A stretch of DNA of 64,000 nucleotides from Acidobacteriota bacterium (GTDB lineage: Bacteria; Acidobacteriota; Vicinamibacteria; Vicinamibacterales; UBA2999), in contig JBFMCA010000010.1 in assembly GCA_040754955.1 (NCBI GenBank), forward strand, positions 1,041-65,040, written 5' to 3'. The translations under genes and the position numbers were made by a program. Below are positions 1 through 64,000 of this stretch, in pieces. The notes under the pieces are model-generated. The model was not told the origin of the DNA, searched no databases, and saw only the letters and a list, made by a program, of their open reading frames with translations. Each line of letters starts with the position of its first letter. Position 1 is the first letter of the stretch.

Positions 1-1287
1 TTTCTCGACCTGAGCGGCGCGGTGTCCACCGGAGGCGAGCGCGGCCTGCTCGGCCTGGCATTTCCGCCGGACGCCGCCACGTCGGGCCGTTTCTTCGTCA
101 ACTTCACGAACCCCGCCGGCGACACCGTCGTCGCGCGGTTTCGCCGATCCGCCAACCCGCTCGTCGCGGACCCGGCGTCACGCTTCGACCTGCGGTGGCC
201 TGACGGCGCGCGGTTCATCAGGCAGCCGTACTCGAACCACAACGGCGGGCACCTCGCGTTCGGTCCCGACGGGCACCTGTATATTGGCCTCGGTGACGGC
301 GGCAGCGGCAACGATCCCATCAACGCAGGCCAGGATCCCGCGACGCTGCTTGGCAAGATGCTGCGCATCGACGTCCGCGTGCCCGACAGCGACGCCGCCG
401 GCTATCGCGTACCGGCCGACAACCCGTTCGCCGCCGGGCAGCCCGTTGCCGCGCTGTCGGAGATCTGGGCGTTCGGCCTCAGGAACCCGTGGCGGTATGC
501 CTTCGACGACGTGGCGCGCGGCGGGACGGGGGCGCTCATCGTGGCCGACGTGGGGCAGGGCGCGCGCGAGGAGGTCAACTACGAGCCTCCCGGGCGTGGC
601 GGGCGCAACTACGGCTGGCGGCTGCGGGAGGGCCGGATTGCGACGCCCGGCGTGCCCGCCACGCCGGCTGCGTTCACGCCGCTGACCGACCCGCTCTTCG
701 ACTACCCGCGCGACGTCGGCCGGTCCGTGACGGGCGGGTTCGTGTATCGCGGCAGCGCGCTGGGCGCGGGCTACCAGGGCCGCTACTTCGTCGCCGACTA
801 CGTGACCGGACGGGTCTGGTCGGTCGGCCTCGCGGTCGGCGCTGGCGGCGAGGCGGCGGTTACCGACGTGCTCGAGCACACGGCCGAGCTCCAGCCCCTG
901 GGCTTCATCTCGAGCTTCGGCGTCGACGTGAACGGCGAGCTTTACCTCGTCCTGTACTCGACGCAGGCGGCGGCGGGCCGCGTGGTACGGATTGCGCCCG
1001 ACATCCAGGGCGCGCCTGCCGCGCCGGCGCTGGCTGCCGACGTGAGCGGATCCACGGTCACCCTGACGTGGCAACCCGGCGTCGGCGGCGCGGCTCCGAC
1101 CGGGTTTCGCCTCGAAGCCGGCTCGCGGAGCGGCGCTGCGGACCTGGCGGTGGTCGACGTGGGAGCGGGCGAGCGGAGCGTCGTGGCGCGCGCCGTGGGT
1201 CGCGGTGTGTACTACGTCCGGATCCGGGCGCTCCGAGGGGCGACGAGCGGTCCGCCGTCAGCGGAGATCGTCGTGACCATCCCCTGA
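1..1287 (+). CDS. PQQ-dependent sugar (glucose/sorbosone) dehydrogenase family protein with C-terminal Fn3-like domain; 5' end cut by window edge
   Basis: Frame 1 is open from nt 1 (FLDLSGAVSTGGERGLLGLAF...), so the listed start at 22 is internal. Family motifs ERGLLGLAF, HNGGHLAFGPDGHLYIGLGDGG and GLRNPWR are present. The C-terminal ~90 aa (TVTLTWQP...YYVRIRA) looks fibronectin-III-like. Confidence 0.7.
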   Translation, partial: FLDLSGAVSTGGERGLLGLAFPPDAATSGRFFVNFTNPAGDTVVARFRRSANPLVADPASRFDLRWPDGARFIRQPYSNHNGGHLAFGPDGHLYIGLGDGGSGNDPINAGQDPATLLGKMLRIDVRVPDSDAAGYRVPADNPFAAGQPVAALSEIWAFGLRNPWRYAFDDVARGGTGALIVADVGQGAREEVNYEPPGRGGRNYGWRLREGRIATPGVPATPAAFTPLTDPLFDYPRDVGRSVTGGFVYRGSALGAGYQGRYFVADYVTGRVWSVGLAVGAGGEAAVTDVLEHTAELQPLGFISSFGVDVNGELYLVLYSTQAAAGRVVRIAPDIQGAPAAPALAADVSGSTVTLTWQPGVGGAAPTGFRLEAGSRSGAADLAVVDVGAGERSVVARAVGRGVYYVRIRALRGATSGPPSAEIVVTIP

Positions 1288-1980
1288 GGTGAGCTCGTCG
1301 ACCTTCGCCATGGCGCGTCGCGCGAGGCGCGTCAGGACGACCGTGACCGCGATGGTGGCGGCGAGTCCCAGCCCCAGCACGGCGTAGTACGCGGCGTCCC
1401 GCGGGGCGGCAACGCCGCTCGCCACCGCGGCGAGATCGCCGGCGACCTTTCCGGCGTAGACATACACGCTCGTGACCGGCAGCATGCCAATCGAGGCCAG
1501 CGCGTAATCCGCAAAGCGGACGCGGCTGAGGCCCAGCGCGTAGTTCAGCAGCGTGAACGGCACGACCGGAGACAGCCGCAGGAGGAGCACCAGCCGGAAG
1601 CCTTCGCGCTCGACCGCGCGATCGATAGCCACGAGGCGGGGATGGCGCTCGAGCAGGTGCTCGACGAACTGCCGCGCCACATAGCGACCGCTCAGGAACG
1701 CCAGCGACGAGCCGAGCGTGGCCCCGAGCATGACGTACGCGACCCCGAGCGGCAGTCCGAACAGCGCGCCGGCGGCGACGGTCAGGACGGACCCGGGAAT
1801 GAGCAGCGTCGGCGCGATGGTGTACCCCGCGACGAAGGCGACCGGCCCCCACGGCCCCAGCTCGCGCACCCAGGCGGCAAAGCCCGGCAGCCACGCGGCC
1901 GCCTCGCGCCCGAGCAGGACGACGACGACGAGCGCGGCGCCGGCGAGCGCAGCGACGACCCAGCCGCGTTGAGGGCTCAT
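1258..1980 (-). CDS. DedA / TVP38-TMEM64 family membrane protein
   Basis: Listed ORF 1258..2379 is over-extended into the upstream gene. The ATG at 1978-1980 (MSPQRGWVVAALAG...) gives a 240-aa multi-TM protein with a DedA-type core (GYTIAPTLLIPGSVLTVAAGALFG, RLSPVVPFTLLNYALG). Its start overlaps the upstream stop as ATGA. Confidence 0.75.
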   Translation of the reverse strand: MSPQRGWVVAALAGAALVVVVLLGREAAAWLPGFAAWVRELGPWGPVAFVAGYTIAPTLLIPGSVLTVAAGALFGLPLGVAYVMLGATLGSSLAFLSGRYVARQFVEHLLERHPRLVAIDRAVEREGFRLVLLLRLSPVVPFTLLNYALGLSRVRFADYALASIGMLPVTSVYVYAGKVAGDLAAVASGVAAPRDAAYYAVLGLGLAATIAVTVVLTRLARRAMAKVDELTSGDGHDDLR

Positions 1981-3422
1981 CGCCTCCCCCAGGCGAGCCA
2001 GGCGCTCATGAGCCGCCGCACGAGGGGCGTCAGGCGCGTCCGGTTGTAGTCGTCGCCGAGCTGCCGCAGCGCTTCGGCGTAGGTGGGATAGGGATGCACC
2101 ACGCTCGCCAGGCGCCCGAGGCCCATGCGGGCCGCCATGACAACCGCCATCTCGCCGACCATGTCCCCGGCGCGCGGCGCGACAATCGTGGCGCCCAGCA
2201 CCCTGTCGGACCCCCGCGATGTCAGCACCCGCACGAACCCGTCGGCCGCATCGTCGGTGACCGCGCGATCGAGGCGGGAAAGCGGGCGCTCGTACACGTC
2301 GACCGCCACATTCCGCGCGTCGGCCTCGGCCCGCGAGAGCCCGACGCGGCCGACCTCGGGGATCGTGTAGGTCGCCCACGGGATGGTCAGGGCGCTGGCC
2401 TTGCGCCGGCCGGCGAAGAGCGCGTTCTGAATGACGATGCGCGCGGCCGCATCGGCGGCGTGGGTGAACTTCCAGTCCAGGCAGACGTCGCCGCAGCCGT
2501 ACACCGCCGGGTTGGTCGTGCGCAGCCGGTCGTCGACGACGAGGCCACGCCGCTCGTCGACGCGGACGTCCGCGCGATCCAGGTCGAGGTCCTCGATGTT
2601 CGGCCGCCGGCCCACCGCCACGAGCAGCTGGTCAGCGGCGATCGTGGCGCCGTTGGAGAGCGTCAGCACCCGCTCGGCTCCTTCGAGCCGCACCGAGGCC
2701 AGCGACACGCCGGTCGCCACGCGCACGCCACGTCGCGCGAGGGCGGCTCCAACGACGCCGCCGACATCCGCGTCCTCGCGGGGAAGCAGGTTCGGCGCGG
2801 CTTCGATGAGGCTGACCTCTGAGCCCAGCCGGGCGAAGGCTTCGGCCAGCTCGCAGCCGATGGGGCCGCCGCCGACGATGGCCAGCCGGGCCGGCCGGCG
2901 TTCGAGCTCGAACACCGACTCGTTGGTGAGCGGCGCCGCGTCGGCCAGACCCGGAATGTCGGGCACGGCCGGACGCCCGCCGGTCGCGATGACCGCACGC
3001 GCGAAGGTCAAAACCTGGCCCGCCACCTCGACCTGGCGTGGCGACCGGAAGCGCGCGTGGCCGAAGTACACGTCGACACCAAGCCCGCGGAAGCGCTCGG
3101 CCGAGTCGTGCGGGGCGATGGCGGCGCGCACGGCGCGAACGCGTGCCATCGCGGCGGTGAAGTCGCCGGCGTCGGCGCGCGCGGCGTGCAGGAGCGCTTT
3201 CGACGGCACGCAGCCCACGTTGAGGCAGTCGCCGCCCAGCAGGTGCCGCTCGACGAGAGCGACGTTCGCGCCCAGCCCGGCGGCGCCGGCGGCGCAGACG
3301 AGGCCGGCGGTGCCGCCGCCGATGACGACCAGGTTGTAGCGGCCCGCCGGCAGCGGATTCTGCCAGGCCGGCGGGTGAACGCTTGCCAGCAGCCGCTGGT
3401 TGGCGGGATCTGCCCGGTTCAC
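1977..3422 (-). CDS. FAD-dependent pyridine nucleotide-disulfide oxidoreductase (mercuric-reductase-like / dihydrolipoamide dehydrogenase family)
   Basis: 481 aa. Has a GxGxxG FAD site (VVIGGGTAGLVCA), the class-I redox-active disulfide GGDCLNVGCVPSK, a second Rossmann site (IVGGGPIGCELA) and a C-terminal dimerisation region (HPYPTYAEA). GTG start. Confidence 0.8.
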   Translation of the reverse strand: MNRADPANQRLLASVHPPAWQNPLPAGRYNLVVIGGGTAGLVCAAGAAGLGANVALVERHLLGGDCLNVGCVPSKALLHAARADAGDFTAAMARVRAVRAAIAPHDSAERFRGLGVDVYFGHARFRSPRQVEVAGQVLTFARAVIATGGRPAVPDIPGLADAAPLTNESVFELERRPARLAIVGGGPIGCELAEAFARLGSEVSLIEAAPNLLPREDADVGGVVGAALARRGVRVATGVSLASVRLEGAERVLTLSNGATIAADQLLVAVGRRPNIEDLDLDRADVRVDERRGLVVDDRLRTTNPAVYGCGDVCLDWKFTHAADAAARIVIQNALFAGRRKASALTIPWATYTIPEVGRVGLSRAEADARNVAVDVYERPLSRLDRAVTDDAADGFVRVLTSRGSDRVLGATIVAPRAGDMVGEMAVVMAARMGLGRLASVVHPYPTYAEALRQLGDDYNRTRLTPLVRRLMSAWLAWGRR

Positions 3423-3452
3423 GCGCAGGCCCCGCGGCCGCGCGGGCCGGCG

Positions 3453-3911
3453 TCAGACGTCGCGGGCAAAGCGGGCCTCGATGGCGTCGATCTTGGCGAG
3501 CCGACGGAGGTGGCGCTCCTCACCGGTGAAGGAGGCGCCCAGGAACGCCTCGCAGAGCGCCTGGGCCAGGGCGGGCCCGACCACGCGGGCGCCAAGGCAC
3601 AGCACGTTGAGATCGTCGTGCTCCACGGCCTGGCGGGCGGAGTAGGCATCATGGCAGACCGCAGCGCGAACGCCGGGGAACTTGCACGCCGCAATGGCCG
3701 CGCCCGCGCCGCTTCCACAGATCAGGATGCCGCGATCGACCTGGCCGTTTCTGAGGGCGGTGGCGACGGCCTCGGCGATGTCGGGATAGTCGACGCTCTC
3801 GGCGGTGTGGGTGCCGACGTCGAGCATGTCGTGTTCCTGCTGAGCTAGAGCCGCGAGCAGAGTCCGCTTGAGATCGACCCCCGCGTGGTCGGCTCCGATG
3901 GCAACGCGCAT
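3453..3911 (-). CDS. rpiB: ribose-5-phosphate isomerase B
   Basis: Internal ATG at 3909-3911 gives MRVAIGADHAGVDLK...ILICGSGAGAAIAACKFPGVRAA...NVLCLG, the typical RpiB/LacAB core (152 aa). The 24 codons upstream in the listed ORF are low-complexity. Confidence 0.85.
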   Translation of the reverse strand: MRVAIGADHAGVDLKRTLLAALAQQEHDMLDVGTHTAESVDYPDIAEAVATALRNGQVDRGILICGSGAGAAIAACKFPGVRAAVCHDAYSARQAVEHDDLNVLCLGARVVGPALAQALCEAFLGASFTGEERHLRRLAKIDAIEARFARDV

Positions 3912-3918
3912 GCGGGAG

Positions 3919-3924
3919 ATTATA
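3919..3924 (-). promoter_or_regulatory. candidate -10 box (TATAAT) 7 nt upstream of the rpiB ATG; possible leaderless transcript
   Basis: Minus strand reads TATAAT-ctcccgc-ATG. There is no purine-rich SD between them. Confidence 0.4.
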
Positions 3925-3945
3925 GGGGGGCTTCGGGCGTCGGGC

Positions 3946-4004
3946 CTCCCCCCTCCACCCCTTCCAGACCTCCACCCCCCCAAGCCTCCAAGCCTCCCAA
4001 CCCT
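3946..4004. repeat. C-rich ~8-nt periodic tract (TCCANNCC-like; includes CAAGCCTC x2)
   Basis: ctcccccc tccacccc ttccagac ctccaccc ... caagcctc caagcctc ccaaccct. It lies between the divergent rpiB and VWFA starts. It is the reverse complement of the GAGGCTTG octamer family at 56693-56732. Confidence 0.6.
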
Positions 4005-4008
4005 CGTC

Positions 4009-4014
4009 TATACT
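4009..4014 (+). promoter_or_regulatory. candidate -10 box (TATACT) 6 nt upstream of the VWFA-gene ATG
   Basis: TATACT-ggtggc-ATG. The same CTATACTGG string forms the -10 of the bactofilin promoter at 35419-35427. Confidence 0.35.
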
Positions 4015-4020
4015 GGTGGC

Positions 4021-5283
4021 ATGCAGCTCCACAGCCTGCGGACCGGTGGGGGCCTTCTGGCCCTGGCCCTGGTGACGGCGCTCTCGATCGCTCCGGCGGG
4101 GCAGCAGCCCGGCAGCGCGCCGGCCGGCCAGCAGCCGACCTTCCGGGTGAACGTCGATCTCGTGACGACCGACGTGATCGTCCGGGGCGACAACGACCAG
4201 TTCATCGCAGACCTCGGCAAGGACGACTTCGAGGTGTACGAGGACGGCGTGAAGCAGGCTATCGCCTCGCTCACGCTCGTGCATGGCGGGCGGGTGCACA
4301 ACCTGCAGGCACCGCCGCCGCCGCCGGCCCAGGAGGGCATCATCCTGCCGCCGTCGCGCCCGCGCAACGACGCCGCCGGCCGCATCTTCCTGATCATGGT
4401 GGATGACCTCCACCTCGATTTCCGCAACACCGGCCGCATCCGCGACCTCTTCAAGCGCATTGCCTCGACGCTCGTGCACGAGGGCGACATGTTCGCCATG
4501 GTCTCGACCGGCCCCTCGTCGATTGCGATCGACCTGACGTACGACCGGAAGATCCTCACCGACGTGATCAAGAAGATCACGGGCAACGGGCTGCGCCCCT
4601 CGGACATCATCCAGGGGCAGGACAACGCGGATGGCCCCGCCGAGGTGCGCTACCGGGCGCACGTCGCGTTCTCGACGGCCTACGACTTCCTGCGGCAGAT
4701 GGAGAAGATCAACAACCGGCGGAAGGCCGTCATCTGGGTCAGCAACGGCTACGATTTCAACCCCTTCGAGGAGTCGCGCCTCGGCGAGGACCCGATTTTC
4801 GGCGGGCGCTTCGGCCAGACGCGCGAGGAGGGCCGCGAGGAGAGCAAGTTCACGCGCCAGGGGCAGCAGTTCGCCGACGCCGATCTCGCGCGCGAGCTGG
4901 CGGAGCTGACGCGCACGGCGAACCGCGCCAACGCCACGGTCTACACCATCGACCCGCGCGGGCTCGTGGCCGGCTCGGACCTCGACGAGCAGCTCGATCC
5001 GGTGGAATTCGGCACCTACGTCCGCAAGACCCAGGACAGCCTGCGCGTGCTGGCCGAGGAGACCGGCGGCATCGCCGTCGTGAACCAGAACGACTTCAAC
5101 CGCGCGCTGAAGCGGATCGACGCCGAGACGAGCGACTACTACGTGCTCGGGTATTACTCGTCAAACCCGGATCCGCTGAAGCGGACCCGGCGCATCGAAG
5201 TCAAGGTCCTGAGGCCGGGTCTGAACGTCTGGTCGCGGACGTCCTACTCGCTCAGGCAACCGCCTCAGCCGTCCCAGCAGTAG
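4021..5283 (+). CDS. VWFA-related (acidobacterial-type) domain protein, secreted
   Basis: ATG at 4021 gives MQLHSLRTGGGLLALALVTALS (signal peptide). This is followed by FRVNVDLVTTDVIVRGDNDQFIADLGKDDFEVYEDGVKQ, the characteristic N-terminal module of the acidobacterial VWFA-related family, then a VWA-like core (IFLIMVDDLHL). Confidence 0.7.
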   Translation: MQLHSLRTGGGLLALALVTALSIAPAGQQPGSAPAGQQPTFRVNVDLVTTDVIVRGDNDQFIADLGKDDFEVYEDGVKQAIASLTLVHGGRVHNLQAPPPPPAQEGIILPPSRPRNDAAGRIFLIMVDDLHLDFRNTGRIRDLFKRIASTLVHEGDMFAMVSTGPSSIAIDLTYDRKILTDVIKKITGNGLRPSDIIQGQDNADGPAEVRYRAHVAFSTAYDFLRQMEKINNRRKAVIWVSNGYDFNPFEESRLGEDPIFGGRFGQTREEGREESKFTRQGQQFADADLARELAELTRTANRANATVYTIDPRGLVAGSDLDEQLDPVEFGTYVRKTQDSLRVLAEETGGIAVVNQNDFNRALKRIDAETSDYYVLGYYSSNPDPLKRTRRIEVKVLRPGLNVWSRTSYSLRQPPQPSQQ

Positions 5284-5416
5284 ACGGCTCGCGCTTCAGC
5301 TCCTCGAGGATTCGCTCGCGCAGCCAGGGCACCGGCTGCGGATGGATCTGGAGGAACGCCCTCCACTCCTCGTCGGTGAGTACCAGGGAAATAACGTGCT
5401 CGCGGCTGGCAGGCAT
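5252..5416 (-). CDS. possible small ORF (54 aa), hypothetical
   Basis: Hand-translated: MPASREHVISLVLTDEEWRAFLQIHPQPVPWLRERILEELKREPSTAGTAEAVA*. It has high GC3 like real genes here. It is below the ORF-track length cut-off, has a weak SD, and its 3' end overlaps the convergent VWFA gene by 32 nt. Confidence 0.25.
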   Translation of the reverse strand: MPASREHVISLVLTDEEWRAFLQIHPQPVPWLRERILEELKREPSTAGTAEAVA

Positions 5417-5517
5417 GGGTCCGGGCCTTTCGTCTCAACGTGATGAACGCCCCCGATCCTAGCGGCCGCGCGTCCAGACAGAAAATCGAATGATTGCATC
5501 CCGGCCATGAGCGCGGC

Positions 5518-6453
5518 TCATGGCGCGAGCTTCAGCTTCGGCTTGACGCGCTCGAAGGCCCGGATGACCTCCTGTACCGATCGAGGCGTGCGGCTCATCT
5601 TCGGGTACACCCAGCCCGTCTCGCGCAGCAGCGAGCGCCCTTCGATGCGCGCGCAGTACAGCTGCCCGCTCGTCACGTCGCGCGCCGCGGCCTGGTAGGG
5701 GATGATGCTGATGCCGATGCCGTGGCGGACCATCGCCTTGATGATCTCCACGTTCTCGGTCTCCAGCACGATCTGCGGCTCGATGCGCGCCGTCATGAAG
5801 AACTCGTCGATCACGCGTCGCGTGTTGGACCCGGGCTCGAACAGCACGAAGGGCTGGCGCATCAGGTCCTGCGCCAGGATCCGGCGCTTCCGGCCCAGGG
5901 GGTGCTTCGACGCCGTCACGACGAGCAGCTCCTCCTGCATGACCGGCACCGTCACCAGGTCCGGCTGATCGACGGGAAGCGTGAGGAACGCCAGGTCGCC
6001 GGTCCCCGCCCGCAGGTGCGCCAGGCACCGCTCGGCGCTCCCGGTAACGAGCTTCAGGTCGACGTCCGGGTGCAGCCGCTTGAGCTCGGTCAGCAGCGAG
6101 GGAAACACGTAGAGGCACACTGTCATGCCGCCCAGCAGGCGGATGGTGCCGCGGAGCGCCTCGGAGCTGTCGGTGATGCCGGCAATGGTGTCCTTCAGGT
6201 CCTGGAAGACGCGGTGGCTGAGCTGCAGCAGCGCCTCGCCGGCCGGCGTGATGCGGATGCGTCGGCCGACCCGCAGGAACACCGGCTCCTTCAGCTCCTC
6301 TTCGAGCAGCAGAATCTGCCGGCTGATGGCCGACTGCGACACGTGCAGCTTGTGCCCGGCCGCCGTGAACGACCCGGTTTCGGCGATGGCGCGGATGATC
6401 TCGAGCTGGCGCAGGTCCACCCGGACGGGTCCTCCCGAGGTGAGAGCATACAT
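5518..6453 (-). CDS. LysR-family transcriptional regulator
   Basis: N-terminal wHTH (LRQLEIIRAIAETGSFTAAGHKLHVSQSAISRQILLLEEEL) plus a LysR substrate-binding domain. The start is uncertain: ATG 6453 is preferred, GTG 6495 is possible. Confidence 0.85.
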   Translation of the reverse strand: MYALTSGGPVRVDLRQLEIIRAIAETGSFTAAGHKLHVSQSAISRQILLLEEELKEPVFLRVGRRIRITPAGEALLQLSHRVFQDLKDTIAGITDSSEALRGTIRLLGGMTVCLYVFPSLLTELKRLHPDVDLKLVTGSAERCLAHLRAGTGDLAFLTLPVDQPDLVTVPVMQEELLVVTASKHPLGRKRRILAQDLMRQPFVLFEPGSNTRRVIDEFFMTARIEPQIVLETENVEIIKAMVRHGIGISIIPYQAAARDVTSGQLYCARIEGRSLLRETGWVYPKMSRTPRSVQEVIRAFERVKPKLKLAP

Positions 6454-6508
6454 GCGTCTGAAAGATGGATTCAAGTAGGTGTAGAACCCGCGCACATGAA
6501 AGGCGGGA

Positions 6509-7375
6509 TCAGCCCGACTTGAGCGCCGACTCGGTGCGCGCGATCGCCTCGCGCAGATACTCCTCGTCGAGCTCCACCCCAGTGAAGCTCACTCCCAGGC
6601 GCGCCGCTGCAACGGCCGTGCTGCCGAGGCCCAGGAAGGGATCGACGACCAGCTTCGACCGGGTCAGGCCATGCAGCCGCAGGCAGTACTCCGGCAGTCG
6701 CGGCGGGAAGGTGGCGGGGTGCGGCCGGTCGGTGTCGCGGCTCTGGATGGTCTGGTAGGGCACGAACCACGTGTTGCCCCGGCACCGCCGGCCCGAGCCC
6801 GCCGACCGCCACCGGCGGATGTTCGATGCGTCCTGGTACTTCACCCCAAGGGCAAGCCGGTCGATCGGCGTCCGGCCATGCGGCGTGAAGTGGAACACGA
6901 ACTCGTGGCAGTCGTGGAGGAACCGATCGGAGTTGATCGGCTTGTAATGACCCACCGCCAGGTCGTCGGCCAGTTGGGCCCGCGCCCCGGCCGCGTCCTT
7001 CTCAATGGCGATCGACTTCACCCAGTGGATGAGATTCTGCAGCCGGAGGTGCGGACGAACCGCCTGGGCGACGTCGAGCGCCGTCCACGGGTCCGACGGC
7101 TTGGCCCCGACGTTCAGGAAAAGCGACCCCTTGGCTCGCAGCACCCTCGCGACCGCCTCCACCCACTTGCCGCTCCACGCCAGATATTCCTCACGCGGGC
7201 GGCCATCGTCGTACGACCGGTACCGGATGCCAAGATTGTAAGGAGGGGAGGTGACGACGACGTCGACCGACGCGCGCGGGAGGAGGCCGAGCAGGTCGAT
7301 GCAGTCACCGAGATAGAACCGGAGGACCTGCGACCCCCGGCGAAGCTGTCGAAAAGGACGGGGCAGACGGGGCAC
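6509..7375 (-). CDS. site-specific DNA methyltransferase, N4/N6 beta-class (motif IV before motif I)
   Basis: 288 aa. Catalytic motif VVTSPPYN is near the N-terminus and the AdoMet motif VVDPFLGLGSTAVAA near the C-terminus, as in the PF01555-type family. GTG start. Confidence 0.85.
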   Translation of the reverse strand: MPRLPRPFRQLRRGSQVLRFYLGDCIDLLGLLPRASVDVVVTSPPYNLGIRYRSYDDGRPREEYLAWSGKWVEAVARVLRAKGSLFLNVGAKPSDPWTALDVAQAVRPHLRLQNLIHWVKSIAIEKDAAGARAQLADDLAVGHYKPINSDRFLHDCHEFVFHFTPHGRTPIDRLALGVKYQDASNIRRWRSAGSGRRCRGNTWFVPYQTIQSRDTDRPHPATFPPRLPEYCLRLHGLTRSKLVVDPFLGLGSTAVAAARLGVSFTGVELDEEYLREAIARTESALKSG

Positions 7376-7402
7376 GAACCCCCGATTGTACCGCGTCCTG
7401 AG

Positions 7403-7612
7403 CTACGACGCGTGCGCCGTGGCGATGGTGGCTGCCTCGAAGCGCTCGCGCTCGGGCGACACCGTGTGGTTCCGCCGGTGCGCGTGGCTCGGACACCCCG
7501 CGCCCTTCTCCTCGACGTAGGTGACCTCGCGGGTGCTGCCCACGTCGCGGTACTTGCCCACCACGCATCCGCAGGGCAGCGTTGCGAAGCCAAGCAGCCT
7601 CACGACGCTCAT
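7403..7612 (-). CDS. small Cys/His-rich hypothetical protein (69 aa)
   Basis: The internal ATG at 7610-7612 is preceded by GGGGAGG 8 nt upstream. Sequence MSVVRLLGFATLPCGCVVGKYRDVGSTREVTYVEEKGAGCPSHAHRRNH... It sits 27 nt upstream of the methyltransferase on the same strand. Confidence 0.5.
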   Translation of the reverse strand: MSVVRLLGFATLPCGCVVGKYRDVGSTREVTYVEEKGAGCPSHAHRRNHTVSPERERFEAATIATAHAS

Positions 7613-7818
7613 GTTCGATGCCTCCCCGTTGCACGTAGTAGCACGTTTCGTGCCGCGCACGCCGCCCCACTTTCGGGCCAGCGATCGCTGATGCGCCTCG
7701 CCGCGCCGTGGCAATTCGTGGCCAATCGTGTCAATTGTTCTATCGGCAACCGCCAGCCGCGGTTCAGCGGAGGCCTGTGCCCTGTCATCCCGCTCTCACA
7801 GGGCGTCGAGGAATTGGA

Positions 7819-10800
7819 TCACCTGTTCAGGCGATTGGATACCTCGGCCAGCCCTTCGAGAGCGGCCCGGTTGGTTGGCTCGATGGTGAGGGCCTCGGCG
7901 AAGTACCGTCGGGCCGTCTGCAGGTTCCCGGCCTGCAGTTCGAGGGACCCGAGGTTGGCGTAGGTGGTTGGCTCGCGAGGCGCCGCAGCCAAGGATGCGT
8001 GGAACGCCTGGCGGGCCTCATCACGCCGGCCCAGGCTGGCCAGCACGGCCCCCAGCAGGTTCTGCCCCTTCGCGTGGGTCGGATTGCGGGCCACCAGCGC
8101 TCGCACCTCGCCCGCGGCGAGCTCGGGACGGCCCTCGGCGAACAGCAGGGCCGCTGCATAGTACCGGGCGGCGTCGCTGTCCGGGGCGTCGGCGCGGAGC
8201 CGCGCGACGACCGGGCGGAGGCGCTCCAGGTCGCCCACGTCGGCCAGGATCGACGCCAGTTGTTCGACGGCGTCCACGTTACCCGGAGCGGCCTGGATGG
8301 CGGCCAGCGCGATGCGGGCGGCTTCGTCGAAGGCACCCTGTGAGGCCCGGAGCCGCGACAAGGCGAGACGCGCGGGCAGGTTGTCCGGCGCCGCAGCCAG
8401 AGCCGTCAGGCGGGCCTCCACGTCGGCCGTGCGTCCTGCGACCGCGTTGGCGTCGAGCAGCCCCGCGAGCGCGTCGCGGTTGGCCGGGTCGAGCGCCAGC
8501 GCCCGGACGAAGTCGTCGTAGGCGGTCCGGAAGGCGTCGGCCCGGAGCAGCATGCGCCCGCGGCTGCGCCACTGGTCGGCGGTCGCCCCCGCGATCGCCT
8601 GTCGGACGACGTCCGGCCGGCCGCGTTCCGCCAGGGCGCGGAGCGTGGCAGCGTTGTCGCTCTGGGAGATTCCGTAGAGGCTCCGCGGCCCCGTGAACTC
8701 GAGGCGGGCGTGGTCGTCGCGCTGGATGACGGCGCCGGCCACCCATGGGCCCACGGCGTCACCGTTGCCGACGAACATCGAGAGCAGATGAAAGGGCTCA
8801 GCAACGCCCACGGTGGCCAGGTCCGCGGCCACACCGGGCCGGCTCCAGGCCCCGGCGAGCGCCTCGAGCCTGGGCACGAGCGGCGCAGGCGAACCGAGCA
8901 TGAGCACGTCGCCCTCGCCGACGAGCCACACCGTGCCGTGGGGAAACACCTGCAGGAACGTGGCCAGAATGGACTGGAGGTCGGCCTCGCTGATGTCGTA
9001 GGTGTGGGCCCACTGGCAGAGTACGCCGTCGGCCGTGAGCCGGCCGCGCGCGGCCTCGAAAAACTCGCGCGTGAACAGCGAGGCGATGCCGGCCATCCAG
9101 GGGTTCGAGGGCTCCGAGACGATGACGTCGTAGCGGTCGTCGGTCAGCATCAGGTGGGTGCGTCCATCGCCCACGATGAGCCGCGTGCGGGGGTCGGCCA
9201 GCGCGCGGTGGTTTTCGGCCTCGAAGTAGGCGGAGCCCTCGACGACTTCGGGTGAGATCTCCAGGACCACCGCCTCGTCAATCGGATGCGTCAGCGCCGA
9301 GCCGAGCGTGACACCGCTGCCCAGCCCGAGGATGGCAACCCGCGACGGGCTGGGGTGCAGCAACAGGGGCAGGTGGGCGAGCAGGCGCTGGGTCAGCATG
9401 TCGCCTGCGTTCGAGGCATCGACCTTGCCATCGATGGCGAGCGATCGCGTGCCGGTCAGCTCGCGAACTGCGACGGTGGCGGTCGCGCCCTCGCGGTAGT
9501 AGAGCAACTCGCCCGCGGTGAGGGCCGTCTCCAGATCGGGGCCCGTGAGCGTGGCGGCGTACTTGTACGCGCCGCTCGACAGCAGCAGCCGATTCCACGG
9601 CGGCAGCACGGCCGCGGCCACCAGGATGAGGCTCGCCGACGCGGCAACGGCCAGGCGCGCCGTCGTGGCGCGCGACGCCGTGGCGACGAGCGCCGCCGCG
9701 CCGAGCGCCGTGAGCCCGGTGACGACGCGGATGGTGTCCTGGAGGCCAAGGGCCGGCAGCAGCACGAACCCGGCCGCCAGCGCCCCGGCGATGGCCCCGG
9801 CGGTGTTGACGGCGTAGATGATGCCGAGATCGCCCGCGATCGACTCATCCGAGCGCGTGGCGACCGCCACCGCGAACGGGAACGCGGCGCCGAAGGCCAC
9901 TGTCAGCGGCACGAGCATGGCGGCCACGAGGCCTACCTGGCGCACCAGCACGCCCGAGAACGTGGCGCCGGGGCTGGCGACGATACCAGCCATGGCGAGG
10001 AGGCTCTCGTCGACGAACGCGGTGGCCCCAAGCGCCAGGGCCGCGGAGACCGCGAGGCACGACGCCAGGCCGGCGACCGGCGTCGACGCCCTGGAGGCGA
10101 GCCTGGCGCCCAGGGCGGCGCCGGCCGCCAGGCCCGCGATGAACATGGCGACGACCGCGCTGAAGGCGTAAGTCGTCGGCCCGAGCACCAGCGCGAGCAG
10201 GCGCGTCCAGGCCACCTGGAGCGTGAGCGACGCGAACCCGGAGAGGCCGAGCGCCGCCGCCGCGCGCCAGAGGCTTCCCGTGGCCGCTCGGACCGTGGCG
10301 GATGGGCGGGACCCGCGCCCGGCGGCCGGCGAGGGCATGGCGGCCGCCCGGCGCGCGATCCAGAAGGCGCCGACCGCGGCGGTGACGTTCAGCAGAACCC
10401 CTATCCACGTGGTGCCGCGCAGCCCCAGCGCCGGGAGCAGGACGAACCCCGCGCCGATGGCGCCGAGCGCCGCGCCGACCGTGTTGGCGGCGTAGAGCCT
10501 CCCGGCGTCGCTCGCGGCCCGACTGGCGAAGGGCACCATCCACCGGGCCGCGATCGGAAAGGTCGCGCCCATGGCCGCGGCCGGAACGGCCAGCAGGGCG
10601 AGGCTCGCGCCCAGGCGGAGCGCGCCAAACGCTGGGCCGCCCCCGGTTCCGTAGACGGCCGCCAGGAGCGGCGCCAGCATCGAGAGGGCGACTGGCAGGA
10701 GCAGCGCTAGGCCCGCGATGGCCAGTTCGAGCTGCGCGTAGGCGGTGAGCGCCCGCTCGCGCGGCAGCCGTGCAGCGACGCGACCGCCGAGGGCGCTGCC

Positions 10801-10956
10801 CACGGCGAGGCCGCCCATGAATGCCGCCAGCACGGTCGACACCGCCGCGACGCCGTGGCCCATCGTCTGGGTCAGCAGGCGGGTCCAGGTGACTTCGTAC
10901 ACGAGGGCGGCGCCTCCGGAGGCGCCGAAGATCAGGAAGAACAGGCCACGGGACAC
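7819..10956 (-). CDS. fused polytopic-membrane / spermidine-synthase-like / TPR-repeat protein
   Basis: 1045 aa. About 450 aa of TM helices are followed by an aminopropyltransferase-like class I MTase fold (VAILGLGSGVTLG...DVIVSEPSNPWMAG), then C-terminal TPR repeats. Confidence 0.8.
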   Translation of the reverse strand: MSRGLFFLIFGASGGAALVYEVTWTRLLTQTMGHGVAAVSTVLAAFMGGLAVGSALGGRVAARLPRERALTAYAQLELAIAGLALLLPVALSMLAPLLAAVYGTGGGPAFGALRLGASLALLAVPAAAMGATFPIAARWMVPFASRAASDAGRLYAANTVGAALGAIGAGFVLLPALGLRGTTWIGVLLNVTAAVGAFWIARRAAAMPSPAAGRGSRPSATVRAATGSLWRAAAALGLSGFASLTLQVAWTRLLALVLGPTTYAFSAVVAMFIAGLAAGAALGARLASRASTPVAGLASCLAVSAALALGATAFVDESLLAMAGIVASPGATFSGVLVRQVGLVAAMLVPLTVAFGAAFPFAVAVATRSDESIAGDLGIIYAVNTAGAIAGALAAGFVLLPALGLQDTIRVVTGLTALGAAALVATASRATTARLAVAASASLILVAAAVLPPWNRLLLSSGAYKYAATLTGPDLETALTAGELLYYREGATATVAVRELTGTRSLAIDGKVDASNAGDMLTQRLLAHLPLLLHPSPSRVAILGLGSGVTLGSALTHPIDEAVVLEISPEVVEGSAYFEAENHRALADPRTRLIVGDGRTHLMLTDDRYDVIVSEPSNPWMAGIASLFTREFFEAARGRLTADGVLCQWAHTYDISEADLQSILATFLQVFPHGTVWLVGEGDVLMLGSPAPLVPRLEALAGAWSRPGVAADLATVGVAEPFHLLSMFVGNGDAVGPWVAGAVIQRDDHARLEFTGPRSLYGISQSDNAATLRALAERGRPDVVRQAIAGATADQWRSRGRMLLRADAFRTAYDDFVRALALDPANRDALAGLLDANAVAGRTADVEARLTALAAAPDNLPARLALSRLRASQGAFDEAARIALAAIQAAPGNVDAVEQLASILADVGDLERLRPVVARLRADAPDSDAARYYAAALLFAEGRPELAAGEVRALVARNPTHAKGQNLLGAVLASLGRRDEARQAFHASLAAAPREPTTYANLGSLELQAGNLQTARRYFAEALTIEPTNRAALEGLAEVSNRLNR

Positions 10957-10963
10957 GCTCGCG

Positions 10964-12985
10964 TCACTGTACCATGCGCCCTGTGCGTTGTGTCGCGCCT
11001 GGGCCGCAGAGCCGGCGCGCCCCCGATCCGCACGTCCAGCTCGTGGCGTACAGGACGGTATCGCCGTCGCGCGCGACTTCGTGCAGCCTGAACGCCGCGA
11101 TTGCGGTCTCGGCCAGGCCCGGGGGCATGCGGTGGAGGTGCATCACCACGTAGCCGAGCCGCGCGCGCCGCACGAAGCGGGGGCCCCGGCGCCGCAGGTC
11201 GGCGTGTTCCTCGTCGCTCAGCGACCGGCCTTCGCTCAACGTCGTCAACCGGGCGGTGGTCAGATACCGCGTGCGCATGCGCTCCCGCCGCGTCGTCGGG
11301 ATCCGCGACAGGTAGCCGCCGATCAGCCGCTTGCCATGGCGAGTCTGGTGGAACTGGTAGCGAGCGCTGAAGTCCCCCTCCGCCGACACGCCGTCGCGCA
11401 CGCCAAAGGGCAATTCGAGGACCCGGATCTCGCGCGTATCGGCGGCAATGACGTCGTAGACGGGCGAGATGTTGGCGGCGTAGAGCGCGCGTGGCGCCGG
11501 CAGCAGCTCGAAGGCCATCAGCAGCCCGACAAGCGCGAGCAGGGCCGGCCGGCGGGTGGGGTAGCGCCGGCTCAGCGCGACCATCGCGCCCGCCAGCAGG
11601 ATGGCGAGCCCCAGGGCCGCCACGACGGCGAAGCGCGTCGGCGTGCGGGCCAAATCGACGAGCGGCATGTAGCGCAGAATCGCCCAGGGGCCCGGCACGA
11701 ACGTGTTGACGCCGAGCACGTGCACGAACGGACCGAGCGCCAGCGCGGCGAAGCCTCCCGAGATCCACCACCAGACGGGGGCGGGCCGGAATCCGGCCCG
11801 CCACACGGCAAGAGCCACCGTCGCGAGCGCCACGAGGCTCAGGGCGGCCGTGTACTCGACGAAGCGGGTCGGGTCGGCCGCCTGGCTGTCGTGGACCCGC
11901 CGCACGAGCGGGTGGCTTGGGTTCGGCTGCACCAGCGCCGCCGCATCGACGCCGTGCGGGCTGCTGCGCCACAGGGTCGGGGGCCGGACGAAGCTCCCAT
12001 CGATCGCGCGCGCGCCCAGCCCGACGAGCACCGGGCCGAGCGCGAACGCCGCGGCCAGCGCGGCTACGGCGCCGGCCCGCACGACAATCGGCGACGGCGG
12101 CCAGAGTCCGCTCAACCGCGGCCGCAACTGGAGCAGCACGCGGGCGAGAATCAGCAGCGTCAGAATCAGGACAGGAGTGTACAGGCCGCGGACGCTCACC
12201 GCCACGCCCAGGATCTCCATGCGGCCGCCGCCGCCGAAGACGAGGCCGACGACGAGGCCGCCCGTGACAAGGACCAGCACGTTCAGCAGCCACCGGACGA
12301 CGTCGCGGCCGGGACGCTCGGCGCGTGCAATCCGCACGCCGCACGCCGCGGCATAGGCCAGGGCCATGAGCAGGCAGAAGATGGCGTAGTACACGTCGCA
12401 GAACCCGGCCCACGCCATTGCCAGGCCGACGAAGATCGCGTCGCGGAGGCGCCGGCTGCGGTCGGCCTGGATCAGGCACAGGAGGAAGGCCGCAAGCGGC
12501 GCCGCCGCCACCAGGCTGAAGTGGCCCGTCGAGCGCGCCACGAGCACGGGGGACCACGCGAAGGCGAGCCCCGCGAGCCACGCCTCGGGGCGCGGCGCGT
12601 CGAAGGCGCGCCGGGCGAGCGCATAGGCGCAGCAGGCCGTCAGCACGGTGGCGGCGAGGTACACCACGTTGAAGGTGGCCACCGCCCCGAGCCACGGCAG
12701 AAGGGGCAGGGCCAGCAGATTCAGGAAGAGGGTGTAGTTGTGCTGCGACAGGTCCATGCGCTCCCCGGTCAGCGACAGGATGCGCTCGGTCGTGAGGGGC
12801 GTGCGCCGCTCCTGGAGCGCTTCGTGCTGGAACACCCACTGGTTCCACACGTACACGCCCGTGTCGCCACCGGGGTCGCCGGTCAGGTGGGTGCTCAGGT
12901 TCGCCGCCAGCGGCCAGGTGAAGGCCACCGCGACGAGACCATAGGCTGCCAGGACGCCGAGCCGGGGGAGCCATCCGCGCCACAT
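10964..12985 (-). CDS. large polytopic membrane protein, possibly GT-C-like glycosyltransferase (function uncertain)
   Basis: The ATG at 12983-12985 (MWRGWLPRLGVLAAYGLVAVAFTWPLA...) gives 673 aa with many TM segments. It ends 7 nt before the next gene. The first 45 codons of the listed ORF are Arg/Pro-rich and unlikely to be coding. Confidence 0.55.
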   Translation of the reverse strand: MWRGWLPRLGVLAAYGLVAVAFTWPLAANLSTHLTGDPGGDTGVYVWNQWVFQHEALQERRTPLTTERILSLTGERMDLSQHNYTLFLNLLALPLLPWLGAVATFNVVYLAATVLTACCAYALARRAFDAPRPEAWLAGLAFAWSPVLVARSTGHFSLVAAAPLAAFLLCLIQADRSRRLRDAIFVGLAMAWAGFCDVYYAIFCLLMALAYAAACGVRIARAERPGRDVVRWLLNVLVLVTGGLVVGLVFGGGGRMEILGVAVSVRGLYTPVLILTLLILARVLLQLRPRLSGLWPPSPIVVRAGAVAALAAAFALGPVLVGLGARAIDGSFVRPPTLWRSSPHGVDAAALVQPNPSHPLVRRVHDSQAADPTRFVEYTAALSLVALATVALAVWRAGFRPAPVWWWISGGFAALALGPFVHVLGVNTFVPGPWAILRYMPLVDLARTPTRFAVVAALGLAILLAGAMVALSRRYPTRRPALLALVGLLMAFELLPAPRALYAANISPVYDVIAADTREIRVLELPFGVRDGVSAEGDFSARYQFHQTRHGKRLIGGYLSRIPTTRRERMRTRYLTTARLTTLSEGRSLSDEEHADLRRRGPRFVRRARLGYVVMHLHRMPPGLAETAIAAFRLHEVARDGDTVLYATSWTCGSGARRLCGPGATQRTGRMVQ

Positions 12986-12995
12986 GGGGGTGCCG

Positions 12996-13004
12996 AAGAT
13001 AGCA
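12996..13004 (-). promoter_or_regulatory. candidate extended -10 (TGcTATCTT) 10 nt upstream of the ATG at 12985
   Basis: Minus strand reads TGCTATCTT-cggcaccccc-ATG with no SD. The identical 9-mer recurs at 21502-21510. Confidence 0.35.
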
Positions 13005-13179
13005 CAGGTCGGGGGTGAGTCCTGGGCTGAACTCCGGCTGAGGTAGGTCCTGCCGTGCCGGCACCGAACGCGTGGAGGTTCTGGTTCGCTGAGCCGGGTA
13101 CAACGAGCGGGCCGGACCACCCGAGGGTAGCCCGGCCCACGCCAGCCGGCCGCAGATCTGCGCCCTCTACGGCCTGGAC

Positions 13180-16045
13180 TCTAGAAGTCGTAGCGGAGGC
13201 CGAAGCGAATCACGCGGGGCGCGAGAATCGCCGTGACCTCGTGGAAGTTCACCGTCGTCGTGCGCAAGGTCGTCGGCACGCCCGAGTTGGTGAGGTTGAA
13301 GACGTCGAGCTGGCCGGTCAGCTTGCCGTAGCGGCCCAGGTCGAACGACTTGTCCGCCCGGACGTCCATGATGGCCACGGTCGGGTAGCGCCGCGTGTTG
13401 ATCGGCTCGACGCGGAACGTGCGGCTGCCGTCGCCGGGGAACGACACGGTGACGGTGCGGCCGTAGTTCTCGCCGCTCTGCACCTTCCACGAGCCCGACA
13501 GGCCGATGTCGAAGGGCATGGTGTAGCGGCCGATGACCTTGTAGTTCCAGGTCGTCGACGTCTCGATGCCGTTGTCGCCGAAGATGCGGCGCGCGGGCAG
13601 GAAGTTCTGGTTGTTGGTGAGCCGGTCGTAGCCCGTGGTGTCGTGGAGCATCGTGGACCACGTGTGGCCGACCGAGGTGAGCAGCATCCAGCGGCCCGAG
13701 AAGCGGCGGTTCACCGCGAACTCGATGGTGTGGAAGTCGGCGTCGGCGTCGGGGATGTTCGTGTAGACGCGGTCCTGCGCGAGCCCGGCCGGCCGGTCGA
13801 AGGTCGAAATCGTCTTGTTGTCCGCCGTCGTGGCCAGGTTGTTGTCCGGGCCCGGGTCGGTGAAGGTGAAGGGCACCGTGTACTGCGGGCCGCGAATCGT
13901 GTCGTACTCGCCCCACACGTTGCGCATGTTCTTGTAGACGTAGGTGGCGCGGCCCGAGAGGCCCCGGACGATCTCGCGCTCGAGGTTCACCGACAGCTCG
14001 TTGCTCGTCGGGCGCGTGAGGTTGCGGTCGACGCGGACGAAGCCGGCGCCGCCCTGCGTGGAGTTGAACGCGCCCAGCTCCTGCGGACCGTCCAGCAGGC
14101 GGTTGCCGTTCAGGTCGCACGCCGTGGTGCGCGTGGCCGTGCAGGGCAGGAAGGCGTAGCGCAGCTGCGCGATGCCCACCGGATTCTCCTGGTCCGACAG
14201 CGTGTCGGCCGAGTTCCACCGCGACTGCCCGAAGTAGGCCTTGAGCACCGTGCGGTTGTCGCCGCTCAGGTCGTAGGCGAAGCCCACGCGCGGCGAGGCC
14301 GTCAGCGACTCCGAGACCGTCGTGGCCGCGACCGTGCGCGGCGCGATGAACGACAGGTAGCGGGCGCGCTCGACGGGGTTGACGTCCGCCGGCCAGTTCG
14401 CGAGCTGCGGCAGGCCGTTCGGCGCAAACTGCTGCTCCGGCCAGCCGTCCTCATACGCCTCGATGCGCACGCCCAGGTTGATGGTCAGGCGATTGGTGAC
14501 CTTCCACGTGTCGTTGATCCACGCGGCGGTGTAGTTCACGTCGTTGATGCCGGTCACCGACGTGTTGTAGATGTCCACCTGGTTGATGACGCCGTTCAGG
14601 TCGCGGTAGAAGATGTCGAACGGCTGGTCGCGGAAGAGCTGCCGGCGGTCGCGCTTCCAGTCGAACCCGGCGCGGAAGTCGTGGCTGCCCTTCCACCCGT
14701 CCTGGAAGTACGAGAAGGTGACGTAGAACTGCGGCTTGAACCGCTTCTGGTCCTGGTAGCCGTTGTTCGCGCCGCCCGAGAAGATCTGGTTGTTGGCCGT
14801 GTCGATGCGGCCGGGGCCCCACGGACCGTCGTAGAGGCCGAAGTCGCGGACCGGCCGCAGCGGGAAGAAGTTGTACCACTGCGCCGCCATCACGTCGAGG
14901 AACGCGCGGCTGCCGAGCACGCTCGTCCACTCCACCTTCATCGGGTAGTTGCGCGACGCCTGGTAGTAGGCGGCCGAGAGCGGCGTCGTCAGGCTGATAC
15001 CGCGCTTGTCCTGCAGCTTCTCGCGCTTGTTCAGGAAGCCGATGAGCTGGTTGTTCCGATTGAGCTGGAACGTGCCCTTGAACGTGTACTTGTTCGAGAG
15101 CTTCGAGCGCTCCAAGGTGTCGCCGAGGCCCAGGATGTGCTTGTACTGGTCGTTGAGGCGGTAGCTGTAGAAGAACCACGCCTTCTGCTTCCAGATCGGC
15201 CCGCCGACGTTGAAGTTGAGGTCGTACTGCTTGCTCACCGGGTTGCCGCGCCGGAGCGGCGTGCGGGTGAAGTAGCCCTGCTCGTTCGGCGTGTTGGCCG
15301 TGCGGAGGTAGTCCGGCACGTTGGTCTCGGCGATGGTGTCCTCGTTGAGGAAGTCGCTGTACCAGTTGCCCGAGACCCGGTCGCCGCCCGACTTGACGCT
15401 GATGCTCAGCACCGCGCCGCCCGCAAACGCCGAGGCGTCCGCGCCCGCGCCGCCCACCTGGAACTCCTCGAAGCTGCCGAAGTCGAAGTAGCCGGCATTG
15501 GCCGCCGTGCCCTCGGTGGTGTCGATGCCCTCGAGCCGCGTCTGGTTCTGCGTGTCGAAGCCGTAGGTGCGGTAGCCGGTCTGGTTGCCCGTGTTCGACC
15601 CGCCGACGTCGTAGCCGGTCATCTGGATGCCCGGCGCCTGCGACATCGCCGCCCAGATGTCCCGCGCGTTCGGAATCTCCGTCAGCAGCTCCTTGGTGAA
15701 GTTCGTCCCGACCTGCGTCGTCGACGTGTCGACAATGGGCGATTCGCCCGTGACGGTGACCGTCTCCTGCAGCGTCGCCACCTGCAGCTGCTGGTCGACC
15801 GTCAGCGTCTGGTTGATCACCACGCGGATGCCCTCGCGCCGGACCGTCTGGAACCCGGCCAGCTCGAACATCAACTCGTAGACACCGGGGGGAAGCGCGA
15901 GAAAGCGGAATTCACCCGCGGCACCGGTCACCTGCACCTGCGGCTGGATCAGCGCCGGGCTCGATGCCGTCACGGTCACACCCGGCAGCACGGCGCCGGT
16001 GTTGTCGACGACCGTGCCGTTGATACGGCCACGGAACTCCTGCGC
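13180..16045. repeat. tandem direct repeat, copy 1 (2,866 bp)
   Basis: Matches 16398-19263 at offset 3218 at all spot-checked positions. All six-frame ORF translations in the two copies are identical. Confidence 0.9.
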
Positions 16046-16114
16046 GGCCGCCGGCTGGGCCGCGACGGCAAGCGCCACGCCCAGGAGAAGCGCCGAGAAC
16101 CACTTCAACCTCAT
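13181..16114 (-). CDS. TonB-dependent receptor-like outer-membrane beta-barrel with N-terminal carboxypeptidase-regulatory-like domain (copy A)
   Basis: The ATG at 16112-16114 is preceded by GGAGGG. Signal peptide MRLKWFSALLLGVALAVAAQPAAA, then QEFRGRINGTVVDNTGAVLPGVTVT (CarboxypepD_reg-like), a long barrel, and a C-terminal ...RFGLRYDF. 977 aa. The listed 1418-aa ORF is a read-through artefact. Confidence 0.85.
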   Translation of the reverse strand: MRLKWFSALLLGVALAVAAQPAAAQEFRGRINGTVVDNTGAVLPGVTVTASSPALIQPQVQVTGAAGEFRFLALPPGVYELMFELAGFQTVRREGIRVVINQTLTVDQQLQVATLQETVTVTGESPIVDTSTTQVGTNFTKELLTEIPNARDIWAAMSQAPGIQMTGYDVGGSNTGNQTGYRTYGFDTQNQTRLEGIDTTEGTAANAGYFDFGSFEEFQVGGAGADASAFAGGAVLSISVKSGGDRVSGNWYSDFLNEDTIAETNVPDYLRTANTPNEQGYFTRTPLRRGNPVSKQYDLNFNVGGPIWKQKAWFFYSYRLNDQYKHILGLGDTLERSKLSNKYTFKGTFQLNRNNQLIGFLNKREKLQDKRGISLTTPLSAAYYQASRNYPMKVEWTSVLGSRAFLDVMAAQWYNFFPLRPVRDFGLYDGPWGPGRIDTANNQIFSGGANNGYQDQKRFKPQFYVTFSYFQDGWKGSHDFRAGFDWKRDRRQLFRDQPFDIFYRDLNGVINQVDIYNTSVTGINDVNYTAAWINDTWKVTNRLTINLGVRIEAYEDGWPEQQFAPNGLPQLANWPADVNPVERARYLSFIAPRTVAATTVSESLTASPRVGFAYDLSGDNRTVLKAYFGQSRWNSADTLSDQENPVGIAQLRYAFLPCTATRTTACDLNGNRLLDGPQELGAFNSTQGGAGFVRVDRNLTRPTSNELSVNLEREIVRGLSGRATYVYKNMRNVWGEYDTIRGPQYTVPFTFTDPGPDNNLATTADNKTISTFDRPAGLAQDRVYTNIPDADADFHTIEFAVNRRFSGRWMLLTSVGHTWSTMLHDTTGYDRLTNNQNFLPARRIFGDNGIETSTTWNYKVIGRYTMPFDIGLSGSWKVQSGENYGRTVTVSFPGDGSRTFRVEPINTRRYPTVAIMDVRADKSFDLGRYGKLTGQLDVFNLTNSGVPTTLRTTTVNFHEVTAILAPRVIRFGLRYDF

Positions 16115-16314
16115 GCGAACACCCTCCACCAACACATCAACGGGACTCTTCTCAGACGACAGCCGAACGGCCGGCGACCAGTTGGGTCGGGTGCACGGCG
16201 CCAGTCTGTTCGGGGCAAAGGACGCAACGATGGTAGGGGTGGAACCTGCAGGAAGGCAACCCGATTTCACGGCACGAGCGTCCAGCTCATCCGTAAGCAT
16301 CCAGCTCATCCACG

Positions 16315-16348
16315 AAAAAAGAGCCGGGTGCACGAAGCAACCCGGCTC
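16315..16348 (-). terminator. rho-independent terminator downstream of receptor copy B
   Basis: Minus strand reads GAGCCGGGT-tgcttcgtgc-ACCCGGCTC followed by TTTTTT. It lies 51 nt after the copy-B stop. Confidence 0.7.
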
Positions 16349-16397
16349 TGAGGGTGACTGGCAACGCGCGAGTGGCTCGCGCGTCGAAACGACTCGG

Positions 16398-19263
16398 TCT
16401 AGAAGTCGTAGCGGAGGCCGAAGCGAATCACGCGGGGCGCGAGAATCGCCGTGACCTCGTGGAAGTTCACCGTCGTCGTGCGCAAGGTCGTCGGCACGCC
16501 CGAGTTGGTGAGGTTGAAGACGTCGAGCTGGCCGGTCAGCTTGCCGTAGCGGCCCAGGTCGAACGACTTGTCCGCCCGGACGTCCATGATGGCCACGGTC
16601 GGGTAGCGCCGCGTGTTGATCGGCTCGACGCGGAACGTGCGGCTGCCGTCGCCGGGGAACGACACGGTGACGGTGCGGCCGTAGTTCTCGCCGCTCTGCA
16701 CCTTCCACGAGCCCGACAGGCCGATGTCGAAGGGCATGGTGTAGCGGCCGATGACCTTGTAGTTCCAGGTCGTCGACGTCTCGATGCCGTTGTCGCCGAA
16801 GATGCGGCGCGCGGGCAGGAAGTTCTGGTTGTTGGTGAGCCGGTCGTAGCCCGTGGTGTCGTGGAGCATCGTGGACCACGTGTGGCCGACCGAGGTGAGC
16901 AGCATCCAGCGGCCCGAGAAGCGGCGGTTCACCGCGAACTCGATGGTGTGGAAGTCGGCGTCGGCGTCGGGGATGTTCGTGTAGACGCGGTCCTGCGCGA
17001 GCCCGGCCGGCCGGTCGAAGGTCGAAATCGTCTTGTTGTCCGCCGTCGTGGCCAGGTTGTTGTCCGGGCCCGGGTCGGTGAAGGTGAAGGGCACCGTGTA
17101 CTGCGGGCCGCGAATCGTGTCGTACTCGCCCCACACGTTGCGCATGTTCTTGTAGACGTAGGTGGCGCGGCCCGAGAGGCCCCGGACGATCTCGCGCTCG
17201 AGGTTCACCGACAGCTCGTTGCTCGTCGGGCGCGTGAGGTTGCGGTCGACGCGGACGAAGCCGGCGCCGCCCTGCGTGGAGTTGAACGCGCCCAGCTCCT
17301 GCGGACCGTCCAGCAGGCGGTTGCCGTTCAGGTCGCACGCCGTGGTGCGCGTGGCCGTGCAGGGCAGGAAGGCGTAGCGCAGCTGCGCGATGCCCACCGG
17401 ATTCTCCTGGTCCGACAGCGTGTCGGCCGAGTTCCACCGCGACTGCCCGAAGTAGGCCTTGAGCACCGTGCGGTTGTCGCCGCTCAGGTCGTAGGCGAAG
17501 CCCACGCGCGGCGAGGCCGTCAGCGACTCCGAGACCGTCGTGGCCGCGACCGTGCGCGGCGCGATGAACGACAGGTAGCGGGCGCGCTCGACGGGGTTGA
17601 CGTCCGCCGGCCAGTTCGCGAGCTGCGGCAGGCCGTTCGGCGCAAACTGCTGCTCCGGCCAGCCGTCCTCATACGCCTCGATGCGCACGCCCAGGTTGAT
17701 GGTCAGGCGATTGGTGACCTTCCACGTGTCGTTGATCCACGCGGCGGTGTAGTTCACGTCGTTGATGCCGGTCACCGACGTGTTGTAGATGTCCACCTGG
17801 TTGATGACGCCGTTCAGGTCGCGGTAGAAGATGTCGAACGGCTGGTCGCGGAAGAGCTGCCGGCGGTCGCGCTTCCAGTCGAACCCGGCGCGGAAGTCGT
17901 GGCTGCCCTTCCACCCGTCCTGGAAGTACGAGAAGGTGACGTAGAACTGCGGCTTGAACCGCTTCTGGTCCTGGTAGCCGTTGTTCGCGCCGCCCGAGAA
18001 GATCTGGTTGTTGGCCGTGTCGATGCGGCCGGGGCCCCACGGACCGTCGTAGAGGCCGAAGTCGCGGACCGGCCGCAGCGGGAAGAAGTTGTACCACTGC
18101 GCCGCCATCACGTCGAGGAACGCGCGGCTGCCGAGCACGCTCGTCCACTCCACCTTCATCGGGTAGTTGCGCGACGCCTGGTAGTAGGCGGCCGAGAGCG
18201 GCGTCGTCAGGCTGATACCGCGCTTGTCCTGCAGCTTCTCGCGCTTGTTCAGGAAGCCGATGAGCTGGTTGTTCCGATTGAGCTGGAACGTGCCCTTGAA
18301 CGTGTACTTGTTCGAGAGCTTCGAGCGCTCCAAGGTGTCGCCGAGGCCCAGGATGTGCTTGTACTGGTCGTTGAGGCGGTAGCTGTAGAAGAACCACGCC
18401 TTCTGCTTCCAGATCGGCCCGCCGACGTTGAAGTTGAGGTCGTACTGCTTGCTCACCGGGTTGCCGCGCCGGAGCGGCGTGCGGGTGAAGTAGCCCTGCT
18501 CGTTCGGCGTGTTGGCCGTGCGGAGGTAGTCCGGCACGTTGGTCTCGGCGATGGTGTCCTCGTTGAGGAAGTCGCTGTACCAGTTGCCCGAGACCCGGTC
18601 GCCGCCCGACTTGACGCTGATGCTCAGCACCGCGCCGCCCGCAAACGCCGAGGCGTCCGCGCCCGCGCCGCCCACCTGGAACTCCTCGAAGCTGCCGAAG
18701 TCGAAGTAGCCGGCATTGGCCGCCGTGCCCTCGGTGGTGTCGATGCCCTCGAGCCGCGTCTGGTTCTGCGTGTCGAAGCCGTAGGTGCGGTAGCCGGTCT
18801 GGTTGCCCGTGTTCGACCCGCCGACGTCGTAGCCGGTCATCTGGATGCCCGGCGCCTGCGACATCGCCGCCCAGATGTCCCGCGCGTTCGGAATCTCCGT
18901 CAGCAGCTCCTTGGTGAAGTTCGTCCCGACCTGCGTCGTCGACGTGTCGACAATGGGCGATTCGCCCGTGACGGTGACCGTCTCCTGCAGCGTCGCCACC
19001 TGCAGCTGCTGGTCGACCGTCAGCGTCTGGTTGATCACCACGCGGATGCCCTCGCGCCGGACCGTCTGGAACCCGGCCAGCTCGAACATCAACTCGTAGA
19101 CACCGGGGGGAAGCGCGAGAAAGCGGAATTCACCCGCGGCACCGGTCACCTGCACCTGCGGCTGGATCAGCGCCGGGCTCGATGCCGTCACGGTCACACC
19201 CGGCAGCACGGCGCCGGTGTTGTCGACGACCGTGCCGTTGATACGGCCACGGAACTCCTGCGC
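16398..19263. repeat. tandem direct repeat, copy 2 (2,866 bp)
   Basis: See copy 1. Divergence begins at 19264 (cgc|ctcagcg versus cgc|ggccgcc in copy 1). Confidence 0.9.
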
Positions 19264-19335
19264 CTCAGCGGGGAGGCCGGCGAGCAGACTCGCCGACAGG
19301 CACAGGACGAAAACGAGCGTCCTCCTCAACGTCAT
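16399..19335 (-). CDS. TonB-dependent receptor-like outer-membrane beta-barrel (copy B)
   Basis: The ATG at 19333-19335 is preceded by GGAGGG. Its signal peptide (MTLRRTLVFVLCLSASLLAGLPAEA) differs from copy A, and the following 953 aa are identical to copy A. 978 aa. Confidence 0.85.
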   Translation of the reverse strand: MTLRRTLVFVLCLSASLLAGLPAEAQEFRGRINGTVVDNTGAVLPGVTVTASSPALIQPQVQVTGAAGEFRFLALPPGVYELMFELAGFQTVRREGIRVVINQTLTVDQQLQVATLQETVTVTGESPIVDTSTTQVGTNFTKELLTEIPNARDIWAAMSQAPGIQMTGYDVGGSNTGNQTGYRTYGFDTQNQTRLEGIDTTEGTAANAGYFDFGSFEEFQVGGAGADASAFAGGAVLSISVKSGGDRVSGNWYSDFLNEDTIAETNVPDYLRTANTPNEQGYFTRTPLRRGNPVSKQYDLNFNVGGPIWKQKAWFFYSYRLNDQYKHILGLGDTLERSKLSNKYTFKGTFQLNRNNQLIGFLNKREKLQDKRGISLTTPLSAAYYQASRNYPMKVEWTSVLGSRAFLDVMAAQWYNFFPLRPVRDFGLYDGPWGPGRIDTANNQIFSGGANNGYQDQKRFKPQFYVTFSYFQDGWKGSHDFRAGFDWKRDRRQLFRDQPFDIFYRDLNGVINQVDIYNTSVTGINDVNYTAAWINDTWKVTNRLTINLGVRIEAYEDGWPEQQFAPNGLPQLANWPADVNPVERARYLSFIAPRTVAATTVSESLTASPRVGFAYDLSGDNRTVLKAYFGQSRWNSADTLSDQENPVGIAQLRYAFLPCTATRTTACDLNGNRLLDGPQELGAFNSTQGGAGFVRVDRNLTRPTSNELSVNLEREIVRGLSGRATYVYKNMRNVWGEYDTIRGPQYTVPFTFTDPGPDNNLATTADNKTISTFDRPAGLAQDRVYTNIPDADADFHTIEFAVNRRFSGRWMLLTSVGHTWSTMLHDTTGYDRLTNNQNFLPARRIFGDNGIETSTTWNYKVIGRYTMPFDIGLSGSWKVQSGENYGRTVTVSFPGDGSRTFRVEPINTRRYPTVAIMDVRADKSFDLGRYGKLTGQLDVFNLTNSGVPTTLRTTTVNFHEVTAILAPRVIRFGLRYDF

Positions 19336-19553
19336 TCGGGGGCCCTCCAAGAGACCTGAAAAAATGGGCTGAACCGGCTCACCTGTAGCAAACCGGATAC
19401 CACAGCTCATCTGTAGGCCCGTGCCCTTGAGGGCGGCTTTGGGCACGGAATTTCGCGAGGATGTGACATTCCGTGACAATTCGGGCCGTCCGGATCCGGT
19501 CAATTGAAGACCACGCTGCGGGAATCCGTATTGTTCAGCCAGTGACGACGCCA

Positions 19554-20816
19554 ATGACGAAGCCGACAGCCTGCCTCATGACCCTCTCCCTCACGTTCGC
19601 TGCGGCGGCCAGTGCCGGAGCCCAGCAGAACGCTGCCGCGCTCGGGCCCGACCTCCTCAAGCAGCCGGCCGTCCGGGCCGCGCTGGATGCAGCCCGTGCG
19701 GCCGAAGCCGACACCATCGAAGAGCAGATTCGCCTCTGCGAGGTCGAGGCGCCACCCTTCAAGGAGGCCCGGCGCGCCGAACTCTACGCGCGGCTGTTTC
19801 GCGAAGCGGGGCTCCAGAACGTGCGCATCGACCGGGTGGGCAACGTTCTCGGCGAGCGGCCCGGGAGGCAGCGCCGGCCGCACCTGGTCTTTTCGGCACA
19901 CCTCGACACGGTGTTTCCCGAGGGCACCGATGTCCGCGTGACGCGCGAGGGCACCGTGCTCAGGGGACCCGGCATTGGCGACGACTGCCGGGGGTTGGCG
20001 GTCGTGCTGGCCGTGGTCCGGGCGCTCAACGCGGCCAAGGTCCAGACGCCCGGAACCATCACCTTCGTCGGCACCGTGGGGGAGGAAGGGCTGGGCGATC
20101 TGCGCGGCGTGAAGGCGCTGTTCAACGACACGCTGAAAGGCCAGGTCGATCGCTTCGTGTCGATCGACGGCACCGGCCTCGGCATCACGCACATCGCCGT
20201 GGGGAGCCTCCGCTATCGCGTGACGTTCAAGGGGCCGGGCGGGCACAGCTACGGCGCGTTCGGGCTGGTCAATCCGATTCACGCCTTGGGCCGAGCGATG
20301 GCCAGGATTGCCGACTTCGAGGTGCCGCTCGACCCCAAGACCACCTTCAACGTCGGCCGCATCGGCGGCGGAACGTCCGTCAACTCCATTGCCTTCGACG
20401 CGTGGATGGAGGTGGACATGCGGTCGGCCGACGCTGCGTCGCTCACGGCGCTCGACGCGAAATTCCACAAGGCCGTGGACGATGCCGTCGCCGACGAGAA
20501 CGCGCGGTGGGGGCGCCGTGAGCTGACGGTGGTCAAGGACCTTGTCGGCGATCGACCCGCGGGCCGCAGCGCCGCCACCTCACCGATTGTCGAAGCCGCC
20601 GTGTCGGTGACGCGGGCCCTCAACCTGCCCGTGGCGCTCGACGAGGGGTCGACCGACTCGAACATCCCGATGAGCCTCGGCATCCCGGCCGTGACCATCG
20701 ACGGCGGCGGCCGCGGCACCGGCGCCCACGCCCTGCACGAGTCGTTCGACACGACCAACTCATGGCAGGGCACCATCCGCGCCGTGCTTCTGGCCATCGC
20801 GCTGGCGCAGCCATAG
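19554..20816 (+). CDS. M20/M28-family metallopeptidase, secreted
   Basis: ATG at 19554 (MTKPTACLMTLSLTFAAAASAGA signal). Metal-ligand motifs SAHLDTVFP, GIGDDCRG and GEEGLGD are present. Confidence 0.75.
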   Translation: MTKPTACLMTLSLTFAAAASAGAQQNAAALGPDLLKQPAVRAALDAARAAEADTIEEQIRLCEVEAPPFKEARRAELYARLFREAGLQNVRIDRVGNVLGERPGRQRRPHLVFSAHLDTVFPEGTDVRVTREGTVLRGPGIGDDCRGLAVVLAVVRALNAAKVQTPGTITFVGTVGEEGLGDLRGVKALFNDTLKGQVDRFVSIDGTGLGITHIAVGSLRYRVTFKGPGGHSYGAFGLVNPIHALGRAMARIADFEVPLDPKTTFNVGRIGGGTSVNSIAFDAWMEVDMRSADAASLTALDAKFHKAVDDAVADENARWGRRELTVVKDLVGDRPAGRSAATSPIVEAAVSVTRALNLPVALDEGSTDSNIPMSLGIPAVTIDGGGRGTGAHALHESFDTTNSWQGTIRAVLLAIALAQP

Positions 20817-20922
20817 GGGAATGACGAATGACGAATGACAAATGACGAATGACAAAGGCGGGGGACCGACGAGCTGCCGAGGCCCGCTTTCGCCATTCGT
20901 CATTCGCCATTCCTCATTCCCT
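20817..20922. repeat. imperfect palindrome built from heptamer tandem repeats: (AATGACR)x5 - 36 nt - (CGYCATT)x4
   Basis: Left arm 20820-20854, right arm 20891-20918. The inner flanks AAAGGCGGG/CCCGCTTT also pair. It lies between convergent genes, and the right arm overlaps the stop codon of 20914..21465. Confidence 0.8.
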
Positions 20923-21465
20923 GTAGAGCTCCCTGTATCGCTTCAGATCGTGCGCGCGCTGGGCGCGGACGGCGCCGTCGACGCGCAGCAGCCACACCAC
21001 GAAGGCGGCGTGCGGCACGAGCATCAGGCCCAGCTCGACCGGCACCGGGCCCGGCAGGATCACGGCCAGCAGGTTGACGACCGCCGCCATCAGGAACACT
21101 GGCAGGAAGAGCGGATGACCGCCTGCGCCCGGGATCGGGCTGCCAAAGAGGACGGCCGTCCGCTCCCAGGCCGGAGTGGCGGCCAGCGGCCGGCCCCCGG
21201 GCTCTCCGGCATCCTCGTGGAAGACCTGGAGGTATCGGCCGATGCGCTCCGCGCCGAAATGGAGGGTACGCATCGCTTCGAACGTGGCGAGCAGGACCAG
21301 CAGGGGGATCGCGGCGGCAACCGGGTTGGGAAGCAGCGCCAGGACGGCCACCAGCGTGGCGGCCCAGGCGGCCACCCCGGCCACGGCCAGGCCCACGCGG
21401 AGGCTGCCGCGGGCGCGGATGGTGGCCCGGAGGGCGCCGTACTCGTCGCGGCTGAGCTCGTCCAT
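20914..21465 (-). CDS. hypothetical membrane protein (183 aa)
   Basis: ATG at 21463-21465 (MDELSRDEYGALRATIRARG...) followed by about 4 TM helices. The upstream 100 codons of the listed ORF are Pro/Arg-rich noise. Confidence 0.5.
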   Translation of the reverse strand: MDELSRDEYGALRATIRARGSLRVGLAVAGVAAWAATLVAVLALLPNPVAAAIPLLVLLATFEAMRTLHFGAERIGRYLQVFHEDAGEPGGRPLAATPAWERTAVLFGSPIPGAGGHPLFLPVFLMAAVVNLLAVILPGPVPVELGLMLVPHAAFVVWLLRVDGAVRAQRAHDLKRYRELYRE

Positions 21466-21501
21466 GGTTCGTCCAGGTCCCCTAACCGCCGTGTCCCCAT
21501 G

Positions 21502-21510
21502 AAGATAGCA
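21502..21510 (-). promoter_or_regulatory. candidate extended -10 (TGcTATCTT) for 20914..21465
   Basis: Minus strand reads TGCTATCTT, 36 nt upstream of the ATG at 21465. It lies back-to-back with the plus-strand promoter at 21512. Confidence 0.35.
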
Positions 21511-21511
21511 C

Positions 21512-21540
21512 TTGCACCCGCTCACGGAGGCCCGTAGAAT
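21512..21540 (+). promoter_or_regulatory. sigma70-like promoter TTGCAC-N17-TAGAAT for the carboxypeptidase gene
   Basis: -35 at 21512-21517 and -10 at 21535-21540. The leader is about 74 nt, with GAGGA 10 nt before the ATG at 21615. Confidence 0.45.
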
Positions 21541-21614
21541 GCCGATTGCTTTTTTGAGGCTCTCTCCCAGCGGGTCTCGGGTTCCAGCAGCTTTTCGGTG
21601 AGGACGAAAAACCG

Positions 21615-22685
21615 ATGGTGAAGCACGGACGCTTCCCGCGCGCGGTCCGGTTGTGTCGGTCGGTGGCGATGGCCGCTCTGGTGGCCCTCGTCGCCCCGGG
21701 CGCCGCGACATCGGCGGCCGCCGCGGCCCCGCAGCAACGGGCCACGAAGACCCCGGCACGGGCACAGGCCAAGCCGGCGCATTCGGCCGACGCCGCCCGG
21801 GCGCGCCGGGCCCGGCTGGCGCGGCAGCGGGCCGCTGCCGCTCAGCGCGCCCTCCAGGACGCCCAGACGCCCCGCTTCCGGATCGACGACCTCGGCCGCG
21901 AAGTGCCCGACGTGCGGGCCGCGGCCGCGATCGTCTACAACCCCGAGACCGAGGAGGTGCTCTGGGAGTCGAACGCGCAGGCGCCGCGCTCGATTGCGAG
22001 CATCACCAAGGTGATGACGGCAATCGTGACGCTCGACAGCGGGATCCCGCTCGACTCGGTCGTCACCATCCAGCGCAGCGACGTGCTGCGTGCCTCCGTC
22101 ACGTATCTCGCGACGGGCTACAAGGTCACGGTCGAGGATCTGCTCAACCTCACGCTGGTCGCATCGGACAACGCGGCGGCCCGCGCGCTGGCCCGTGTCT
22201 CGCCGTACGGCGCCCGGGGATTCGTGGACCGGATGAACGAGAAGGCCGTCGAGCTGGGACTGACCAACACCCACTATGCGGATCCCTCGGGGCTCCTGGC
22301 CGCGAACGAGTCGTCGGCGTACGATCAGGCCCGCCTCATCGCGTACGCGTCCGGCGACGAGCGCATCAGCGCGATGATGCGCAAGGCGCAGCACTCGGTC
22401 CGCCTCGGCCGGCGCATCGTGACGGTGAACAGCACGAACCAGATCGTGAAGACCGGCGACATCGACGTGCTGGGTGGCAAGACCGGCTTCATCAGCCGAT
22501 CGGGCTACTGCCTGGCCACGCTGCTGCGGCTGCCCGAGACGGGCCAGCAGGTGGCCGTGGTCGTGCTGGGCGCCCAGTCGAATGTCGGGCGATTCTGGGA
22601 AACCCGCCACCTGTTCAACTGGGTCGCCTCGAAGGCGCGCGCCGTGTTTTCCGCCTCGAACCTCGACCAGCCGGACGAGAACTGA
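21615..22685 (+). CDS. D-alanyl-D-alanine carboxypeptidase (S11 serine peptidase / low-MW PBP)
   Basis: SxxK (SITKVMT), SxN (ASDNAAA) and KTG (GGKTGFI) motifs occur in the correct order. An N-terminal signal peptide is followed by an Ala/Arg-rich linker. Confidence 0.85.
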   Translation: MVKHGRFPRAVRLCRSVAMAALVALVAPGAATSAAAAAPQQRATKTPARAQAKPAHSADAARARRARLARQRAAAAQRALQDAQTPRFRIDDLGREVPDVRAAAAIVYNPETEEVLWESNAQAPRSIASITKVMTAIVTLDSGIPLDSVVTIQRSDVLRASVTYLATGYKVTVEDLLNLTLVASDNAAARALARVSPYGARGFVDRMNEKAVELGLTNTHYADPSGLLAANESSAYDQARLIAYASGDERISAMMRKAQHSVRLGRRIVTVNSTNQIVKTGDIDVLGGKTGFISRSGYCLATLLRLPETGQQVAVVVLGAQSNVGRFWETRHLFNWVASKARAVFSASNLDQPDEN

Positions 22686-22699
22686 CGGGGCGGGCGCCG

Positions 22700-23020
22700 C
22701 TACGAGCAGGTGACGGCGGTGCCCGACGCGCTCACCATGAGCATCGAGCCGCCCTGGCCGACGGTTTCGTAGTCGAGATCCACTCCTACCACGGCGTTGG
22801 CGCCGAGCGCGCGGGCCTGCTCGAGCATCTCTTCCACGGCGAGGTCCTTGGCCCGCCGCAGCTCCCTCTCGTAGGTGGCCGAGCGGCCGCCGACGATGTC
22901 GCGGATGCCGGCGAAGAGGTCCTTGAAGATGTTGGCGCCCATGATGGCCTCGCCCGTGACGAGCCCGTGGTACTTCACGATGGTCTTGCCGTCGAGGACG
23001 CTGGTCGTGGAGACAATCAT
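22700..23020 (-). CDS. ybjQ: YbjQ/UPF0145 family protein
   Basis: 106 aa with full-length resemblance to the family ([29 protein letters not shown]...[16 protein letters not shown]...[13 protein letters not shown]). GGAGGG SD. Confidence 0.85.
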
Positions 23021-23025
23021 GGGGG

Positions 23026-23910
23026 TTACCCTCCGGTGAAGCCCTTCTGCATCACGACGGCGTCCAGCGGGAGCGTCGCGATGGCGTCAAGGCCGGGCAG
23101 AATGGGCCGTCCCGCCGTCCGGCCGTCGAGCGCCTTGAGGTAACGCCGGCACGTCTGGCAGGCCGCGACCCGGTAGAGTCCGTCGGGGGTGGCGAAGCTC
23201 GTGATGCGGTCCCGAGAGGCCTCGCCGCAGAACGGGCAGGCAATGCTGTCGAAGGGCCAGCGCGCGGCGCACCGGCCGCAGCAGAGGACGCGCTCCCCGG
23301 CGCTGGTGAGCACGGCCAGCGCGGGGTCGCCGCCGCAGATGGGGCACGAGCCCTGACGCCAGGCGGCGAGCGAGACGCGCTGGGTCAACACTTCGGCCGC
23401 CCGGGTGAGGAAGGGGCGCAGCGCCCACGCCAGCACGTCGTCGAGCATCTCGGGCGATGCCTCCTGGGGCGCCGCTCTGTCCCCAGTCGCGTCGGCCGGC
23501 TCCGACGTGAGGCCCGACCCCGAAGGCCCGTACCAGCGCGCCGCGAGATCCGGCAGCGCGGGACCGCGGCCAACCGCGTGCAGCGCCTCGGCGGTCTCCG
23601 CCTCGATCGCGTCGTAGCGTCGGAGGACGTCGGTGGCCTGGCGGAAGAGCAGGCGGACCTCGGTCCAGTCCACCGGGAGGGCGTCGAAGTCGAGCAGGCG
23701 CCGGCCCGTCGCCAGGCGCGCCTGCAGCTCGGCGTCGGGCACGTCAATCCAGGGGGTGGTAATGCGGCTCAGGACGCGGCGCTGGCTCTCGAGCAGCTCG
23801 ACCTGCAGGGACGCGGCGGCCTCGAGCGCGGGCTCGCGCGCCGCGAGGGCCTTCAGCTCGACGATCTCACGGGTGTCCGCGCGCCCGGCGCGCGGTGACG
23901 GGGAGGCCAC
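23026..23910 (-). CDS. FdhE-like (formate dehydrogenase accessory-type) Cys-rich protein
   Basis: C-terminal CxxC pairs CPICGG...CCGRCAARW...CPFCGE...CQTCRRYLK match the FdhE rubredoxin-like arrangement. The listed start (TTG 23949) lies inside the upstream terminator. GTG 23910 is preferred, with TACAAT 6 nt upstream. Confidence 0.65.
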
Positions 23911-23916
23911 GGGGCG

Positions 23917-23922
23917 ATTGTA
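23917..23922 (-). promoter_or_regulatory. candidate -10 box (TACAAT) 6 nt upstream of GTG 23910
   Basis: Minus strand reads TACAAT-cgcccc-GTG. It lies immediately downstream of the terminator hairpin. Confidence 0.4.
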
Positions 23923-23940
23923 GTGCAGGCGGGCCTGCCC

Positions 23941-23980
23941 CAAAGACAACGGCCCGGCTCCCCTTGGGAGGCCGGGCCGT
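23941..23980 (-). terminator. probable intrinsic terminator after receptor C
   Basis: Perfect 10-bp stem ACGGCCCGGC/GCCGGGCCGT (23949-23958 / 23971-23980). On the minus strand it is followed by TTGTCTTTG. Confidence 0.5.
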
Positions 23981-24002
23981 GCCAGTGTCGGGTTGGGCGC
24001 GT

Positions 24003-26693
24003 CTAGAACGACCAGCGGAGGCCGACGGTGCCCTGGCGCGCCGACGTGACCGCGGTGGCATTGCCGAACGCCACCGAGTTGCCGGAGATGCTGACGCTCG
24101 GGAACCGCGCGTTGCGCGTGATCACCGTGCCCGAGTTGAACACGTTCTCGAGGTCGGCGTAGATGCCGAACCGGTGCACGCCGACGTTGAAGACCTTCTC
24201 GAGCCGCAGGTCGAGGAGGGCCAGCTTGTCGTTGCGGTACGAGCCCTGCTCTTCGAGCTGGACGTCGATGGAGCTCGTCCAGTTGAAGCGGCTGGACGAA
24301 ACGCGATTGAACGGCGTGTAGGTCGTGCCGCTCAGGGCGCGGAAGTAGCCGTTGAGGGCAACCTCGATCTTCGGAATCTGGTAGCCGGCAAACAGCTTGA
24401 ACTCGTGCGGCCGGTCGAGCGGGACGCGGCCGTCACGGTTGATGAGCACCTGGTTGGGCGTTTCGAACTGGCTGGACGAGACGTCCGAGAAGGCGCCGCT
24501 CGCGACCGTGCCCGTCGTCTTCGAGTAGACGTACGACACCTGGGCCTGCCACCGGTTGGAGTAGCCCTTGTTGAGCACGAGCATCACGCCGTTGTAGTCG
24601 CGCGTCGCCTCGCCCGTGCCGGCGCCCGCGTAGTTCACGGTGTCGACATTCGTGATGAGGAACCGCTGCTCGATGGACGCCCGGTTCGCCCAGCGGTAGA
24701 TGGTCATCGCCTGGTTCGTCTTGGGGTTGGTGAACGCCACCGGCGACCACTGGCCGTTGATGAGCACCGAGTTGACGAAGTTCTTGCTCTCGCGCCGGAT
24801 GTAGGTGGCCGAGGCCTTCCAGCCGCGGGCGAGCTGCTGCTCGAACGCGACGTTGAACTCGTCGCTGCGCGGGTGATCGATATCGTCGTCCACGACGTAC
24901 TTGCTCGCGCCCGAGATGCGGTCGATCTCCACCAGCCGGTTGCCCGGGAACACCTCGTAGATCACGTAGTCGCCGATCCCCGGCACGGCCCGGCTCCACG
25001 AAGTGAAGACGGCGCCGCCGTAGAGCTGACCGTAGTAGGCGCGGAGCACCGAGTTGCCCCGGCCGGTGAGGTCGATGGCCAGTCCGAGGCGCGGGCTCAC
25101 CGAGTTCGTCGAGTAGTACTCGCGTCCGTCGGAGCCCTCGCCGCCGATGCCGTCGTAGCGCACGCCGAGGTTCGCGGTGAAGCGGCCCCCGATGGTCCAC
25201 TGGTCCTGCGCGTAGACGGTCTGCCGCTTGTTCCGCCCCTCGACGTCGTAGCTGTAGGAGTAGGCGAGGTACGGCTGGCCGCCCACGTCGTAGAAGAACA
25301 GGCCGTCGGTGTAGGCGAACCGGTTGCGGATCTTGCTGCGCTCGATCTCGACGCCGAACTTGAAGTTGTGCGTGCCGCCCGCCTGCACGTAGCGGTTGAG
25401 CGACGCGTTCAGCTGGTTGCGCAGCCGGTCGTACTTCGCGCTGTAGCCCGCGCCGCCCGAGTACGAACCGTCGTCGTTCAGGCGCGCCGGCAGCGGCGTG
25501 ATCGGGTCGAGGTCGAAGTAGCCCCAGTACCCGGTGTACTTCGCCTCGAAGAACGAGCTGCTGCCCAGGATCTTCCGGTACTGGCCGTTCCAGATGAACT
25601 CCGGCGAGTCCTGCTCGACGGTGCGGGCGTCGGTCGTGTTGGCCACGCCGCCCAGGCCGGTGCGTCCCGTCTGGTTGTACTGGTCGTACTGGAAGGTGCC
25701 CGTCAGGCTGTCGTTGGAGGTCGGCTGGAAGGTGAGCTTGGTGTTGAAGCGCGGGCTCACCTCGGTTCGGATGGTCCGCGGACCATCGGGATCCTGCTTG
25801 ATGGCGTACCGCTGAACGCTGCCGAAGAAGAACATCTTGTCACGGCGGATCGGACCCCCGAGCTGCACGGTGTAGTCCTTCAGCGAGTCCACCTTCGACG
25901 AGCTCAACGTCGGGTTCTGGGATTTCACCGACGAGGAGATGTTGTTGCCGCTCAGGCTCTTGTTGCTGTAGCGGTGCTCGAACAGGCTCGAGTAGCGGTT
26001 GCTGCCCGACTTGGTGATCGTGTTGATCACCGCCCCGGTGAAGCCGCCGTACTCGGCCGACTGGCCGAGGCCGCCCACCTGCACTTCTTCGATGATGTTG
26101 TAGTTGAAGAACGTCCACGCCGTGCCGCCCTCGGGGTCGCGCGTGTCGACGCCGTCGAGCAGCAGCGCGTTGGCCGAGTTCGCCGACCCGCCGAAGGCCG
26201 ACCCGCTGTTGACGCCCGGCGAGTAGTTGAGCATGTTCACCGCGGCGTTGGTGCGCGAGATCGGCATGGCGAACAGCAGATCCTGCGAGATCTTGTTGTC
26301 CGTCGCCGTCGTCGTCGTGTCCACCGCGATGGCCTCGGCCACGACCTGCACCGTCTCCTGCAGCGCGCCGACTTCGAGCGTCAGGCGGAGCTGCACGGTC
26401 GCGCCGATCGACACCGCCACGTTCGCCCGCTCGTAGGGGCGGAAGCCCTGCAGCTCCGCGCGAACGGTGTAGGTGCCCGGCTGCAGGCCCACGAAGCGGA
26501 AGACGCCCGTACCGTCGGTGAACTGCGTGCTCGATCCCGTCCGGCCCGTCAGGACGACGCTCACGCCAGGCAGCACCTGGCCCTGCGCGTCGACGACCGT
26601 GCCGGTGATGGTGCCCGTCTGGGTCTGTGCGGACGCCAACGTCCCGACGGACAGCAGGAGCGCAGCGAGGGTGATAGTCAGTCGTCTCACCAT
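24003..26693 (-). CDS. TonB-dependent receptor-like outer-membrane beta-barrel with CarboxypepD_reg-like N-terminus (receptor C)
   Basis: ATG at 26691-26693, with GAGGA 9 nt upstream (the listed GTG 26702 abuts the SD). Signal MVRRLTITLAALLLSVGTLASA, then QTQTGTITGTVVDAQGQVLPGVSV, and a C-terminal ...VGLRWSF. Confidence 0.85.
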   Translation of the reverse strand: MVRRLTITLAALLLSVGTLASAQTQTGTITGTVVDAQGQVLPGVSVVLTGRTGSSTQFTDGTGVFRFVGLQPGTYTVRAELQGFRPYERANVAVSIGATVQLRLTLEVGALQETVQVVAEAIAVDTTTTATDNKISQDLLFAMPISRTNAAVNMLNYSPGVNSGSAFGGSANSANALLLDGVDTRDPEGGTAWTFFNYNIIEEVQVGGLGQSAEYGGFTGAVINTITKSGSNRYSSLFEHRYSNKSLSGNNISSSVKSQNPTLSSSKVDSLKDYTVQLGGPIRRDKMFFFGSVQRYAIKQDPDGPRTIRTEVSPRFNTKLTFQPTSNDSLTGTFQYDQYNQTGRTGLGGVANTTDARTVEQDSPEFIWNGQYRKILGSSSFFEAKYTGYWGYFDLDPITPLPARLNDDGSYSGGAGYSAKYDRLRNQLNASLNRYVQAGGTHNFKFGVEIERSKIRNRFAYTDGLFFYDVGGQPYLAYSYSYDVEGRNKRQTVYAQDQWTIGGRFTANLGVRYDGIGGEGSDGREYYSTNSVSPRLGLAIDLTGRGNSVLRAYYGQLYGGAVFTSWSRAVPGIGDYVIYEVFPGNRLVEIDRISGASKYVVDDDIDHPRSDEFNVAFEQQLARGWKASATYIRRESKNFVNSVLINGQWSPVAFTNPKTNQAMTIYRWANRASIEQRFLITNVDTVNYAGAGTGEATRDYNGVMLVLNKGYSNRWQAQVSYVYSKTTGTVASGAFSDVSSSQFETPNQVLINRDGRVPLDRPHEFKLFAGYQIPKIEVALNGYFRALSGTTYTPFNRVSSSRFNWTSSIDVQLEEQGSYRNDKLALLDLRLEKVFNVGVHRFGIYADLENVFNSGTVITRNARFPSVSISGNSVAFGNATAVTSARQGTVGLRWSF

Positions 26694-26705
26694 GGGGCGC
26701 ACTCC

Positions 26706-27029
26706 TCAGCGACCCGACGACCGGATGCGGTCGTTCGAGGCCGAATACAACGCATAGCCGACGCCCACGCCGAAGGCGACGAGGACGGCGACGCCGGCTG
26801 GCGTCTTGAAGAACGAACCCGACTGCAGATCGGGTTCGCTCGCCTGCAGGGTCGAGCGGCTGGTCGTCAACGACGTGGCATGGCGTTCGGCCACCACCTT
26901 GACCGCGTCGCGCATCGACGAGGTCTTGGGGGCGGGCTCGGCCGCCAGCCCTGCGGGAAGAAGCAACGTGCCTACGAGAAACACGCACCCGGTGGCCACC
27001 AGGCGCGCGAAAGGAGAGTGTCTCTGCAT
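26706..27029 (-). CDS. small hypothetical protein with signal peptide and C-terminal TM helix (107 aa)
   Basis: ATG at 27027-27029 with GGAGG upstream. Sequence MQRHSPFARLVATGCVFLVGTLLLPAGLAAEP...GVAVLVAFGVGVGYALY. It ends 12 nt before receptor C. Confidence 0.5.
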   Translation of the reverse strand: MQRHSPFARLVATGCVFLVGTLLLPAGLAAEPAPKTSSMRDAVKVVAERHATSLTTSRSTLQASEPDLQSGSFFKTPAGVAVLVAFGVGVGYALYSASNDRIRSSGR

Positions 27030-27202
27030 CGCGTGCGGAACCTCCAGGCCGATCCAAGGACACCATGGACGGCCGGTCACAGCCTACCGGACTCGACCGC
27101 TGGATGCAATAAAATGGCACGGAGTTGGGGCCTTTCGGCCCAGAAAGGCTGCAGCCCGCCCCCGGGAGGGCTGGCGCTGGTCCCGCCCGGGTCGGGTCAC
27201 AC

Positions 27203-29590
27203 ATGTCGTCACTCCTGCGCCGCGTCGCGCGTGTCCTGCCGGTTGTGCTCGCCGTCGTCGTCCTGGCCGCCCTGGCCTGGGCGACGCGGTCGGTCTGGTG
27301 GGCACCCACGCACCGGGCCGAAGGCGGGGTGGAGCTGGGTCGTTTACGCTCCACCATCGGGCGGGACGACCTCAATCTCGTGGTGGTGACCCTGGATACG
27401 ACCCGGCTCGACCGCATCGCCGCGTACGGACGGCCGGAGGCGTCGGAGACGCCGGTCTTCGACCGGCTGGCGCGCGAGGGCGTGCTGTTCGACGAGACGA
27501 TGACGACCGCGCCGCTCACGCTGCCGGCGCACGCATCGATGTTCACGGGCCGGTTCCCGCCGCAGCACGGCGTGCGCGACAACGGGGGCTTCTTCCTGGG
27601 ACCGGACGCCGACACGCTGGCCGAGCGGCTGCAGGCGCGCGGCTACCGCACCGGCGCGTTCGTCGGCGCCTACGTGCTCGATTCGAAGTGGGGTCTCGAC
27701 CAGGGGTTCGAGCGCTACGCGGACGACTTCGATCTGTCGCAGGTGCGCGGGCTCTCGCTCGGCAGTGTCCAGCGGCGGGCCGATGAGGTGGTCGACCTCG
27801 CGCTCCCGTGGCTCGAGACGGTCGCGGACGAGCGCTTCTTCGCGTTCCTGCATTTCTACGACGCCCACGCGCCGTACGATCCGCCTGAACCCTTCGCGTC
27901 GCGCTTCCGCGGCAACCCGTACAACGGCGAAGTGGCCTTCGCCGACGCCCAGCTGGGGCGCGTTGTCGAGTTCCTCGAGCGGCGCGGGCTGCTCGATCGC
28001 ACGATCATCGCCGTGCTCGCGGATCACGGCGAGAGCCTCGGCGAGCACGACGAAGGCACGCACGGCTTTTTCATCTACGAGACGGCGACCCACGTGCCGT
28101 TTCTCATCCGGGCGCCCTTCGAGCGGACGTCGGGCCGGCGCGTCTCGAGCCTCGTGCGGGTGGTCGATCTCATGCCGACGCTGCTCGACCTGCTCGGCGC
28201 GGCCGATCCCGGCCGCGGCCAGGCGGGGAGGAGCCTCGTCCCGCTGATGACCGGCGATGCGCAGGACCTGGCCCTCGACGGCTACGCCGAGGCGATGTAC
28301 CCGCTGCACCACTACGGCTGGAGCGAGCTGAAGGCACTCCGCGCGGGCCGCTTCAAGCTCATCGAGGCGCCGCGGCCGGAGCTGTTCGATCTGGAGGTCG
28401 ATCCGCGGGAGACGACCAACCTGTTTGCCGAGCGGCGGGCCCTCGGCGAGCGGCTGCAGGCGGCGCTCCGGGGGATGGAGGCGGGATTCGCCGCGGACGG
28501 CGCGCCCCCGTCCGCGGCGGCGGACGTCGATCCGGAGGTGCGGGAGCGGCTGGCGGCGCTCGGCTACGTGGGCAGCTTCGTCGCCACCGCCGGGTCGTCG
28601 GACGCCGCGCGCGCGGATCCGAAGGACAAGATCGATCTGTTCAACCTGATGTCCGAGGCGCGGGACCTGACCAAGGGCGACGCGCCCTTCGACGCCGTGG
28701 CGGCGCTCTATCGACAGGTCCTGGCGGCCGATCCGCAGGTGATCGACGCGTGGTTCAGCCTGGGCAACGTGTACTACCGCGAGGGCCGCTACGACGAGGC
28801 CATCCGCCACTTCCGCACGGCGCTGGAGCTCAAGCCCGACTACGACCTCGCGCTCATCAACATGGCCAATGCGTACCGCGCGCTCGGTCGCGACGACGAT
28901 GCGCTGGCCGGCTACGAGCACTACCTGCGCGTGGACCCGAAGAATGCGTGGGTGCAGTATCAGGCCGGCGAGATTCACCTCGATCGCGGCGCCGACGATC
29001 GGGCGGCGGCGTACTTCGAGCAGGCGCTCGCCATCGATCCCACGGTGGCGCCGGCGCGAGTCGCGCTGGGCGTGGTGGCGTACAGACGCGGAGACCTGGC
29101 CGCCGCCGAGCGCGAGATTCGCGCGGCGCTGGCCACCAAGCCCGATGTCCGGCTGGCGCACTTCAACCTGGGGCTGGTGGCGGAAGCCCGCGGCGACGTC
29201 GCGGGCGCCCTGGCCTCGTACCAGTCCGAGATCGCGCTGCACGACGACGCCTACCGCGCCCTGTTCAACGCGGCGCGCCTCCTGCAGGAGCAGGGTCGCA
29301 CGGCGGAGGCGGTGCCGCTCTTCGAACGGGCGATCGCCGTGCACGACCGCTTCGCCGAGGGCCACTTCTACCTGGCGCAGGCGCGGCTCGGGCGCGGCGA
29401 CCTGGTCGGGGCAGCCACGGCGGCGCAGGCCGGCCTCGCGATCGACGGGACGTCGTCGACCGCGCCGCTCGGCTACTTCGTGCTGGCGGAGGTAGCGCTG
29501 CGGCAGGGACGGCTCGACGACGCGTCACGATACCTGGAGCAGGGCGAGACGCTCGAGCGCCGCCACGCCCGACAAAAGCCGTCGCGCTGA
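27203..29590 (+). CDS. sulfatase-like (alkaline-phosphatase superfamily) hydrolase fused to C-terminal TPR repeats
   Basis: ATG at 27203 (MSSLLRRVARVLPVVLAVVVLAAL membrane anchor). Sulfatase-fold motifs VVVTLDTTRLDR and LADHGESLGEH are present. The last ~330 aa are TPR. Confidence 0.75.
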   Translation: MSSLLRRVARVLPVVLAVVVLAALAWATRSVWWAPTHRAEGGVELGRLRSTIGRDDLNLVVVTLDTTRLDRIAAYGRPEASETPVFDRLAREGVLFDETMTTAPLTLPAHASMFTGRFPPQHGVRDNGGFFLGPDADTLAERLQARGYRTGAFVGAYVLDSKWGLDQGFERYADDFDLSQVRGLSLGSVQRRADEVVDLALPWLETVADERFFAFLHFYDAHAPYDPPEPFASRFRGNPYNGEVAFADAQLGRVVEFLERRGLLDRTIIAVLADHGESLGEHDEGTHGFFIYETATHVPFLIRAPFERTSGRRVSSLVRVVDLMPTLLDLLGAADPGRGQAGRSLVPLMTGDAQDLALDGYAEAMYPLHHYGWSELKALRAGRFKLIEAPRPELFDLEVDPRETTNLFAERRALGERLQAALRGMEAGFAADGAPPSAAADVDPEVRERLAALGYVGSFVATAGSSDAARADPKDKIDLFNLMSEARDLTKGDAPFDAVAALYRQVLAADPQVIDAWFSLGNVYYREGRYDEAIRHFRTALELKPDYDLALINMANAYRALGRDDDALAGYEHYLRVDPKNAWVQYQAGEIHLDRGADDRAAAYFEQALAIDPTVAPARVALGVVAYRRGDLAAAEREIRAALATKPDVRLAHFNLGLVAEARGDVAGALASYQSEIALHDDAYRALFNAARLLQEQGRTAEAVPLFERAIAVHDRFAEGHFYLAQARLGRGDLVGAATAAQAGLAIDGTSSTAPLGYFVLAEVALRQGRLDDASRYLEQGETLERRHARQKPSR

Positions 29591-29616
29591 CGCCCCTTCG
29601 CGATAGGCTCGATCCC

Positions 29617-31149
29617 ATGTCCACCCGCCGCACATCCGCCGCCGCGCCGCGGTCGACGTCCGCGCGCCGGCCGTCGCGGCCGTCCGCGGCCCGGACGCTC
29701 CGCATCCTGGTGGTCGCGTCGGAGATGCAGCCGTTCTCGAAGACGGGCGGACTGGCCGACGTCGTCGGGGCGCTGCCGCGCGCCCTCGGCCGCCTCGGGC
29801 ACGAGGTGACCGTGGTCACGCCTCGGTATCGCGGCGTCGACGCCGGCCCCCGGACGGCGGCGCTGCCGCTGCACGTGGCGGGCTACGACCTGGACGTCGG
29901 CCTGCACGACGCCCACGTGCCCGGCGCGCGCGTGATCTTCGTCGACTGCCCGCCTCTCTACGATCGGCCCGGCCTCTACAACGAGAACAACGTCGACTAC
30001 GACGACAACGCGCTGCGCTTCGCCGTGCTGTCGATCGCCGCCGTGGAGTGGGCGGCGTCGGCGCCTGCGGCCCCGTCGGTCGTCCATGCGCACGACTGGC
30101 AGGCCGGTCTCACGCCGGTGTACCTGCGTCGCTTCGCGGCCCTCCACCACGTGCCATGCGTGTTCACCGTGCACAACCTCGCGTACCAGGGCGTATTCGA
30201 CAAGGCGTGGGTGCCGCGCCTCGGGCTGAGCTGGGATCAGTTTCGCGCCGAGGACGGGTTCGAGTTCTACGATCGGCTCAGCTTTCTCAAGGCCGGCGTG
30301 ATGCTGAGCGATCTGGTCACGACCGTGAGCCCCACCTACGCCCAGGAGATTCAGCGGCCCGAGTACGGCTACGGCTTCGACGGCATCATGCGGGCGCGCC
30401 GCCACCGGCTGGTCGGCATCCTCAATGGCATCGATCACGACGAGTGGAACCCGTCCGCGGACCCGTATCTGCCGGAGGCCTATGGGCCCCAGGATCTGGG
30501 GGGCAAGCGGAAGGCGAAGCGCGCCCTGCTCGAGGCGTTCACGCTGCCGGCCGACGAGGCCGCGCTCGCCCGGCCGGTCGTCGGCATGGTCGGCCGGATG
30601 GTCCACCAGAAGGGCCTCGACCTCATCGCGGCGGTCGTCGACGAGCTGGCGGATCGCGCCACGCTGACCGTCATCGGCACCGGCGATGCCGAATTCGAGG
30701 CCATGTGGCGCCGCATCGCGGCCGCGCGCCCCGACCGGGTGGGCGCGCACATCGGGTTCGACGAGCGCCGCGCCCACCTCGTGGAGGCCGGCGCGGACAT
30801 CTTCCTGATGCCGTCGCGCTACGAGCCGTGCGGCCTCAACCAGATGTACAGCATGCGCTACGGCACGGTGCCGGTGGTCCGCGCCGTCGGCGGGCTCGTC
30901 GACACCGTGCGCCCGTACAACCCGCGGAACGGGCAGGGTACGGGGTTCCTGTTCTCCGACTACCACCCGGCCGCGCTCCTCGAGGCGCTCGACCGCGCAC
31001 TCGCCGCGTACAGGCAGCCGAAGGTGTGGACACGGCTGCAGCTGAACGGCATGCGGAAGGACTTCTCCTGGGATCACGCGGCCGCGGAGTACGTCACGGT
31101 GTATAAAAGAGTGATGAGCTCGCGGCGAAGGACGGCGCGGGCCGGGTGA
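29617..31149 (+). CDS. glgA: glycogen synthase (ADP-glucose type, GT5)
   Basis: ATG at 29617. Motifs ILVVASEMQPFSKTGGLADVVGALPRAL, HAHDWQAG and PSRYEPCGLNQMYSMRYGTVPVV are present. The listed 799-aa ORF is out-of-frame overlap with the upstream gene. Confidence 0.9.
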   Translation: MSTRRTSAAAPRSTSARRPSRPSAARTLRILVVASEMQPFSKTGGLADVVGALPRALGRLGHEVTVVTPRYRGVDAGPRTAALPLHVAGYDLDVGLHDAHVPGARVIFVDCPPLYDRPGLYNENNVDYDDNALRFAVLSIAAVEWAASAPAAPSVVHAHDWQAGLTPVYLRRFAALHHVPCVFTVHNLAYQGVFDKAWVPRLGLSWDQFRAEDGFEFYDRLSFLKAGVMLSDLVTTVSPTYAQEIQRPEYGYGFDGIMRARRHRLVGILNGIDHDEWNPSADPYLPEAYGPQDLGGKRKAKRALLEAFTLPADEAALARPVVGMVGRMVHQKGLDLIAAVVDELADRATLTVIGTGDAEFEAMWRRIAAARPDRVGAHIGFDERRAHLVEAGADIFLMPSRYEPCGLNQMYSMRYGTVPVVRAVGGLVDTVRPYNPRNGQGTGFLFSDYHPAALLEALDRALAAYRQPKVWTRLQLNGMRKDFSWDHAAAEYVTVYKRVMSSRRRTARAG

Positions 31150-31191
31150 CACCTTTTCCGCACGTCCGGCATCCAAGGGTACGAGGGAATC

Positions 31192-31518
31192 ATGGCTTCT
31201 GAGAAGGTGCAGACTCTGACCGACGCGACGTTTGGCGACGCCGTGAAGAAAGGCGTCGTACTGGTGGATTTCTGGGCGGAGTGGTGTGCGCCCTGCCGGC
31301 GGCTCGCCCCCACCGTGGATCAGCTGGCCGACGAGTACAACGGCCGGATCACGGTCGCGAAGGTCAACATCGACGAGAACCCGGCGACGCCGAGCCAGTT
31401 CATGGTGCGCGGCATCCCGACGCTGCTGCTGTTCAAGGACGGCGAGCTCAAGGAGCAGGTCGTCGGCCTCGCCCAGAAGGACGATCTCTCGCGCCTCATC
31501 GACAAGCATCTCTCCTAG
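31192..31518 (+). CDS. trxA: thioredoxin
   Basis: 108 aa. The active site is WAEWCAPCR, a WCAPC variant of WCGPC. GAGGGA SD. Confidence 0.9.
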
Positions 31519-31531
31519 ACCGGACCTCCGC

Positions 31532-32497
31532 ATGTCCGACACACGACATCACCAGGTCATCATCATCGGCTCGGGGCCGGCAGGCCTGACGGCGGCGCTC
31601 TACACGGCGCGCGCCAACCTCAGCCCGCTCGTCATCGAAGGGCTCGAGGCGGGCGGCCAGCTCATGCTCACGACGATGGTGGAAAACTGGCCGGGCTACC
31701 GCGATGGCATCATGGGGCCGGACCTGATGGCCGAGATGCGCGCACAGGCCGAGCGGTTTGGCGCGCGCCTCGTCCAGGGCGACGTGACGAAGGTGGAACT
31801 CGGCGCGCGGCCGTTCACCGTGACGATGGGCAAGGAGGCCCACACGGCGGACGCGCTCATCATCGCGACGGGCGCGTCGGCGCGGTGGCTGGATCTCGGC
31901 GTCGACAAGAAGCTGTCGGGGCGCGGCGTGTCGACGTGCGCGACGTGCGACGGCTATTTCTTCAAGGGCCGGCCAGTGGCCGTCATCGGCGGCGGCGACA
32001 CGGCCATGGAGGAGGCGATCTACCTCTCCAAGCTCGCCTCGCACGTCACGGTCATCCACCGCCGCGACACGCTGCGCGCGTCGAAGGTGATGCAGCAGAA
32101 GGCCATGTCGCTGCCGAACGTGTCGTTCGTCTGGAACACGGAGGTCGTCGACATCAAGGATGTCGACCAGGGCGTCGTGACGAGCCTGGTGCTCCGCAAC
32201 ACGCACACCGACGAGCGGTCGGAACTGGCCGTGGACGGCCTCTTCATCGCCATCGGGCACGTGCCGAATACGAGCCTGTTCGCAGGGCAGCTGGCGCTCG
32301 ACGCCAACGGCTACATCCGCACGACCAACGGTACGCGCACCGGCATCCCGGGCGTGTTTGCCGCCGGCGACGTCCAGGACCACGTGTACCGGCAGGCGGT
32401 GACGGCCGCCGGATCCGGCTGCATGGCCGCCATCGACGCCGAGCGGTTCCTGGCCGGCGTCTCGCACGAACCGCACAGCGAGGAAGTGGCTGGCTAG
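31532..32497 (+). CDS. trxB: thioredoxin-disulfide reductase
   Basis: ATG at 31532. Motifs IIIGSGPAGLTAALY, redox CATCDG, GGGDTAMEEA and AAGDV are present. 321 aa. Confidence 0.9.
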   Translation: MSDTRHHQVIIIGSGPAGLTAALYTARANLSPLVIEGLEAGGQLMLTTMVENWPGYRDGIMGPDLMAEMRAQAERFGARLVQGDVTKVELGARPFTVTMGKEAHTADALIIATGASARWLDLGVDKKLSGRGVSTCATCDGYFFKGRPVAVIGGGDTAMEEAIYLSKLASHVTVIHRRDTLRASKVMQQKAMSLPNVSFVWNTEVVDIKDVDQGVVTSLVLRNTHTDERSELAVDGLFIAIGHVPNTSLFAGQLALDANGYIRTTNGTRTGIPGVFAAGDVQDHVYRQAVTAAGSGCMAAIDAERFLAGVSHEPHSEEVAG

Positions 32498-32524
32498 TCC
32501 GGGCCGGCCACGCCCGCGTCCTCG

Positions 32525-32685
32525 CAGCCCGTGGTGGAACGGCCGACGGCATTCGACCGCCGAGGCATCCCCGCTGGCGGCGTGGCGCCTTCCTCACCTG
32601 TCACCGGAGACGTCTCGGTCGTCGCGCCTGGCCATCGGGGCGCCTCGCCGGCCTCGGGGCTCGCCGGGCGTTCCACCACGGGCTG
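32525..32685. repeat. 161-bp element bounded by perfect 17-bp inverted repeats (CAGCCCGTGGTGGAACG / CGTTCCACCACGGGCTG)
   Basis: Arms at 32525-32541 and 32669-32685, verified base by base. The interior has further pairing (CCGAGGC/GCCTCGG) and a central 10-bp palindrome GAGACGTCTC (32607-32616). It lies between convergent genes. Confidence 0.8.
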
Positions 32686-32952
32686 TTAGGCGGTCTGGCC
32701 GGTCTCGGCCAGCCACGCCAGGCGCGGGGGACAGCGCTCGCCGCGCTCCATGTCGCACATGCAGCTCACCACGGGGCGCGCCTGGCCGCACGCCTCGCAG
32801 ATCTGCTGCGTGTCGCACCGCACGTAGTCGCGGTAGACGACCCGCGCCCACATGTTGGTCTCCTGACTCGTCAGAATCTCGGAGTTGGTCACGCGCCGAC
32901 GCCAGGGGTGATGTTCCCACTGGAAGCGCAGGAAGCGGCTCGTGCAGCTCAT
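32686..32952 (-). CDS. Cys-rich small hypothetical protein (88 aa)
   Basis: High GC3 and 7 Cys (…RCDTQQICEACGQARPVVSCMCDMERGERCPP…). I do not recognise the family. Confidence 0.45.
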   Translation of the reverse strand: MSCTSRFLRFQWEHHPWRRRVTNSEILTSQETNMWARVVYRDYVRCDTQQICEACGQARPVVSCMCDMERGERCPPRLAWLAETGQTA

Positions 32953-33109
32953 GGCGTCACCTCACCGGGCCGGGGCCGCCGACAGCGACGGCGGAGAACC
33001 GACCGGAATCCAGTACGGATGCAAGAGTGCTTCCACGGACACGGGGCGGAACGCGGCGGGCTGCGCGGGTGCGCGGGCGGGTGCGACGAGATCTCGTCAG
33101 GCCCTTCCC

Positions 33110-34183
<1,074 letters not shown>

Positions 34184-34190
34184 CGGCCGG

Positions 34191-35351
34191 CTACCGTCGC
34201 GCCATCGTCAGGCTGCGCAGCTTCTCGACGACGCGCGGCACGACCTCGACGACGCGGTCGATGTCGGTGTCCGTCGTGGCCTCGCCGAGACTGAATCGGA
34301 TCGAGCCCAGGGTGCGCGGGTGGGGCAGACCCATCGCCTTGAGGACGTGGGACGGTTCGAGCGTCCCGGACGAGCAGGCCGATCCGGACGAGACGGCGAT
34401 GCCCTCGAGATCGAGCGCGATGAGCAGGGACTCGGACTCGACGCGCTCGAAGCTGAGGTTGCACGTGTTGGGCACGCGCGGCTCGGCGGCGCCGTTGCGC
34501 TCGGCGCCCGGCACCCGGCGGAGGAGATCGGATTCGAGCCGGTCGCGGAGCGCCGCCTGGCGGCGCGCGTGATCCGCCAGGTGGGCGCGCGCGCGGGCCG
34601 CGGCCACGCCGAGGCCGACGAGCGCCGGCACGTTCTCGGTCCCCGCGCGCCGGTTCCTCTCCTGGCGCCCGCCCGTCATGAACGGTGTCAGGCGCACCCC
34701 GCGGCGCACCCAGAGCGCGCCCGTGCCCTTGGGGCCGTAGAACTTGTGGCCCGAGAGCGACAGCAGGTCGACGCCGAGCGCGCGGACATCGACCGGGATC
34801 TTGCCGGCCGACTGCACGGCGTCGGTATGCACAAGCGCGCCGTGCGCATGCGCGATGTCGGCAAGGGCGCGGACGGGCTGCACGGTGCCCAACTCGTTGT
34901 TGGCGTGCATGACGGACACGAGAGCCGTCTCGCGCGTGATGACCTCGGCCAGCGCGCCGGGCGACACGATGCCCGTGGCGTCGACGGGCAGCAGCGTGAC
35001 CGTCCATCCGCGGCGCGCCAGCGCCTTGAGGGTCGTCAGGACCGCCTCGTGTTCGATGGCCGTTGCGACGAGATGGCGCCGGCCGGTGGCCTCGAGCGCC
35101 TCGGCGGCGCCGCGCAGCGCGAAGTTGTCGGACTCGGTGCCGCCGGCGGTGAACACGATCTCGCCGGCGTCGGCGCCGACGAGCGCCGCGACCGACTGGC
35201 GCGCATCGTCGAGCGCCGCCTTGGCCTGCTGGCCGAAGTGATGGACGCTCGAGGCGTTGCCGAAGAGATCGCGCGTCGCGCGGGCAAGGGCCTCGGCCAC
35301 CTCGGGCGCAACCGGCGTGGTGGCGTTGTGATCGAGGTAGATCCGGGTCAC
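34191..35351 (-). CDS. iscS: cysteine desulfurase (IscS/NifS class V aminotransferase)
   Basis: IYLDHNATTP N-terminus, PLP-Lys motif SGHKFYGPKG and active-site SSGSACSS. The listed TTG at 35387 is unlikely. GTG 35351 (VTRIYLDHN) is preferred, with TGcTACGAT 7 nt upstream. It ends 7 nt before mnmA. Confidence 0.85.
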   Translation of the reverse strand: MTRIYLDHNATTPVAPEVAEALARATRDLFGNASSVHHFGQQAKAALDDARQSVAALVGADAGEIVFTAGGTESDNFALRGAAEALEATGRRHLVATAIEHEAVLTTLKALARRGWTVTLLPVDATGIVSPGALAEVITRETALVSVMHANNELGTVQPVRALADIAHAHGALVHTDAVQSAGKIPVDVRALGVDLLSLSGHKFYGPKGTGALWVRRGVRLTPFMTGGRQERNRRAGTENVPALVGLGVAAARARAHLADHARRQAALRDRLESDLLRRVPGAERNGAAEPRVPNTCNLSFERVESESLLIALDLEGIAVSSGSACSSGTLEPSHVLKAMGLPHPRTLGSIRFSLGEATTDTDIDRVVEVVPRVVEKLRSLTMARR

Positions 35352-35358
35352 CAGCGCG

Positions 35359-35367
35359 ATCGTAGCA
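35359..35367 (-). promoter_or_regulatory. candidate extended -10 (TGcTACGAT) 7 nt upstream of GTG 35351
   Basis: Minus strand reads TGCTACGAT-cgcgctg-GTG, with no SD. Confidence 0.4.
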
Positions 35368-35396
35368 TTGGTGCTAACCCACAGCAATAAAAGGAC

Positions 35397-35426
35397 TAGA
35401 CATCGGTTTTGAGCGCTGCCTATACT
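35397..35426 (+). promoter_or_regulatory. sigma70-like promoter TAGACA-N18-TATACT for the bactofilin gene
   Basis: -35 at 35397-35402 and -10 at 35421-35426. The leader is about 90 nt, with a CCTCGCC/GGCGAGG hairpin and a GGAGG SD. Confidence 0.45.
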
Positions 35427-35522
35427 GGCTGCGGGTTCTGACCTCGGCCCCTCTCCCCCGGGGTTTCACACGAACGACGGCACCCTCGCCAGACGGTCCG
35501 GGCGAGGCGGAGGATTCACACG

Positions 35523-36062
35523 ATGTGGAAGCGTGACGAGTCGGTCAAACCGGCTGCCGCGACGCCGCCGCCGGCGTCCGGTGGCGCGACCCCACCGACG
35601 CCGGCCGCTGCCGGCCAGGCGAGCCACTCAACAGGCGGGAGCGAGAACGTGAACATCGGCAAATCGGTTGTCATCAAGGGCGAGCTGAGCGGCAGCGAGG
35701 ATCTGACCATCGAGGGCCACGTCGAGGGACGCATCGAACTGCGCGACAACGTGCTCACCATCGGTCCGAACGGCAAGATCCGGGCGGAGGTCTTCGCCAA
35801 GGCCGTCATCGTGCTCGGCGAGGTCACGGGCAACGTGACCGCGTCGGAGAAGGTGGACATCCGTGACAACGGCTCCGTGGACGGCGACATCACGTCGCCC
35901 CGCGTGGCCATTGCCGAGGGGGCGCACTTCCGCGGCAGCGTCGACATGCAGCGGACCGGCGCGAAGGCGGCGGCGCCAGGGGCGCCGAAGCCGGCGCAGC
36001 CGGGTCCTGCGCAGCCGGGGGCGCCCGCGCCGCAGGCGGCCGCTCAGCCCGCGAAGGTCTGA
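35523..36062 (+). CDS. bactofilin family cytoskeletal protein
   Basis: Central beta-helical repeat region (VVIKGELSGSEDLTIEGHVEGRIELRDNVLTIGPNGKIRAEVFAKAVIVLGEVTGNVTASEKVDI...) flanked by Pro/Ala-rich tails. Confidence 0.85.
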   Translation: MWKRDESVKPAAATPPPASGGATPPTPAAAGQASHSTGGSENVNIGKSVVIKGELSGSEDLTIEGHVEGRIELRDNVLTIGPNGKIRAEVFAKAVIVLGEVTGNVTASEKVDIRDNGSVDGDITSPRVAIAEGAHFRGSVDMQRTGAKAAAPGAPKPAQPGPAQPGAPAPQAAAQPAKV

Positions 36063-36084
36063 GCGCGGTCGCGCCGAACCCGAC

Positions 36085-36744
36085 ATGTCGGGGGAGTCAC
36101 GATCGCTTGGGGATCTCTTCTCGCGCTGGGGCGGCCGCAAGGGACCGGCGGCCGAGCCGGAAGGGGCGGCAGGCGGCGACGAGGCCGCCCACCCGACCAA
36201 GGCGCTGCCGCCGTTCCTCAAGGGGCTCGCCGCCAGCGAGGGACCGGTGCTCATCGACCTGGGGCCGGTCGTCGGATCCAACGTGACGTTCTTCGGCGAG
36301 CAGCTGGGGTGCCGGCTGCGCGTCGAGGATGTGATTGCCGATATCGAGCGACACGCCCGCTCAGGGGCGACGGCCGACTTCCCCGGATTCCTCGAGACCC
36401 GCCTGCAGCAGGCGGAGGGGAGCGTCGACGGCATCCTCTGCTGGGACGTGTTCGACTATCTCGACCGGCCGGCGGCCCAGGCGCTCGCCGCGAGCCTGGT
36501 CCGCATGCTGCGGCCGGGCGGCCTGCTGCTGGGGTTCTTCAGCAACGCCGAGCCTCGGGAGCAGGTGTACACGAAGTATGTCGTGGTCGACGAGGCGCAC
36601 CTGAAGTACCGGCAGTATCCCGCCTCGGCGCCACGGCAGCGCGGCCTGCTCAACCGCGACATCATCAAGCTGTTCGAGGGGCTGACCGTGTCCGAGTCGT
36701 TCCTGATGAAGAACAACGTGCGCGAGTTCCTGTTTCGGAAGTGA
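36085..36744 (+). CDS. class I SAM-dependent methyltransferase-like protein
   Basis: ATG at 36085. Sequences VLIDLGPVVGSNVTFF...VDGILCWDVFDYL...LRPGGLLLGFF fit methyltransferase motifs I-III. 219 aa. Confidence 0.6.
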   Translation: MSGESRSLGDLFSRWGGRKGPAAEPEGAAGGDEAAHPTKALPPFLKGLAASEGPVLIDLGPVVGSNVTFFGEQLGCRLRVEDVIADIERHARSGATADFPGFLETRLQQAEGSVDGILCWDVFDYLDRPAAQALAASLVRMLRPGGLLLGFFSNAEPREQVYTKYVVVDEAHLKYRQYPASAPRQRGLLNRDIIKLFEGLTVSESFLMKNNVREFLFRK

Positions 36745-36755
36745 AACGGGTTCTT

Positions 36756-36790
36756 CGCCATTCGCCATTCGTCATTCGTCATTCGTCATT
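36756..36790. repeat. heptamer tandem repeat (CGYCATT)x5, same family as 20891-20918
   Basis: cgccatt cgccatt cgtcatt cgtcatt cgtcatt followed by ccctgt, the same 3' flank as at 20919. It starts 12 nt after a stop codon. No inverted partner arm is present. Confidence 0.8.
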
Positions 36791-36814
36791 CCCTGTTCCC
36801 CCTGAGCCCACTCC

Positions 36815-37606
36815 ATGGCCCGCCCGATCGTCGCCCTGCTGACGGACTTCGGCACGCGCGATCACTACGTCGGCGCGATGAAGGCCGTCGTCCTGGGCGT
36901 GTGCCCGGACGCGACGCTGGTCGACATCGGGCACGACATCCCGCCGCACGACGTGTTCGCCGGCGCGCTCGAGCTGGCGGCCTGCTACAAGTACTTCCCG
37001 GCCGGGACGATCTTCCTGGTGGTGGTCGATCCCGGCGTGGGGTCCGGGCGGCGCGGGATCGCGGCCGAGTGCGGTGATTACCGGTTCGTGGCGCCCGACA
37101 ACGGCGTGCTGAGCGCCGTCGTCCGCGAGACGCCGCCGCGCAAGGTGGTGGAGCTGACCGAGCGCAAGTACGCGCGGCCGACGGTGAGCCGGACCTTCGA
37201 GGGCCGCGACCGCTTCGCGCCGGCCGCGGGCTGGCTGGCGAGGGGCGTCGGCCTCGCGGGGCTCGGCCGGCCCGTGCCGGACTACGTCACCATCGACATC
37301 CCCGTGCCCGACGTCGTGGACAGCCGGGTGCTGGGCGTCGTCGTCCGGGTGGACCGCTTCGGCAACCTGGTCACGAACATCGATCGCCGCGTGTTCGAGC
37401 GGCTCGCCAAGGACGGATCGGTGGGTGTGGAGGCCGGCGGCCGGCCGATTGCGCGGCTGGTGACGACCTATGCCGATGCGCCGCCCGGGGAGCCCTGCGC
37501 GCTCTTCGGCAGCACCGACGACCTCGAGATCGCGGTGAATGGCGGGAGCGCGGCGCAGATGCTCGGGCTCGGGCGCGGCGCGGTCGTCGCGGTGAGGCGC
37601 GAGTGA
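36815..37606 (+). CDS. SAM hydrolase / SAM-dependent halogenase family protein (DUF62, S-adenosyl-L-methionine hydroxide adenosyltransferase-like)
   Basis: N-terminal signature [21 protein letters not shown]...[12 protein letters not shown]...VVVDPGVGS and C-terminal barrel ([10 protein letters not shown]). Confidence 0.8.
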
Positions 37607-37611
37607 GGGAT

Positions 37612-38649
37612 ATGCTACCATCGGCGGTCGCACCCATGCCGAAGCACTCCCGCAAACCGCTCGAAACCGACCTGTCGCTCGAGTTCCTCCGCGTCGTCGA
37701 GCAGGCGGCCATCGCCTGCGCGCACACGATGGGCCAGGGGGATCGCCACCGCTCCGACCAGGCGGCGGTCGAGGCCATGCGGAGGGAGATGGACACGGTG
37801 CCGATCGATGGCACCATCGTCATCGGCGAAGGCGAGCGTGACGAGGCGCCGATGCTGTTCATCGGCGAGAAGGTCGGCATGGCGCACAAGCCGGGCGCCG
37901 ACGGCCGGCAGTTCGACCGGGTCGACATCGCGGTCGATCCGCTGGAGGGGACCAATCTCTGCGCCACCGGCGCGCCGAACGCGATTGCGGTGCTGGCGGC
38001 CTCGGAAGAGGGCGGGCTCCTGCACGCGCCGGACATCTACATGAACAAGCTCGTCGTCGGGCCGAGCTCCAAGCACCTGGTGGATCTCGACGCCCCGGTG
38101 CGGGAGAACCTGCGGGCGATCGCGCGGAGCCTGGGCCGCCAGGTGGACGAGCTGAGCGTCGTGGTGCTCGACCGGCCACGACACGAGCAGCTCATCCACG
38201 ACATCCGGGCGACGGGCGCGCGGATCCGGCTGATCGGCGACGGGGATCTCTCGGCGGCCATCGCGGCGGCGGTCGCGGGCAGCGGCGTGCACGCGGTGAT
38301 GGGCATCGGCGGCGCGCCCGAGGGGGTGCTCTCGGCGGCGGCCATGCGGTGCCTGAATGGCGAGATCTTCGCGCGGCTCGTCATTTCGAAGCCGGAAGAC
38401 GAGGAGCGGTGCCGGTCGATGGGCATCACCGACGTGAATCGGGTGTTCAAGTCGGACGACCTGGCGCCCGGCCGGGACATCATCTTCGCGGCCACGGGCG
38501 TGACTGACGGCACCCTGATGCGGGGCTGCCGCTTCTTCGGCGACGGCATCCGCACGAGCTCGCTCGTCATGCAGACCAACCCGCACCGCATCCGGTTCAT
38601 CGACAGCATCCAGGTCTATCCCGGACCGGCGGTCAAGATCCGCTTCTAG
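37612..38649 (+). CDS. glpX: class II fructose-1,6-bisphosphatase
   Basis: GlpX-like throughout ([22 protein letters not shown]...[11 protein letters not shown]...[10 protein letters not shown]...GIGGAPEGV). The start is ambiguous (GTG 37603, ATG 37612 or ATG 37636). Confidence 0.85.
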
Positions 38650-38655
38650 CCGGGC

Positions 38656-39900
38656 GTGAGCGACCTGACGCTGACGCCGGAGCAGTCCCGACGGAACGTC
38701 CTGGCGTCGGCGGCGGCCTGCGGCATCGGCTTCACCGGCTTCACGCTCGTCATGCCGTTCCTGCCGCTCTACATTGCGGAGCTCGGCGTCACCGACGTCG
38801 GCCAGATCGCGATGTGGACCGGCCTCACGCTCGGCGCGACGCCGGCCGTGACGGCCGTCAGCGCCCCGCTCTGGGGCCGCGTCGGCGATCGCTACGGCAG
38901 CAAGCTTCTCGTCCTCCGGTCCCTCTTCGCATTCGTGCTGACCAAGGGCGCGATGGCCTTCGTGACCGCGCCGTGGCAGCTCTTCGCGCTGCGCGCGCTC
39001 CTGGGCGTGTTTGCGGGCTATGGCGCGCTCACGATGAGCATGGCGGCCGAGTCGGTGCCGCGCGAGCGCATGGCGGCCGCCATTGGCACGGTGCAGGTGG
39101 GGCAGCGGCTGGGGCCGGCGATCGGTCCGGTACTCGGCGGGGTGATTGCGCCGCTCATCGGCCTGCGCGCGTCGTTCCTGGTGACCGCGGCGTTCTATCT
39201 GGTTGCGGCGCTGTTCGTGGCCCTCGTCTATCAGGAGCCGCGCGCGCGGCGCGCGCGCGCCGCGACCCGCCCGCTGGGCGAGGTGATCGGCGAGCTGGTG
39301 CGGCTGCCGGGCTTCCTCCTGCTGCTCGGTGTCATCCTGACGCTGCAGCTCGTCGATCGGTCGTTCGGGCCGATTCTGCCGCTCTTCGTCGCGGAGCTCG
39401 GCTTCACGCCGGGCGCCGTTCCCGGCGTCTCGGGCGTGCTGTTCTCGATTGCCGCGGTGTTCGCCGCCCTGGGCCACAAGGTGGCCGGTCGGCTGCTGCT
39501 TGCACACGCCCCGCGATCGCTCGTCGTCACCTCGTCGCTCGGGACGGCGCTGGCCATCACCGCGCTGCTGCTCGTCCCTTCCGTCTGGGTCTTCGCAGCG
39601 GCGCTCGCGTGCGGCGGCGCGGCGATCGGTATCGGGATGACGGCGGCCTACTCGGTGGGCGGCGCGCTGCTGCCGAAGGACGCGCACGCCACGGGCTTCG
39701 GGCTGATGACGACGGCGTCGCTCATCGGGCTGGCGGTGAGCCCGGTGGTGGCGGGCTTCCTCGGAAAGGCCGATCTCAAGGTCGTCTTCGCGGCCGATGT
39801 GGTGCTGCTCGCCGGCCTGGCAGCGATGACGTGGCGGCTGATGACGCCAGGGCAGGCGTCGCCGGCGGTGCGGGCCGCACCGGACGGGCCCGAGGCGTGA
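38656..39900 (+). CDS. MFS transporter
   Basis: 414 aa with about 12 TM helices and the MFS loop motif GRVGDRYGSK. GTG start. Confidence 0.8.
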   Translation: MSDLTLTPEQSRRNVLASAAACGIGFTGFTLVMPFLPLYIAELGVTDVGQIAMWTGLTLGATPAVTAVSAPLWGRVGDRYGSKLLVLRSLFAFVLTKGAMAFVTAPWQLFALRALLGVFAGYGALTMSMAAESVPRERMAAAIGTVQVGQRLGPAIGPVLGGVIAPLIGLRASFLVTAAFYLVAALFVALVYQEPRARRARAATRPLGEVIGELVRLPGFLLLLGVILTLQLVDRSFGPILPLFVAELGFTPGAVPGVSGVLFSIAAVFAALGHKVAGRLLLAHAPRSLVVTSSLGTALAITALLLVPSVWVFAAALACGGAAIGIGMTAAYSVGGALLPKDAHATGFGLMTTASLIGLAVSPVVAGFLGKADLKVVFAADVVLLAGLAAMTWRLMTPGQASPAVRAAPDGPEA

Positions 39901-39934
39901 CGCCGCGCGGCGCAGGAGGCCGCCCGGAAGTTTT

Positions 39935-39942
39935 TGTACAAT
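39935..39942 (+). promoter_or_regulatory. candidate -10 (TGTACAAT) 12 nt upstream of the hflX ATG
   Basis: TGTACAAT-ccaacagcgtcg-ATG, with no SD. Confidence 0.3.
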
Positions 39943-39954
39943 CCAACAGCGTCG

Positions 39955-41277
39955 ATGGAGAGCCCACCGCGGACACGGGAGCGCGCCGCCATTGTCGGTC
40001 TGGTGACCGGCACGGCGCGGCGCGTCGATGCCGAGCACTCGCTCGAGGAGCTGGCCGGTCTGGTCGACGCGGCGGGCGCTCACGTGGTGCTGCGCGTGCT
40101 GCAGGAGCGCCCGCGACCCGATCCCGCGACGTTTCTGGGCAGCGGCAAGGTCGAGCTGCTCGCGCAGGCGGCGGCCGAAGCCGACGTGGACGTGGTGGTC
40201 TTCGACAACGAGCTGTCGCCGGCCCAGCTGCGGGAGCTGACCAAGCGGCTGTCGCGCCGGATCGTGGACCGGACCCAGCTCATCCTCGACATCTTCGCGC
40301 GGCGCGCGCGGACGCGGGAAGGGAAGCTGCAGGTGGAGCTGGCGCAGCTGAAGTACCTGCTGCCGCGCCTCGTGGGCGCAGGCGCGGAGCTGTCACGGCT
40401 TGGCGGCGGCATCGGCACGCGCGGCCCCGGCGAGACCAAGCTCGAGACCGATCGGCGGAAGATCCGGATGCGCATCCACGCGCTGCAGCAGGACCTCGAC
40501 ACGGTGCGGCGACGCCGCTCGCAGCTTCGCGAGCGGCGGCAGAAGGCCGCCGTGCCGACCGTCGCGCTCGTCGGCTACACCAACGCCGGGAAGACGACGT
40601 TGTTCAATCGCCTCACCGCGTCGGAGGCCGTCGCGTCGGATGCGCTCTTCGTGACGCTCGACCCGCTGGTCCGGCGGGTGCGGCTGCCCGACCGGCGCGA
40701 GCTGCTGGTGTCGGACACGGTCGGGTTCATCGACCGCCTGCCGCACGCGCTCGTGGCGGCCTTTCGCGCCACGCTCGAGGAGACGGCCGAGGCCGACCTG
40801 GTGCTGCACGTGATCGACAGCGCGAACCCCGAGCGGGATCGGCAGGTGGCCGCCGTGAGCCGGGTGCTGGAGGAGGTCGGCGCCACGGAGGTGCCGCGCC
40901 TCGAGGTGTACAACAAGATCGACCTCGTGACGCCCGACGAGCGGCGGCGGCTGCAGGAGGCCGACGCGACGGCCCTGCTCATCTCCGCCGCGTCCGGCGA
41001 GGGCTGCGACGAGCTGGTGGAGACGATCGCCGCGCGTCTGGCGCTCGACCAGCAGCGCGTCCGGGTGGAGATCGATCTGGCGCAGCCCGCGGCGGCCGGG
41101 CGCCTCGCGTGGTGCTATCGGCACGGTCGCGTCCACAGCCATGTGTCGACGGGCGACCGCGCGGTGCTGGAAGTCGACGTGCCGCGGCGCCTGCTCGAGC
41201 AGGTTCGCGGGCAGGTGGACGACATGACGGACACACCCGCCGAGGCGGGCGCGTCGCAGCGGGTGCGCCGTGCGTAG
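39955..41277 (+). CDS. hflX: GTPase HflX
   Basis: HflX N-domain (FLGSGKVEEL-like FLGSGKVELL). G motifs GYTNAGKTTLFN, DTVGF and NKID are present. The listed start at 39934 is TTG, so ATG 39955 is preferred. Confidence 0.9.
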   Translation: MESPPRTRERAAIVGLVTGTARRVDAEHSLEELAGLVDAAGAHVVLRVLQERPRPDPATFLGSGKVELLAQAAAEADVDVVVFDNELSPAQLRELTKRLSRRIVDRTQLILDIFARRARTREGKLQVELAQLKYLLPRLVGAGAELSRLGGGIGTRGPGETKLETDRRKIRMRIHALQQDLDTVRRRRSQLRERRQKAAVPTVALVGYTNAGKTTLFNRLTASEAVASDALFVTLDPLVRRVRLPDRRELLVSDTVGFIDRLPHALVAAFRATLEETAEADLVLHVIDSANPERDRQVAAVSRVLEEVGATEVPRLEVYNKIDLVTPDERRRLQEADATALLISAASGEGCDELVETIAARLALDQQRVRVEIDLAQPAAAGRLAWCYRHGRVHSHVSTGDRAVLEVDVPRRLLEQVRGQVDDMTDTPAEAGASQRVRRA

Positions 41278-42610
41278 CCGGGCGCTCGTGGCCGCCGCGC
41301 TGGCCGCAACGCTGGCCGCCTGCGCGGCGCGGACGATGCCGCCGATGCCGGCCGCGCCGGCGCATCCGGAGTATCCGTACCCCGCCGTCGCTTCTGGCGC
41401 GGCGCCCGATCAGGTCGCCCGGATCGAGCGCGGCTGGCGCTACCTGCAGGCCGACAACCTCCGAGCGGCGGAGCGTGAGTTCCAGGCGGCCGCCCGCGCG
41501 CAGGCCGGCTTTGCGCCGGCCGAGGCCGCGCTGGGGTTCGTCGAGCTGGCGCGCCGCGACGCGGAGGATGCAGTCGCCCGCTTCGACCGTGCGCTGGCAG
41601 CCGATGGCGCCTACGTGCCTGCGCTCGTCGGGCGCGGCCAGGCGCTCCTGGAGCTGAACCGGGACGGCGAAGCGCTGGCGAGCTTCGAGGCGGCGCTCGC
41701 GTCGGACGCCACGCTGGTGGAGGTCGCCGCGCGGGTGGAGGTCCTGCGGTTTCGCGCGCTCCAGGACAACCTGGCGCGCGCCAAGGCCGCCGCGGCCGCG
41801 GGAGAGTGGGCCGAGGCGCGCGCGGCGTACGAGCGCGCCATCGCGGCGTCTCCGGAGTCGGGGTTTCTCTACCGCGAGCTGGCGCTTGTCGAGCGGCGCG
41901 CGGGCGAAACCGCGCTCGCGCTCGACCACCTGCGGACAGCCGTGTCGCTCGATCCCGGCGACGCGGCGGCGCACGCGCAGATCGGGGCCATCCTCGATGC
42001 CCAGGGCGACTACGCCGGGGCGCTGGCGGCGTGGGAGACGGCGCTCGCGATCGATCGCACCGCGGTGGAGGAGGCCGCCGTCCGCCGCGCGCGCGAGCGC
42101 CTGGCGCTTGCGGCGCTGCCGGCCGAGTACCGCCGCATCTCCACGTCGGCGACCGTGACGCGCGGCGACGTGGCGGCGCTCGTCGGCGTGCGGCTCGAGG
42201 GGCTGCTGGCGGGCGCGCGGCAGCGGCAGGTGGTGCTGACCGACATTCGCGGTCACTGGGCGGCGCCGTGGATTGCCGCCGCTGTGCGGGCCGGAGCCAT
42301 GGAGCCGCTGCCGAATTACACCTTCGCCCCCCGCGAGATCGTGCGGCGGGCCGAGATGGCACAGACCGTGGCGCGGGTCCTGAACCTGATCGCCGCGTCG
42401 AAACCGGCGCTCGGCCGCGCGTGGCAGGGCGCCCGGGTCACCGTGGCCGACGTGCCCCCCGGCCACCTGCTGCACCCGGCGGTGTCGCTGGCGGTGGCCT
42501 CGGGCGTGATGCCGCTCGAGGCCGGGGGCCGGTTCAACCTGCTCGAAGCCGTCTCGGGCGCCGAGGCGACGGCCATCATTGGACGGCTGGAGGCGCTGGC
42601 GCGGCCGTGA
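41270..42610 (+). CDS. TPR-repeat lipoprotein with C-terminal SLH-like region
   Basis: Lipobox LAAC after MRSRALVAAALAAT, several TPR units, and C-terminal segments resembling S-layer-homology repeats (VTRGDVAALV..., FAPREIVRRAEMAQTVARVL). GTG start overlaps the hflX stop. Confidence 0.6.
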   Translation: MRSRALVAAALAATLAACAARTMPPMPAAPAHPEYPYPAVASGAAPDQVARIERGWRYLQADNLRAAEREFQAAARAQAGFAPAEAALGFVELARRDAEDAVARFDRALAADGAYVPALVGRGQALLELNRDGEALASFEAALASDATLVEVAARVEVLRFRALQDNLARAKAAAAAGEWAEARAAYERAIAASPESGFLYRELALVERRAGETALALDHLRTAVSLDPGDAAAHAQIGAILDAQGDYAGALAAWETALAIDRTAVEEAAVRRARERLALAALPAEYRRISTSATVTRGDVAALVGVRLEGLLAGARQRQVVLTDIRGHWAAPWIAAAVRAGAMEPLPNYTFAPREIVRRAEMAQTVARVLNLIAASKPALGRAWQGARVTVADVPPGHLLHPAVSLAVASGVMPLEAGGRFNLLEAVSGAEATAIIGRLEALARP

Positions 42611-43176
42611 AGGGGCCGATCCTCACGTGGGCCAACCAGCTCACGCTGCTACGCATGCTCCTGATACCGGCCTTCGTGCTGCTGCTCGTCTACGGGCAGT
42701 CCGGGTGGGCCCTGGCGGTCTTCATGCTGGCCGGCGCGACGGACCTGCTCGATGGGCTCATTGCGCGGTGGACGCAGCAGAAGTCCGAGCTCGGCGCGTG
42801 GCTTGATCCGGCAGCCGACAAGCTCCTGCTCGTCACGACGTTCATCGTGCTGACGATGCCGAACCTGGGGCTGGTGAACCGGATTCCGCTGTGGCTGACC
42901 GTGCTCGTGATCAGCCGCGACGTGGGCATCGTGCTGACGGTGGCCATCGTGAACCTGGCGCAGGGGCCCCGCACGTTCCGCCCGTCGCTGCTGGGCAAGG
43001 GCGCGACGGCCTTCTTCATCCTGACGTGCGTCGTGGTGATGTACTACAACTACCTCGGCTACCCGTCGCCGGTGGTGGACGTGTTCATCTGGGGGTCGCT
43101 GGCCATCACGCTGGCCTCGGGCGTGGACTACGTGTTTCGCGTCGCGCGCATCCTGCACGCGGAGGGCGCGCGCTAG
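42607..43176 (+). CDS. pgsA: CDP-alcohol phosphatidyltransferase (likely CDP-diacylglycerol--glycerol-3-phosphate 3-phosphatidyltransferase)
   Basis: The GTG at 42607 overlaps the upstream TGA. Has the signature DLLDGLIARWTQQKSELGAWLDPAADK (D-G-x2-A-R-x8-G-x3-D-x3-D). 189 aa, multi-TM. Confidence 0.8.
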   Translation: MKGPILTWANQLTLLRMLLIPAFVLLLVYGQSGWALAVFMLAGATDLLDGLIARWTQQKSELGAWLDPAADKLLLVTTFIVLTMPNLGLVNRIPLWLTVLVISRDVGIVLTVAIVNLAQGPRTFRPSLLGKGATAFFILTCVVVMYYNYLGYPSPVVDVFIWGSLAITLASGVDYVFRVARILHAEGAR

Positions 43177-43182
43177 CCGGAC

Positions 43183-44118
43183 CTAGCCGATCTTCTCTCG
43201 GAAGTATGCGATGGTCTCGGTGAGCCCTTCGCGGAGCGACACCTTCGGCTCCCAGCCCAGGATGGCGCGGGCGCGCGTGATGTCGGGGCGCCGCACCTTC
43301 GGGTCGTCCTCGGGCAGCGGCTTGTAGACGATGCGGCTCGACGAGCCGGTCATCTCGATGATGACCCTGGCGATCTCCTCGATGGTCATCTCAGCCGGGT
43401 TCCCGATGTTCACCGGATCGTTGGTCTCCGAGTGCATCAGGCGGATGATGCCGTCCACGAGATCGGAGATGTAGCAGAAGCTGCGCGTCTGCCGGCCGTC
43501 ACCGAACACGGTGACGTCCTCGTTGCGCAGGGCCTGCGAGATGAAGGCCGGCACGGCGCGGCCGTCGCGGATGCGCATGCGCGGGCCGTACGTGTTGAAG
43601 ATGCGGACGATCTTGGTGTCGAGCCCGTGATAGCGGTGGTAGGCAACCGTCATCGCTTCGGCAAATCGCTTGGCTTCGTCGTACACGCCGCGCGGGCCGA
43701 TGGGGTTCACGTGGCCCCAGTACGTCTCCTTCTGCGGGTGCTCCAGCGGATCGCCGTACACCTCGGAGGTGGACGCGATGACGAACCGCGCGCCCTTGGC
43801 CTTCGCCAGCCCGAGCGCCTTGTGCGTGCCCAGCGCGCCCACCTTGAGCGTCGGAATCGGCAGCTCCAGGTAGTCGATGGGGCTCGCCGGGCTCGCCCAG
43901 TGCAGCACGAAATCCACGGGCCCCTCCACCTCGATGTAGTGCGTCACGTCGTGGCGGATGAACTGGAAGTCGCGGTCCCGCAGGTGCGCGATGTTGGCGA
44001 GGTCGCCGGTGAGCAGGTTGTCGATGCCGACCACCGAGTAGCCGCGATCGAGCAGCGCCTCGGACAGGTGCGAGCCGATGAAGCCGGCGGCTCCGGTGAT
44101 GACGACGCGCCCGCTCAC
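43183..44118 (-). CDS. UDP-glucuronate decarboxylase (UDP-xylose synthase)-like SDR
   Basis: The GTG at 44116-44118 overlaps the upstream stop (GTGA). Motifs [49 protein letters not shown] (YxxxK) are present. The listed 810-aa ORF is a frame artefact. Confidence 0.8.
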
Positions 44119-45563
44119 AGGCCGGGCACCGGACGGTTGGCGAAGATGCCGCGGACGAGGGTGAGCCACATGATCTTGAGGTCGAGCGACACGGACCAGT
44201 TCTCGATGTAGTAGAGGTCGTACTCGATGCGCTTCTCGAGCGAGGTGTTGCCGCGCCAGCCGTTCACCTGCGCCCAGCCCGTGATGCCGGCCTTCACCTT
44301 GTGGCGGAGCATGTACTGGGGGATGCGGTGCTTGAACTGCTCGACGAAGAACGGCCGTTCCGGTCGCGGGCCGACGATGGACATCTCGCCGGTGAGCACG
44401 TTCCAGAACTGCGGCCACTCGTCCAGGTCGTGCCGGCGCAGCCACCGGCCCACCCGCGTCGCCCGCGGGTCGTCCCAGTCGCCCCACACGGGGCCTGTGT
44501 CGGCCTCGGCGTCCACCGGCATGGTGCGGAACTTGTACACCCAGAACCGCTTGCCGTCGAGGCTCATCCGCTCCTGGCGGTAGAAGACCGGGCCGGGCGA
44601 CTCGCGCTTGATGAGCCACGCCACGATGAGCGCCGGAACGGCCATGACGGCCAGCGCGCTGGCGGAGATGGCGATGTCGAGCAGCCGCTTGACCAGGGCG
44701 TTGAACCCCTGGAGCGGCACGTCGTTGAGGTTGATGACCGGCACGCCGTCGAGGTCCTCGAGGCGCGCGCGCAGGGCGATGAACTGCAGCAGATCGGGCA
44801 CGACCTTCACGTCGATGCCCTCGCGACTGGCCGACTCGACCAGGTCGAGCAGCTTCATGTGCTCCTCGAGCGGCAGCGCCACGTAGAGGTGGTCGATGCG
44901 CTCGCGGGTCGCGATTTCGGCGGCCTCGGACAGCCGGCCGAGCAGCGGCAGCCCGCGGTAGCCGAGGTGGTCGCCGCCGGCACGGTCGTCGAGGAATCCG
45001 ACCACCTGGTAGCCCAGCTCCCGGTGCTCCAGGATCCGGTCCGCCACCATGCGCCCGAGCTCGCCGGCCCCCGCGATGAGCGTCCGGCGCAGCCCGATGC
45101 CCGCGGCCCAGCGACGCTCGAGCGCCTCGCGCACGAACTTGCGCGACAGGTACCCGAGCGCCACGTTGAGGACCAGGAAGATGGCCCAGACGGCCTGCGA
45201 GACCTCGTACGCCCCCTTGTCCTTGAGCTCGTCCGGCACGTAGTAGGCCTGGAAGTACAGCGTGCCGACCACGCCCAACACGACGGCGATGATGCTGCCG
45301 ACGAGCACGTTGAAGAAGTCGTCGATGCGGGAGCGCCCGCGCCGCAGGCGATAGAGGCCCTGAAGATGGAAGCCCAGCGGCACCACAATCGCGATGAACG
45401 GCAGCACGTCGAGGTACTGCGCGAGCGGGGGCTGGCCCTTCGGCGTCGCGAGGAGGCCCGTCTCGAACCGGGCGAAGTAGGCCAGCACGAACGCCGCCAT
45501 GCCGAGCAGCGTGTCGGTGATGACATGAAACGCGACGAGCAGCCGGTTGTAGCGCCTCACCAT
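44115..45563 (-). CDS. polyprenyl-phosphate glycosyl-1-phosphate transferase (WbaP/EpsB-type priming sugar transferase)
   Basis: N-terminal TM helices, a central Rossmann-like region, and the C-terminal bacterial sugar-transferase domain ([26 protein letters not shown]...GPRPERPFF...[12 protein letters not shown]). Confidence 0.85.
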
Positions 45564-46714
45564 CGCCGTTCGGGGGGCGCCGCCAGCGTCTCGTCGATGG
45601 CCGCGTTGAGCTCACGCGCGAACCGCTCCCGGCTGAAGCGCTCGGCGTGCGCGCGGATGCGCGCGCCGTCCCACGAGCGGGCCGCCACGCGGCTCAACGC
45701 CTCGGCCAGCGACGCGTCGGTTGGGTCTTGAAACAGCACGCCGGTCTCGCCGTCCACGACCGTTTCGAGTGCGCCCCCGCGCGCGTAGGCCACGACGGGC
45801 CGGCCGCACGCCTGCGCTTCGAGCGGCACGATGCCGAAATCTTCCTCCCCCGGGAGGATGGTCGCGATGGAGGTGCGATACAGGTCGCGGATCTCGTGGT
45901 TCTGCAGCCAGCCCAGCAACTCGATGCCCTGGCCGCGGCCTGCCAGCGCTTCGAGCGCCGCGCGATCGGGCCCGTCGCCGACGATGGTCAGGCGCACTCC
46001 GGCCCGCCGCGCCGCCAGGATCGCGAGGTCCACCCGCTTGTAGGGCACGAGCGCCGACACCATCAAGAACCGATCCTCGACCGCGTCGGCGCCCGGCGAC
46101 GCCGGAGCTCCGGGGTCGCCGGCCAGCGAGGGGACCGGGGCGTAGAAGTCGGTCTGGACGGGCGGGTACACGATGGTCGATCGCCGATTATAGTAGAGCG
46201 CGATCCTCCGCGCAACATATTGAGAGATAGCCAGATAGCGGTGCACGCGGCTCGCCGTGGCGCGGTCCCACCGCGCCATCGCCGCCATCACCGGCCGGGC
46301 CAGCCGGCTCGCCGGCGCGCCGACCCGATCGGGGCCAAAGTAGGCGTCGAACTGGTCCCAGGCATAGCGCATGGGCGTCAGGCAGTAGCAGAGGTGCCGC
46401 GCCCGGCCCGTCACCACCACGGCCTTGGCGGCGCAGTGGCTGCAGCTCACCACCAGATCGTAGTCATCGAGGCCGAACTGCTCGATGGCGGCCGGGAAGA
46501 GCGGGAGGTAATGGCGATACAGGCGGCCGGCGAGCGGGAGCCGCTGGATGAACGAGGTCCGCACGCGCCGCCGCTCGATGAAGGGCGAGGTGGCGCCAGG
46601 GACTCGCATGAGCGTGAAGAGATCGGCGTCGGGGAAGATCTCGCAGATGGCCTCGAGGGCCTTCTCGCCGCCGCGCATGCCCGTGAGCCAGTCGTGGATG
46701 AGCGCGACTCTCAC
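45557..46714 (-). CDS. glycosyltransferase family 4 (GT-B)
   Basis: [10 protein letters not shown]... N-terminus and the E-x7-E region [23 protein letters not shown]. It overlaps both neighbours. Confidence 0.8.
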
Positions 46715-47823
46715 CGATCCAGGATCTCCATGTAGATGCGGTGGATCGCGGCCGCCGACTTGGCCCAGGAAAACGCCGCGACCCGGGCGCGCCCGCGGGC
46801 GACGAGCTCCGCGCGCAGCGCCTCGTCGGTCACGGCGCGGCGCATGGCCTCGCCGATCGCCGAGGGATCATAGGGATCGACGAGCAGCGCCGCGTCGCCG
46901 GCCACCTCGGGCAGCGACGACACGTTCGACACCACCACCGGCGCGCCGCACGCCATGGCCTCGAGCGGCGGGAGGCCGAAGCCTTCATAGAGCGACGGAA
47001 AGACAAACGCCCGGGCGAGACGATAGAACGCCGCGAGCGTCTCGAGCGGCTGGAAGCCCAGGAAGCGCACGTGCTTGTCGAGGCGGTGCCGGTGGACGGC
47101 CTGGCGGAGCGCGGGGTACTTGGAGATCTCGTCGCCCACGATGACGAGGCGGAGGTCATCGAGGCCCTCGGCCCGCGCGCGGCCGAAGGCATCGATCAGC
47201 CGCTCGACGTTCTTATGCGGCTTGATGTTGCCGACGTAGAGCACGAAGGGCCGGTCGAGCTGGAAGCGCTGGCGCGCGCGCTCCATCTGCTCCTCTCCGG
47301 GCGGCTGGAGGAACCGCTCGTCGATGGCGTTGTAGATGACCGACACCTTGTCGGCGGGGATGTCGACGAAGCGCAGGATGTCGCGCTTGGACGCCTCCGA
47401 CACTGTGAGGACGCGGTCGGCCTTTCGCGCCGCGCTCCAGATGGACCCCCGCGCGTAGAGGTACGCCCCGCGATTGGGCAGGTACTGCGGGAACATCAGG
47501 TGGATGCAGTCGTGGATGGTCACGACCGACCGGCTGCGCACGAGCGGCGGCAGCACGTAATGGGGCTCGTGCACCAGGTGCACGCGCTCGCGCACCAGGC
47601 TCAGCGGGATGCGGAACTGCTCGCGGACCGAGTACGGACGGGCCGATTCGGCCACCCAGCGAAAGTTCGGCCCGAGCGGCAGCGGCTGGTCCACGTCCTC
47701 GGGCCGGCACAGCACGATGTACTCGGTCGCCTGGTCCAGCCGCGCCAGCTCGATGAGCACGTTGCGGATGTAGGTCCCGATGCCGAAGTCGTGCAGTTTC
47801 CGGGCGTCGATGGCAATGCGCAT
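46711..47823 (-). CDS. glycosyltransferase family 4 (GT-B)
   Basis: [10 protein letters not shown]... and [26 protein letters not shown]. Confidence 0.8.
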
Positions 47824-47842
47824 CGCAAAACGACAATTGTAG

Positions 47843-47892
47843 GAGGTTCGGCGAGGTTCGGAAAGGTCCGGCGATGGTCGGAATGGTCCGGA
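47843..47892. repeat. five tandem 10-bp repeats (GAGGTTCGGC-like)
   Basis: gaggttcggc gaggttcgga aaggtccggc gatggtcgga atggtccgga. They fill most of the only intergenic gap (76 bp) inside the minus-strand EPS operon. Confidence 0.8.
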
Positions 47893-47899
47893 CCTCGTC

Positions 47900-48730
47900 C
47901 TACTCGCCTCGCGGCTTGCCCGTCACCGCCAGGTACGCGCGCAGCAGCGGCACCCACCGCGGGTGGTGCTTGCGGTAGTAAGCCATCTGGCTCCGCCGGC
48001 GCAGGCGCTCGGTTGCGGGATTGCGCGCGGCCGAGGCGCCCCTTAGATGCAGCACCTGCGCCTGGGGCACGAAGAGCACGCTCCTGCCGCGCGCGCGGAA
48101 CGCCATGCAGAGGTCCACGTCTTCCGTGTACATGAAGTAGCGCTCGTCAAACAGGCCCACGGCCTCGAGGTCGGCCCGCCGCGCGAGGAGACACGCGCCG
48201 CTGACCCATTCCCGCTCGCCGGGCTGCCGCGCCCACAGGTCAATCATCCGGACGACCCGACGGATCCGGCGCGCGTAGAGCGCCAGCAAGACCTTCTGCT
48301 TGAGCTCGCCCCACGGTCCGATCGTCCACCCGAACGACAACTCCGGAAACCCCTCGGCGTCCACCAGGCGCGGACCGGCTGCGGCCGCTTCGGCATGCGA
48401 CGCCAGGCTCCGCACCAGCTGGGCGATGGCGCCGGGCGGCACGATGGTGTCGGGATTCAACAGCAGGACGAACTCGCCGCTCCCGGCGCGGATGCCGAAA
48501 TTGTTGGCCCGCGCAAAGCCGACGTTGTCGCCCGCGTCGATCACATGGACGCCAGGCCAGTCGCGCTCGAGCATGTCGACCGTGCCGTCGCTCGACGCGT
48601 TGTCGACCACGGTCACGGTCGTCGGGTACGGATCCGTGTGGCCGACCACCGACTGCAGGCAGGCGGCGAGTTCGTCCCGCACGTTGTAGGACACGATGAC
48701 GATGTCCAGGGTGAGGGTGCTAGAGGGCAC
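47900..48730 (-). CDS. glycosyltransferase family 2
   Basis: LDIVIVSYNVRDEL...VVDNASSDGT...GFARANNFG...LLLNPDT, a classic GT2 N-terminal domain. Confidence 0.85.
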   Translation of the reverse strand: MPSSTLTLDIVIVSYNVRDELAACLQSVVGHTDPYPTTVTVVDNASSDGTVDMLERDWPGVHVIDAGDNVGFARANNFGIRAGSGEFVLLLNPDTIVPPGAIAQLVRSLASHAEAAAAGPRLVDAEGFPELSFGWTIGPWGELKQKVLLALYARRIRRVVRMIDLWARQPGEREWVSGACLLARRADLEAVGLFDERYFMYTEDVDLCMAFRARGRSVLFVPQAQVLHLRGASAARNPATERLRRRSQMAYYRKHHPRWVPLLRAYLAVTGKPRGE

Positions 48731-49817
48731 CGCCGGCCTCCTCGATGGCGCGCAGCGTGGTGGCGGCGGTGAGCTCCCAGCGGTAGCGCCCGACGACGGC
48801 AGAGGCGTGCCGGAGCACGTCCTGCCGGGCGGCCGGCGACGTCAGCAGGTCGAGCACTGCCATCTCCAGATGGACGGCGGTGTCGGGCGGCGGCGGCACG
48901 TAGCGCGCGGCGGGGCCGTAGATCTCCCGGGCCACCGGCGTGTCCATGACGATAGGCGGCACGCCCGCGGCGAGCGCCTCGAGCGGCGTCAAGCCAAACC
49001 CCTCGTATTCCGAGAGGAACACGAAGGTCGAGGCGCGGCTGTACAAGTCCCGCAACGCGCCGTCGTCGACGTAGGACGTGAGCGCAATCCGCGAACGCAC
49101 GCCCGCCGGGAGCCGGGCGAGGCGCGCGTCGAACCCGTGTCCGCCGCCCATGCGGTCTTCGCCGACGACGGCCAGCCGGACCGACGGCAGCGCCGGCGCA
49201 ATGCGCGTGGCGAACGCGTCGACGAGCAGGTCGACATGTCGCCGCGGCAGAATCGTGCCGACAAACAGCACCAGCGGCTCGCGAGCCGGCGCCGCCGCCC
49301 GGTCGTTCGCCGTCCGCAAGCCCAGGTGGATGACACGGACCCGCGGCGGCCGCAGGCCCAGATGGCGCGCGATCTCGTCACGTGAGAACGCCGAGTCGGT
49401 GAGCACGAGGCGGGCCCGGCGCGCGGCCATCGCGGTGACGTGGCGTCGCCGAAACCCCTCCCGAGGCGAATACCACTCCGGATGCGCGATGAACGAGACG
49501 TCGTGCACCGTCAGCGCGACCGGACAGGGTGTCGAGAGCGGCGCGGTGTAGCCGGGCGCGAACAGGACGTCCGGGCGATCGGACGCGAGGGCCCGCGCAA
49601 GCGTCCACTGCTCCCACAGGGTGCCGCCGTTTCCGGGGAGCACCCTCAGCGCGTCTTCGAAGGCGTCGGGTACCTGCACGGCCTGATGGGCGTACAGGCG
49701 CCAGTCGTGCCGGGTGGCGGAGTGCAGGCCGGCCCACTCCTCGAGCAGCTCGGTCAGGTAGCGGCCCACGCCGGTCGGCTTTCCCCCGAGCTCGCGGGCG
49801 TCAACGGCGATGCGCAT
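48720..49817 (-). CDS. glycosyltransferase family 4 (GT-B)
   Basis: ATG at 49815-49817 (MRIAVDARELGGKPTGVGRY...) and FLSEYEGFGLTPLEALAAGVPPIV. The N-terminal 109 codons of the listed ORF overlap the upstream gene out of frame. Confidence 0.8.
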   Translation of the reverse strand: MRIAVDARELGGKPTGVGRYLTELLEEWAGLHSATRHDWRLYAHQAVQVPDAFEDALRVLPGNGGTLWEQWTLARALASDRPDVLFAPGYTAPLSTPCPVALTVHDVSFIAHPEWYSPREGFRRRHVTAMAARRARLVLTDSAFSRDEIARHLGLRPPRVRVIHLGLRTANDRAAAPAREPLVLFVGTILPRRHVDLLVDAFATRIAPALPSVRLAVVGEDRMGGGHGFDARLARLPAGVRSRIALTSYVDDGALRDLYSRASTFVFLSEYEGFGLTPLEALAAGVPPIVMDTPVAREIYGPAARYVPPPPDTAVHLEMAVLDLLTSPAARQDVLRHASAVVGRYRWELTAATTLRAIEEAGGAL

Positions 49818-50931
49818 GGTCGATGGCAGCCTGATAGGCGCGACGCGCGGCGGCGGCGCAGTCGCTCCACTGGTACCGCGAGGCCTGCGCCATTCCGGCC
49901 GCAATGGCGCGCTCGGCTGCGGCATCGTCGAGCAGCTCGAGCATCCGCGCGGCAATGGCCTCGGGATCGTCCGGGTCGACCGGTACGGCGGCCGCGCCGG
50001 CCACCTCGGGCAGGGCGCCCCGGTTGGAGACGACGACAGGCACCCCGCACGCCATGGCCTCGAGCACCGGGAGGCCGAAGCCCTCCTCGAAGGAGGGCAG
50101 CACGAGCATCCGGGCGCTCGCGTAGAGGTCCGGGCGAGCCGCATCGGGGACGTAACCCCGCAGCTCGACCTGGCCCGCCAGCCCGTGGCTCGTCAGCGCG
50201 CCGAGCGCCGCGCGGCCGTCGGCCGTGACGCGACCGGCGACGACAAGCCGGGGCACGCGCGCGTCACGCGCGCGGGCCAGGCGGTACGCCGCGAGCAGGC
50301 CGGCCACGTTCTTTCTCGGTTCCACAGTGCCGACAAACAGCACGTAGTCGCCGAGGGCGCGGCCCCTGCGCCGCGCGGCCACGGCCGCCGCCCAGGACGG
50401 GGCGCCTGGCGGGCACACCGACACGCGCTCGGGCGGCACGGCCAGGACGCGCGTCACTTCGCCCGCGGCGTAGCGGGAGGACACGACCACCTGGTGGGCG
50501 CTGCGCGCGTGGCGCCCGGCGAGTTTCGGGTAATCGCGCCGCATCTCGGCCCGCGCCCGGTCGGGGTGGTGGAGGAAGTCGAGATCGTGAATGGTCACCA
50601 CCTGGGCGGCGTGGCGTGCGGGGATGCGGACCGGCGTCTGGCCGTGCACGACGTCGACGGGCCCGCACAACGTCTCGACGGGGGGCCATCCGAGATGGTG
50701 CCACGCGGTGGTGAGGGCGCGCACGGGGATGCGGTGATCGGAGATCACCACGCCGGGGAGCGCGGCCTGCAGCCCGGGATCGGGTCGATCCTTGAACGAG
50801 GTCGTGAAGAGCATGAGCGCTTCGTCGGGCGGCACCGGCGGCGTCACCAGGGCCCGGGCCAGCTCGTGCACGTACTCGCCGACGCCGGTCCGCTGCCGCA
50901 GGGCGGGCCGATAGTCGAGCAGGATGCGCAC
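49801..50931 (-). CDS. glycosyltransferase family 4 (GT-B), first gene of the minus-strand EPS operon
   Basis: MRILLDYRPALRQRTGVGEY... and LPSFEEGFGLPVLEAMACGVPVVVSN. GTG start. Confidence 0.8.
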   Translation of the reverse strand: MRILLDYRPALRQRTGVGEYVHELARALVTPPVPPDEALMLFTTSFKDRPDPGLQAALPGVVISDHRIPVRALTTAWHHLGWPPVETLCGPVDVVHGQTPVRIPARHAAQVVTIHDLDFLHHPDRARAEMRRDYPKLAGRHARSAHQVVVSSRYAAGEVTRVLAVPPERVSVCPPGAPSWAAAVAARRRGRALGDYVLFVGTVEPRKNVAGLLAAYRLARARDARVPRLVVAGRVTADGRAALGALTSHGLAGQVELRGYVPDAARPDLYASARMLVLPSFEEGFGLPVLEAMACGVPVVVSNRGALPEVAGAAAVPVDPDDPEAIAARMLELLDDAAAERAIAAGMAQASRYQWSDCAAAARRAYQAAIDHAHRR

Positions 50932-50938
50932 GTCGCCG

Positions 50939-50947
50939 AGATTACCA
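50939..50947 (-). promoter_or_regulatory. candidate extended -10 (TGgTAATCT) 7 nt upstream of GTG 50931
   Basis: Minus strand reads TGGTAATCT-cggcgac-GTG, with no SD. Confidence 0.35.
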
Positions 50948-51030
50948 CAAGAGCGGCAAGTCCTTGTGTGTCAGTATGTTGACAGCACCGGTGGCGGATG
51001 ATACCTTCCTTGGGATAATCGGCTGGCGAA

Positions 51031-51049
51031 AAAGGGGACAGTCCCCTTT
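51031..51049. promoter_or_regulatory. perfect 9-1-9 palindrome AAAGGGGAC-A-GTCCCCTTT in the divergent EPS control region
   Basis: Verified base by base. It is flanked by extra A's on the 5' side and TTGTT on the 3' side. It could be a dimeric-regulator operator or a terminator-like hairpin in the ugd leader. Confidence 0.4.
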
Positions 51050-51066
51050 GTTCGACCCGCCCGGGG

Positions 51067-51083
51067 AGGGGCCTTCGGCCCCT
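51067..51083 (+). other. 7-bp stem / UUCG-tetraloop hairpin (AGGGGCC-TTCG-GGCCCCT) 13 nt upstream of the ugd ATG
   Basis: Seen directly in the sequence. It would sit where an SD would normally be. Confidence 0.4.
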
Positions 51084-51095
51084 TGTTTCGTCAGC

Positions 51096-52391
51096 ATGAA
51101 GATCGCTGTGGTGGGCACCGGCTACGTGGGTCTCGTGGCCGGGGCGGGGTTCGCCGAGTCGGGCAACGACGTCATCTGCGTCGACAAGGACGACGCCAAG
51201 GTCCGGCTGCTGAAGCGCGGCCGCATTCCCATCTACGAACCCGGTCTCGAAGAGCTGGTCCGGCGCAACCGCGCCGAGGGCCGGCTGACGTTCACCACCA
51301 ATCTGGCCAAGGCGGTGCGGGCGTCCCAGATCATCTTCATCGCCGTCGGCACGCCGCAGGGCGAGGACGGGTCGGCCGACCTTCAGCACGTGATGGCCGT
51401 GGCGCGCGACGTGGCGAAGGCGATGGACGGCTACCGGGTCATCGTCAACAAGAGCACGGTGCCGGTGGGCACGGCGGCGAAGGTCCGCGAGGTCATCCGG
51501 CGGGAGACGACGCACCCGTTCAGCGTGGTGAGCAACCCCGAGTTTCTCAAGCAGGGCGCGGCGGTGGAGGACTTCATGAAGCCCGATCGGGTGGTCATCG
51601 GCGCCGAGGATCCGCGGGCGGCTGAGCTGATGGTCGCGCTCCACAAGCCGTTCACGCGGACCGGCGCGCCGATCATGGTCATGGACTGCGCCAGCGCAGA
51701 GCTCGCGAAGTATGCTGCGAACGCGCTGCTGGCCACGAAGATCTCGTTCATGAACGAAGTGGCCAACGTCTGCGAGGCCTTCGGGGCAGACGTCGATCAG
51801 GTGCGGCAGGCCGTCGGGTCGGATCGGCGGATCGGTCCGTCGTTCCTGTTTCCCGGGGTCGGCTACGGCGGGAGCTGCTTCCCGAAGGACGTGAAGGCCG
51901 TCATCCGGTTCTCCGCCGAGAAGAAGTACGACTTCCGCATTCTGAAGGCGGTGGAGGCGGTCAACGAGCAGCAGAAGCGGCACCTGGTCAAGCGCATGGA
52001 GGGCCACTTCGGGTCGCTGCGGGGGCGGACGATCGCGGTCTGGGGCCTGGCGTTCAAGCCGCGGACCGACGACATGCGCGAGGCGCCGGCCATCGTGATC
52101 ATCCAGTCGCTCGTGGAGAAGGGCGCCAAGGTGCAGGCGTTCGATCCCGAGGCGGTGAAGAACGCGAAGGCGATCTTCGGGTCGAAGATCGGCTACGCGA
52201 CGCGGAGCTACGACGCGCTGCGGGGCGCCGACGCGCTTGCCATTGTCACGGAATGGCAGGAGTTCCGGGAGCCCGACTTCACGCGGATGCGGAAGCTGAT
52301 GAAGACGCCGGTCATCTTCGATGGCCGCAACCTGTACGAGCCGTCGCAGATCAAGGCGGCGGGCTTCACCTACTACTCGATCGGGAGGTAG
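51096..52391 (+). CDS. ugd: UDP-glucose 6-dehydrogenase
   Basis: ATG at 51096. MKIAVVGTGYVGLV, catalytic GGSCFPKD, and a full-length UDPGDH layout (431 aa). Confidence 0.9.
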   Translation: MKIAVVGTGYVGLVAGAGFAESGNDVICVDKDDAKVRLLKRGRIPIYEPGLEELVRRNRAEGRLTFTTNLAKAVRASQIIFIAVGTPQGEDGSADLQHVMAVARDVAKAMDGYRVIVNKSTVPVGTAAKVREVIRRETTHPFSVVSNPEFLKQGAAVEDFMKPDRVVIGAEDPRAAELMVALHKPFTRTGAPIMVMDCASAELAKYAANALLATKISFMNEVANVCEAFGADVDQVRQAVGSDRRIGPSFLFPGVGYGGSCFPKDVKAVIRFSAEKKYDFRILKAVEAVNEQQKRHLVKRMEGHFGSLRGRTIAVWGLAFKPRTDDMREAPAIVIIQSLVEKGAKVQAFDPEAVKNAKAIFGSKIGYATRSYDALRGADALAIVTEWQEFREPDFTRMRKLMKTPVIFDGRNLYEPSQIKAAGFTYYSIGR

Positions 52392-52392
52392 C

Positions 52393-53421
52393 GTGGCGCG
52401 GGTGCTCGTCGCGGGCGGCGCCGGCTACATCGGGAGCCATGCGGTCCGCGCGCTCGTCGACGCCGGACACGCGGTGGTGGTGGTCGACGATCTGTCGGCC
52501 GGCCATGCGGCGGCACTGCCGGCGGGCGTGCCGCTCGTGCGCGCGCGGATCCAGGACACGGCCGCGCTCGAAGGGGCGCTGGCCGGCCACGGCATCGACG
52601 CGGTGATGCACTTCGCGGCGTGGCTGGCCGTGGCCGACTCGGTGCGCGACCCGCTCGGGTACTACGACAACAACGTGACCGGGACGCTGTCGCTGCTCCG
52701 GGCCATGACGGCCGTCGGCGTGCGGCGGCTCGTGTTCTCGTCGACCTGCGCGGTGTACGGAGAGCCGGCCGAGACGCCGATACCCGAGACGCTGCCGACG
52801 GCGCCCATCAACGCCTACGGCGAGACGAAGCTGGCGGTCGAGCGGGCGCTCCCGCACCTGGCGCGCGCGCACGGGCTGCAGTGGATGGCGCTGCGGTATT
52901 TCAACGCGGCGGGTGCGCACCCGGATGGCACGATCGGCGAGGACCACGATCCGGAGATTCACGTGATCCCCCGGGCGATTCAGGCCGCCACGGGCGGCGA
53001 GCCGCTGCAGGTGTTCGGCGAGGACTACCCGACGCCGGACGGGACGTGCCTGCGCGATTACATTCACGTGTGCGATCTGGCGGCGGCGCACGTGCGGGCG
53101 CTCGACGCGCTGGAGCGCGGTCAGCCGTCGGGCGCGTTCAACATCGGCACCGGTCAGCCGCACTCGGTGCGGGCCGTGATCGACACCGTGTCGCGCGTGG
53201 TCGGGGCGCCGGTCCGGTGGACGCCGGCACCGCGGCGACCGGGCGACCCGGCGGTGCTCTACGCGGCGGCCGACCGCGCGCGCGCGGCCCTCGGCTGGTC
53301 GCCGCAGTACCCCGACCTCGAGACGATCGTGCGGCACGCCTGGCGCTGGCATGCCGCGCACCCACGAGGGTACGCCACGACAGCGGCCACCGCCGCGCAC
53401 CCGGGAGCCGCGCCCCGCTGA
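52393..53421 (+). CDS. galE: UDP-glucose 4-epimerase
   Basis: The GTG at 52393 follows GGGAGG. VAGGAGYIGSH, SSTCAVYG and YGETK (YxxxK) are present. 342 aa. Confidence 0.85.
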   Translation: MARVLVAGGAGYIGSHAVRALVDAGHAVVVVDDLSAGHAAALPAGVPLVRARIQDTAALEGALAGHGIDAVMHFAAWLAVADSVRDPLGYYDNNVTGTLSLLRAMTAVGVRRLVFSSTCAVYGEPAETPIPETLPTAPINAYGETKLAVERALPHLARAHGLQWMALRYFNAAGAHPDGTIGEDHDPEIHVIPRAIQAATGGEPLQVFGEDYPTPDGTCLRDYIHVCDLAAAHVRALDALERGQPSGAFNIGTGQPHSVRAVIDTVSRVVGAPVRWTPAPRRPGDPAVLYAAADRARAALGWSPQYPDLETIVRHAWRWHAAHPRGYATTAATAAHPGAAPR

Positions 53422-55187
53422 TGGACGCCCTGCTGCGCCTCGCCGGCTACGCGCGCGCGCACCGGGCCCTGATTGCCGCGGCCTTCGTGGCGATGACGCT
53501 CTACGGCCTGGGATCGGCGGCGCTGGCGTACTTCATCAAGCCCATCATCGACGAGGTGCTGCCGCGCCAGAACGAACTGGCGCTCGTGGGCTGGGGCATC
53601 CTGGCCGCGTACCTGGTCAAGGGCGTCGGCGCCTACTTTTCGAGCTCGCTGATGGACGACCTGGGCCACCGGGTCGTCCGCCGCCTGCGCAACGACTTGT
53701 TCCGCCACCTGCTGGACCAGTCGGCCGCCTTCTACGCGCGGCGCACGACGGGCCAGCTGCTCTCGCGCATCAGCAACGACGTGGGCCAGGTGCAGCGCGC
53801 CGTGGCGGAGACGGTGGGCGACCTGGCGCGCGAAACGCTCACCGTGTTCGGGTACGCGGCGCTGCTGTTCTACTTCGATGCCGGTCTGGCGCTGCTCTGT
53901 CTCACCGGGGCGCCCGTGGTGGTGTACCCGCTCGTCACGATGGGCCGGCGCCTGCGGACGGTGTCGCGGTGGAGCCAGGAGGCGATGGAGCAGATGTCGC
54001 ACGTGGCCGCGGAGGCCTTCGCGGGCCATCGCATCGTGAAGGCGTTCGGCGCCGAGGGGCGGGAGGCGGCGCGGTTCGAGCGGGCGTCGGACGCGCTCTA
54101 CCGGGTGAACCTCAAGGTGACGCGCGTGCTCGCCATCCTGCCGCCCCTCATGGAGTGGCTGGGCGGCCTCGCCATCGTCGGCGCGCTCTGGTACGGCAGC
54201 CGGGAGATTGCGTCGGGGCGGCTGACGCCCGGCGAGTTCACCTCGTTCATCGCGGCGCTGCTGATGATGTACGGCCCGGTCAAGAAGCTGAGCCGCGTCA
54301 ACGCCAACCTGCAGCAGGCCGCCGCCGCGGCCGAGCGCGTCTTCGAGCTGCTCGACACGCACACCGAGGTGGCGGAGCGGCCCGGCGCGCCGGCCCTGGC
54401 GCCGTTCCGGAGCACGATCGAGTTCCGCGACGTGGTGTTCGGCTACGAGGACGGGTACGGCCGCCACGCCCTGCGCGGCGTGTCGTTCTCCGTGCGCGCC
54501 GGGCAGATGGTCGCGCTCGTCGGCAAGAGTGGGGCCGGCAAGACCACGCTGGTCAACCTGCTGCCGCGGTTCTACGACGTGACGGGCGGCCAGATCCTCA
54601 TCGACGGCGTCGACATCCGCGACGTGTCGCTGGCCTCGCTCCGCGCGCAGATCGGGATCGTGACGCAGGACACCGTGCTCTTCGACGACACGATCGCGGC
54701 CAACATCGCGTACGGGGTGCCGGGGGCGGGCGCCGAGTCCATCGAAGCGGCTGCCCGGGCGGCGCACGCGCACGAGTTCATCAGCACGCTACCCGAGGGG
54801 TACGAGACGACGATCGGCGAGCGGGGCCAGCGTCTGTCGGGCGGCCAGCGCCAGCGCCTGGCCATCGCGCGCGCCCTGCTCAAGAACTCGCCGATCCTGA
54901 TTCTCGACGAGGCCACGTCGTCGCTCGACACCGAGTCGGAGCAGCTCGTCCAGGACGCCCTGGCGACGCTCATGCTGAACCGCACGTCGTTCGTCATTGC
55001 CCACCGGCTCTCGACCGTGCGCCGCGCCGATGCCATCCTGGTCGTCGACCGCGGCCGCATCGTCGAGACCGGGCGGCACGAAGACCTGCTGGCCCGGCCG
55101 TCGAGCCTCTACGCCCGCCTCTACGAGATGCAGCTGCTCGAGGGGAAGGGCGAGGGACGACGCGCACGCGCGGAGAGCGCCCCATGA
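53421..55187 (+). CDS. ABC transporter permease/ATPase, MsbA-like exporter (type I half-transporter)
   Basis: The ATG at 53421 overlaps the galE TGA. Six-TM domain, then Walker A GKSGAGKTT, signature LSGGQRQR and Walker B ILILDEATS. Confidence 0.85.
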   Translation: MDALLRLAGYARAHRALIAAAFVAMTLYGLGSAALAYFIKPIIDEVLPRQNELALVGWGILAAYLVKGVGAYFSSSLMDDLGHRVVRRLRNDLFRHLLDQSAAFYARRTTGQLLSRISNDVGQVQRAVAETVGDLARETLTVFGYAALLFYFDAGLALLCLTGAPVVVYPLVTMGRRLRTVSRWSQEAMEQMSHVAAEAFAGHRIVKAFGAEGREAARFERASDALYRVNLKVTRVLAILPPLMEWLGGLAIVGALWYGSREIASGRLTPGEFTSFIAALLMMYGPVKKLSRVNANLQQAAAAAERVFELLDTHTEVAERPGAPALAPFRSTIEFRDVVFGYEDGYGRHALRGVSFSVRAGQMVALVGKSGAGKTTLVNLLPRFYDVTGGQILIDGVDIRDVSLASLRAQIGIVTQDTVLFDDTIAANIAYGVPGAGAESIEAAARAAHAHEFISTLPEGYETTIGERGQRLSGGQRQRLAIARALLKNSPILILDEATSSLDTESEQLVQDALATLMLNRTSFVIAHRLSTVRRADAILVVDRGRIVETGRHEDLLARPSSLYARLYEMQLLEGKGEGRRARAESAP

Positions 55188-56074
55188 TCAGGTCGATGAC
55201 CGGCTTTGCCTCGGTGGCGCGCGACGACGAGCGGGGGACGGTCGGCGTCACGGTGCGCGCCGTGAACCACCGGTTTCTGGATCTCCAGATCCGGCTCCCG
55301 CCGGCCGTCGCGGATCTCGAGCCCCGGGTGCGCGCGGCCGTGCAGCGGCGCCTCGCCCGGGGCCGCGTCGAGGTGGCCGTGTCGGCGCAGCTCCGGCAGA
55401 TGCCGACCGCGACGGTCGAGATCAACGAAGACTTCGTCCGCGCCCTCGCGGCCGCGTTCGATCAGGCGCGCGCCCGGGGCCTCGTGGCCGGCGCGCTGAC
55501 GCCCGGCGATCTGCTGCGTCTCCCGCAGGCGCTCGTCGTCCGCGATCGGCCCGCCGAGTCGGCCGGCGAGGGCAGCGCCGTGGCCGACCTGGTCGAGTCG
55601 GCGCTGGACGCGGCGCTCGACGAGCTCGACGCCATGCGCGTGCGCGAGGGAGCCCACCTGGCCGCCGACTTCAGCGCCCGGACGGCGGTGCTTGCCCGAA
55701 TCCTCGACGAGGTCGCCGAGGCGGCCGACCGCGGCCGCGCCGACGTCGAGGCCCGCCTCCAGGAGCGCACCCGCGAGCTCATGAGCCTCGTGCCCGCCGA
55801 TCCGGCGGCCGTCGCGCAGGAGATCGTCCGCGTGGCGCAACGGTCGGACATCTCGGAGGAAGTCACCCGGTTCCGCGGACACCTCGCCCACTGGGACGTG
55901 CTCACCGCGTCGGCCGAGCCCTGCGGGCGCAAGCTCGACTTTCTCCTGCAGGAAATGAACCGCGAGATGAACACCATCGGTTCGAAAGCCGACGGGCTGC
56001 AGGTGTCGGAGCGGATCATCCAGGCGAAGGCCGAGCTGGAGCGGCTGCGCGAGCAGGTCCAGAATGTGGAGTAA
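55184..56074 (+). CDS. yicC: YicC-family stress-induced protein
   Basis: MIRSMTGFA N-terminus and C-terminal KLDFLLQEMNREMNTIGSKA...ERLREQVQNVE. ATGA overlap with the upstream gene. Confidence 0.85.
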   Translation: MIRSMTGFASVARDDERGTVGVTVRAVNHRFLDLQIRLPPAVADLEPRVRAAVQRRLARGRVEVAVSAQLRQMPTATVEINEDFVRALAAAFDQARARGLVAGALTPGDLLRLPQALVVRDRPAESAGEGSAVADLVESALDAALDELDAMRVREGAHLAADFSARTAVLARILDEVAEAADRGRADVEARLQERTRELMSLVPADPAAVAQEIVRVAQRSDISEEVTRFRGHLAHWDVLTASAEPCGRKLDFLLQEMNREMNTIGSKADGLQVSERIIQAKAELERLREQVQNVE

Positions 56075-56690
56075 TCCCCGCGGCCTGCTGTTCATCGTCT
56101 CGGCTCCGTCGGGGACCGGGAAGACGACGCTCGTCGAGCGGCTGGTGCAGATCCTGCCGAACCTGCGGATGTCGCGCTCCTACACGAGCCGCGAGCGCCG
56201 CGAGGGCGAGCGGGACGGCGTGGACTACCACTTCGTGTCGCGCGAGGTCTTCGAGCGCATGATCGCGGAGGGCGCGTTCCTCGAGTGGGCGGACGTGTTC
56301 GGCAATCTGTACGGCACCGCCCGCCGCGACGTCGAGGCCATGCTCGATCGCGGGCAGGACGTCGTGCTGGTGATCGACGTGCAGGGGGCGCGGCAGGTCA
56401 AGACGCACCGGATCGATCACACCGCCATCTTCGTGCTGCCGCCGTCGTTTGCGATCCTGGAGCAGCGCCTGCGCGGCCGCAGCAAGGACACCGAGGCACA
56501 GATGCAGCAGCGGCTCGCCACGGCGCGGGCCGAGGCCGCGAGCTACGTCGACTACGACTACGTCGTCGTCAACGACGCCCTCGAGCCCACCGTGGTGCGG
56601 CTCCAGGAGATCATCGCGGCCGAACGGTCGCGGACGCACCGCATGGCGACGATCGCCGAGCGGATCATCGACACGTTTCGAGAGGCGTAG
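56064..56690 (+). CDS. gmk: guanylate kinase
   Basis: P-loop SAPSGTGKTT, SRSYTSRERREGERDGVDYHFV, and a lid region. Confidence 0.9.
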   Translation: MWSNPRGLLFIVSAPSGTGKTTLVERLVQILPNLRMSRSYTSRERREGERDGVDYHFVSREVFERMIAEGAFLEWADVFGNLYGTARRDVEAMLDRGQDVVLVIDVQGARQVKTHRIDHTAIFVLPPSFAILEQRLRGRSKDTEAQMQQRLATARAEAASYVDYDYVVVNDALEPTVVRLQEIIAAERSRTHRMATIAERIIDTFREA

Positions 56691-56692
56691 GG

Positions 56693-56758
56693 AGGCTTGA
56701 AGGCTTGAAGGCTTGGAGGGGTTGAGGGGTGCGCCGGAGCCCAGAGCCCAGAGCCCAG
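56693..56758. repeat. two adjacent tandem arrays: octamer (AGGCTTGA-like)x5, then heptamer (AGCCCAG)x3
   Basis: aggcttga aggcttga aggcttgg aggggttg aggggtgc (56693-56732), then agcccag x3 (56738-56758). Together they fill the gmk-coaBC spacer. Confidence 0.8.
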
Positions 56759-56768
56759 GAAGTGACCC

Positions 56769-57977
56769 ATGGCATTCATCGCACTCGGCATCACTGGCGG
56801 CATCGGGGCCTACAAGGCCGTGGAGATCGCACGCGGGCTGCAGAAGCGGGGCCATGACGTCGTCGCCGTGATGACGCGGTCGGCGCGGCGCTTCGTCGGA
56901 CCGCTGACGCTCGAAGCGATCACGCGGCGGCCGGTCGTGAGCGATCCGTGGAAGCCGGGCGCCAACGCCGACATCGAGCACATCGCGATCGCGTCGACGA
57001 TCGACCTGCTGCTGGTCGCGCCGGCCACGGCGAACACGATCGGGAAGTTCGCGGGCGGCATCGCCGACGATTTCCTGTCCGCGCTCTACCTGGCGACCAC
57101 GGCGCCCGTGCTGCTGGCGCCGGCCATGAACACGAACATGTTCTCCCACCCTGCCGTCCGCGCGAACCTCGATACCCTGGCGGCGCGCGGCGTACGCTTC
57201 GTCGAACCGGGCGAGGGGTACCTCGCGTGCGGGTGGATCGGCAAGGGCCGGCTCGCCGAACCCGAGGACGTCGTCCAGGCGGTGGACCAGCTCCTGGCGC
57301 GCGACGGTCCGCTGGCGGGGAAGCGCGTGCTGGTGACGGCTGGCCCGACCTACGAGGATCTCGATCCCGTGCGGTATCTCGGCAATCGCTCGAGCGGCCG
57401 CATGGGCTTCGCCGTCGCGGCCGAGGCCGCCCGCCGCGGCGCGCGCGTGACGGTGGTGGCGGGCCCGACGACGGCCCCGGCGCCGGAGCGGCTGGAGGTC
57501 GTCCGGGTCCGCAGCGCCGCCGACATGCACGCCGCCGTGCTCGAACTCGCGCCCGCCGCGGACGTCGTGATCATGGCGGCGGCCGTGGCCGACTACACGC
57601 CGACGGCCGCGGCGGACCAGAAGATTGCCAAGACGGACGGCCCGTTGACCATCACGCTCACGCGGACGAAGGACATCCTGGCCGATCTCGGCCGACTGCC
57701 CTCGAGAGCCGCGGGTCGGCCGGTGCTTGTCGGCTTTGCGGCCGAGACCCACGACGTGGTGGCACGCGCCCAGCGGAAGCTCGCGGCGAAGGCCGCCGAC
57801 CTCATCGTGGCCAACGACGTGTCGCGCCCGGACGCAGGGTTCGACGTCGAGACCAACGCCGTCACGCTCGTCTCGCGCGAGGGGCTGGACGAGGTGCCGC
57901 TCGCCAGCAAGTCGGCGGTCGCGGCCCGGATTCTCGATCGCGTGGAACGGCTCCTCGCTGGGAGTGTCGTGGCATGA
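56769..57977 (+). CDS. coaBC: bifunctional phosphopantothenoylcysteine decarboxylase / phosphopantothenate--cysteine ligase
   Basis: N-terminal flavoprotein ([12 protein letters not shown]..., PAMNTNM) and C-terminal CoaB ([24 protein letters not shown]). 402 aa. Confidence 0.9.
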
Positions 57978-58720
57978 GCGGCCGGCTCACGCCCGAGCTG
58001 GCGGCTCACCTGCGCTACGCGGCCGACCTCGGCGTCGAGGGCATCAGCCGCGCCGCAGCCTGGCGGGTGCGGCCGGACGCCGCGCCGGGGGCTGGCGCTG
58101 CCCCCGCACAGGCGTCCGCGGATGCCGTGACGCCCCCGCCGGCGGCGGGTGGCGACGCCGCCGCCGCGCTTGCCGCGCTCCGGGCGGAGATCGGTCCCGA
58201 CTGCTCGCGCTGCAAGCTCCACGCGCTCGGACGGAGGCAGGTCGTCTTCGGGGTGGGGAACCCGAAGGCCGCGCTGATGTTCGTGGGTGAGGGACCGGGC
58301 GAGGATGAAGACCGCCAGGGTGAGCCCTTCGTCGGCCGCGCGGGGCAGCTCCTCACGCGGATCATCGAGGCCATCGGGCTCACGCGCGAGCAGGTATACA
58401 TCGCCAACGTGATCAAGTGCCGGCCGCCGGGCAATCGCAACCCGGAGCCGGACGAGGTGGAGCAGTGCGAGCCGTTCCTGTTCCGGCAGATCGACGCGAT
58501 CGGGCCGCGCGTGATTGTCGCGCTCGGCAAGTTTGCGGCGCAGTCGCTGCTTCGGACGGCGGATCCGATCTCGAAGCTCCGCGGGCGCGTGTACGCGTAC
58601 CGCGGCGGATCGCTCGTGCCCACGTTTCACCCCGCCTACCTCCTGCGCAACCCGTCGGCCAAACGGGAGGTCTGGGAGGACATGAAGAAGGTGCGCGCCA
58701 TCCTGCAGGGCGGCGCCTGA
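57974..58720 (+). CDS. uracil-DNA glycosylase, family 4
   Basis: The ATG at 57974 overlaps the coaBC TGA. Motifs [44 protein letters not shown] and HPAYLLRNP are present. Confidence 0.85.
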
Positions 58721-58730
58721 GGATCCCGTC

Positions 58731-61013
58731 GTGAGCGCGCGGCTGGTGGCTGTCGCGGTGCCGGTGCCGGCCCTCGATGTGCTGACGTACCGTGTGCCGG
58801 AGGGGCAGGCGACCCCGGTGCCCGGCGCGCGGGTGGTGGTGCCGCTCGGGCGCCGCACGCTCACGGGTGTCGTGGCCGGCGACGCCGATCCCCCGGGGAC
58901 CGACGTCGAGCTGCGGGAGATCGTCGAGGTCCTCGACGAGTCGCCGTTTCTCCCGCCCGACGTGCTCGAGCTGACGCGGTGGGTCAGCGACTACTATCTC
59001 GCCGGTCCCGGGGCCACGCTCGCCGCGGCCATGCCGCCCCACGCGCTGTCGGCGCGGCCTCACGCCTTCAAGACCGTGCGGGTCGCAGCCCTGACCGCCG
59101 AAGGCCTGGACGTGGCCGCGCGCCTGTCGCGCGAGCCGCGATGCACGAACGACGCGGACCGGGGGCTGCCCACGCTCGGGACGCGGCAGCAGGAGGCGCT
59201 CGCCCTGCTCGCCGCCGCGCCCGCCGGGCTGGCCGCCCCCGCGCTTGCCGCGCGCGGCGTGTCCGGCGCGGTCCTGTCGCGCCTCGAGGGGCTGGGCCTG
59301 GTGGCGATCCGCGCGGACCGCGTCGATCGCGATCCGTTCGCGCCAGCCGGCGCGGCGACGACCCCGAGCCGCCCTGAACAACAGCTGACCGACGAGCAGC
59401 AGGCGGCGCTGGCCCGACTGGGCGCGCTGGCCGGCGAGCGGGCCTTCCGGGTGGCACTCGTGCACGGCGTGACGGGAAGCGGCAAGACGGAGGTCTATCT
59501 GCGGCTGAGCGACCTGGTGCGCCGCACCGGGCGCGGCGTGCTGATTCTCGTGCCGGAGATTGCCCTCACGCCAGCGATGGCAGCCCAGTTCCGCGCCCGT
59601 TTCGGCGACGGCGTCGCCATTCAGCACAGCGGGCTCTCCGACGGCGAGCGCCACGACCAGTGGCACCGGGTTCGGCGGGGCGACGTCGACGTCGTGGTCG
59701 GCACGCGCTCGGCGGTGTTCGTCCCGCTCCGGCGTCCGGGTCTCATCATCATCGACGAGGAGCACGACCCGTCGTACAAGCAGGAGGAGACGCCGCGGTA
59801 CCACGGCCGGGACGTCGGCGTGATGCGCGGCAAGCTGGCGGGCGCGCTGGTGGTGCTCGGATCGGCCACGCCATCGCTCGAGTCGTTCCACAATGCCCGC
59901 CGAGGCCGCTACGAGCTCGTCACGCTCGACCGCCGCGTGCTCGACCGCCCGCTGGCGCGCGTGGAGGTCGTCAACATGCGTGACGAGTACGCGCAGGAGG
60001 GGCCCGACGTCATCCTGAGCCGGCCCCTGCGCGCGGCACTGGCGGCGCGGCTCACGCGCGGCGAGCAGGCGCTCATCCTGCTCAACCGGCGCGGCTACGC
60101 CGCGGCGGTGTTCTGCCGCCAGTGCGGCGCGACGGTGGACTGTCCCAACTGCAGCGTGTCGCTCACGGTGCACACGGGCCGGCGGGAGTGGCGCGCGCGC
60201 TGCCACTACTGCAACTTCTCGCGCGTCGTGCCGCCGACGTGCGGCACGTGCGCCGCGCCGTACCTCGAACATGTCGGCATCGGCACCGAGCGGGTCGAGG
60301 CGGAGATTGCCGCCGCGTTCCCCGCCGCGCGCACCGGGCGTGTCGATCGCGACACGATCCGCCGGCGCGGCACGCTCGCCGACCTGCTCGGCCGCTTCGC
60401 CAGGCGCGAGCTGGACGTGCTGGTCGGCACGCAGATGATCGCCAAGGGTCACGACTTCCCGCAGGTGACGCTCGTCGGCGTCGTCTCGGCCGATGTCGGA
60501 CTGGGGCTGGCCGATTTTCGCGCCGCAGAGCGGACGTTCCAGCTGCTGACGCAGGTGGCCGGGCGAGCCGGGCGTGGCGACACGCCAGGCGAGGCCGTGA
60601 TCCAGACGCTCTTTCCCCAGCACTACAGCATTCGCCTGGCCTGCACGCAGGACTACCGGGCGTTCTTCGAGCACGAGGCGGCGTTCCGCCGGGCGATGCG
60701 GTACCCGCCGATCGTGGCCATGGTGAACGTGGTCGTGCGCGGGCGGACGTTCGACGCCGCGATGGACGCCGCGGCCGCGCTCGTCGAGCGCGTCGAGGCG
60801 CGGCCGGCCGGGGAGACCGGGCCGCGCGGCTTCGTCGTGCTGGGGCCGGCTCCGGCGCCCCTCACGCGCCTCAGAGGCGAGCATCGCGCGCAGTTCTTCC
60901 TGAAGGGCACCGCGCGCGCCGCCATGCGCGCGGCGCTGCGCCGCGCGCTGGCGTCGGCGCCGGAGATCGCCCGCAAGGCCGCCGTGGACGTCGATCCGGT
61001 GAGCATGCTCTGA
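58731..61013 (+). CDS. priA: primosomal protein N' (replication restart helicase PriA)
   Basis: Walker A GVTGSGKTEVY, DEEHD, Zn-binding CRQCG...CPNC...CHYC...CGTC, and helicase C motifs. GTG start. Confidence 0.9.
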   Translation: MSARLVAVAVPVPALDVLTYRVPEGQATPVPGARVVVPLGRRTLTGVVAGDADPPGTDVELREIVEVLDESPFLPPDVLELTRWVSDYYLAGPGATLAAAMPPHALSARPHAFKTVRVAALTAEGLDVAARLSREPRCTNDADRGLPTLGTRQQEALALLAAAPAGLAAPALAARGVSGAVLSRLEGLGLVAIRADRVDRDPFAPAGAATTPSRPEQQLTDEQQAALARLGALAGERAFRVALVHGVTGSGKTEVYLRLSDLVRRTGRGVLILVPEIALTPAMAAQFRARFGDGVAIQHSGLSDGERHDQWHRVRRGDVDVVVGTRSAVFVPLRRPGLIIIDEEHDPSYKQEETPRYHGRDVGVMRGKLAGALVVLGSATPSLESFHNARRGRYELVTLDRRVLDRPLARVEVVNMRDEYAQEGPDVILSRPLRAALAARLTRGEQALILLNRRGYAAAVFCRQCGATVDCPNCSVSLTVHTGRREWRARCHYCNFSRVVPPTCGTCAAPYLEHVGIGTERVEAEIAAAFPAARTGRVDRDTIRRRGTLADLLGRFARRELDVLVGTQMIAKGHDFPQVTLVGVVSADVGLGLADFRAAERTFQLLTQVAGRAGRGDTPGEAVIQTLFPQHYSIRLACTQDYRAFFEHEAAFRRAMRYPPIVAMVNVVVRGRTFDAAMDAAAALVERVEARPAGETGPRGFVVLGPAPAPLTRLRGEHRAQFFLKGTARAAMRAALRRALASAPEIARKAAVDVDPVSML

Positions 61014-61035
61014 CGCGCGCGCGACCGGCGGCCGG

Positions 61036-62442
61036 GTGGACGCTCCCGCGCGATCGACGGACGCACCCACCCAGGGACCGGCGCCCCATCACGCACACAT
61101 CCCCGAGCCGCTCGCGAGCCCGCGCGTGGAGGCCCGGTGGGGGAGTACAATCCACCGCGTGGTCGAGGTGCTGGAGTACGAATACGAAAGCGGGTTCTGC
61201 TGGATCGTGCGCGGGGTGCCGCGCGCCCTCGGGGACGAACCGGCGGATCACCAGACCGACGATCGGCGGTCGACGCTCGTGGTGCTGGAGAACGGCGCGC
61301 CGCTCGCCGAGGCCCACGCGCCGCACGAGAACATCCGCAGCCTCGGGCGCGGACGGTACTCGCACTGGACCGACTCGGTCCGCTTCTCGACCAGCGACAA
61401 CAGCAACCCGCTCATGAACGGACGCTCCTACGCGCTGGCGACCCGCACGCGCACGGTGACGCTCAAGCCTGTGCGGGTGACCGCCGAGACGGCCGCGCGC
61501 ATCGAGCGGACACTCGCCGAGCGGCGGGCGCTCGTAAGCGACGTCGACCGGTGGTGCACGCACGCCGGCGGACGCGAGTGGCGGCTCGATCTCGGGGCGC
61601 TCTGGGCCCACCACGGCGCTACCCTCCCGGCCGATCCGGCCGAGGTTCGCCTGGTCGAGGACGATCGCGCGATTCCCGTCGTGCCGGAGGTCTGGCCCTT
61701 CATCCGGTTCGCCGCGTCAGACGGCACGCACCCGAAGCTGAACGGCCGCCGCTATGACGCCATCGTCGGCGGGCGGCGCCTGCGCCTTCCGCAGTCGCCG
61801 CAGGCCCTGGCGCTGACGGGGCCGACGCCGCCGATCGAGGCGGGCTGGGCGCGGCTCGTGGGCGAGGCGCAGCGGGCCGGCGCCACCGTCGACATCGACC
61901 TGCCGTCGCCGAACGACTACCAGCGCTTTCTCGCCGGGCTCGTGAGGCACTTCGCCTGGTCGCGGGTGCTGGAGATCGGGACCGAGTTCGGTCGATCGGG
62001 TCTGTCCATCGTCTCAGGCCTCGGGCCGCGCCTCGAGACCTTCGTCACCGTGGACCTCGCCGATCGCGCTCCCGTCCTCGACGGCCGTCCCGGCGTGCAC
62101 CGGGTCATCGGCGATGCCGGCGACCCGGTGATCATCCGGCGCGTCCTCGACCACTTCCGCCGCGCACCCATCGACATGCTCTTCGTCGACAGCGGCCACG
62201 ATTACCAGCTCACACTCGCGCACTTTGCGAGCTACGCGGCTCTGCTCCGGCCCAAGCTCGTCGCCTTCGACGACATCGTGCTGAACGAAGAGATGGCTCG
62301 GTTCTGGAGCGACCTGAGGGCCACGGCCGGCCCAGACGCGGTCAATGCCTGTGACATCGACCCGACCGTCCGCTCAGCCGATTGCGGCTTCGGCCTGCTG
62401 GCCCTCGACCGCTCCGCGCTGGGCCTGGCGCCCAGAGCCTAG
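61036..62442 (+). CDS. hypothetical protein: N-terminal duplicated module plus C-terminal class I SAM-methyltransferase-like (CmcI / Methyltransf_24-like) domain
   Basis: C-terminus VLEIGTEFGRSG...MLFVDSGHDY...LVAFDDIV. The N-terminus carries two copies of a [VI]RF[SA]xSDxxxPxxNGRxY module. The start is uncertain: GTG 61036 as listed, or in-frame GTG 61159 (TACAAT 7 nt upstream). Confidence 0.55.
   Translation: MDAPARSTDAPTQGPAPHHAHIPEPLASPRVEARWGSTIHRVVEVLEYEYESGFCWIVRGVPRALGDEPADHQTDDRRSTLVVLENGAPLAEAHAPHENIRSLGRGRYSHWTDSVRFSTSDNSNPLMNGRSYALATRTRTVTLKPVRVTAETAARIERTLAERRALVSDVDRWCTHAGGREWRLDLGALWAHHGATLPADPAEVRLVEDDRAIPVVPEVWPFIRFAASDGTHPKLNGRRYDAIVGGRRLRLPQSPQALALTGPTPPIEAGWARLVGEAQRAGATVDIDLPSPNDYQRFLAGLVRHFAWSRVLEIGTEFGRSGLSIVSGLGPRLETFVTVDLADRAPVLDGRPGVHRVIGDAGDPVIIRRVLDHFRRAPIDMLFVDSGHDYQLTLAHFASYAALLRPKLVAFDDIVLNEEMARFWSDLRATAGPDAVNACDIDPTVRSADCGFGLLALDRSALGLAPRA
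61146..61151 (+). promoter_or_regulatory. candidate -10 (TACAAT) 7 nt upstream of in-frame GTG 61159
   Basis: TACAAT-ccaccgc-GTG. Confidence 0.3.
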
Positions 62443-62464
62443 CGCCGAAAGCCCAGAGCCCCCT

Positions 62465-63439
62465 TCACATCCCCCCCGTCACGAACGGCTCGATCGGGGC
62501 GGGCGTGAAGCAGAGGATCAGCATCAGCAGCGCCACCACCGCCAGCAGGCGGCGGCCGGGCCCGAGCTCTACCTCGTCGTCGAGGGTCGGCGGATGAGAC
62601 GGTCCCATCACGAAGACCATCACCACCATCAGGACCGTCCACACAATCCAGCTCGACGAGGTCCAGGCGAGGCCGACCGCGACGAGGATCATGGCGAGCG
62701 TCACGAACGTCGACCGCCGGCCCAGCACGGCATACGCGATGTGCCCGCCGTCGAGCTGGCCGATGGGGAACAGGTTGAGCGCGGTGGCGAGTAGCCCGAA
62801 CCACGCGGCAAAGGCCATCGGGTGCAGGTTGAGCGAGGAGCCCTCGGGCACCTCGCCCCAGAGCAGCCACGCGACGGCGCGGAACAGCAGCGGCTCGCCG
62901 AGCTCGAACCCGTCGAACTGCTCGGGCAGCGGCACCACGCGCGACAGTGCGACGCCCACGACGAGCGCCGGGACGGCTACGACGAAGCCGGCGATGGGCC
63001 CCGCGATGCCGATGTCGAAGAGCGCGATGCGCGACGGGATGCGGGATCGGATCCGGATGAACGCGCCGAGGGTGCCGGTCAGGACGATCGGCGCCGGGAG
63101 GAAGTAGGGCAGGGTCGCGTCCACGCGGTACCGGAGGCAATAGAGGTAGTGGCCCATCTCATGGCAGCCGAGAATGGCCAGCACAGTCAGGCTGTACCAG
63201 AGGCCACGGAGGTAGAAGACCGGCGAGGCGAAGTTGACGTCCGGCGTGCGCACGAAATCGGCCTCGAACGAGGCGAAGTGGTATCCGCCGACGAGCGTCG
63301 TCATCGCCAGCGTGAGGAGGAGCAGCACCACGTGCCGGCTGTAACGCTCGCGGCGCGGGGGCAGCGGAGGCGCGTAGTAAGTCCCGTCGTCGCCCGGCCA
63401 GGGGGGACGGAAGTCGGGCGACGTCAACGACACGGGCAC
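62465..63439 (-). CDS. site-2 protease family (M50) membrane metalloprotease
   Basis: HExxH in a TM helix (GCHEMGHYL) and NLFPIGQLDGGHI (the LDG motif). Multi-TM. The GTG start directly follows the ihf stop. Confidence 0.85.
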   Translation of the reverse strand: MPVSLTSPDFRPPWPGDDGTYYAPPLPPRRERYSRHVVLLLLTLAMTTLVGGYHFASFEADFVRTPDVNFASPVFYLRGLWYSLTVLAILGCHEMGHYLYCLRYRVDATLPYFLPAPIVLTGTLGAFIRIRSRIPSRIALFDIGIAGPIAGFVVAVPALVVGVALSRVVPLPEQFDGFELGEPLLFRAVAWLLWGEVPEGSSLNLHPMAFAAWFGLLATALNLFPIGQLDGGHIAYAVLGRRSTFVTLAMILVAVGLAWTSSSWIVWTVLMVVMVFVMGPSHPPTLDDEVELGPGRRLLAVVALLMLILCFTPAPIEPFVTGGM

Positions 63440-63709
63440 TTACCCGATATTCTGCAATTCTTTACCCGGTTTGAAGCGAATGGTGCGGCCGGGCGGGATG
63501 CGCACTTCCTTGCCGGTGCGCGGATTGCGGCCGATGCCGCGCTTGCGCGGTTTCACCTGGAAGACGCCAAAGCCTCTCAATTCAATACGTTCGCCACGCT
63601 GCATCGAGAGGCGCATGGCCTCGAAGACCGCATCGACGGCCAGCTCCGCCTTGACTTTCGTGATGTCGGCGATGCGCGAGACTTCGTTGACGATGTCGAC
63701 CTTGATCAT
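63440..63709 (-). CDS. HU/IHF-family DNA-binding protein (integration host factor-like)
   Basis: 89 aa. GFGVFQVKPRKRGIGRNPRTGKEVRIPPGRTIRFKPGKEL beta-arm motif. Confidence 0.9.
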   Translation of the reverse strand: MIKVDIVNEVSRIADITKVKAELAVDAVFEAMRLSMQRGERIELRGFGVFQVKPRKRGIGRNPRTGKEVRIPPGRTIRFKPGKELQNIG

Positions 63710-63742
63710 GCGCCAGGCGCTCCAAGGGTGATTCGCCTAAGT

Positions 63743-63771
63743 ATTGTATTTGGTAGCACTTACGCTGTCAA
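63743..63771 (-). promoter_or_regulatory. near-consensus sigma70 promoter TTGACA-N17-TACAAT for the ihf-M50 operon
   Basis: On the minus strand, -35 is plus 63766-63771 and -10 is plus 63743-63748. The leader is about 27 nt and contains GGAG. Confidence 0.55.
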
Positions 63772-63854
63772 AGGCGAAGTGAGTGCCCGCTGACGGCCCC
63801 GGGCCGCGGCCGTCGGAGCCCGGCCGGCGATGGCTGCAAAGTCTTGATTTCATG

Positions 63855-63860
63855 TAAGAT
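63855..63860 (+). promoter_or_regulatory. candidate -10 (TGTAAGAT) 8 nt upstream of the der GTG
   Basis: TG-TAAGAT-aggctcgc-GTG. An in-frame stop at 63860-63862 excludes any start upstream of GTG 63869. No SD. Confidence 0.3.
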
Positions 63861-63868
63861 AGGCTCGC

Positions 63869-64000
63869 GTGACGACCCAGCGCCTCCCCTCCGTCGTCAT
63901 CGTCGGACGCCCCAACGTGGGTAAGTCGACGCTGTTCAATCGGTTGACGGGAACGCGCCGATCGATTGTCACCGCGGTTCCCGGCACGACCCGGGACGTG
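63869..64000 (+). CDS. der: ribosome-associated GTPase Der/EngA, N-terminal fragment (runs off window)
   Basis: [44 protein letters not shown]: G1 P-loop GRPNVGKST and G2 PGTTRD. Confidence 0.85.

Follow-up and report, generated by a model that had tools for sequence, protein, structure and literature searches.

Two adjacent genes on the minus strand of an acidobacterial metagenome-assembled genome (MAG) encode one and the same mature outer-membrane transporter behind two unrelated signal peptides. We suggest, with a probability of about 0.6, that they are real and old tandem paralogs, and that gene conversion within the chromosome has recently made the regions coding for the mature protein uniform. 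The window, i.e., the whole 64,000-nt stretch of DNA that was analysed, lies on a 67.6-kb contig of a Vicinamibacterales-like MAG from an uncultured soil or freshwater acidobacterium.

Exact self-comparison at an offset of 3218 gave a single unbroken match of 2866 nt between 13180-16045 and 16398-19263, with 0 mismatches and no N, confirming the perfect tandem repeat of about 2.87 kb reported in a preliminary description of this DNA; a repeat search of the window returned this pair with the same spacing (3218). Chance was rejected as the origin of the repeat, as it cannot yield such identity. The direct repeat spans two minus-strand genes. Its 5′ border is the GCG codon for the last signal-peptide Ala, after which it covers 953 mature codons and the TAG and ends 1 nt beyond it. 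Copy 1 (13180-16045) belongs to the downstream gene 1 (13181-16114, 977 aa, MEW6320243.1), which encodes a signal peptide, a CarboxypepD_reg domain, a weak plug and an outer-membrane β-barrel, and copy 2 (16398-19263) belongs to the upstream gene 2 (16399-19335, 978 aa, MEW6320244.1). The translations are identical over the mature part, so both genes do specify the same 953-aa mature receptor, as had been proposed. A second repeat family (46842/49941) in the window stems from two paralogous GT4 glycosyltransferase genes with 72% identity over 176 nt.

The signal peptides and SD regions, unique to each gene, lie outside the repeat, as does a unique 352-nt spacer. Signal peptide 1 (MRLKWFSALLLGVALAVAAQPAAA, 16043-16114, minus strand) and signal peptide 2 (MTLRRTLVFVLCLSASLLAGLPAEA, 19261-19335, minus strand) contribute only their last codons to the repeat. 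Judged by inspection, both N-termini are Sec signal peptides with a basic n-region, a hydrophobic core and AxA ahead of Gln. Their mutual similarity (57.5%) equals the background (about 57%), against 100% in the mature part, and the preliminary description rightly called them unrelated. It was also right about separate SD sites: GGAGGG stands 7 nt before the ATG of both gene 1 (16122-16127, minus strand) and gene 2 (19343-19348, minus strand). The SD and signal-peptide region of gene 2 is homologous to those of the single-copy relatives L002 (z 7.0) and L072 (z 5.6). That of gene 1 shows weak similarity to the leaders of the downstream copies in L004 and L071; the origin of signal peptide 1 can be traced only weakly. 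Gene 2 is separated by a 137-nt divergent intergenic region (19336-19472) from a divergently transcribed M20/M28 peptidase gene (19473-20816, plus strand), the conserved upstream neighbour. The conserved downstream neighbour encodes a DUF2079-like membrane protein (10964-13120, minus strand), and the first GTG of its ORF occurs 60 nt past the gene 1 stop.

The spacer (16046-16397, minus strand) includes the terminator of gene 2; the leader and SD of gene 1, together with the greater part of its signal peptide, also lie there. RNA folding revealed two GC-rich hairpins (16314-16386, minus strand; dG -42.5 kcal/mol, z = -4.2), the second followed by UUUUUU, which likely form the intrinsic terminator of gene 2 and agree with the rho-independent terminator described earlier. 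It emerged only by folding: a consensus promoter/terminator scan of 12800-19800 found nothing, and it presumably missed the terminator because the predicted loop is wider than the 3-8-nt limit of the scan. With its terminator, leader, SD and plausible Sec signal peptide with AxA, the spacer has the anatomy typical of inter-paralog spacers in the family, and its size is close to that of the spacers in L004, L036 and L071. In nucleotide comparison with other genomes, its similarity is confined to the SD and signal peptide. Upstream of gene 1, two GATGAGCTG motifs are found in a 16-nt direct repeat within the spacer (16283-16310, minus strand), and one more is present in the divergent intergenic region (19403-19411). 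The window contains 7 such motifs versus 0.43 expected; a role as a conserved operator was rejected, since the motif is not kept in related loci. The proposal that the two genes have independent expression contexts therefore stands in part: their 5′ regions differ, but this rare motif is common to both.

A large (22-strand) outer-membrane β-barrel is the mark of the TonB-dependent transporter superfamily. The protein matched Pfam OMP_b-brl_4 in the barrel (E 1e-27) and, N-terminally, CarboxypepD_reg (PF13620, E 7e-17). In the AlphaFold model, the barrel has a pLDDT of 70-85, and residues 1-219 have a pLDDT below 50. The Pfam Plug match (PF07715, residues 132-225, E 0.017) scored 16.1 bits, below the cut-off of 23.9. 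All 50 Foldseek matches listed against the PDB were TonB-dependent transporters, the best being FusA (4zgv; E 7e-23, probability 1.0, TM 0.47-0.54), YddB (6ofr), siderophore receptors and SusC proteins. Searches of NCBIfam and of PDB sequences and profiles gave no matches. The earlier assignment as a TonB-dependent receptor thus holds at the fold level, with the plug sub-threshold in Pfam. The order of a CarboxypepD_reg domain and then a large barrel is like that of SusC/RagA-type, FusA-like and YddB-like transporters, and the C-terminal Phe of both proteins (RYDF) is shared with CarboxypepD_reg-type TonB-dependent transporters, an aromatic last residue being a feature of outer-membrane β-barrel proteins. 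Unlike a SusC/SusD pair, the locus in the window has no adjoining gene for a SusD-like lipoprotein (gene 2 is followed by the spacer and gene 1, gene 1 by the DUF2079-like gene, and the M20 peptidase gene lies upstream), and the plug remains below the Pfam threshold.

The transporter genes, CarboxypepD_reg-type and TonB-dependent-transporter-like, occupy a locus that is conserved across Vicinamibacterales. About 60 related MAGs share the order of S11 carboxypeptidase, M20 peptidase, one to three transporter copies, DUF2079 protein and spermidine-synthase/TPR protein. Tandem pairs are common. Most of the nearest relatives detected (L002, L003, L054, L070 and L072) carry a single copy. Within the pairs of relatives, nucleotide identity between copies ranges from 71% to 99.9%: 99.9% in L036 (with a 2786-nt exact run), 92% in L019, 91% in L071, 90% in L004 and 71-84% in the others. 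Pairs from long-read (MFD) MAGs are only 71-83% identical. Homology within a pair typically sets in 3-4 nt ahead of the first mature residue, Gln, and extends to the stop codon or its vicinity.

Each paralog in the window, L036, L004 and L071 has its nearest relative in its partner, ahead of any ortholog (100% versus at most 84% in the window, 91% versus 80-81% in L071 and 90% versus 87-88% in L004). The pattern recurs in independent lineages, with near-neighbour pairs in four or five distinct clades represented by the window, L036, L004, L019 and L071. Several genomes are mosaics in which the signal peptide derives from one lineage and the mature part from the adjacent copy, and two of them point to discordant histories along the gene, with a duplication older than the homogenised tract. 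In L025_b, the signal peptide and leader are 92-94% identical to those of the b-type L019_b and L020, whereas its mature part matches the neighbouring a-type copy at 82% and the b-type at 70-73%. In L004_a, the signal peptide is unlike the b-type and the mature part is 90% identical to L004_b. The signal-peptide DNA of orthologs is about as conserved as the mature DNA (99% versus 89% for L004_b/L047; 94% versus 84% for L019_b/L020), so the drop between paralogs at the cleavage site is not due to fast divergence of signal peptides after duplication, which was rejected. Among the options named in the preliminary description (a very recent duplication, ongoing gene conversion or an assembly artefact), these comparative data, namely the excess of paralog over ortholog identity and the mosaics, favour gene conversion, repeated within the family, between old tandem paralogs. 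Given pair identities of 71-100%, conversion would be sporadic across the family. In the lineage of the window itself, we infer both the age of the duplication and the conversion event, as well as any effect on expression.

Based on the above results, the following scenario may be suggested. In gene conversion, a non-reciprocal homologous recombination, one copy would have overwritten the other within the chromosome, and the tract would have run from end to end of the pre-existing homology. The codons at the tract ends are the most conserved (AQEFRGRINGT at the start and RFGLRYDF* at the end), and near-fixed codon choice (GC3 97%) would also preserve the similarity of these ends in the DNA. 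Recombination would be barred by divergence in the signal peptides, the leaders and the regions downstream, and hence the repeat borders would coincide with those of the mature protein. The outcome would be a single mature transporter encoded twice, by genes that differ in signal peptide, SD site and 5′ region. A terminator would close gene 2, and the next ORF begins within 60 nt of the end of gene 1.

An exact-protein look-up in public assemblies returned a sole result for gene 2, the 3.4-kb Logan contig L001, and nothing for gene 1. L001 represents a separately assembled, closely related strain and covers the repeat with 5 scattered third-codon synonymous differences. If the window copies had been independent since the split from L001, about 5 mutual differences would be expected between them, and the probability of the observed zero is about 0.007. 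L001 passes unbroken from the leader of gene 2 to the repeat and stops at the last base of the repeat (16398), where a graph branch is expected because the repeat has two continuations. The unbroken join of leader and repeat would not be expected in a perfect two-copy graph unless the junction lacked coverage. Public assemblies and metagenome contigs yielded no separate assembly that contains the spacer or the junction with signal peptide 1, and a 24-mer of the spacer had no match in JGI metagenome contigs. When signal peptide 1 and the first 105 mature residues served as a protein query, no independent fragment carrying signal peptide 1 was returned; the best matches were 89-90% identical over only 81-82% of the query.

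It is possible, although we consider it unlikely, that the two copies are real and only their perfect identity was made by the assembler. Variants would have been popped as bubbles, and the collapsed edge walked twice through the repeat-spacer-repeat loop of a de Bruijn graph, which gives zero differences by construction and could hide a real difference of up to a few percent. The source, a 67.6-kb MAG contig, is compatible with this. The genes lack the indel-type frameshifts of the Nanopore-derived L008, L059, L063, L067 and L069, which suggests HiFi or, in line with such a collapse, short reads. For SPAdes-type assemblers, a 2.9-kb exact repeat exceeds the normal insert size and is passable by loop traversal only. 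The sole other near-perfect pair, L036, also comes from a NODE_ (SPAdes-style) contig, and at the 5 synonymous sites where L001 departs from the window, two assemblers could have picked different paralog variants. The situation is like the traversal of a collapsed repeat in that exact repeat copies exceeding a read pair in length flank one unique spacer in a metagenome contig and a second assembly breaks at the repeat border. However, the sequence itself bears no sign of collapse, and mere loop traversal explains the perfect identity only, not the unique spacer or the family-wide tandem pairs. Moreover, pairs of 90-92% identity (L004, L019 and L071) were kept distinct by the same kinds of assembler; thus, only very similar copies collapse, and the true identity would still be high. 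If a short-read assembler did collapse the repeat, the true identity may be roughly 97-100%. Such a case would fit a fairly recent conversion rather than zero divergence. Exact multi-kilobase tandem repeats in MAG contigs call for read-level checks before zero divergence is read biologically.

At this one syntenic locus, exactly the mature part may have been repeatedly re-homogenised across the order Vicinamibacterales while the signal peptides and leaders were kept different, with selection maintaining a single receptor that is subject to two inputs, for export or regulation; this proposal is rather doubtful.

A misassembly of a single-copy genome, in which the second copy and the spacer came from a chimeric join of strain variants or a wrongly expanded loop, is very unlikely. 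In its favour are the metagenomic origin of the sequence, the single copy in most of the nearest relatives, the failure to find a separate spacer contig, and the branchless passage of L001 from the leader of gene 2 to the repeat. Against this, the spacer connects the 3′ end of the repeat to its 5′ start with normal inter-paralog anatomy and a size like those in L004, L036 and L071. A graph loop needs a tandem arrangement in some genome, the halt of L001 at the 3′ end of the repeat implies two continuations, and tandem pairs are common at the locus. The assembly artefact considered earlier thus keeps its force for the perfect identity, which may be imposed, but hardly for the second copy, given the family-typical spacer and the common tandem pairs. 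A fresh tandem duplication through unequal crossing-over or slippage without gene conversion, the very recent event raised earlier, would account for zero divergence over 2866 nt and for copy numbers that differ among relatives, but it is scarcely tenable and was rejected: its junction should consist of the segment's own ends with no spacer, whereas 352 nt of unique DNA and another signal peptide were found, with no detectable similarity to the region downstream of gene 1 or the rest of the window and only chance-level similarity (z 2.6) to the region upstream of gene 2, so a one-step event cannot give this structure, and orthologous signal peptides diverge no faster than the mature part.

Gene conversion between paralogs is an already known process, and Helicobacter babA/babB and Neisseria opa are examples among outer-membrane genes. 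Like outer-membrane genes under concerted evolution, the pairs studied here encode outer-membrane proteins, are closer within a genome than to orthologs and have homogenised tracts with diverged flanks. Unlike the babA/babB- and opa-type cases, they have no tie to host immune evasion or antigenic variation, the organism being a free-living acidobacterium, and the entire mature part is homogenised rather than variable cassettes swapped. Short-term concerted evolution by gene conversion in bacterial outer-membrane protein genes has been reviewed (Santoyo & Romero 2005, cited in PMC6053082). A comparable case is tufA/tufB (Lathe & Bork 2001; Kondrashov 2007, cited in PMC6053082), whose copies arose by an old duplication and sit in different genomic contexts; recurrent conversion keeps their coding regions (near-)identical, and loss has been lineage-specific. 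The dispersed tuf copies undergo long-lasting conversion that is nearly universal, in contrast to the window pair; at the locus studied here, the copies are tandem, pair identity varies from 71 to 100%, and the tract begins within the ORF, its 5′ boundary being the cleavage site.

If the identity is real, the locus would be a clean natural case of gene conversion with tract ends set by the limits of homology (cleavage site and stop codon), from an uncultured phylum that has received little study and whose transporter families are very large. Receptor copy number and sequence would then turn over quickly, and paralog trees in this transporter family would not record duplication dates. Should the proposal of repeated re-homogenisation also be true, the locus would represent recurrent, domain-bounded concerted evolution rather than a one-off event.

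Based on a base-by-base comparison at an offset of 3218 nt, positions 13180-16045 and 16398-19263 of the window constitute one unbroken identical run of 2866 nt with 0 mismatches and 0 N, and a separate repeat search of the window recovered the same spacing. The first codon of the run is the GCG that encodes the final Ala of the signal peptide, and the run ends 1 base past the TAG stop codon. It is shared by two minus-strand genes, gene 1 (13181-16114, 977 aa) and gene 2 (16399-19335, 978 aa), whose mature proteins of 953 aa are identical and whose signal peptides are unlike (MRLKWFSALLLGVALAVAAQPAAA in gene 1 vs MTLRRTLVFVLCLSASLLAGLPAEA in gene 2). Both genes carry GGAGGG 7 bases 5' of ATG. 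The 352-nt spacer between the copies (16046-16397) contains a pair of strong hairpins, with a U-run after the second one (folding, z = -4.2); a simple terminator scan did not detect this structure, presumably due to a loop wider than the 3-8-nt limit of the scan. The factual statements of the preliminary description about the copies, signal peptides, SD sites and terminator were thus all borne out, including by the exact self-comparison that it had proposed. Upstream of gene 1, its frame runs without a stop codon across the spacer and into gene 2; the resulting mechanical 1418-aa ORF (13181-17437, minus strand) is a high-GC artefact and could mislead gene callers.

The products correspond to MEW6320243.1 and MEW6320244.1 in NCBI, encoded on a 67,623-nt contig of a MAG labelled "Acidobacteriota bacterium". 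Pfam annotation revealed a CarboxypepD_reg domain (E 7e-17) and an OMP_b-brl_4 barrel (E 1e-27), with a sub-threshold plug match (E 0.017), and NCBIfam, PDB sequence and PDB profile searches gave no match to the transporter. In the AlphaFold model, based on 41 homologs, the barrel had pLDDT of 70-85 and the N-terminal 219 residues were unreliable. Since the Foldseek matches in PDB were all TonB-dependent transporters (FusA with E 7e-23, YddB, siderophore receptors and SusC proteins), the earlier assignment as TonB-dependent receptors holds at the fold level. No SusD-like partner gene was found at the locus. A third barrel gene with CarboxypepD_reg/OMP_b-brl_4/TonB_dep_Rec matches (~24006-26705, also minus strand) is only remotely related to the pair, sharing about 25-37% identity with members of the family, and has an ortholog in the related locus L008.

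The locus is conserved in the compared relatives, which are Vicinamibacterales MAGs. In it, divergently transcribed genes for two peptidases (S11 D-Ala-D-Ala carboxypeptidase; M20/M28) are followed by between one and three transporter genes, after which come a gene for a DUF2079-like membrane protein and one for a spermidine-synthase-like/TPR protein. Among the closest relatives found, L002, L003, L054, L070 and L072 are single-copy (79-83% amino-acid identity), and L071, closest among the relatives for which nucleotide sequences were compared (84% identity), has two copies. The latter is a MEGAHIT contig (L071:1-4846) beginning inside the upstream copy, so the signal peptide of that copy lies outside the contig. 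Several loci that share synteny with Vicinamibacterales MAGs (L007, L013, L015, L021, L027, L036, L054, L059 and L069) carry the label Bifidobacteriaceae, Acidimicrobiia or cyanobacterium in public databases; these are probably taxonomic mislabels. In the window, a heptamer array (GAATGAC)5 directly follows the M20 peptidase stop codon and precedes an imperfectly complementary (TTCGCCA)3.4 (20819-20853, 20889-20912), with an inverted (TTCGTCA)5.4 array at a distance of 16 kb (36754-36791). The arrays may act as hairpin-forming terminators or belong to a small repeat family. A polysaccharide cluster contains two GT4 glycosyltransferase genes (46711-47823 and 49801-50931, minus strand), which share 72% identity across 176 nt, adjoining a UDP-glucose dehydrogenase gene (50964-52391, plus strand). 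In contrast to the perfect repeat, the GT4 pair is one of ordinary diverged paralogs.

Tandem copies were compared in 15 genomes, with copy-to-copy nucleotide identity from 71% to 99.9%. The L036 pair is 99.9% identical with a 2786-nt exact run, followed by L019 (92%), L071 (91%), L004 (90%), L015, L014, L025 and L011 (82-84%) and the other seven pairs (71-78%). In almost every pair, at any divergence, detectable DNA homology begins 3-4 nt 5' of the mature Gln and stops at, or shortly past, the stop codon, so the match between repeat and mature-protein borders characterises the family rather than a single event. The phenomenon recurs in L036 (L036:10076-16117), an independent MAG whose protein shares 65% amino-acid identity with that of the window; its copies have different signal peptides, and their homology decays through a shared terminator ~95 nt beyond the stop codon.

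In a neighbour-joining tree, L032_a grouped with L038_a and L032_c with L038_b, by position, which indicates an old duplication without homogenisation. The copies of the window, L036 and L004 grouped by genome, as did the L071 pair in pairwise nucleotide comparison, its copies being only 80-81% identical to any other genome. Two genes are clear mosaics. The signal peptide and leader of L025_b are 92-94% identical to those of the b-type L019_b and L020, but the mature part of this gene shares 82% identity with the adjacent a-type copy and only 70-73% with b-type copies; the mature part of L004_a is 90% identical to L004_b, and its signal peptide is unlike the b-type. From these comparisons, the mosaics and the drop in homology at the cleavage site are marks of gene conversion confined to the mature part.

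A second assembly, the 3376-nt Logan contig L001 (run ERR15087766), matches window positions 19773-16398 with six differences and therefore represents a close strain. One difference falls in the peptidase gene; the other five are at third codon positions scattered over the repeat. All five variable alleles are common to both window copies, although about 5 differences between the copies would be expected had they been separate since the L001 split (P of zero about 0.007). De Bruijn contigs end at graph branches; L001 ends exactly on the last base of the repeat, and hence, in that read set, the repeat continued in two ways. The contig also passes unbroken between the leader of gene 2 and the repeat, which would not be expected in a perfect two-copy graph unless the spacer-to-repeat junction was uncovered by reads.

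It is a real possibility that the letter-perfect exactness was imposed by the assembler. The window is a MAG contig without indel-type frameshifts and so probably derives from short reads; Nanopore-derived loci, by contrast, gave fragmented hits. A short-read assembler can emit a 2.9-kb exact repeat only via a simple loop walk, in which case both copies would be the same graph edge, identical by construction, and small paralog differences would be lost as bubbles. MEGAHIT is not known to output repeats of this type, metaSPAdes can do so through loop traversal, and HiFi assemblies resolve them outright. The sole other near-perfect pair, L036, is also on a SPAdes-type contig, and pairs from long-read MAGs are 71-83% identical. 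However, assemblers of the same kinds resolved pairs of 90-92% identity as separate copies. The true identity in the window must therefore be very high, by our estimate roughly 97-100%, which still requires a recent homogenising event. In the long-read MFD MAGs L008, L059, L063, L067 and L069, the transporter genes are split into several different-frame hits, due either to indel errors of Nanopore sequencing or to the genes being pseudogenes.

It is unlikely that the second copy is entirely false, given that the spacer has an anatomy and size normal for inter-paralog spacers and that a graph loop demands a tandem arrangement in some genome. One-step tandem duplication is excluded: in nucleotide comparison, the spacer resembles neither the start of the downstream flank nor the end of the upstream flank, of which it would be composed. 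Rapid signal-peptide divergence after whole-gene duplication is ruled out as the cause of the drop to background similarity at the cleavage site of paralog pairs, as signal-peptide DNA is about as conserved as the mature part among orthologs. The leader and signal peptide of gene 2 are homologous to those of the single-copy L002 (z 7.0) and L072 (z 5.6), and those of gene 1 show weak similarity to the downstream-copy leaders of L004 and L071, over the SD and signal peptide only. Upstream of gene 1, the spacer contains two copies of the 9-mer GATGAGCTG (16283-16291 and 16302-16310, minus strand), within a 16-nt direct repeat GGATGAGCTGGAYGCT; a single copy lies upstream of gene 2 (19403-19411, minus strand). 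The 9-mer totals 7 copies in the window vs an expected 0.43. It may act as a regulatory site common to both genes but was not conserved 5' of the transporter genes in other genomes.

Among the explanations offered in the preliminary description (very recent event, gene conversion, assembly artefact), the evidence thus supports a narrower reading, gene conversion between old tandem paralogs, with the mosaics and the genome-wise grouping in its favour. At the two ends of the repeat lie the coding sequences of AQEFRGRINGT and RFGLRYDF*, the motifs with the highest conservation in the family. In the transporter gene (13184-16042), GC at third codon positions is 97%, so synonymous sites are strongly constrained by composition, inflating DNA conservation among paralogs. 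Owing to both, any pair of copies has nearly the same DNA sequence at these ends, which can anchor a conversion tract across the whole homologous segment. Gene conversion among duplicated bacterial genes is well known. The present case is a further instance, in Acidobacteriota, with a conversion tract that is tidily domain-bounded and with evidence of recurrence across an order.
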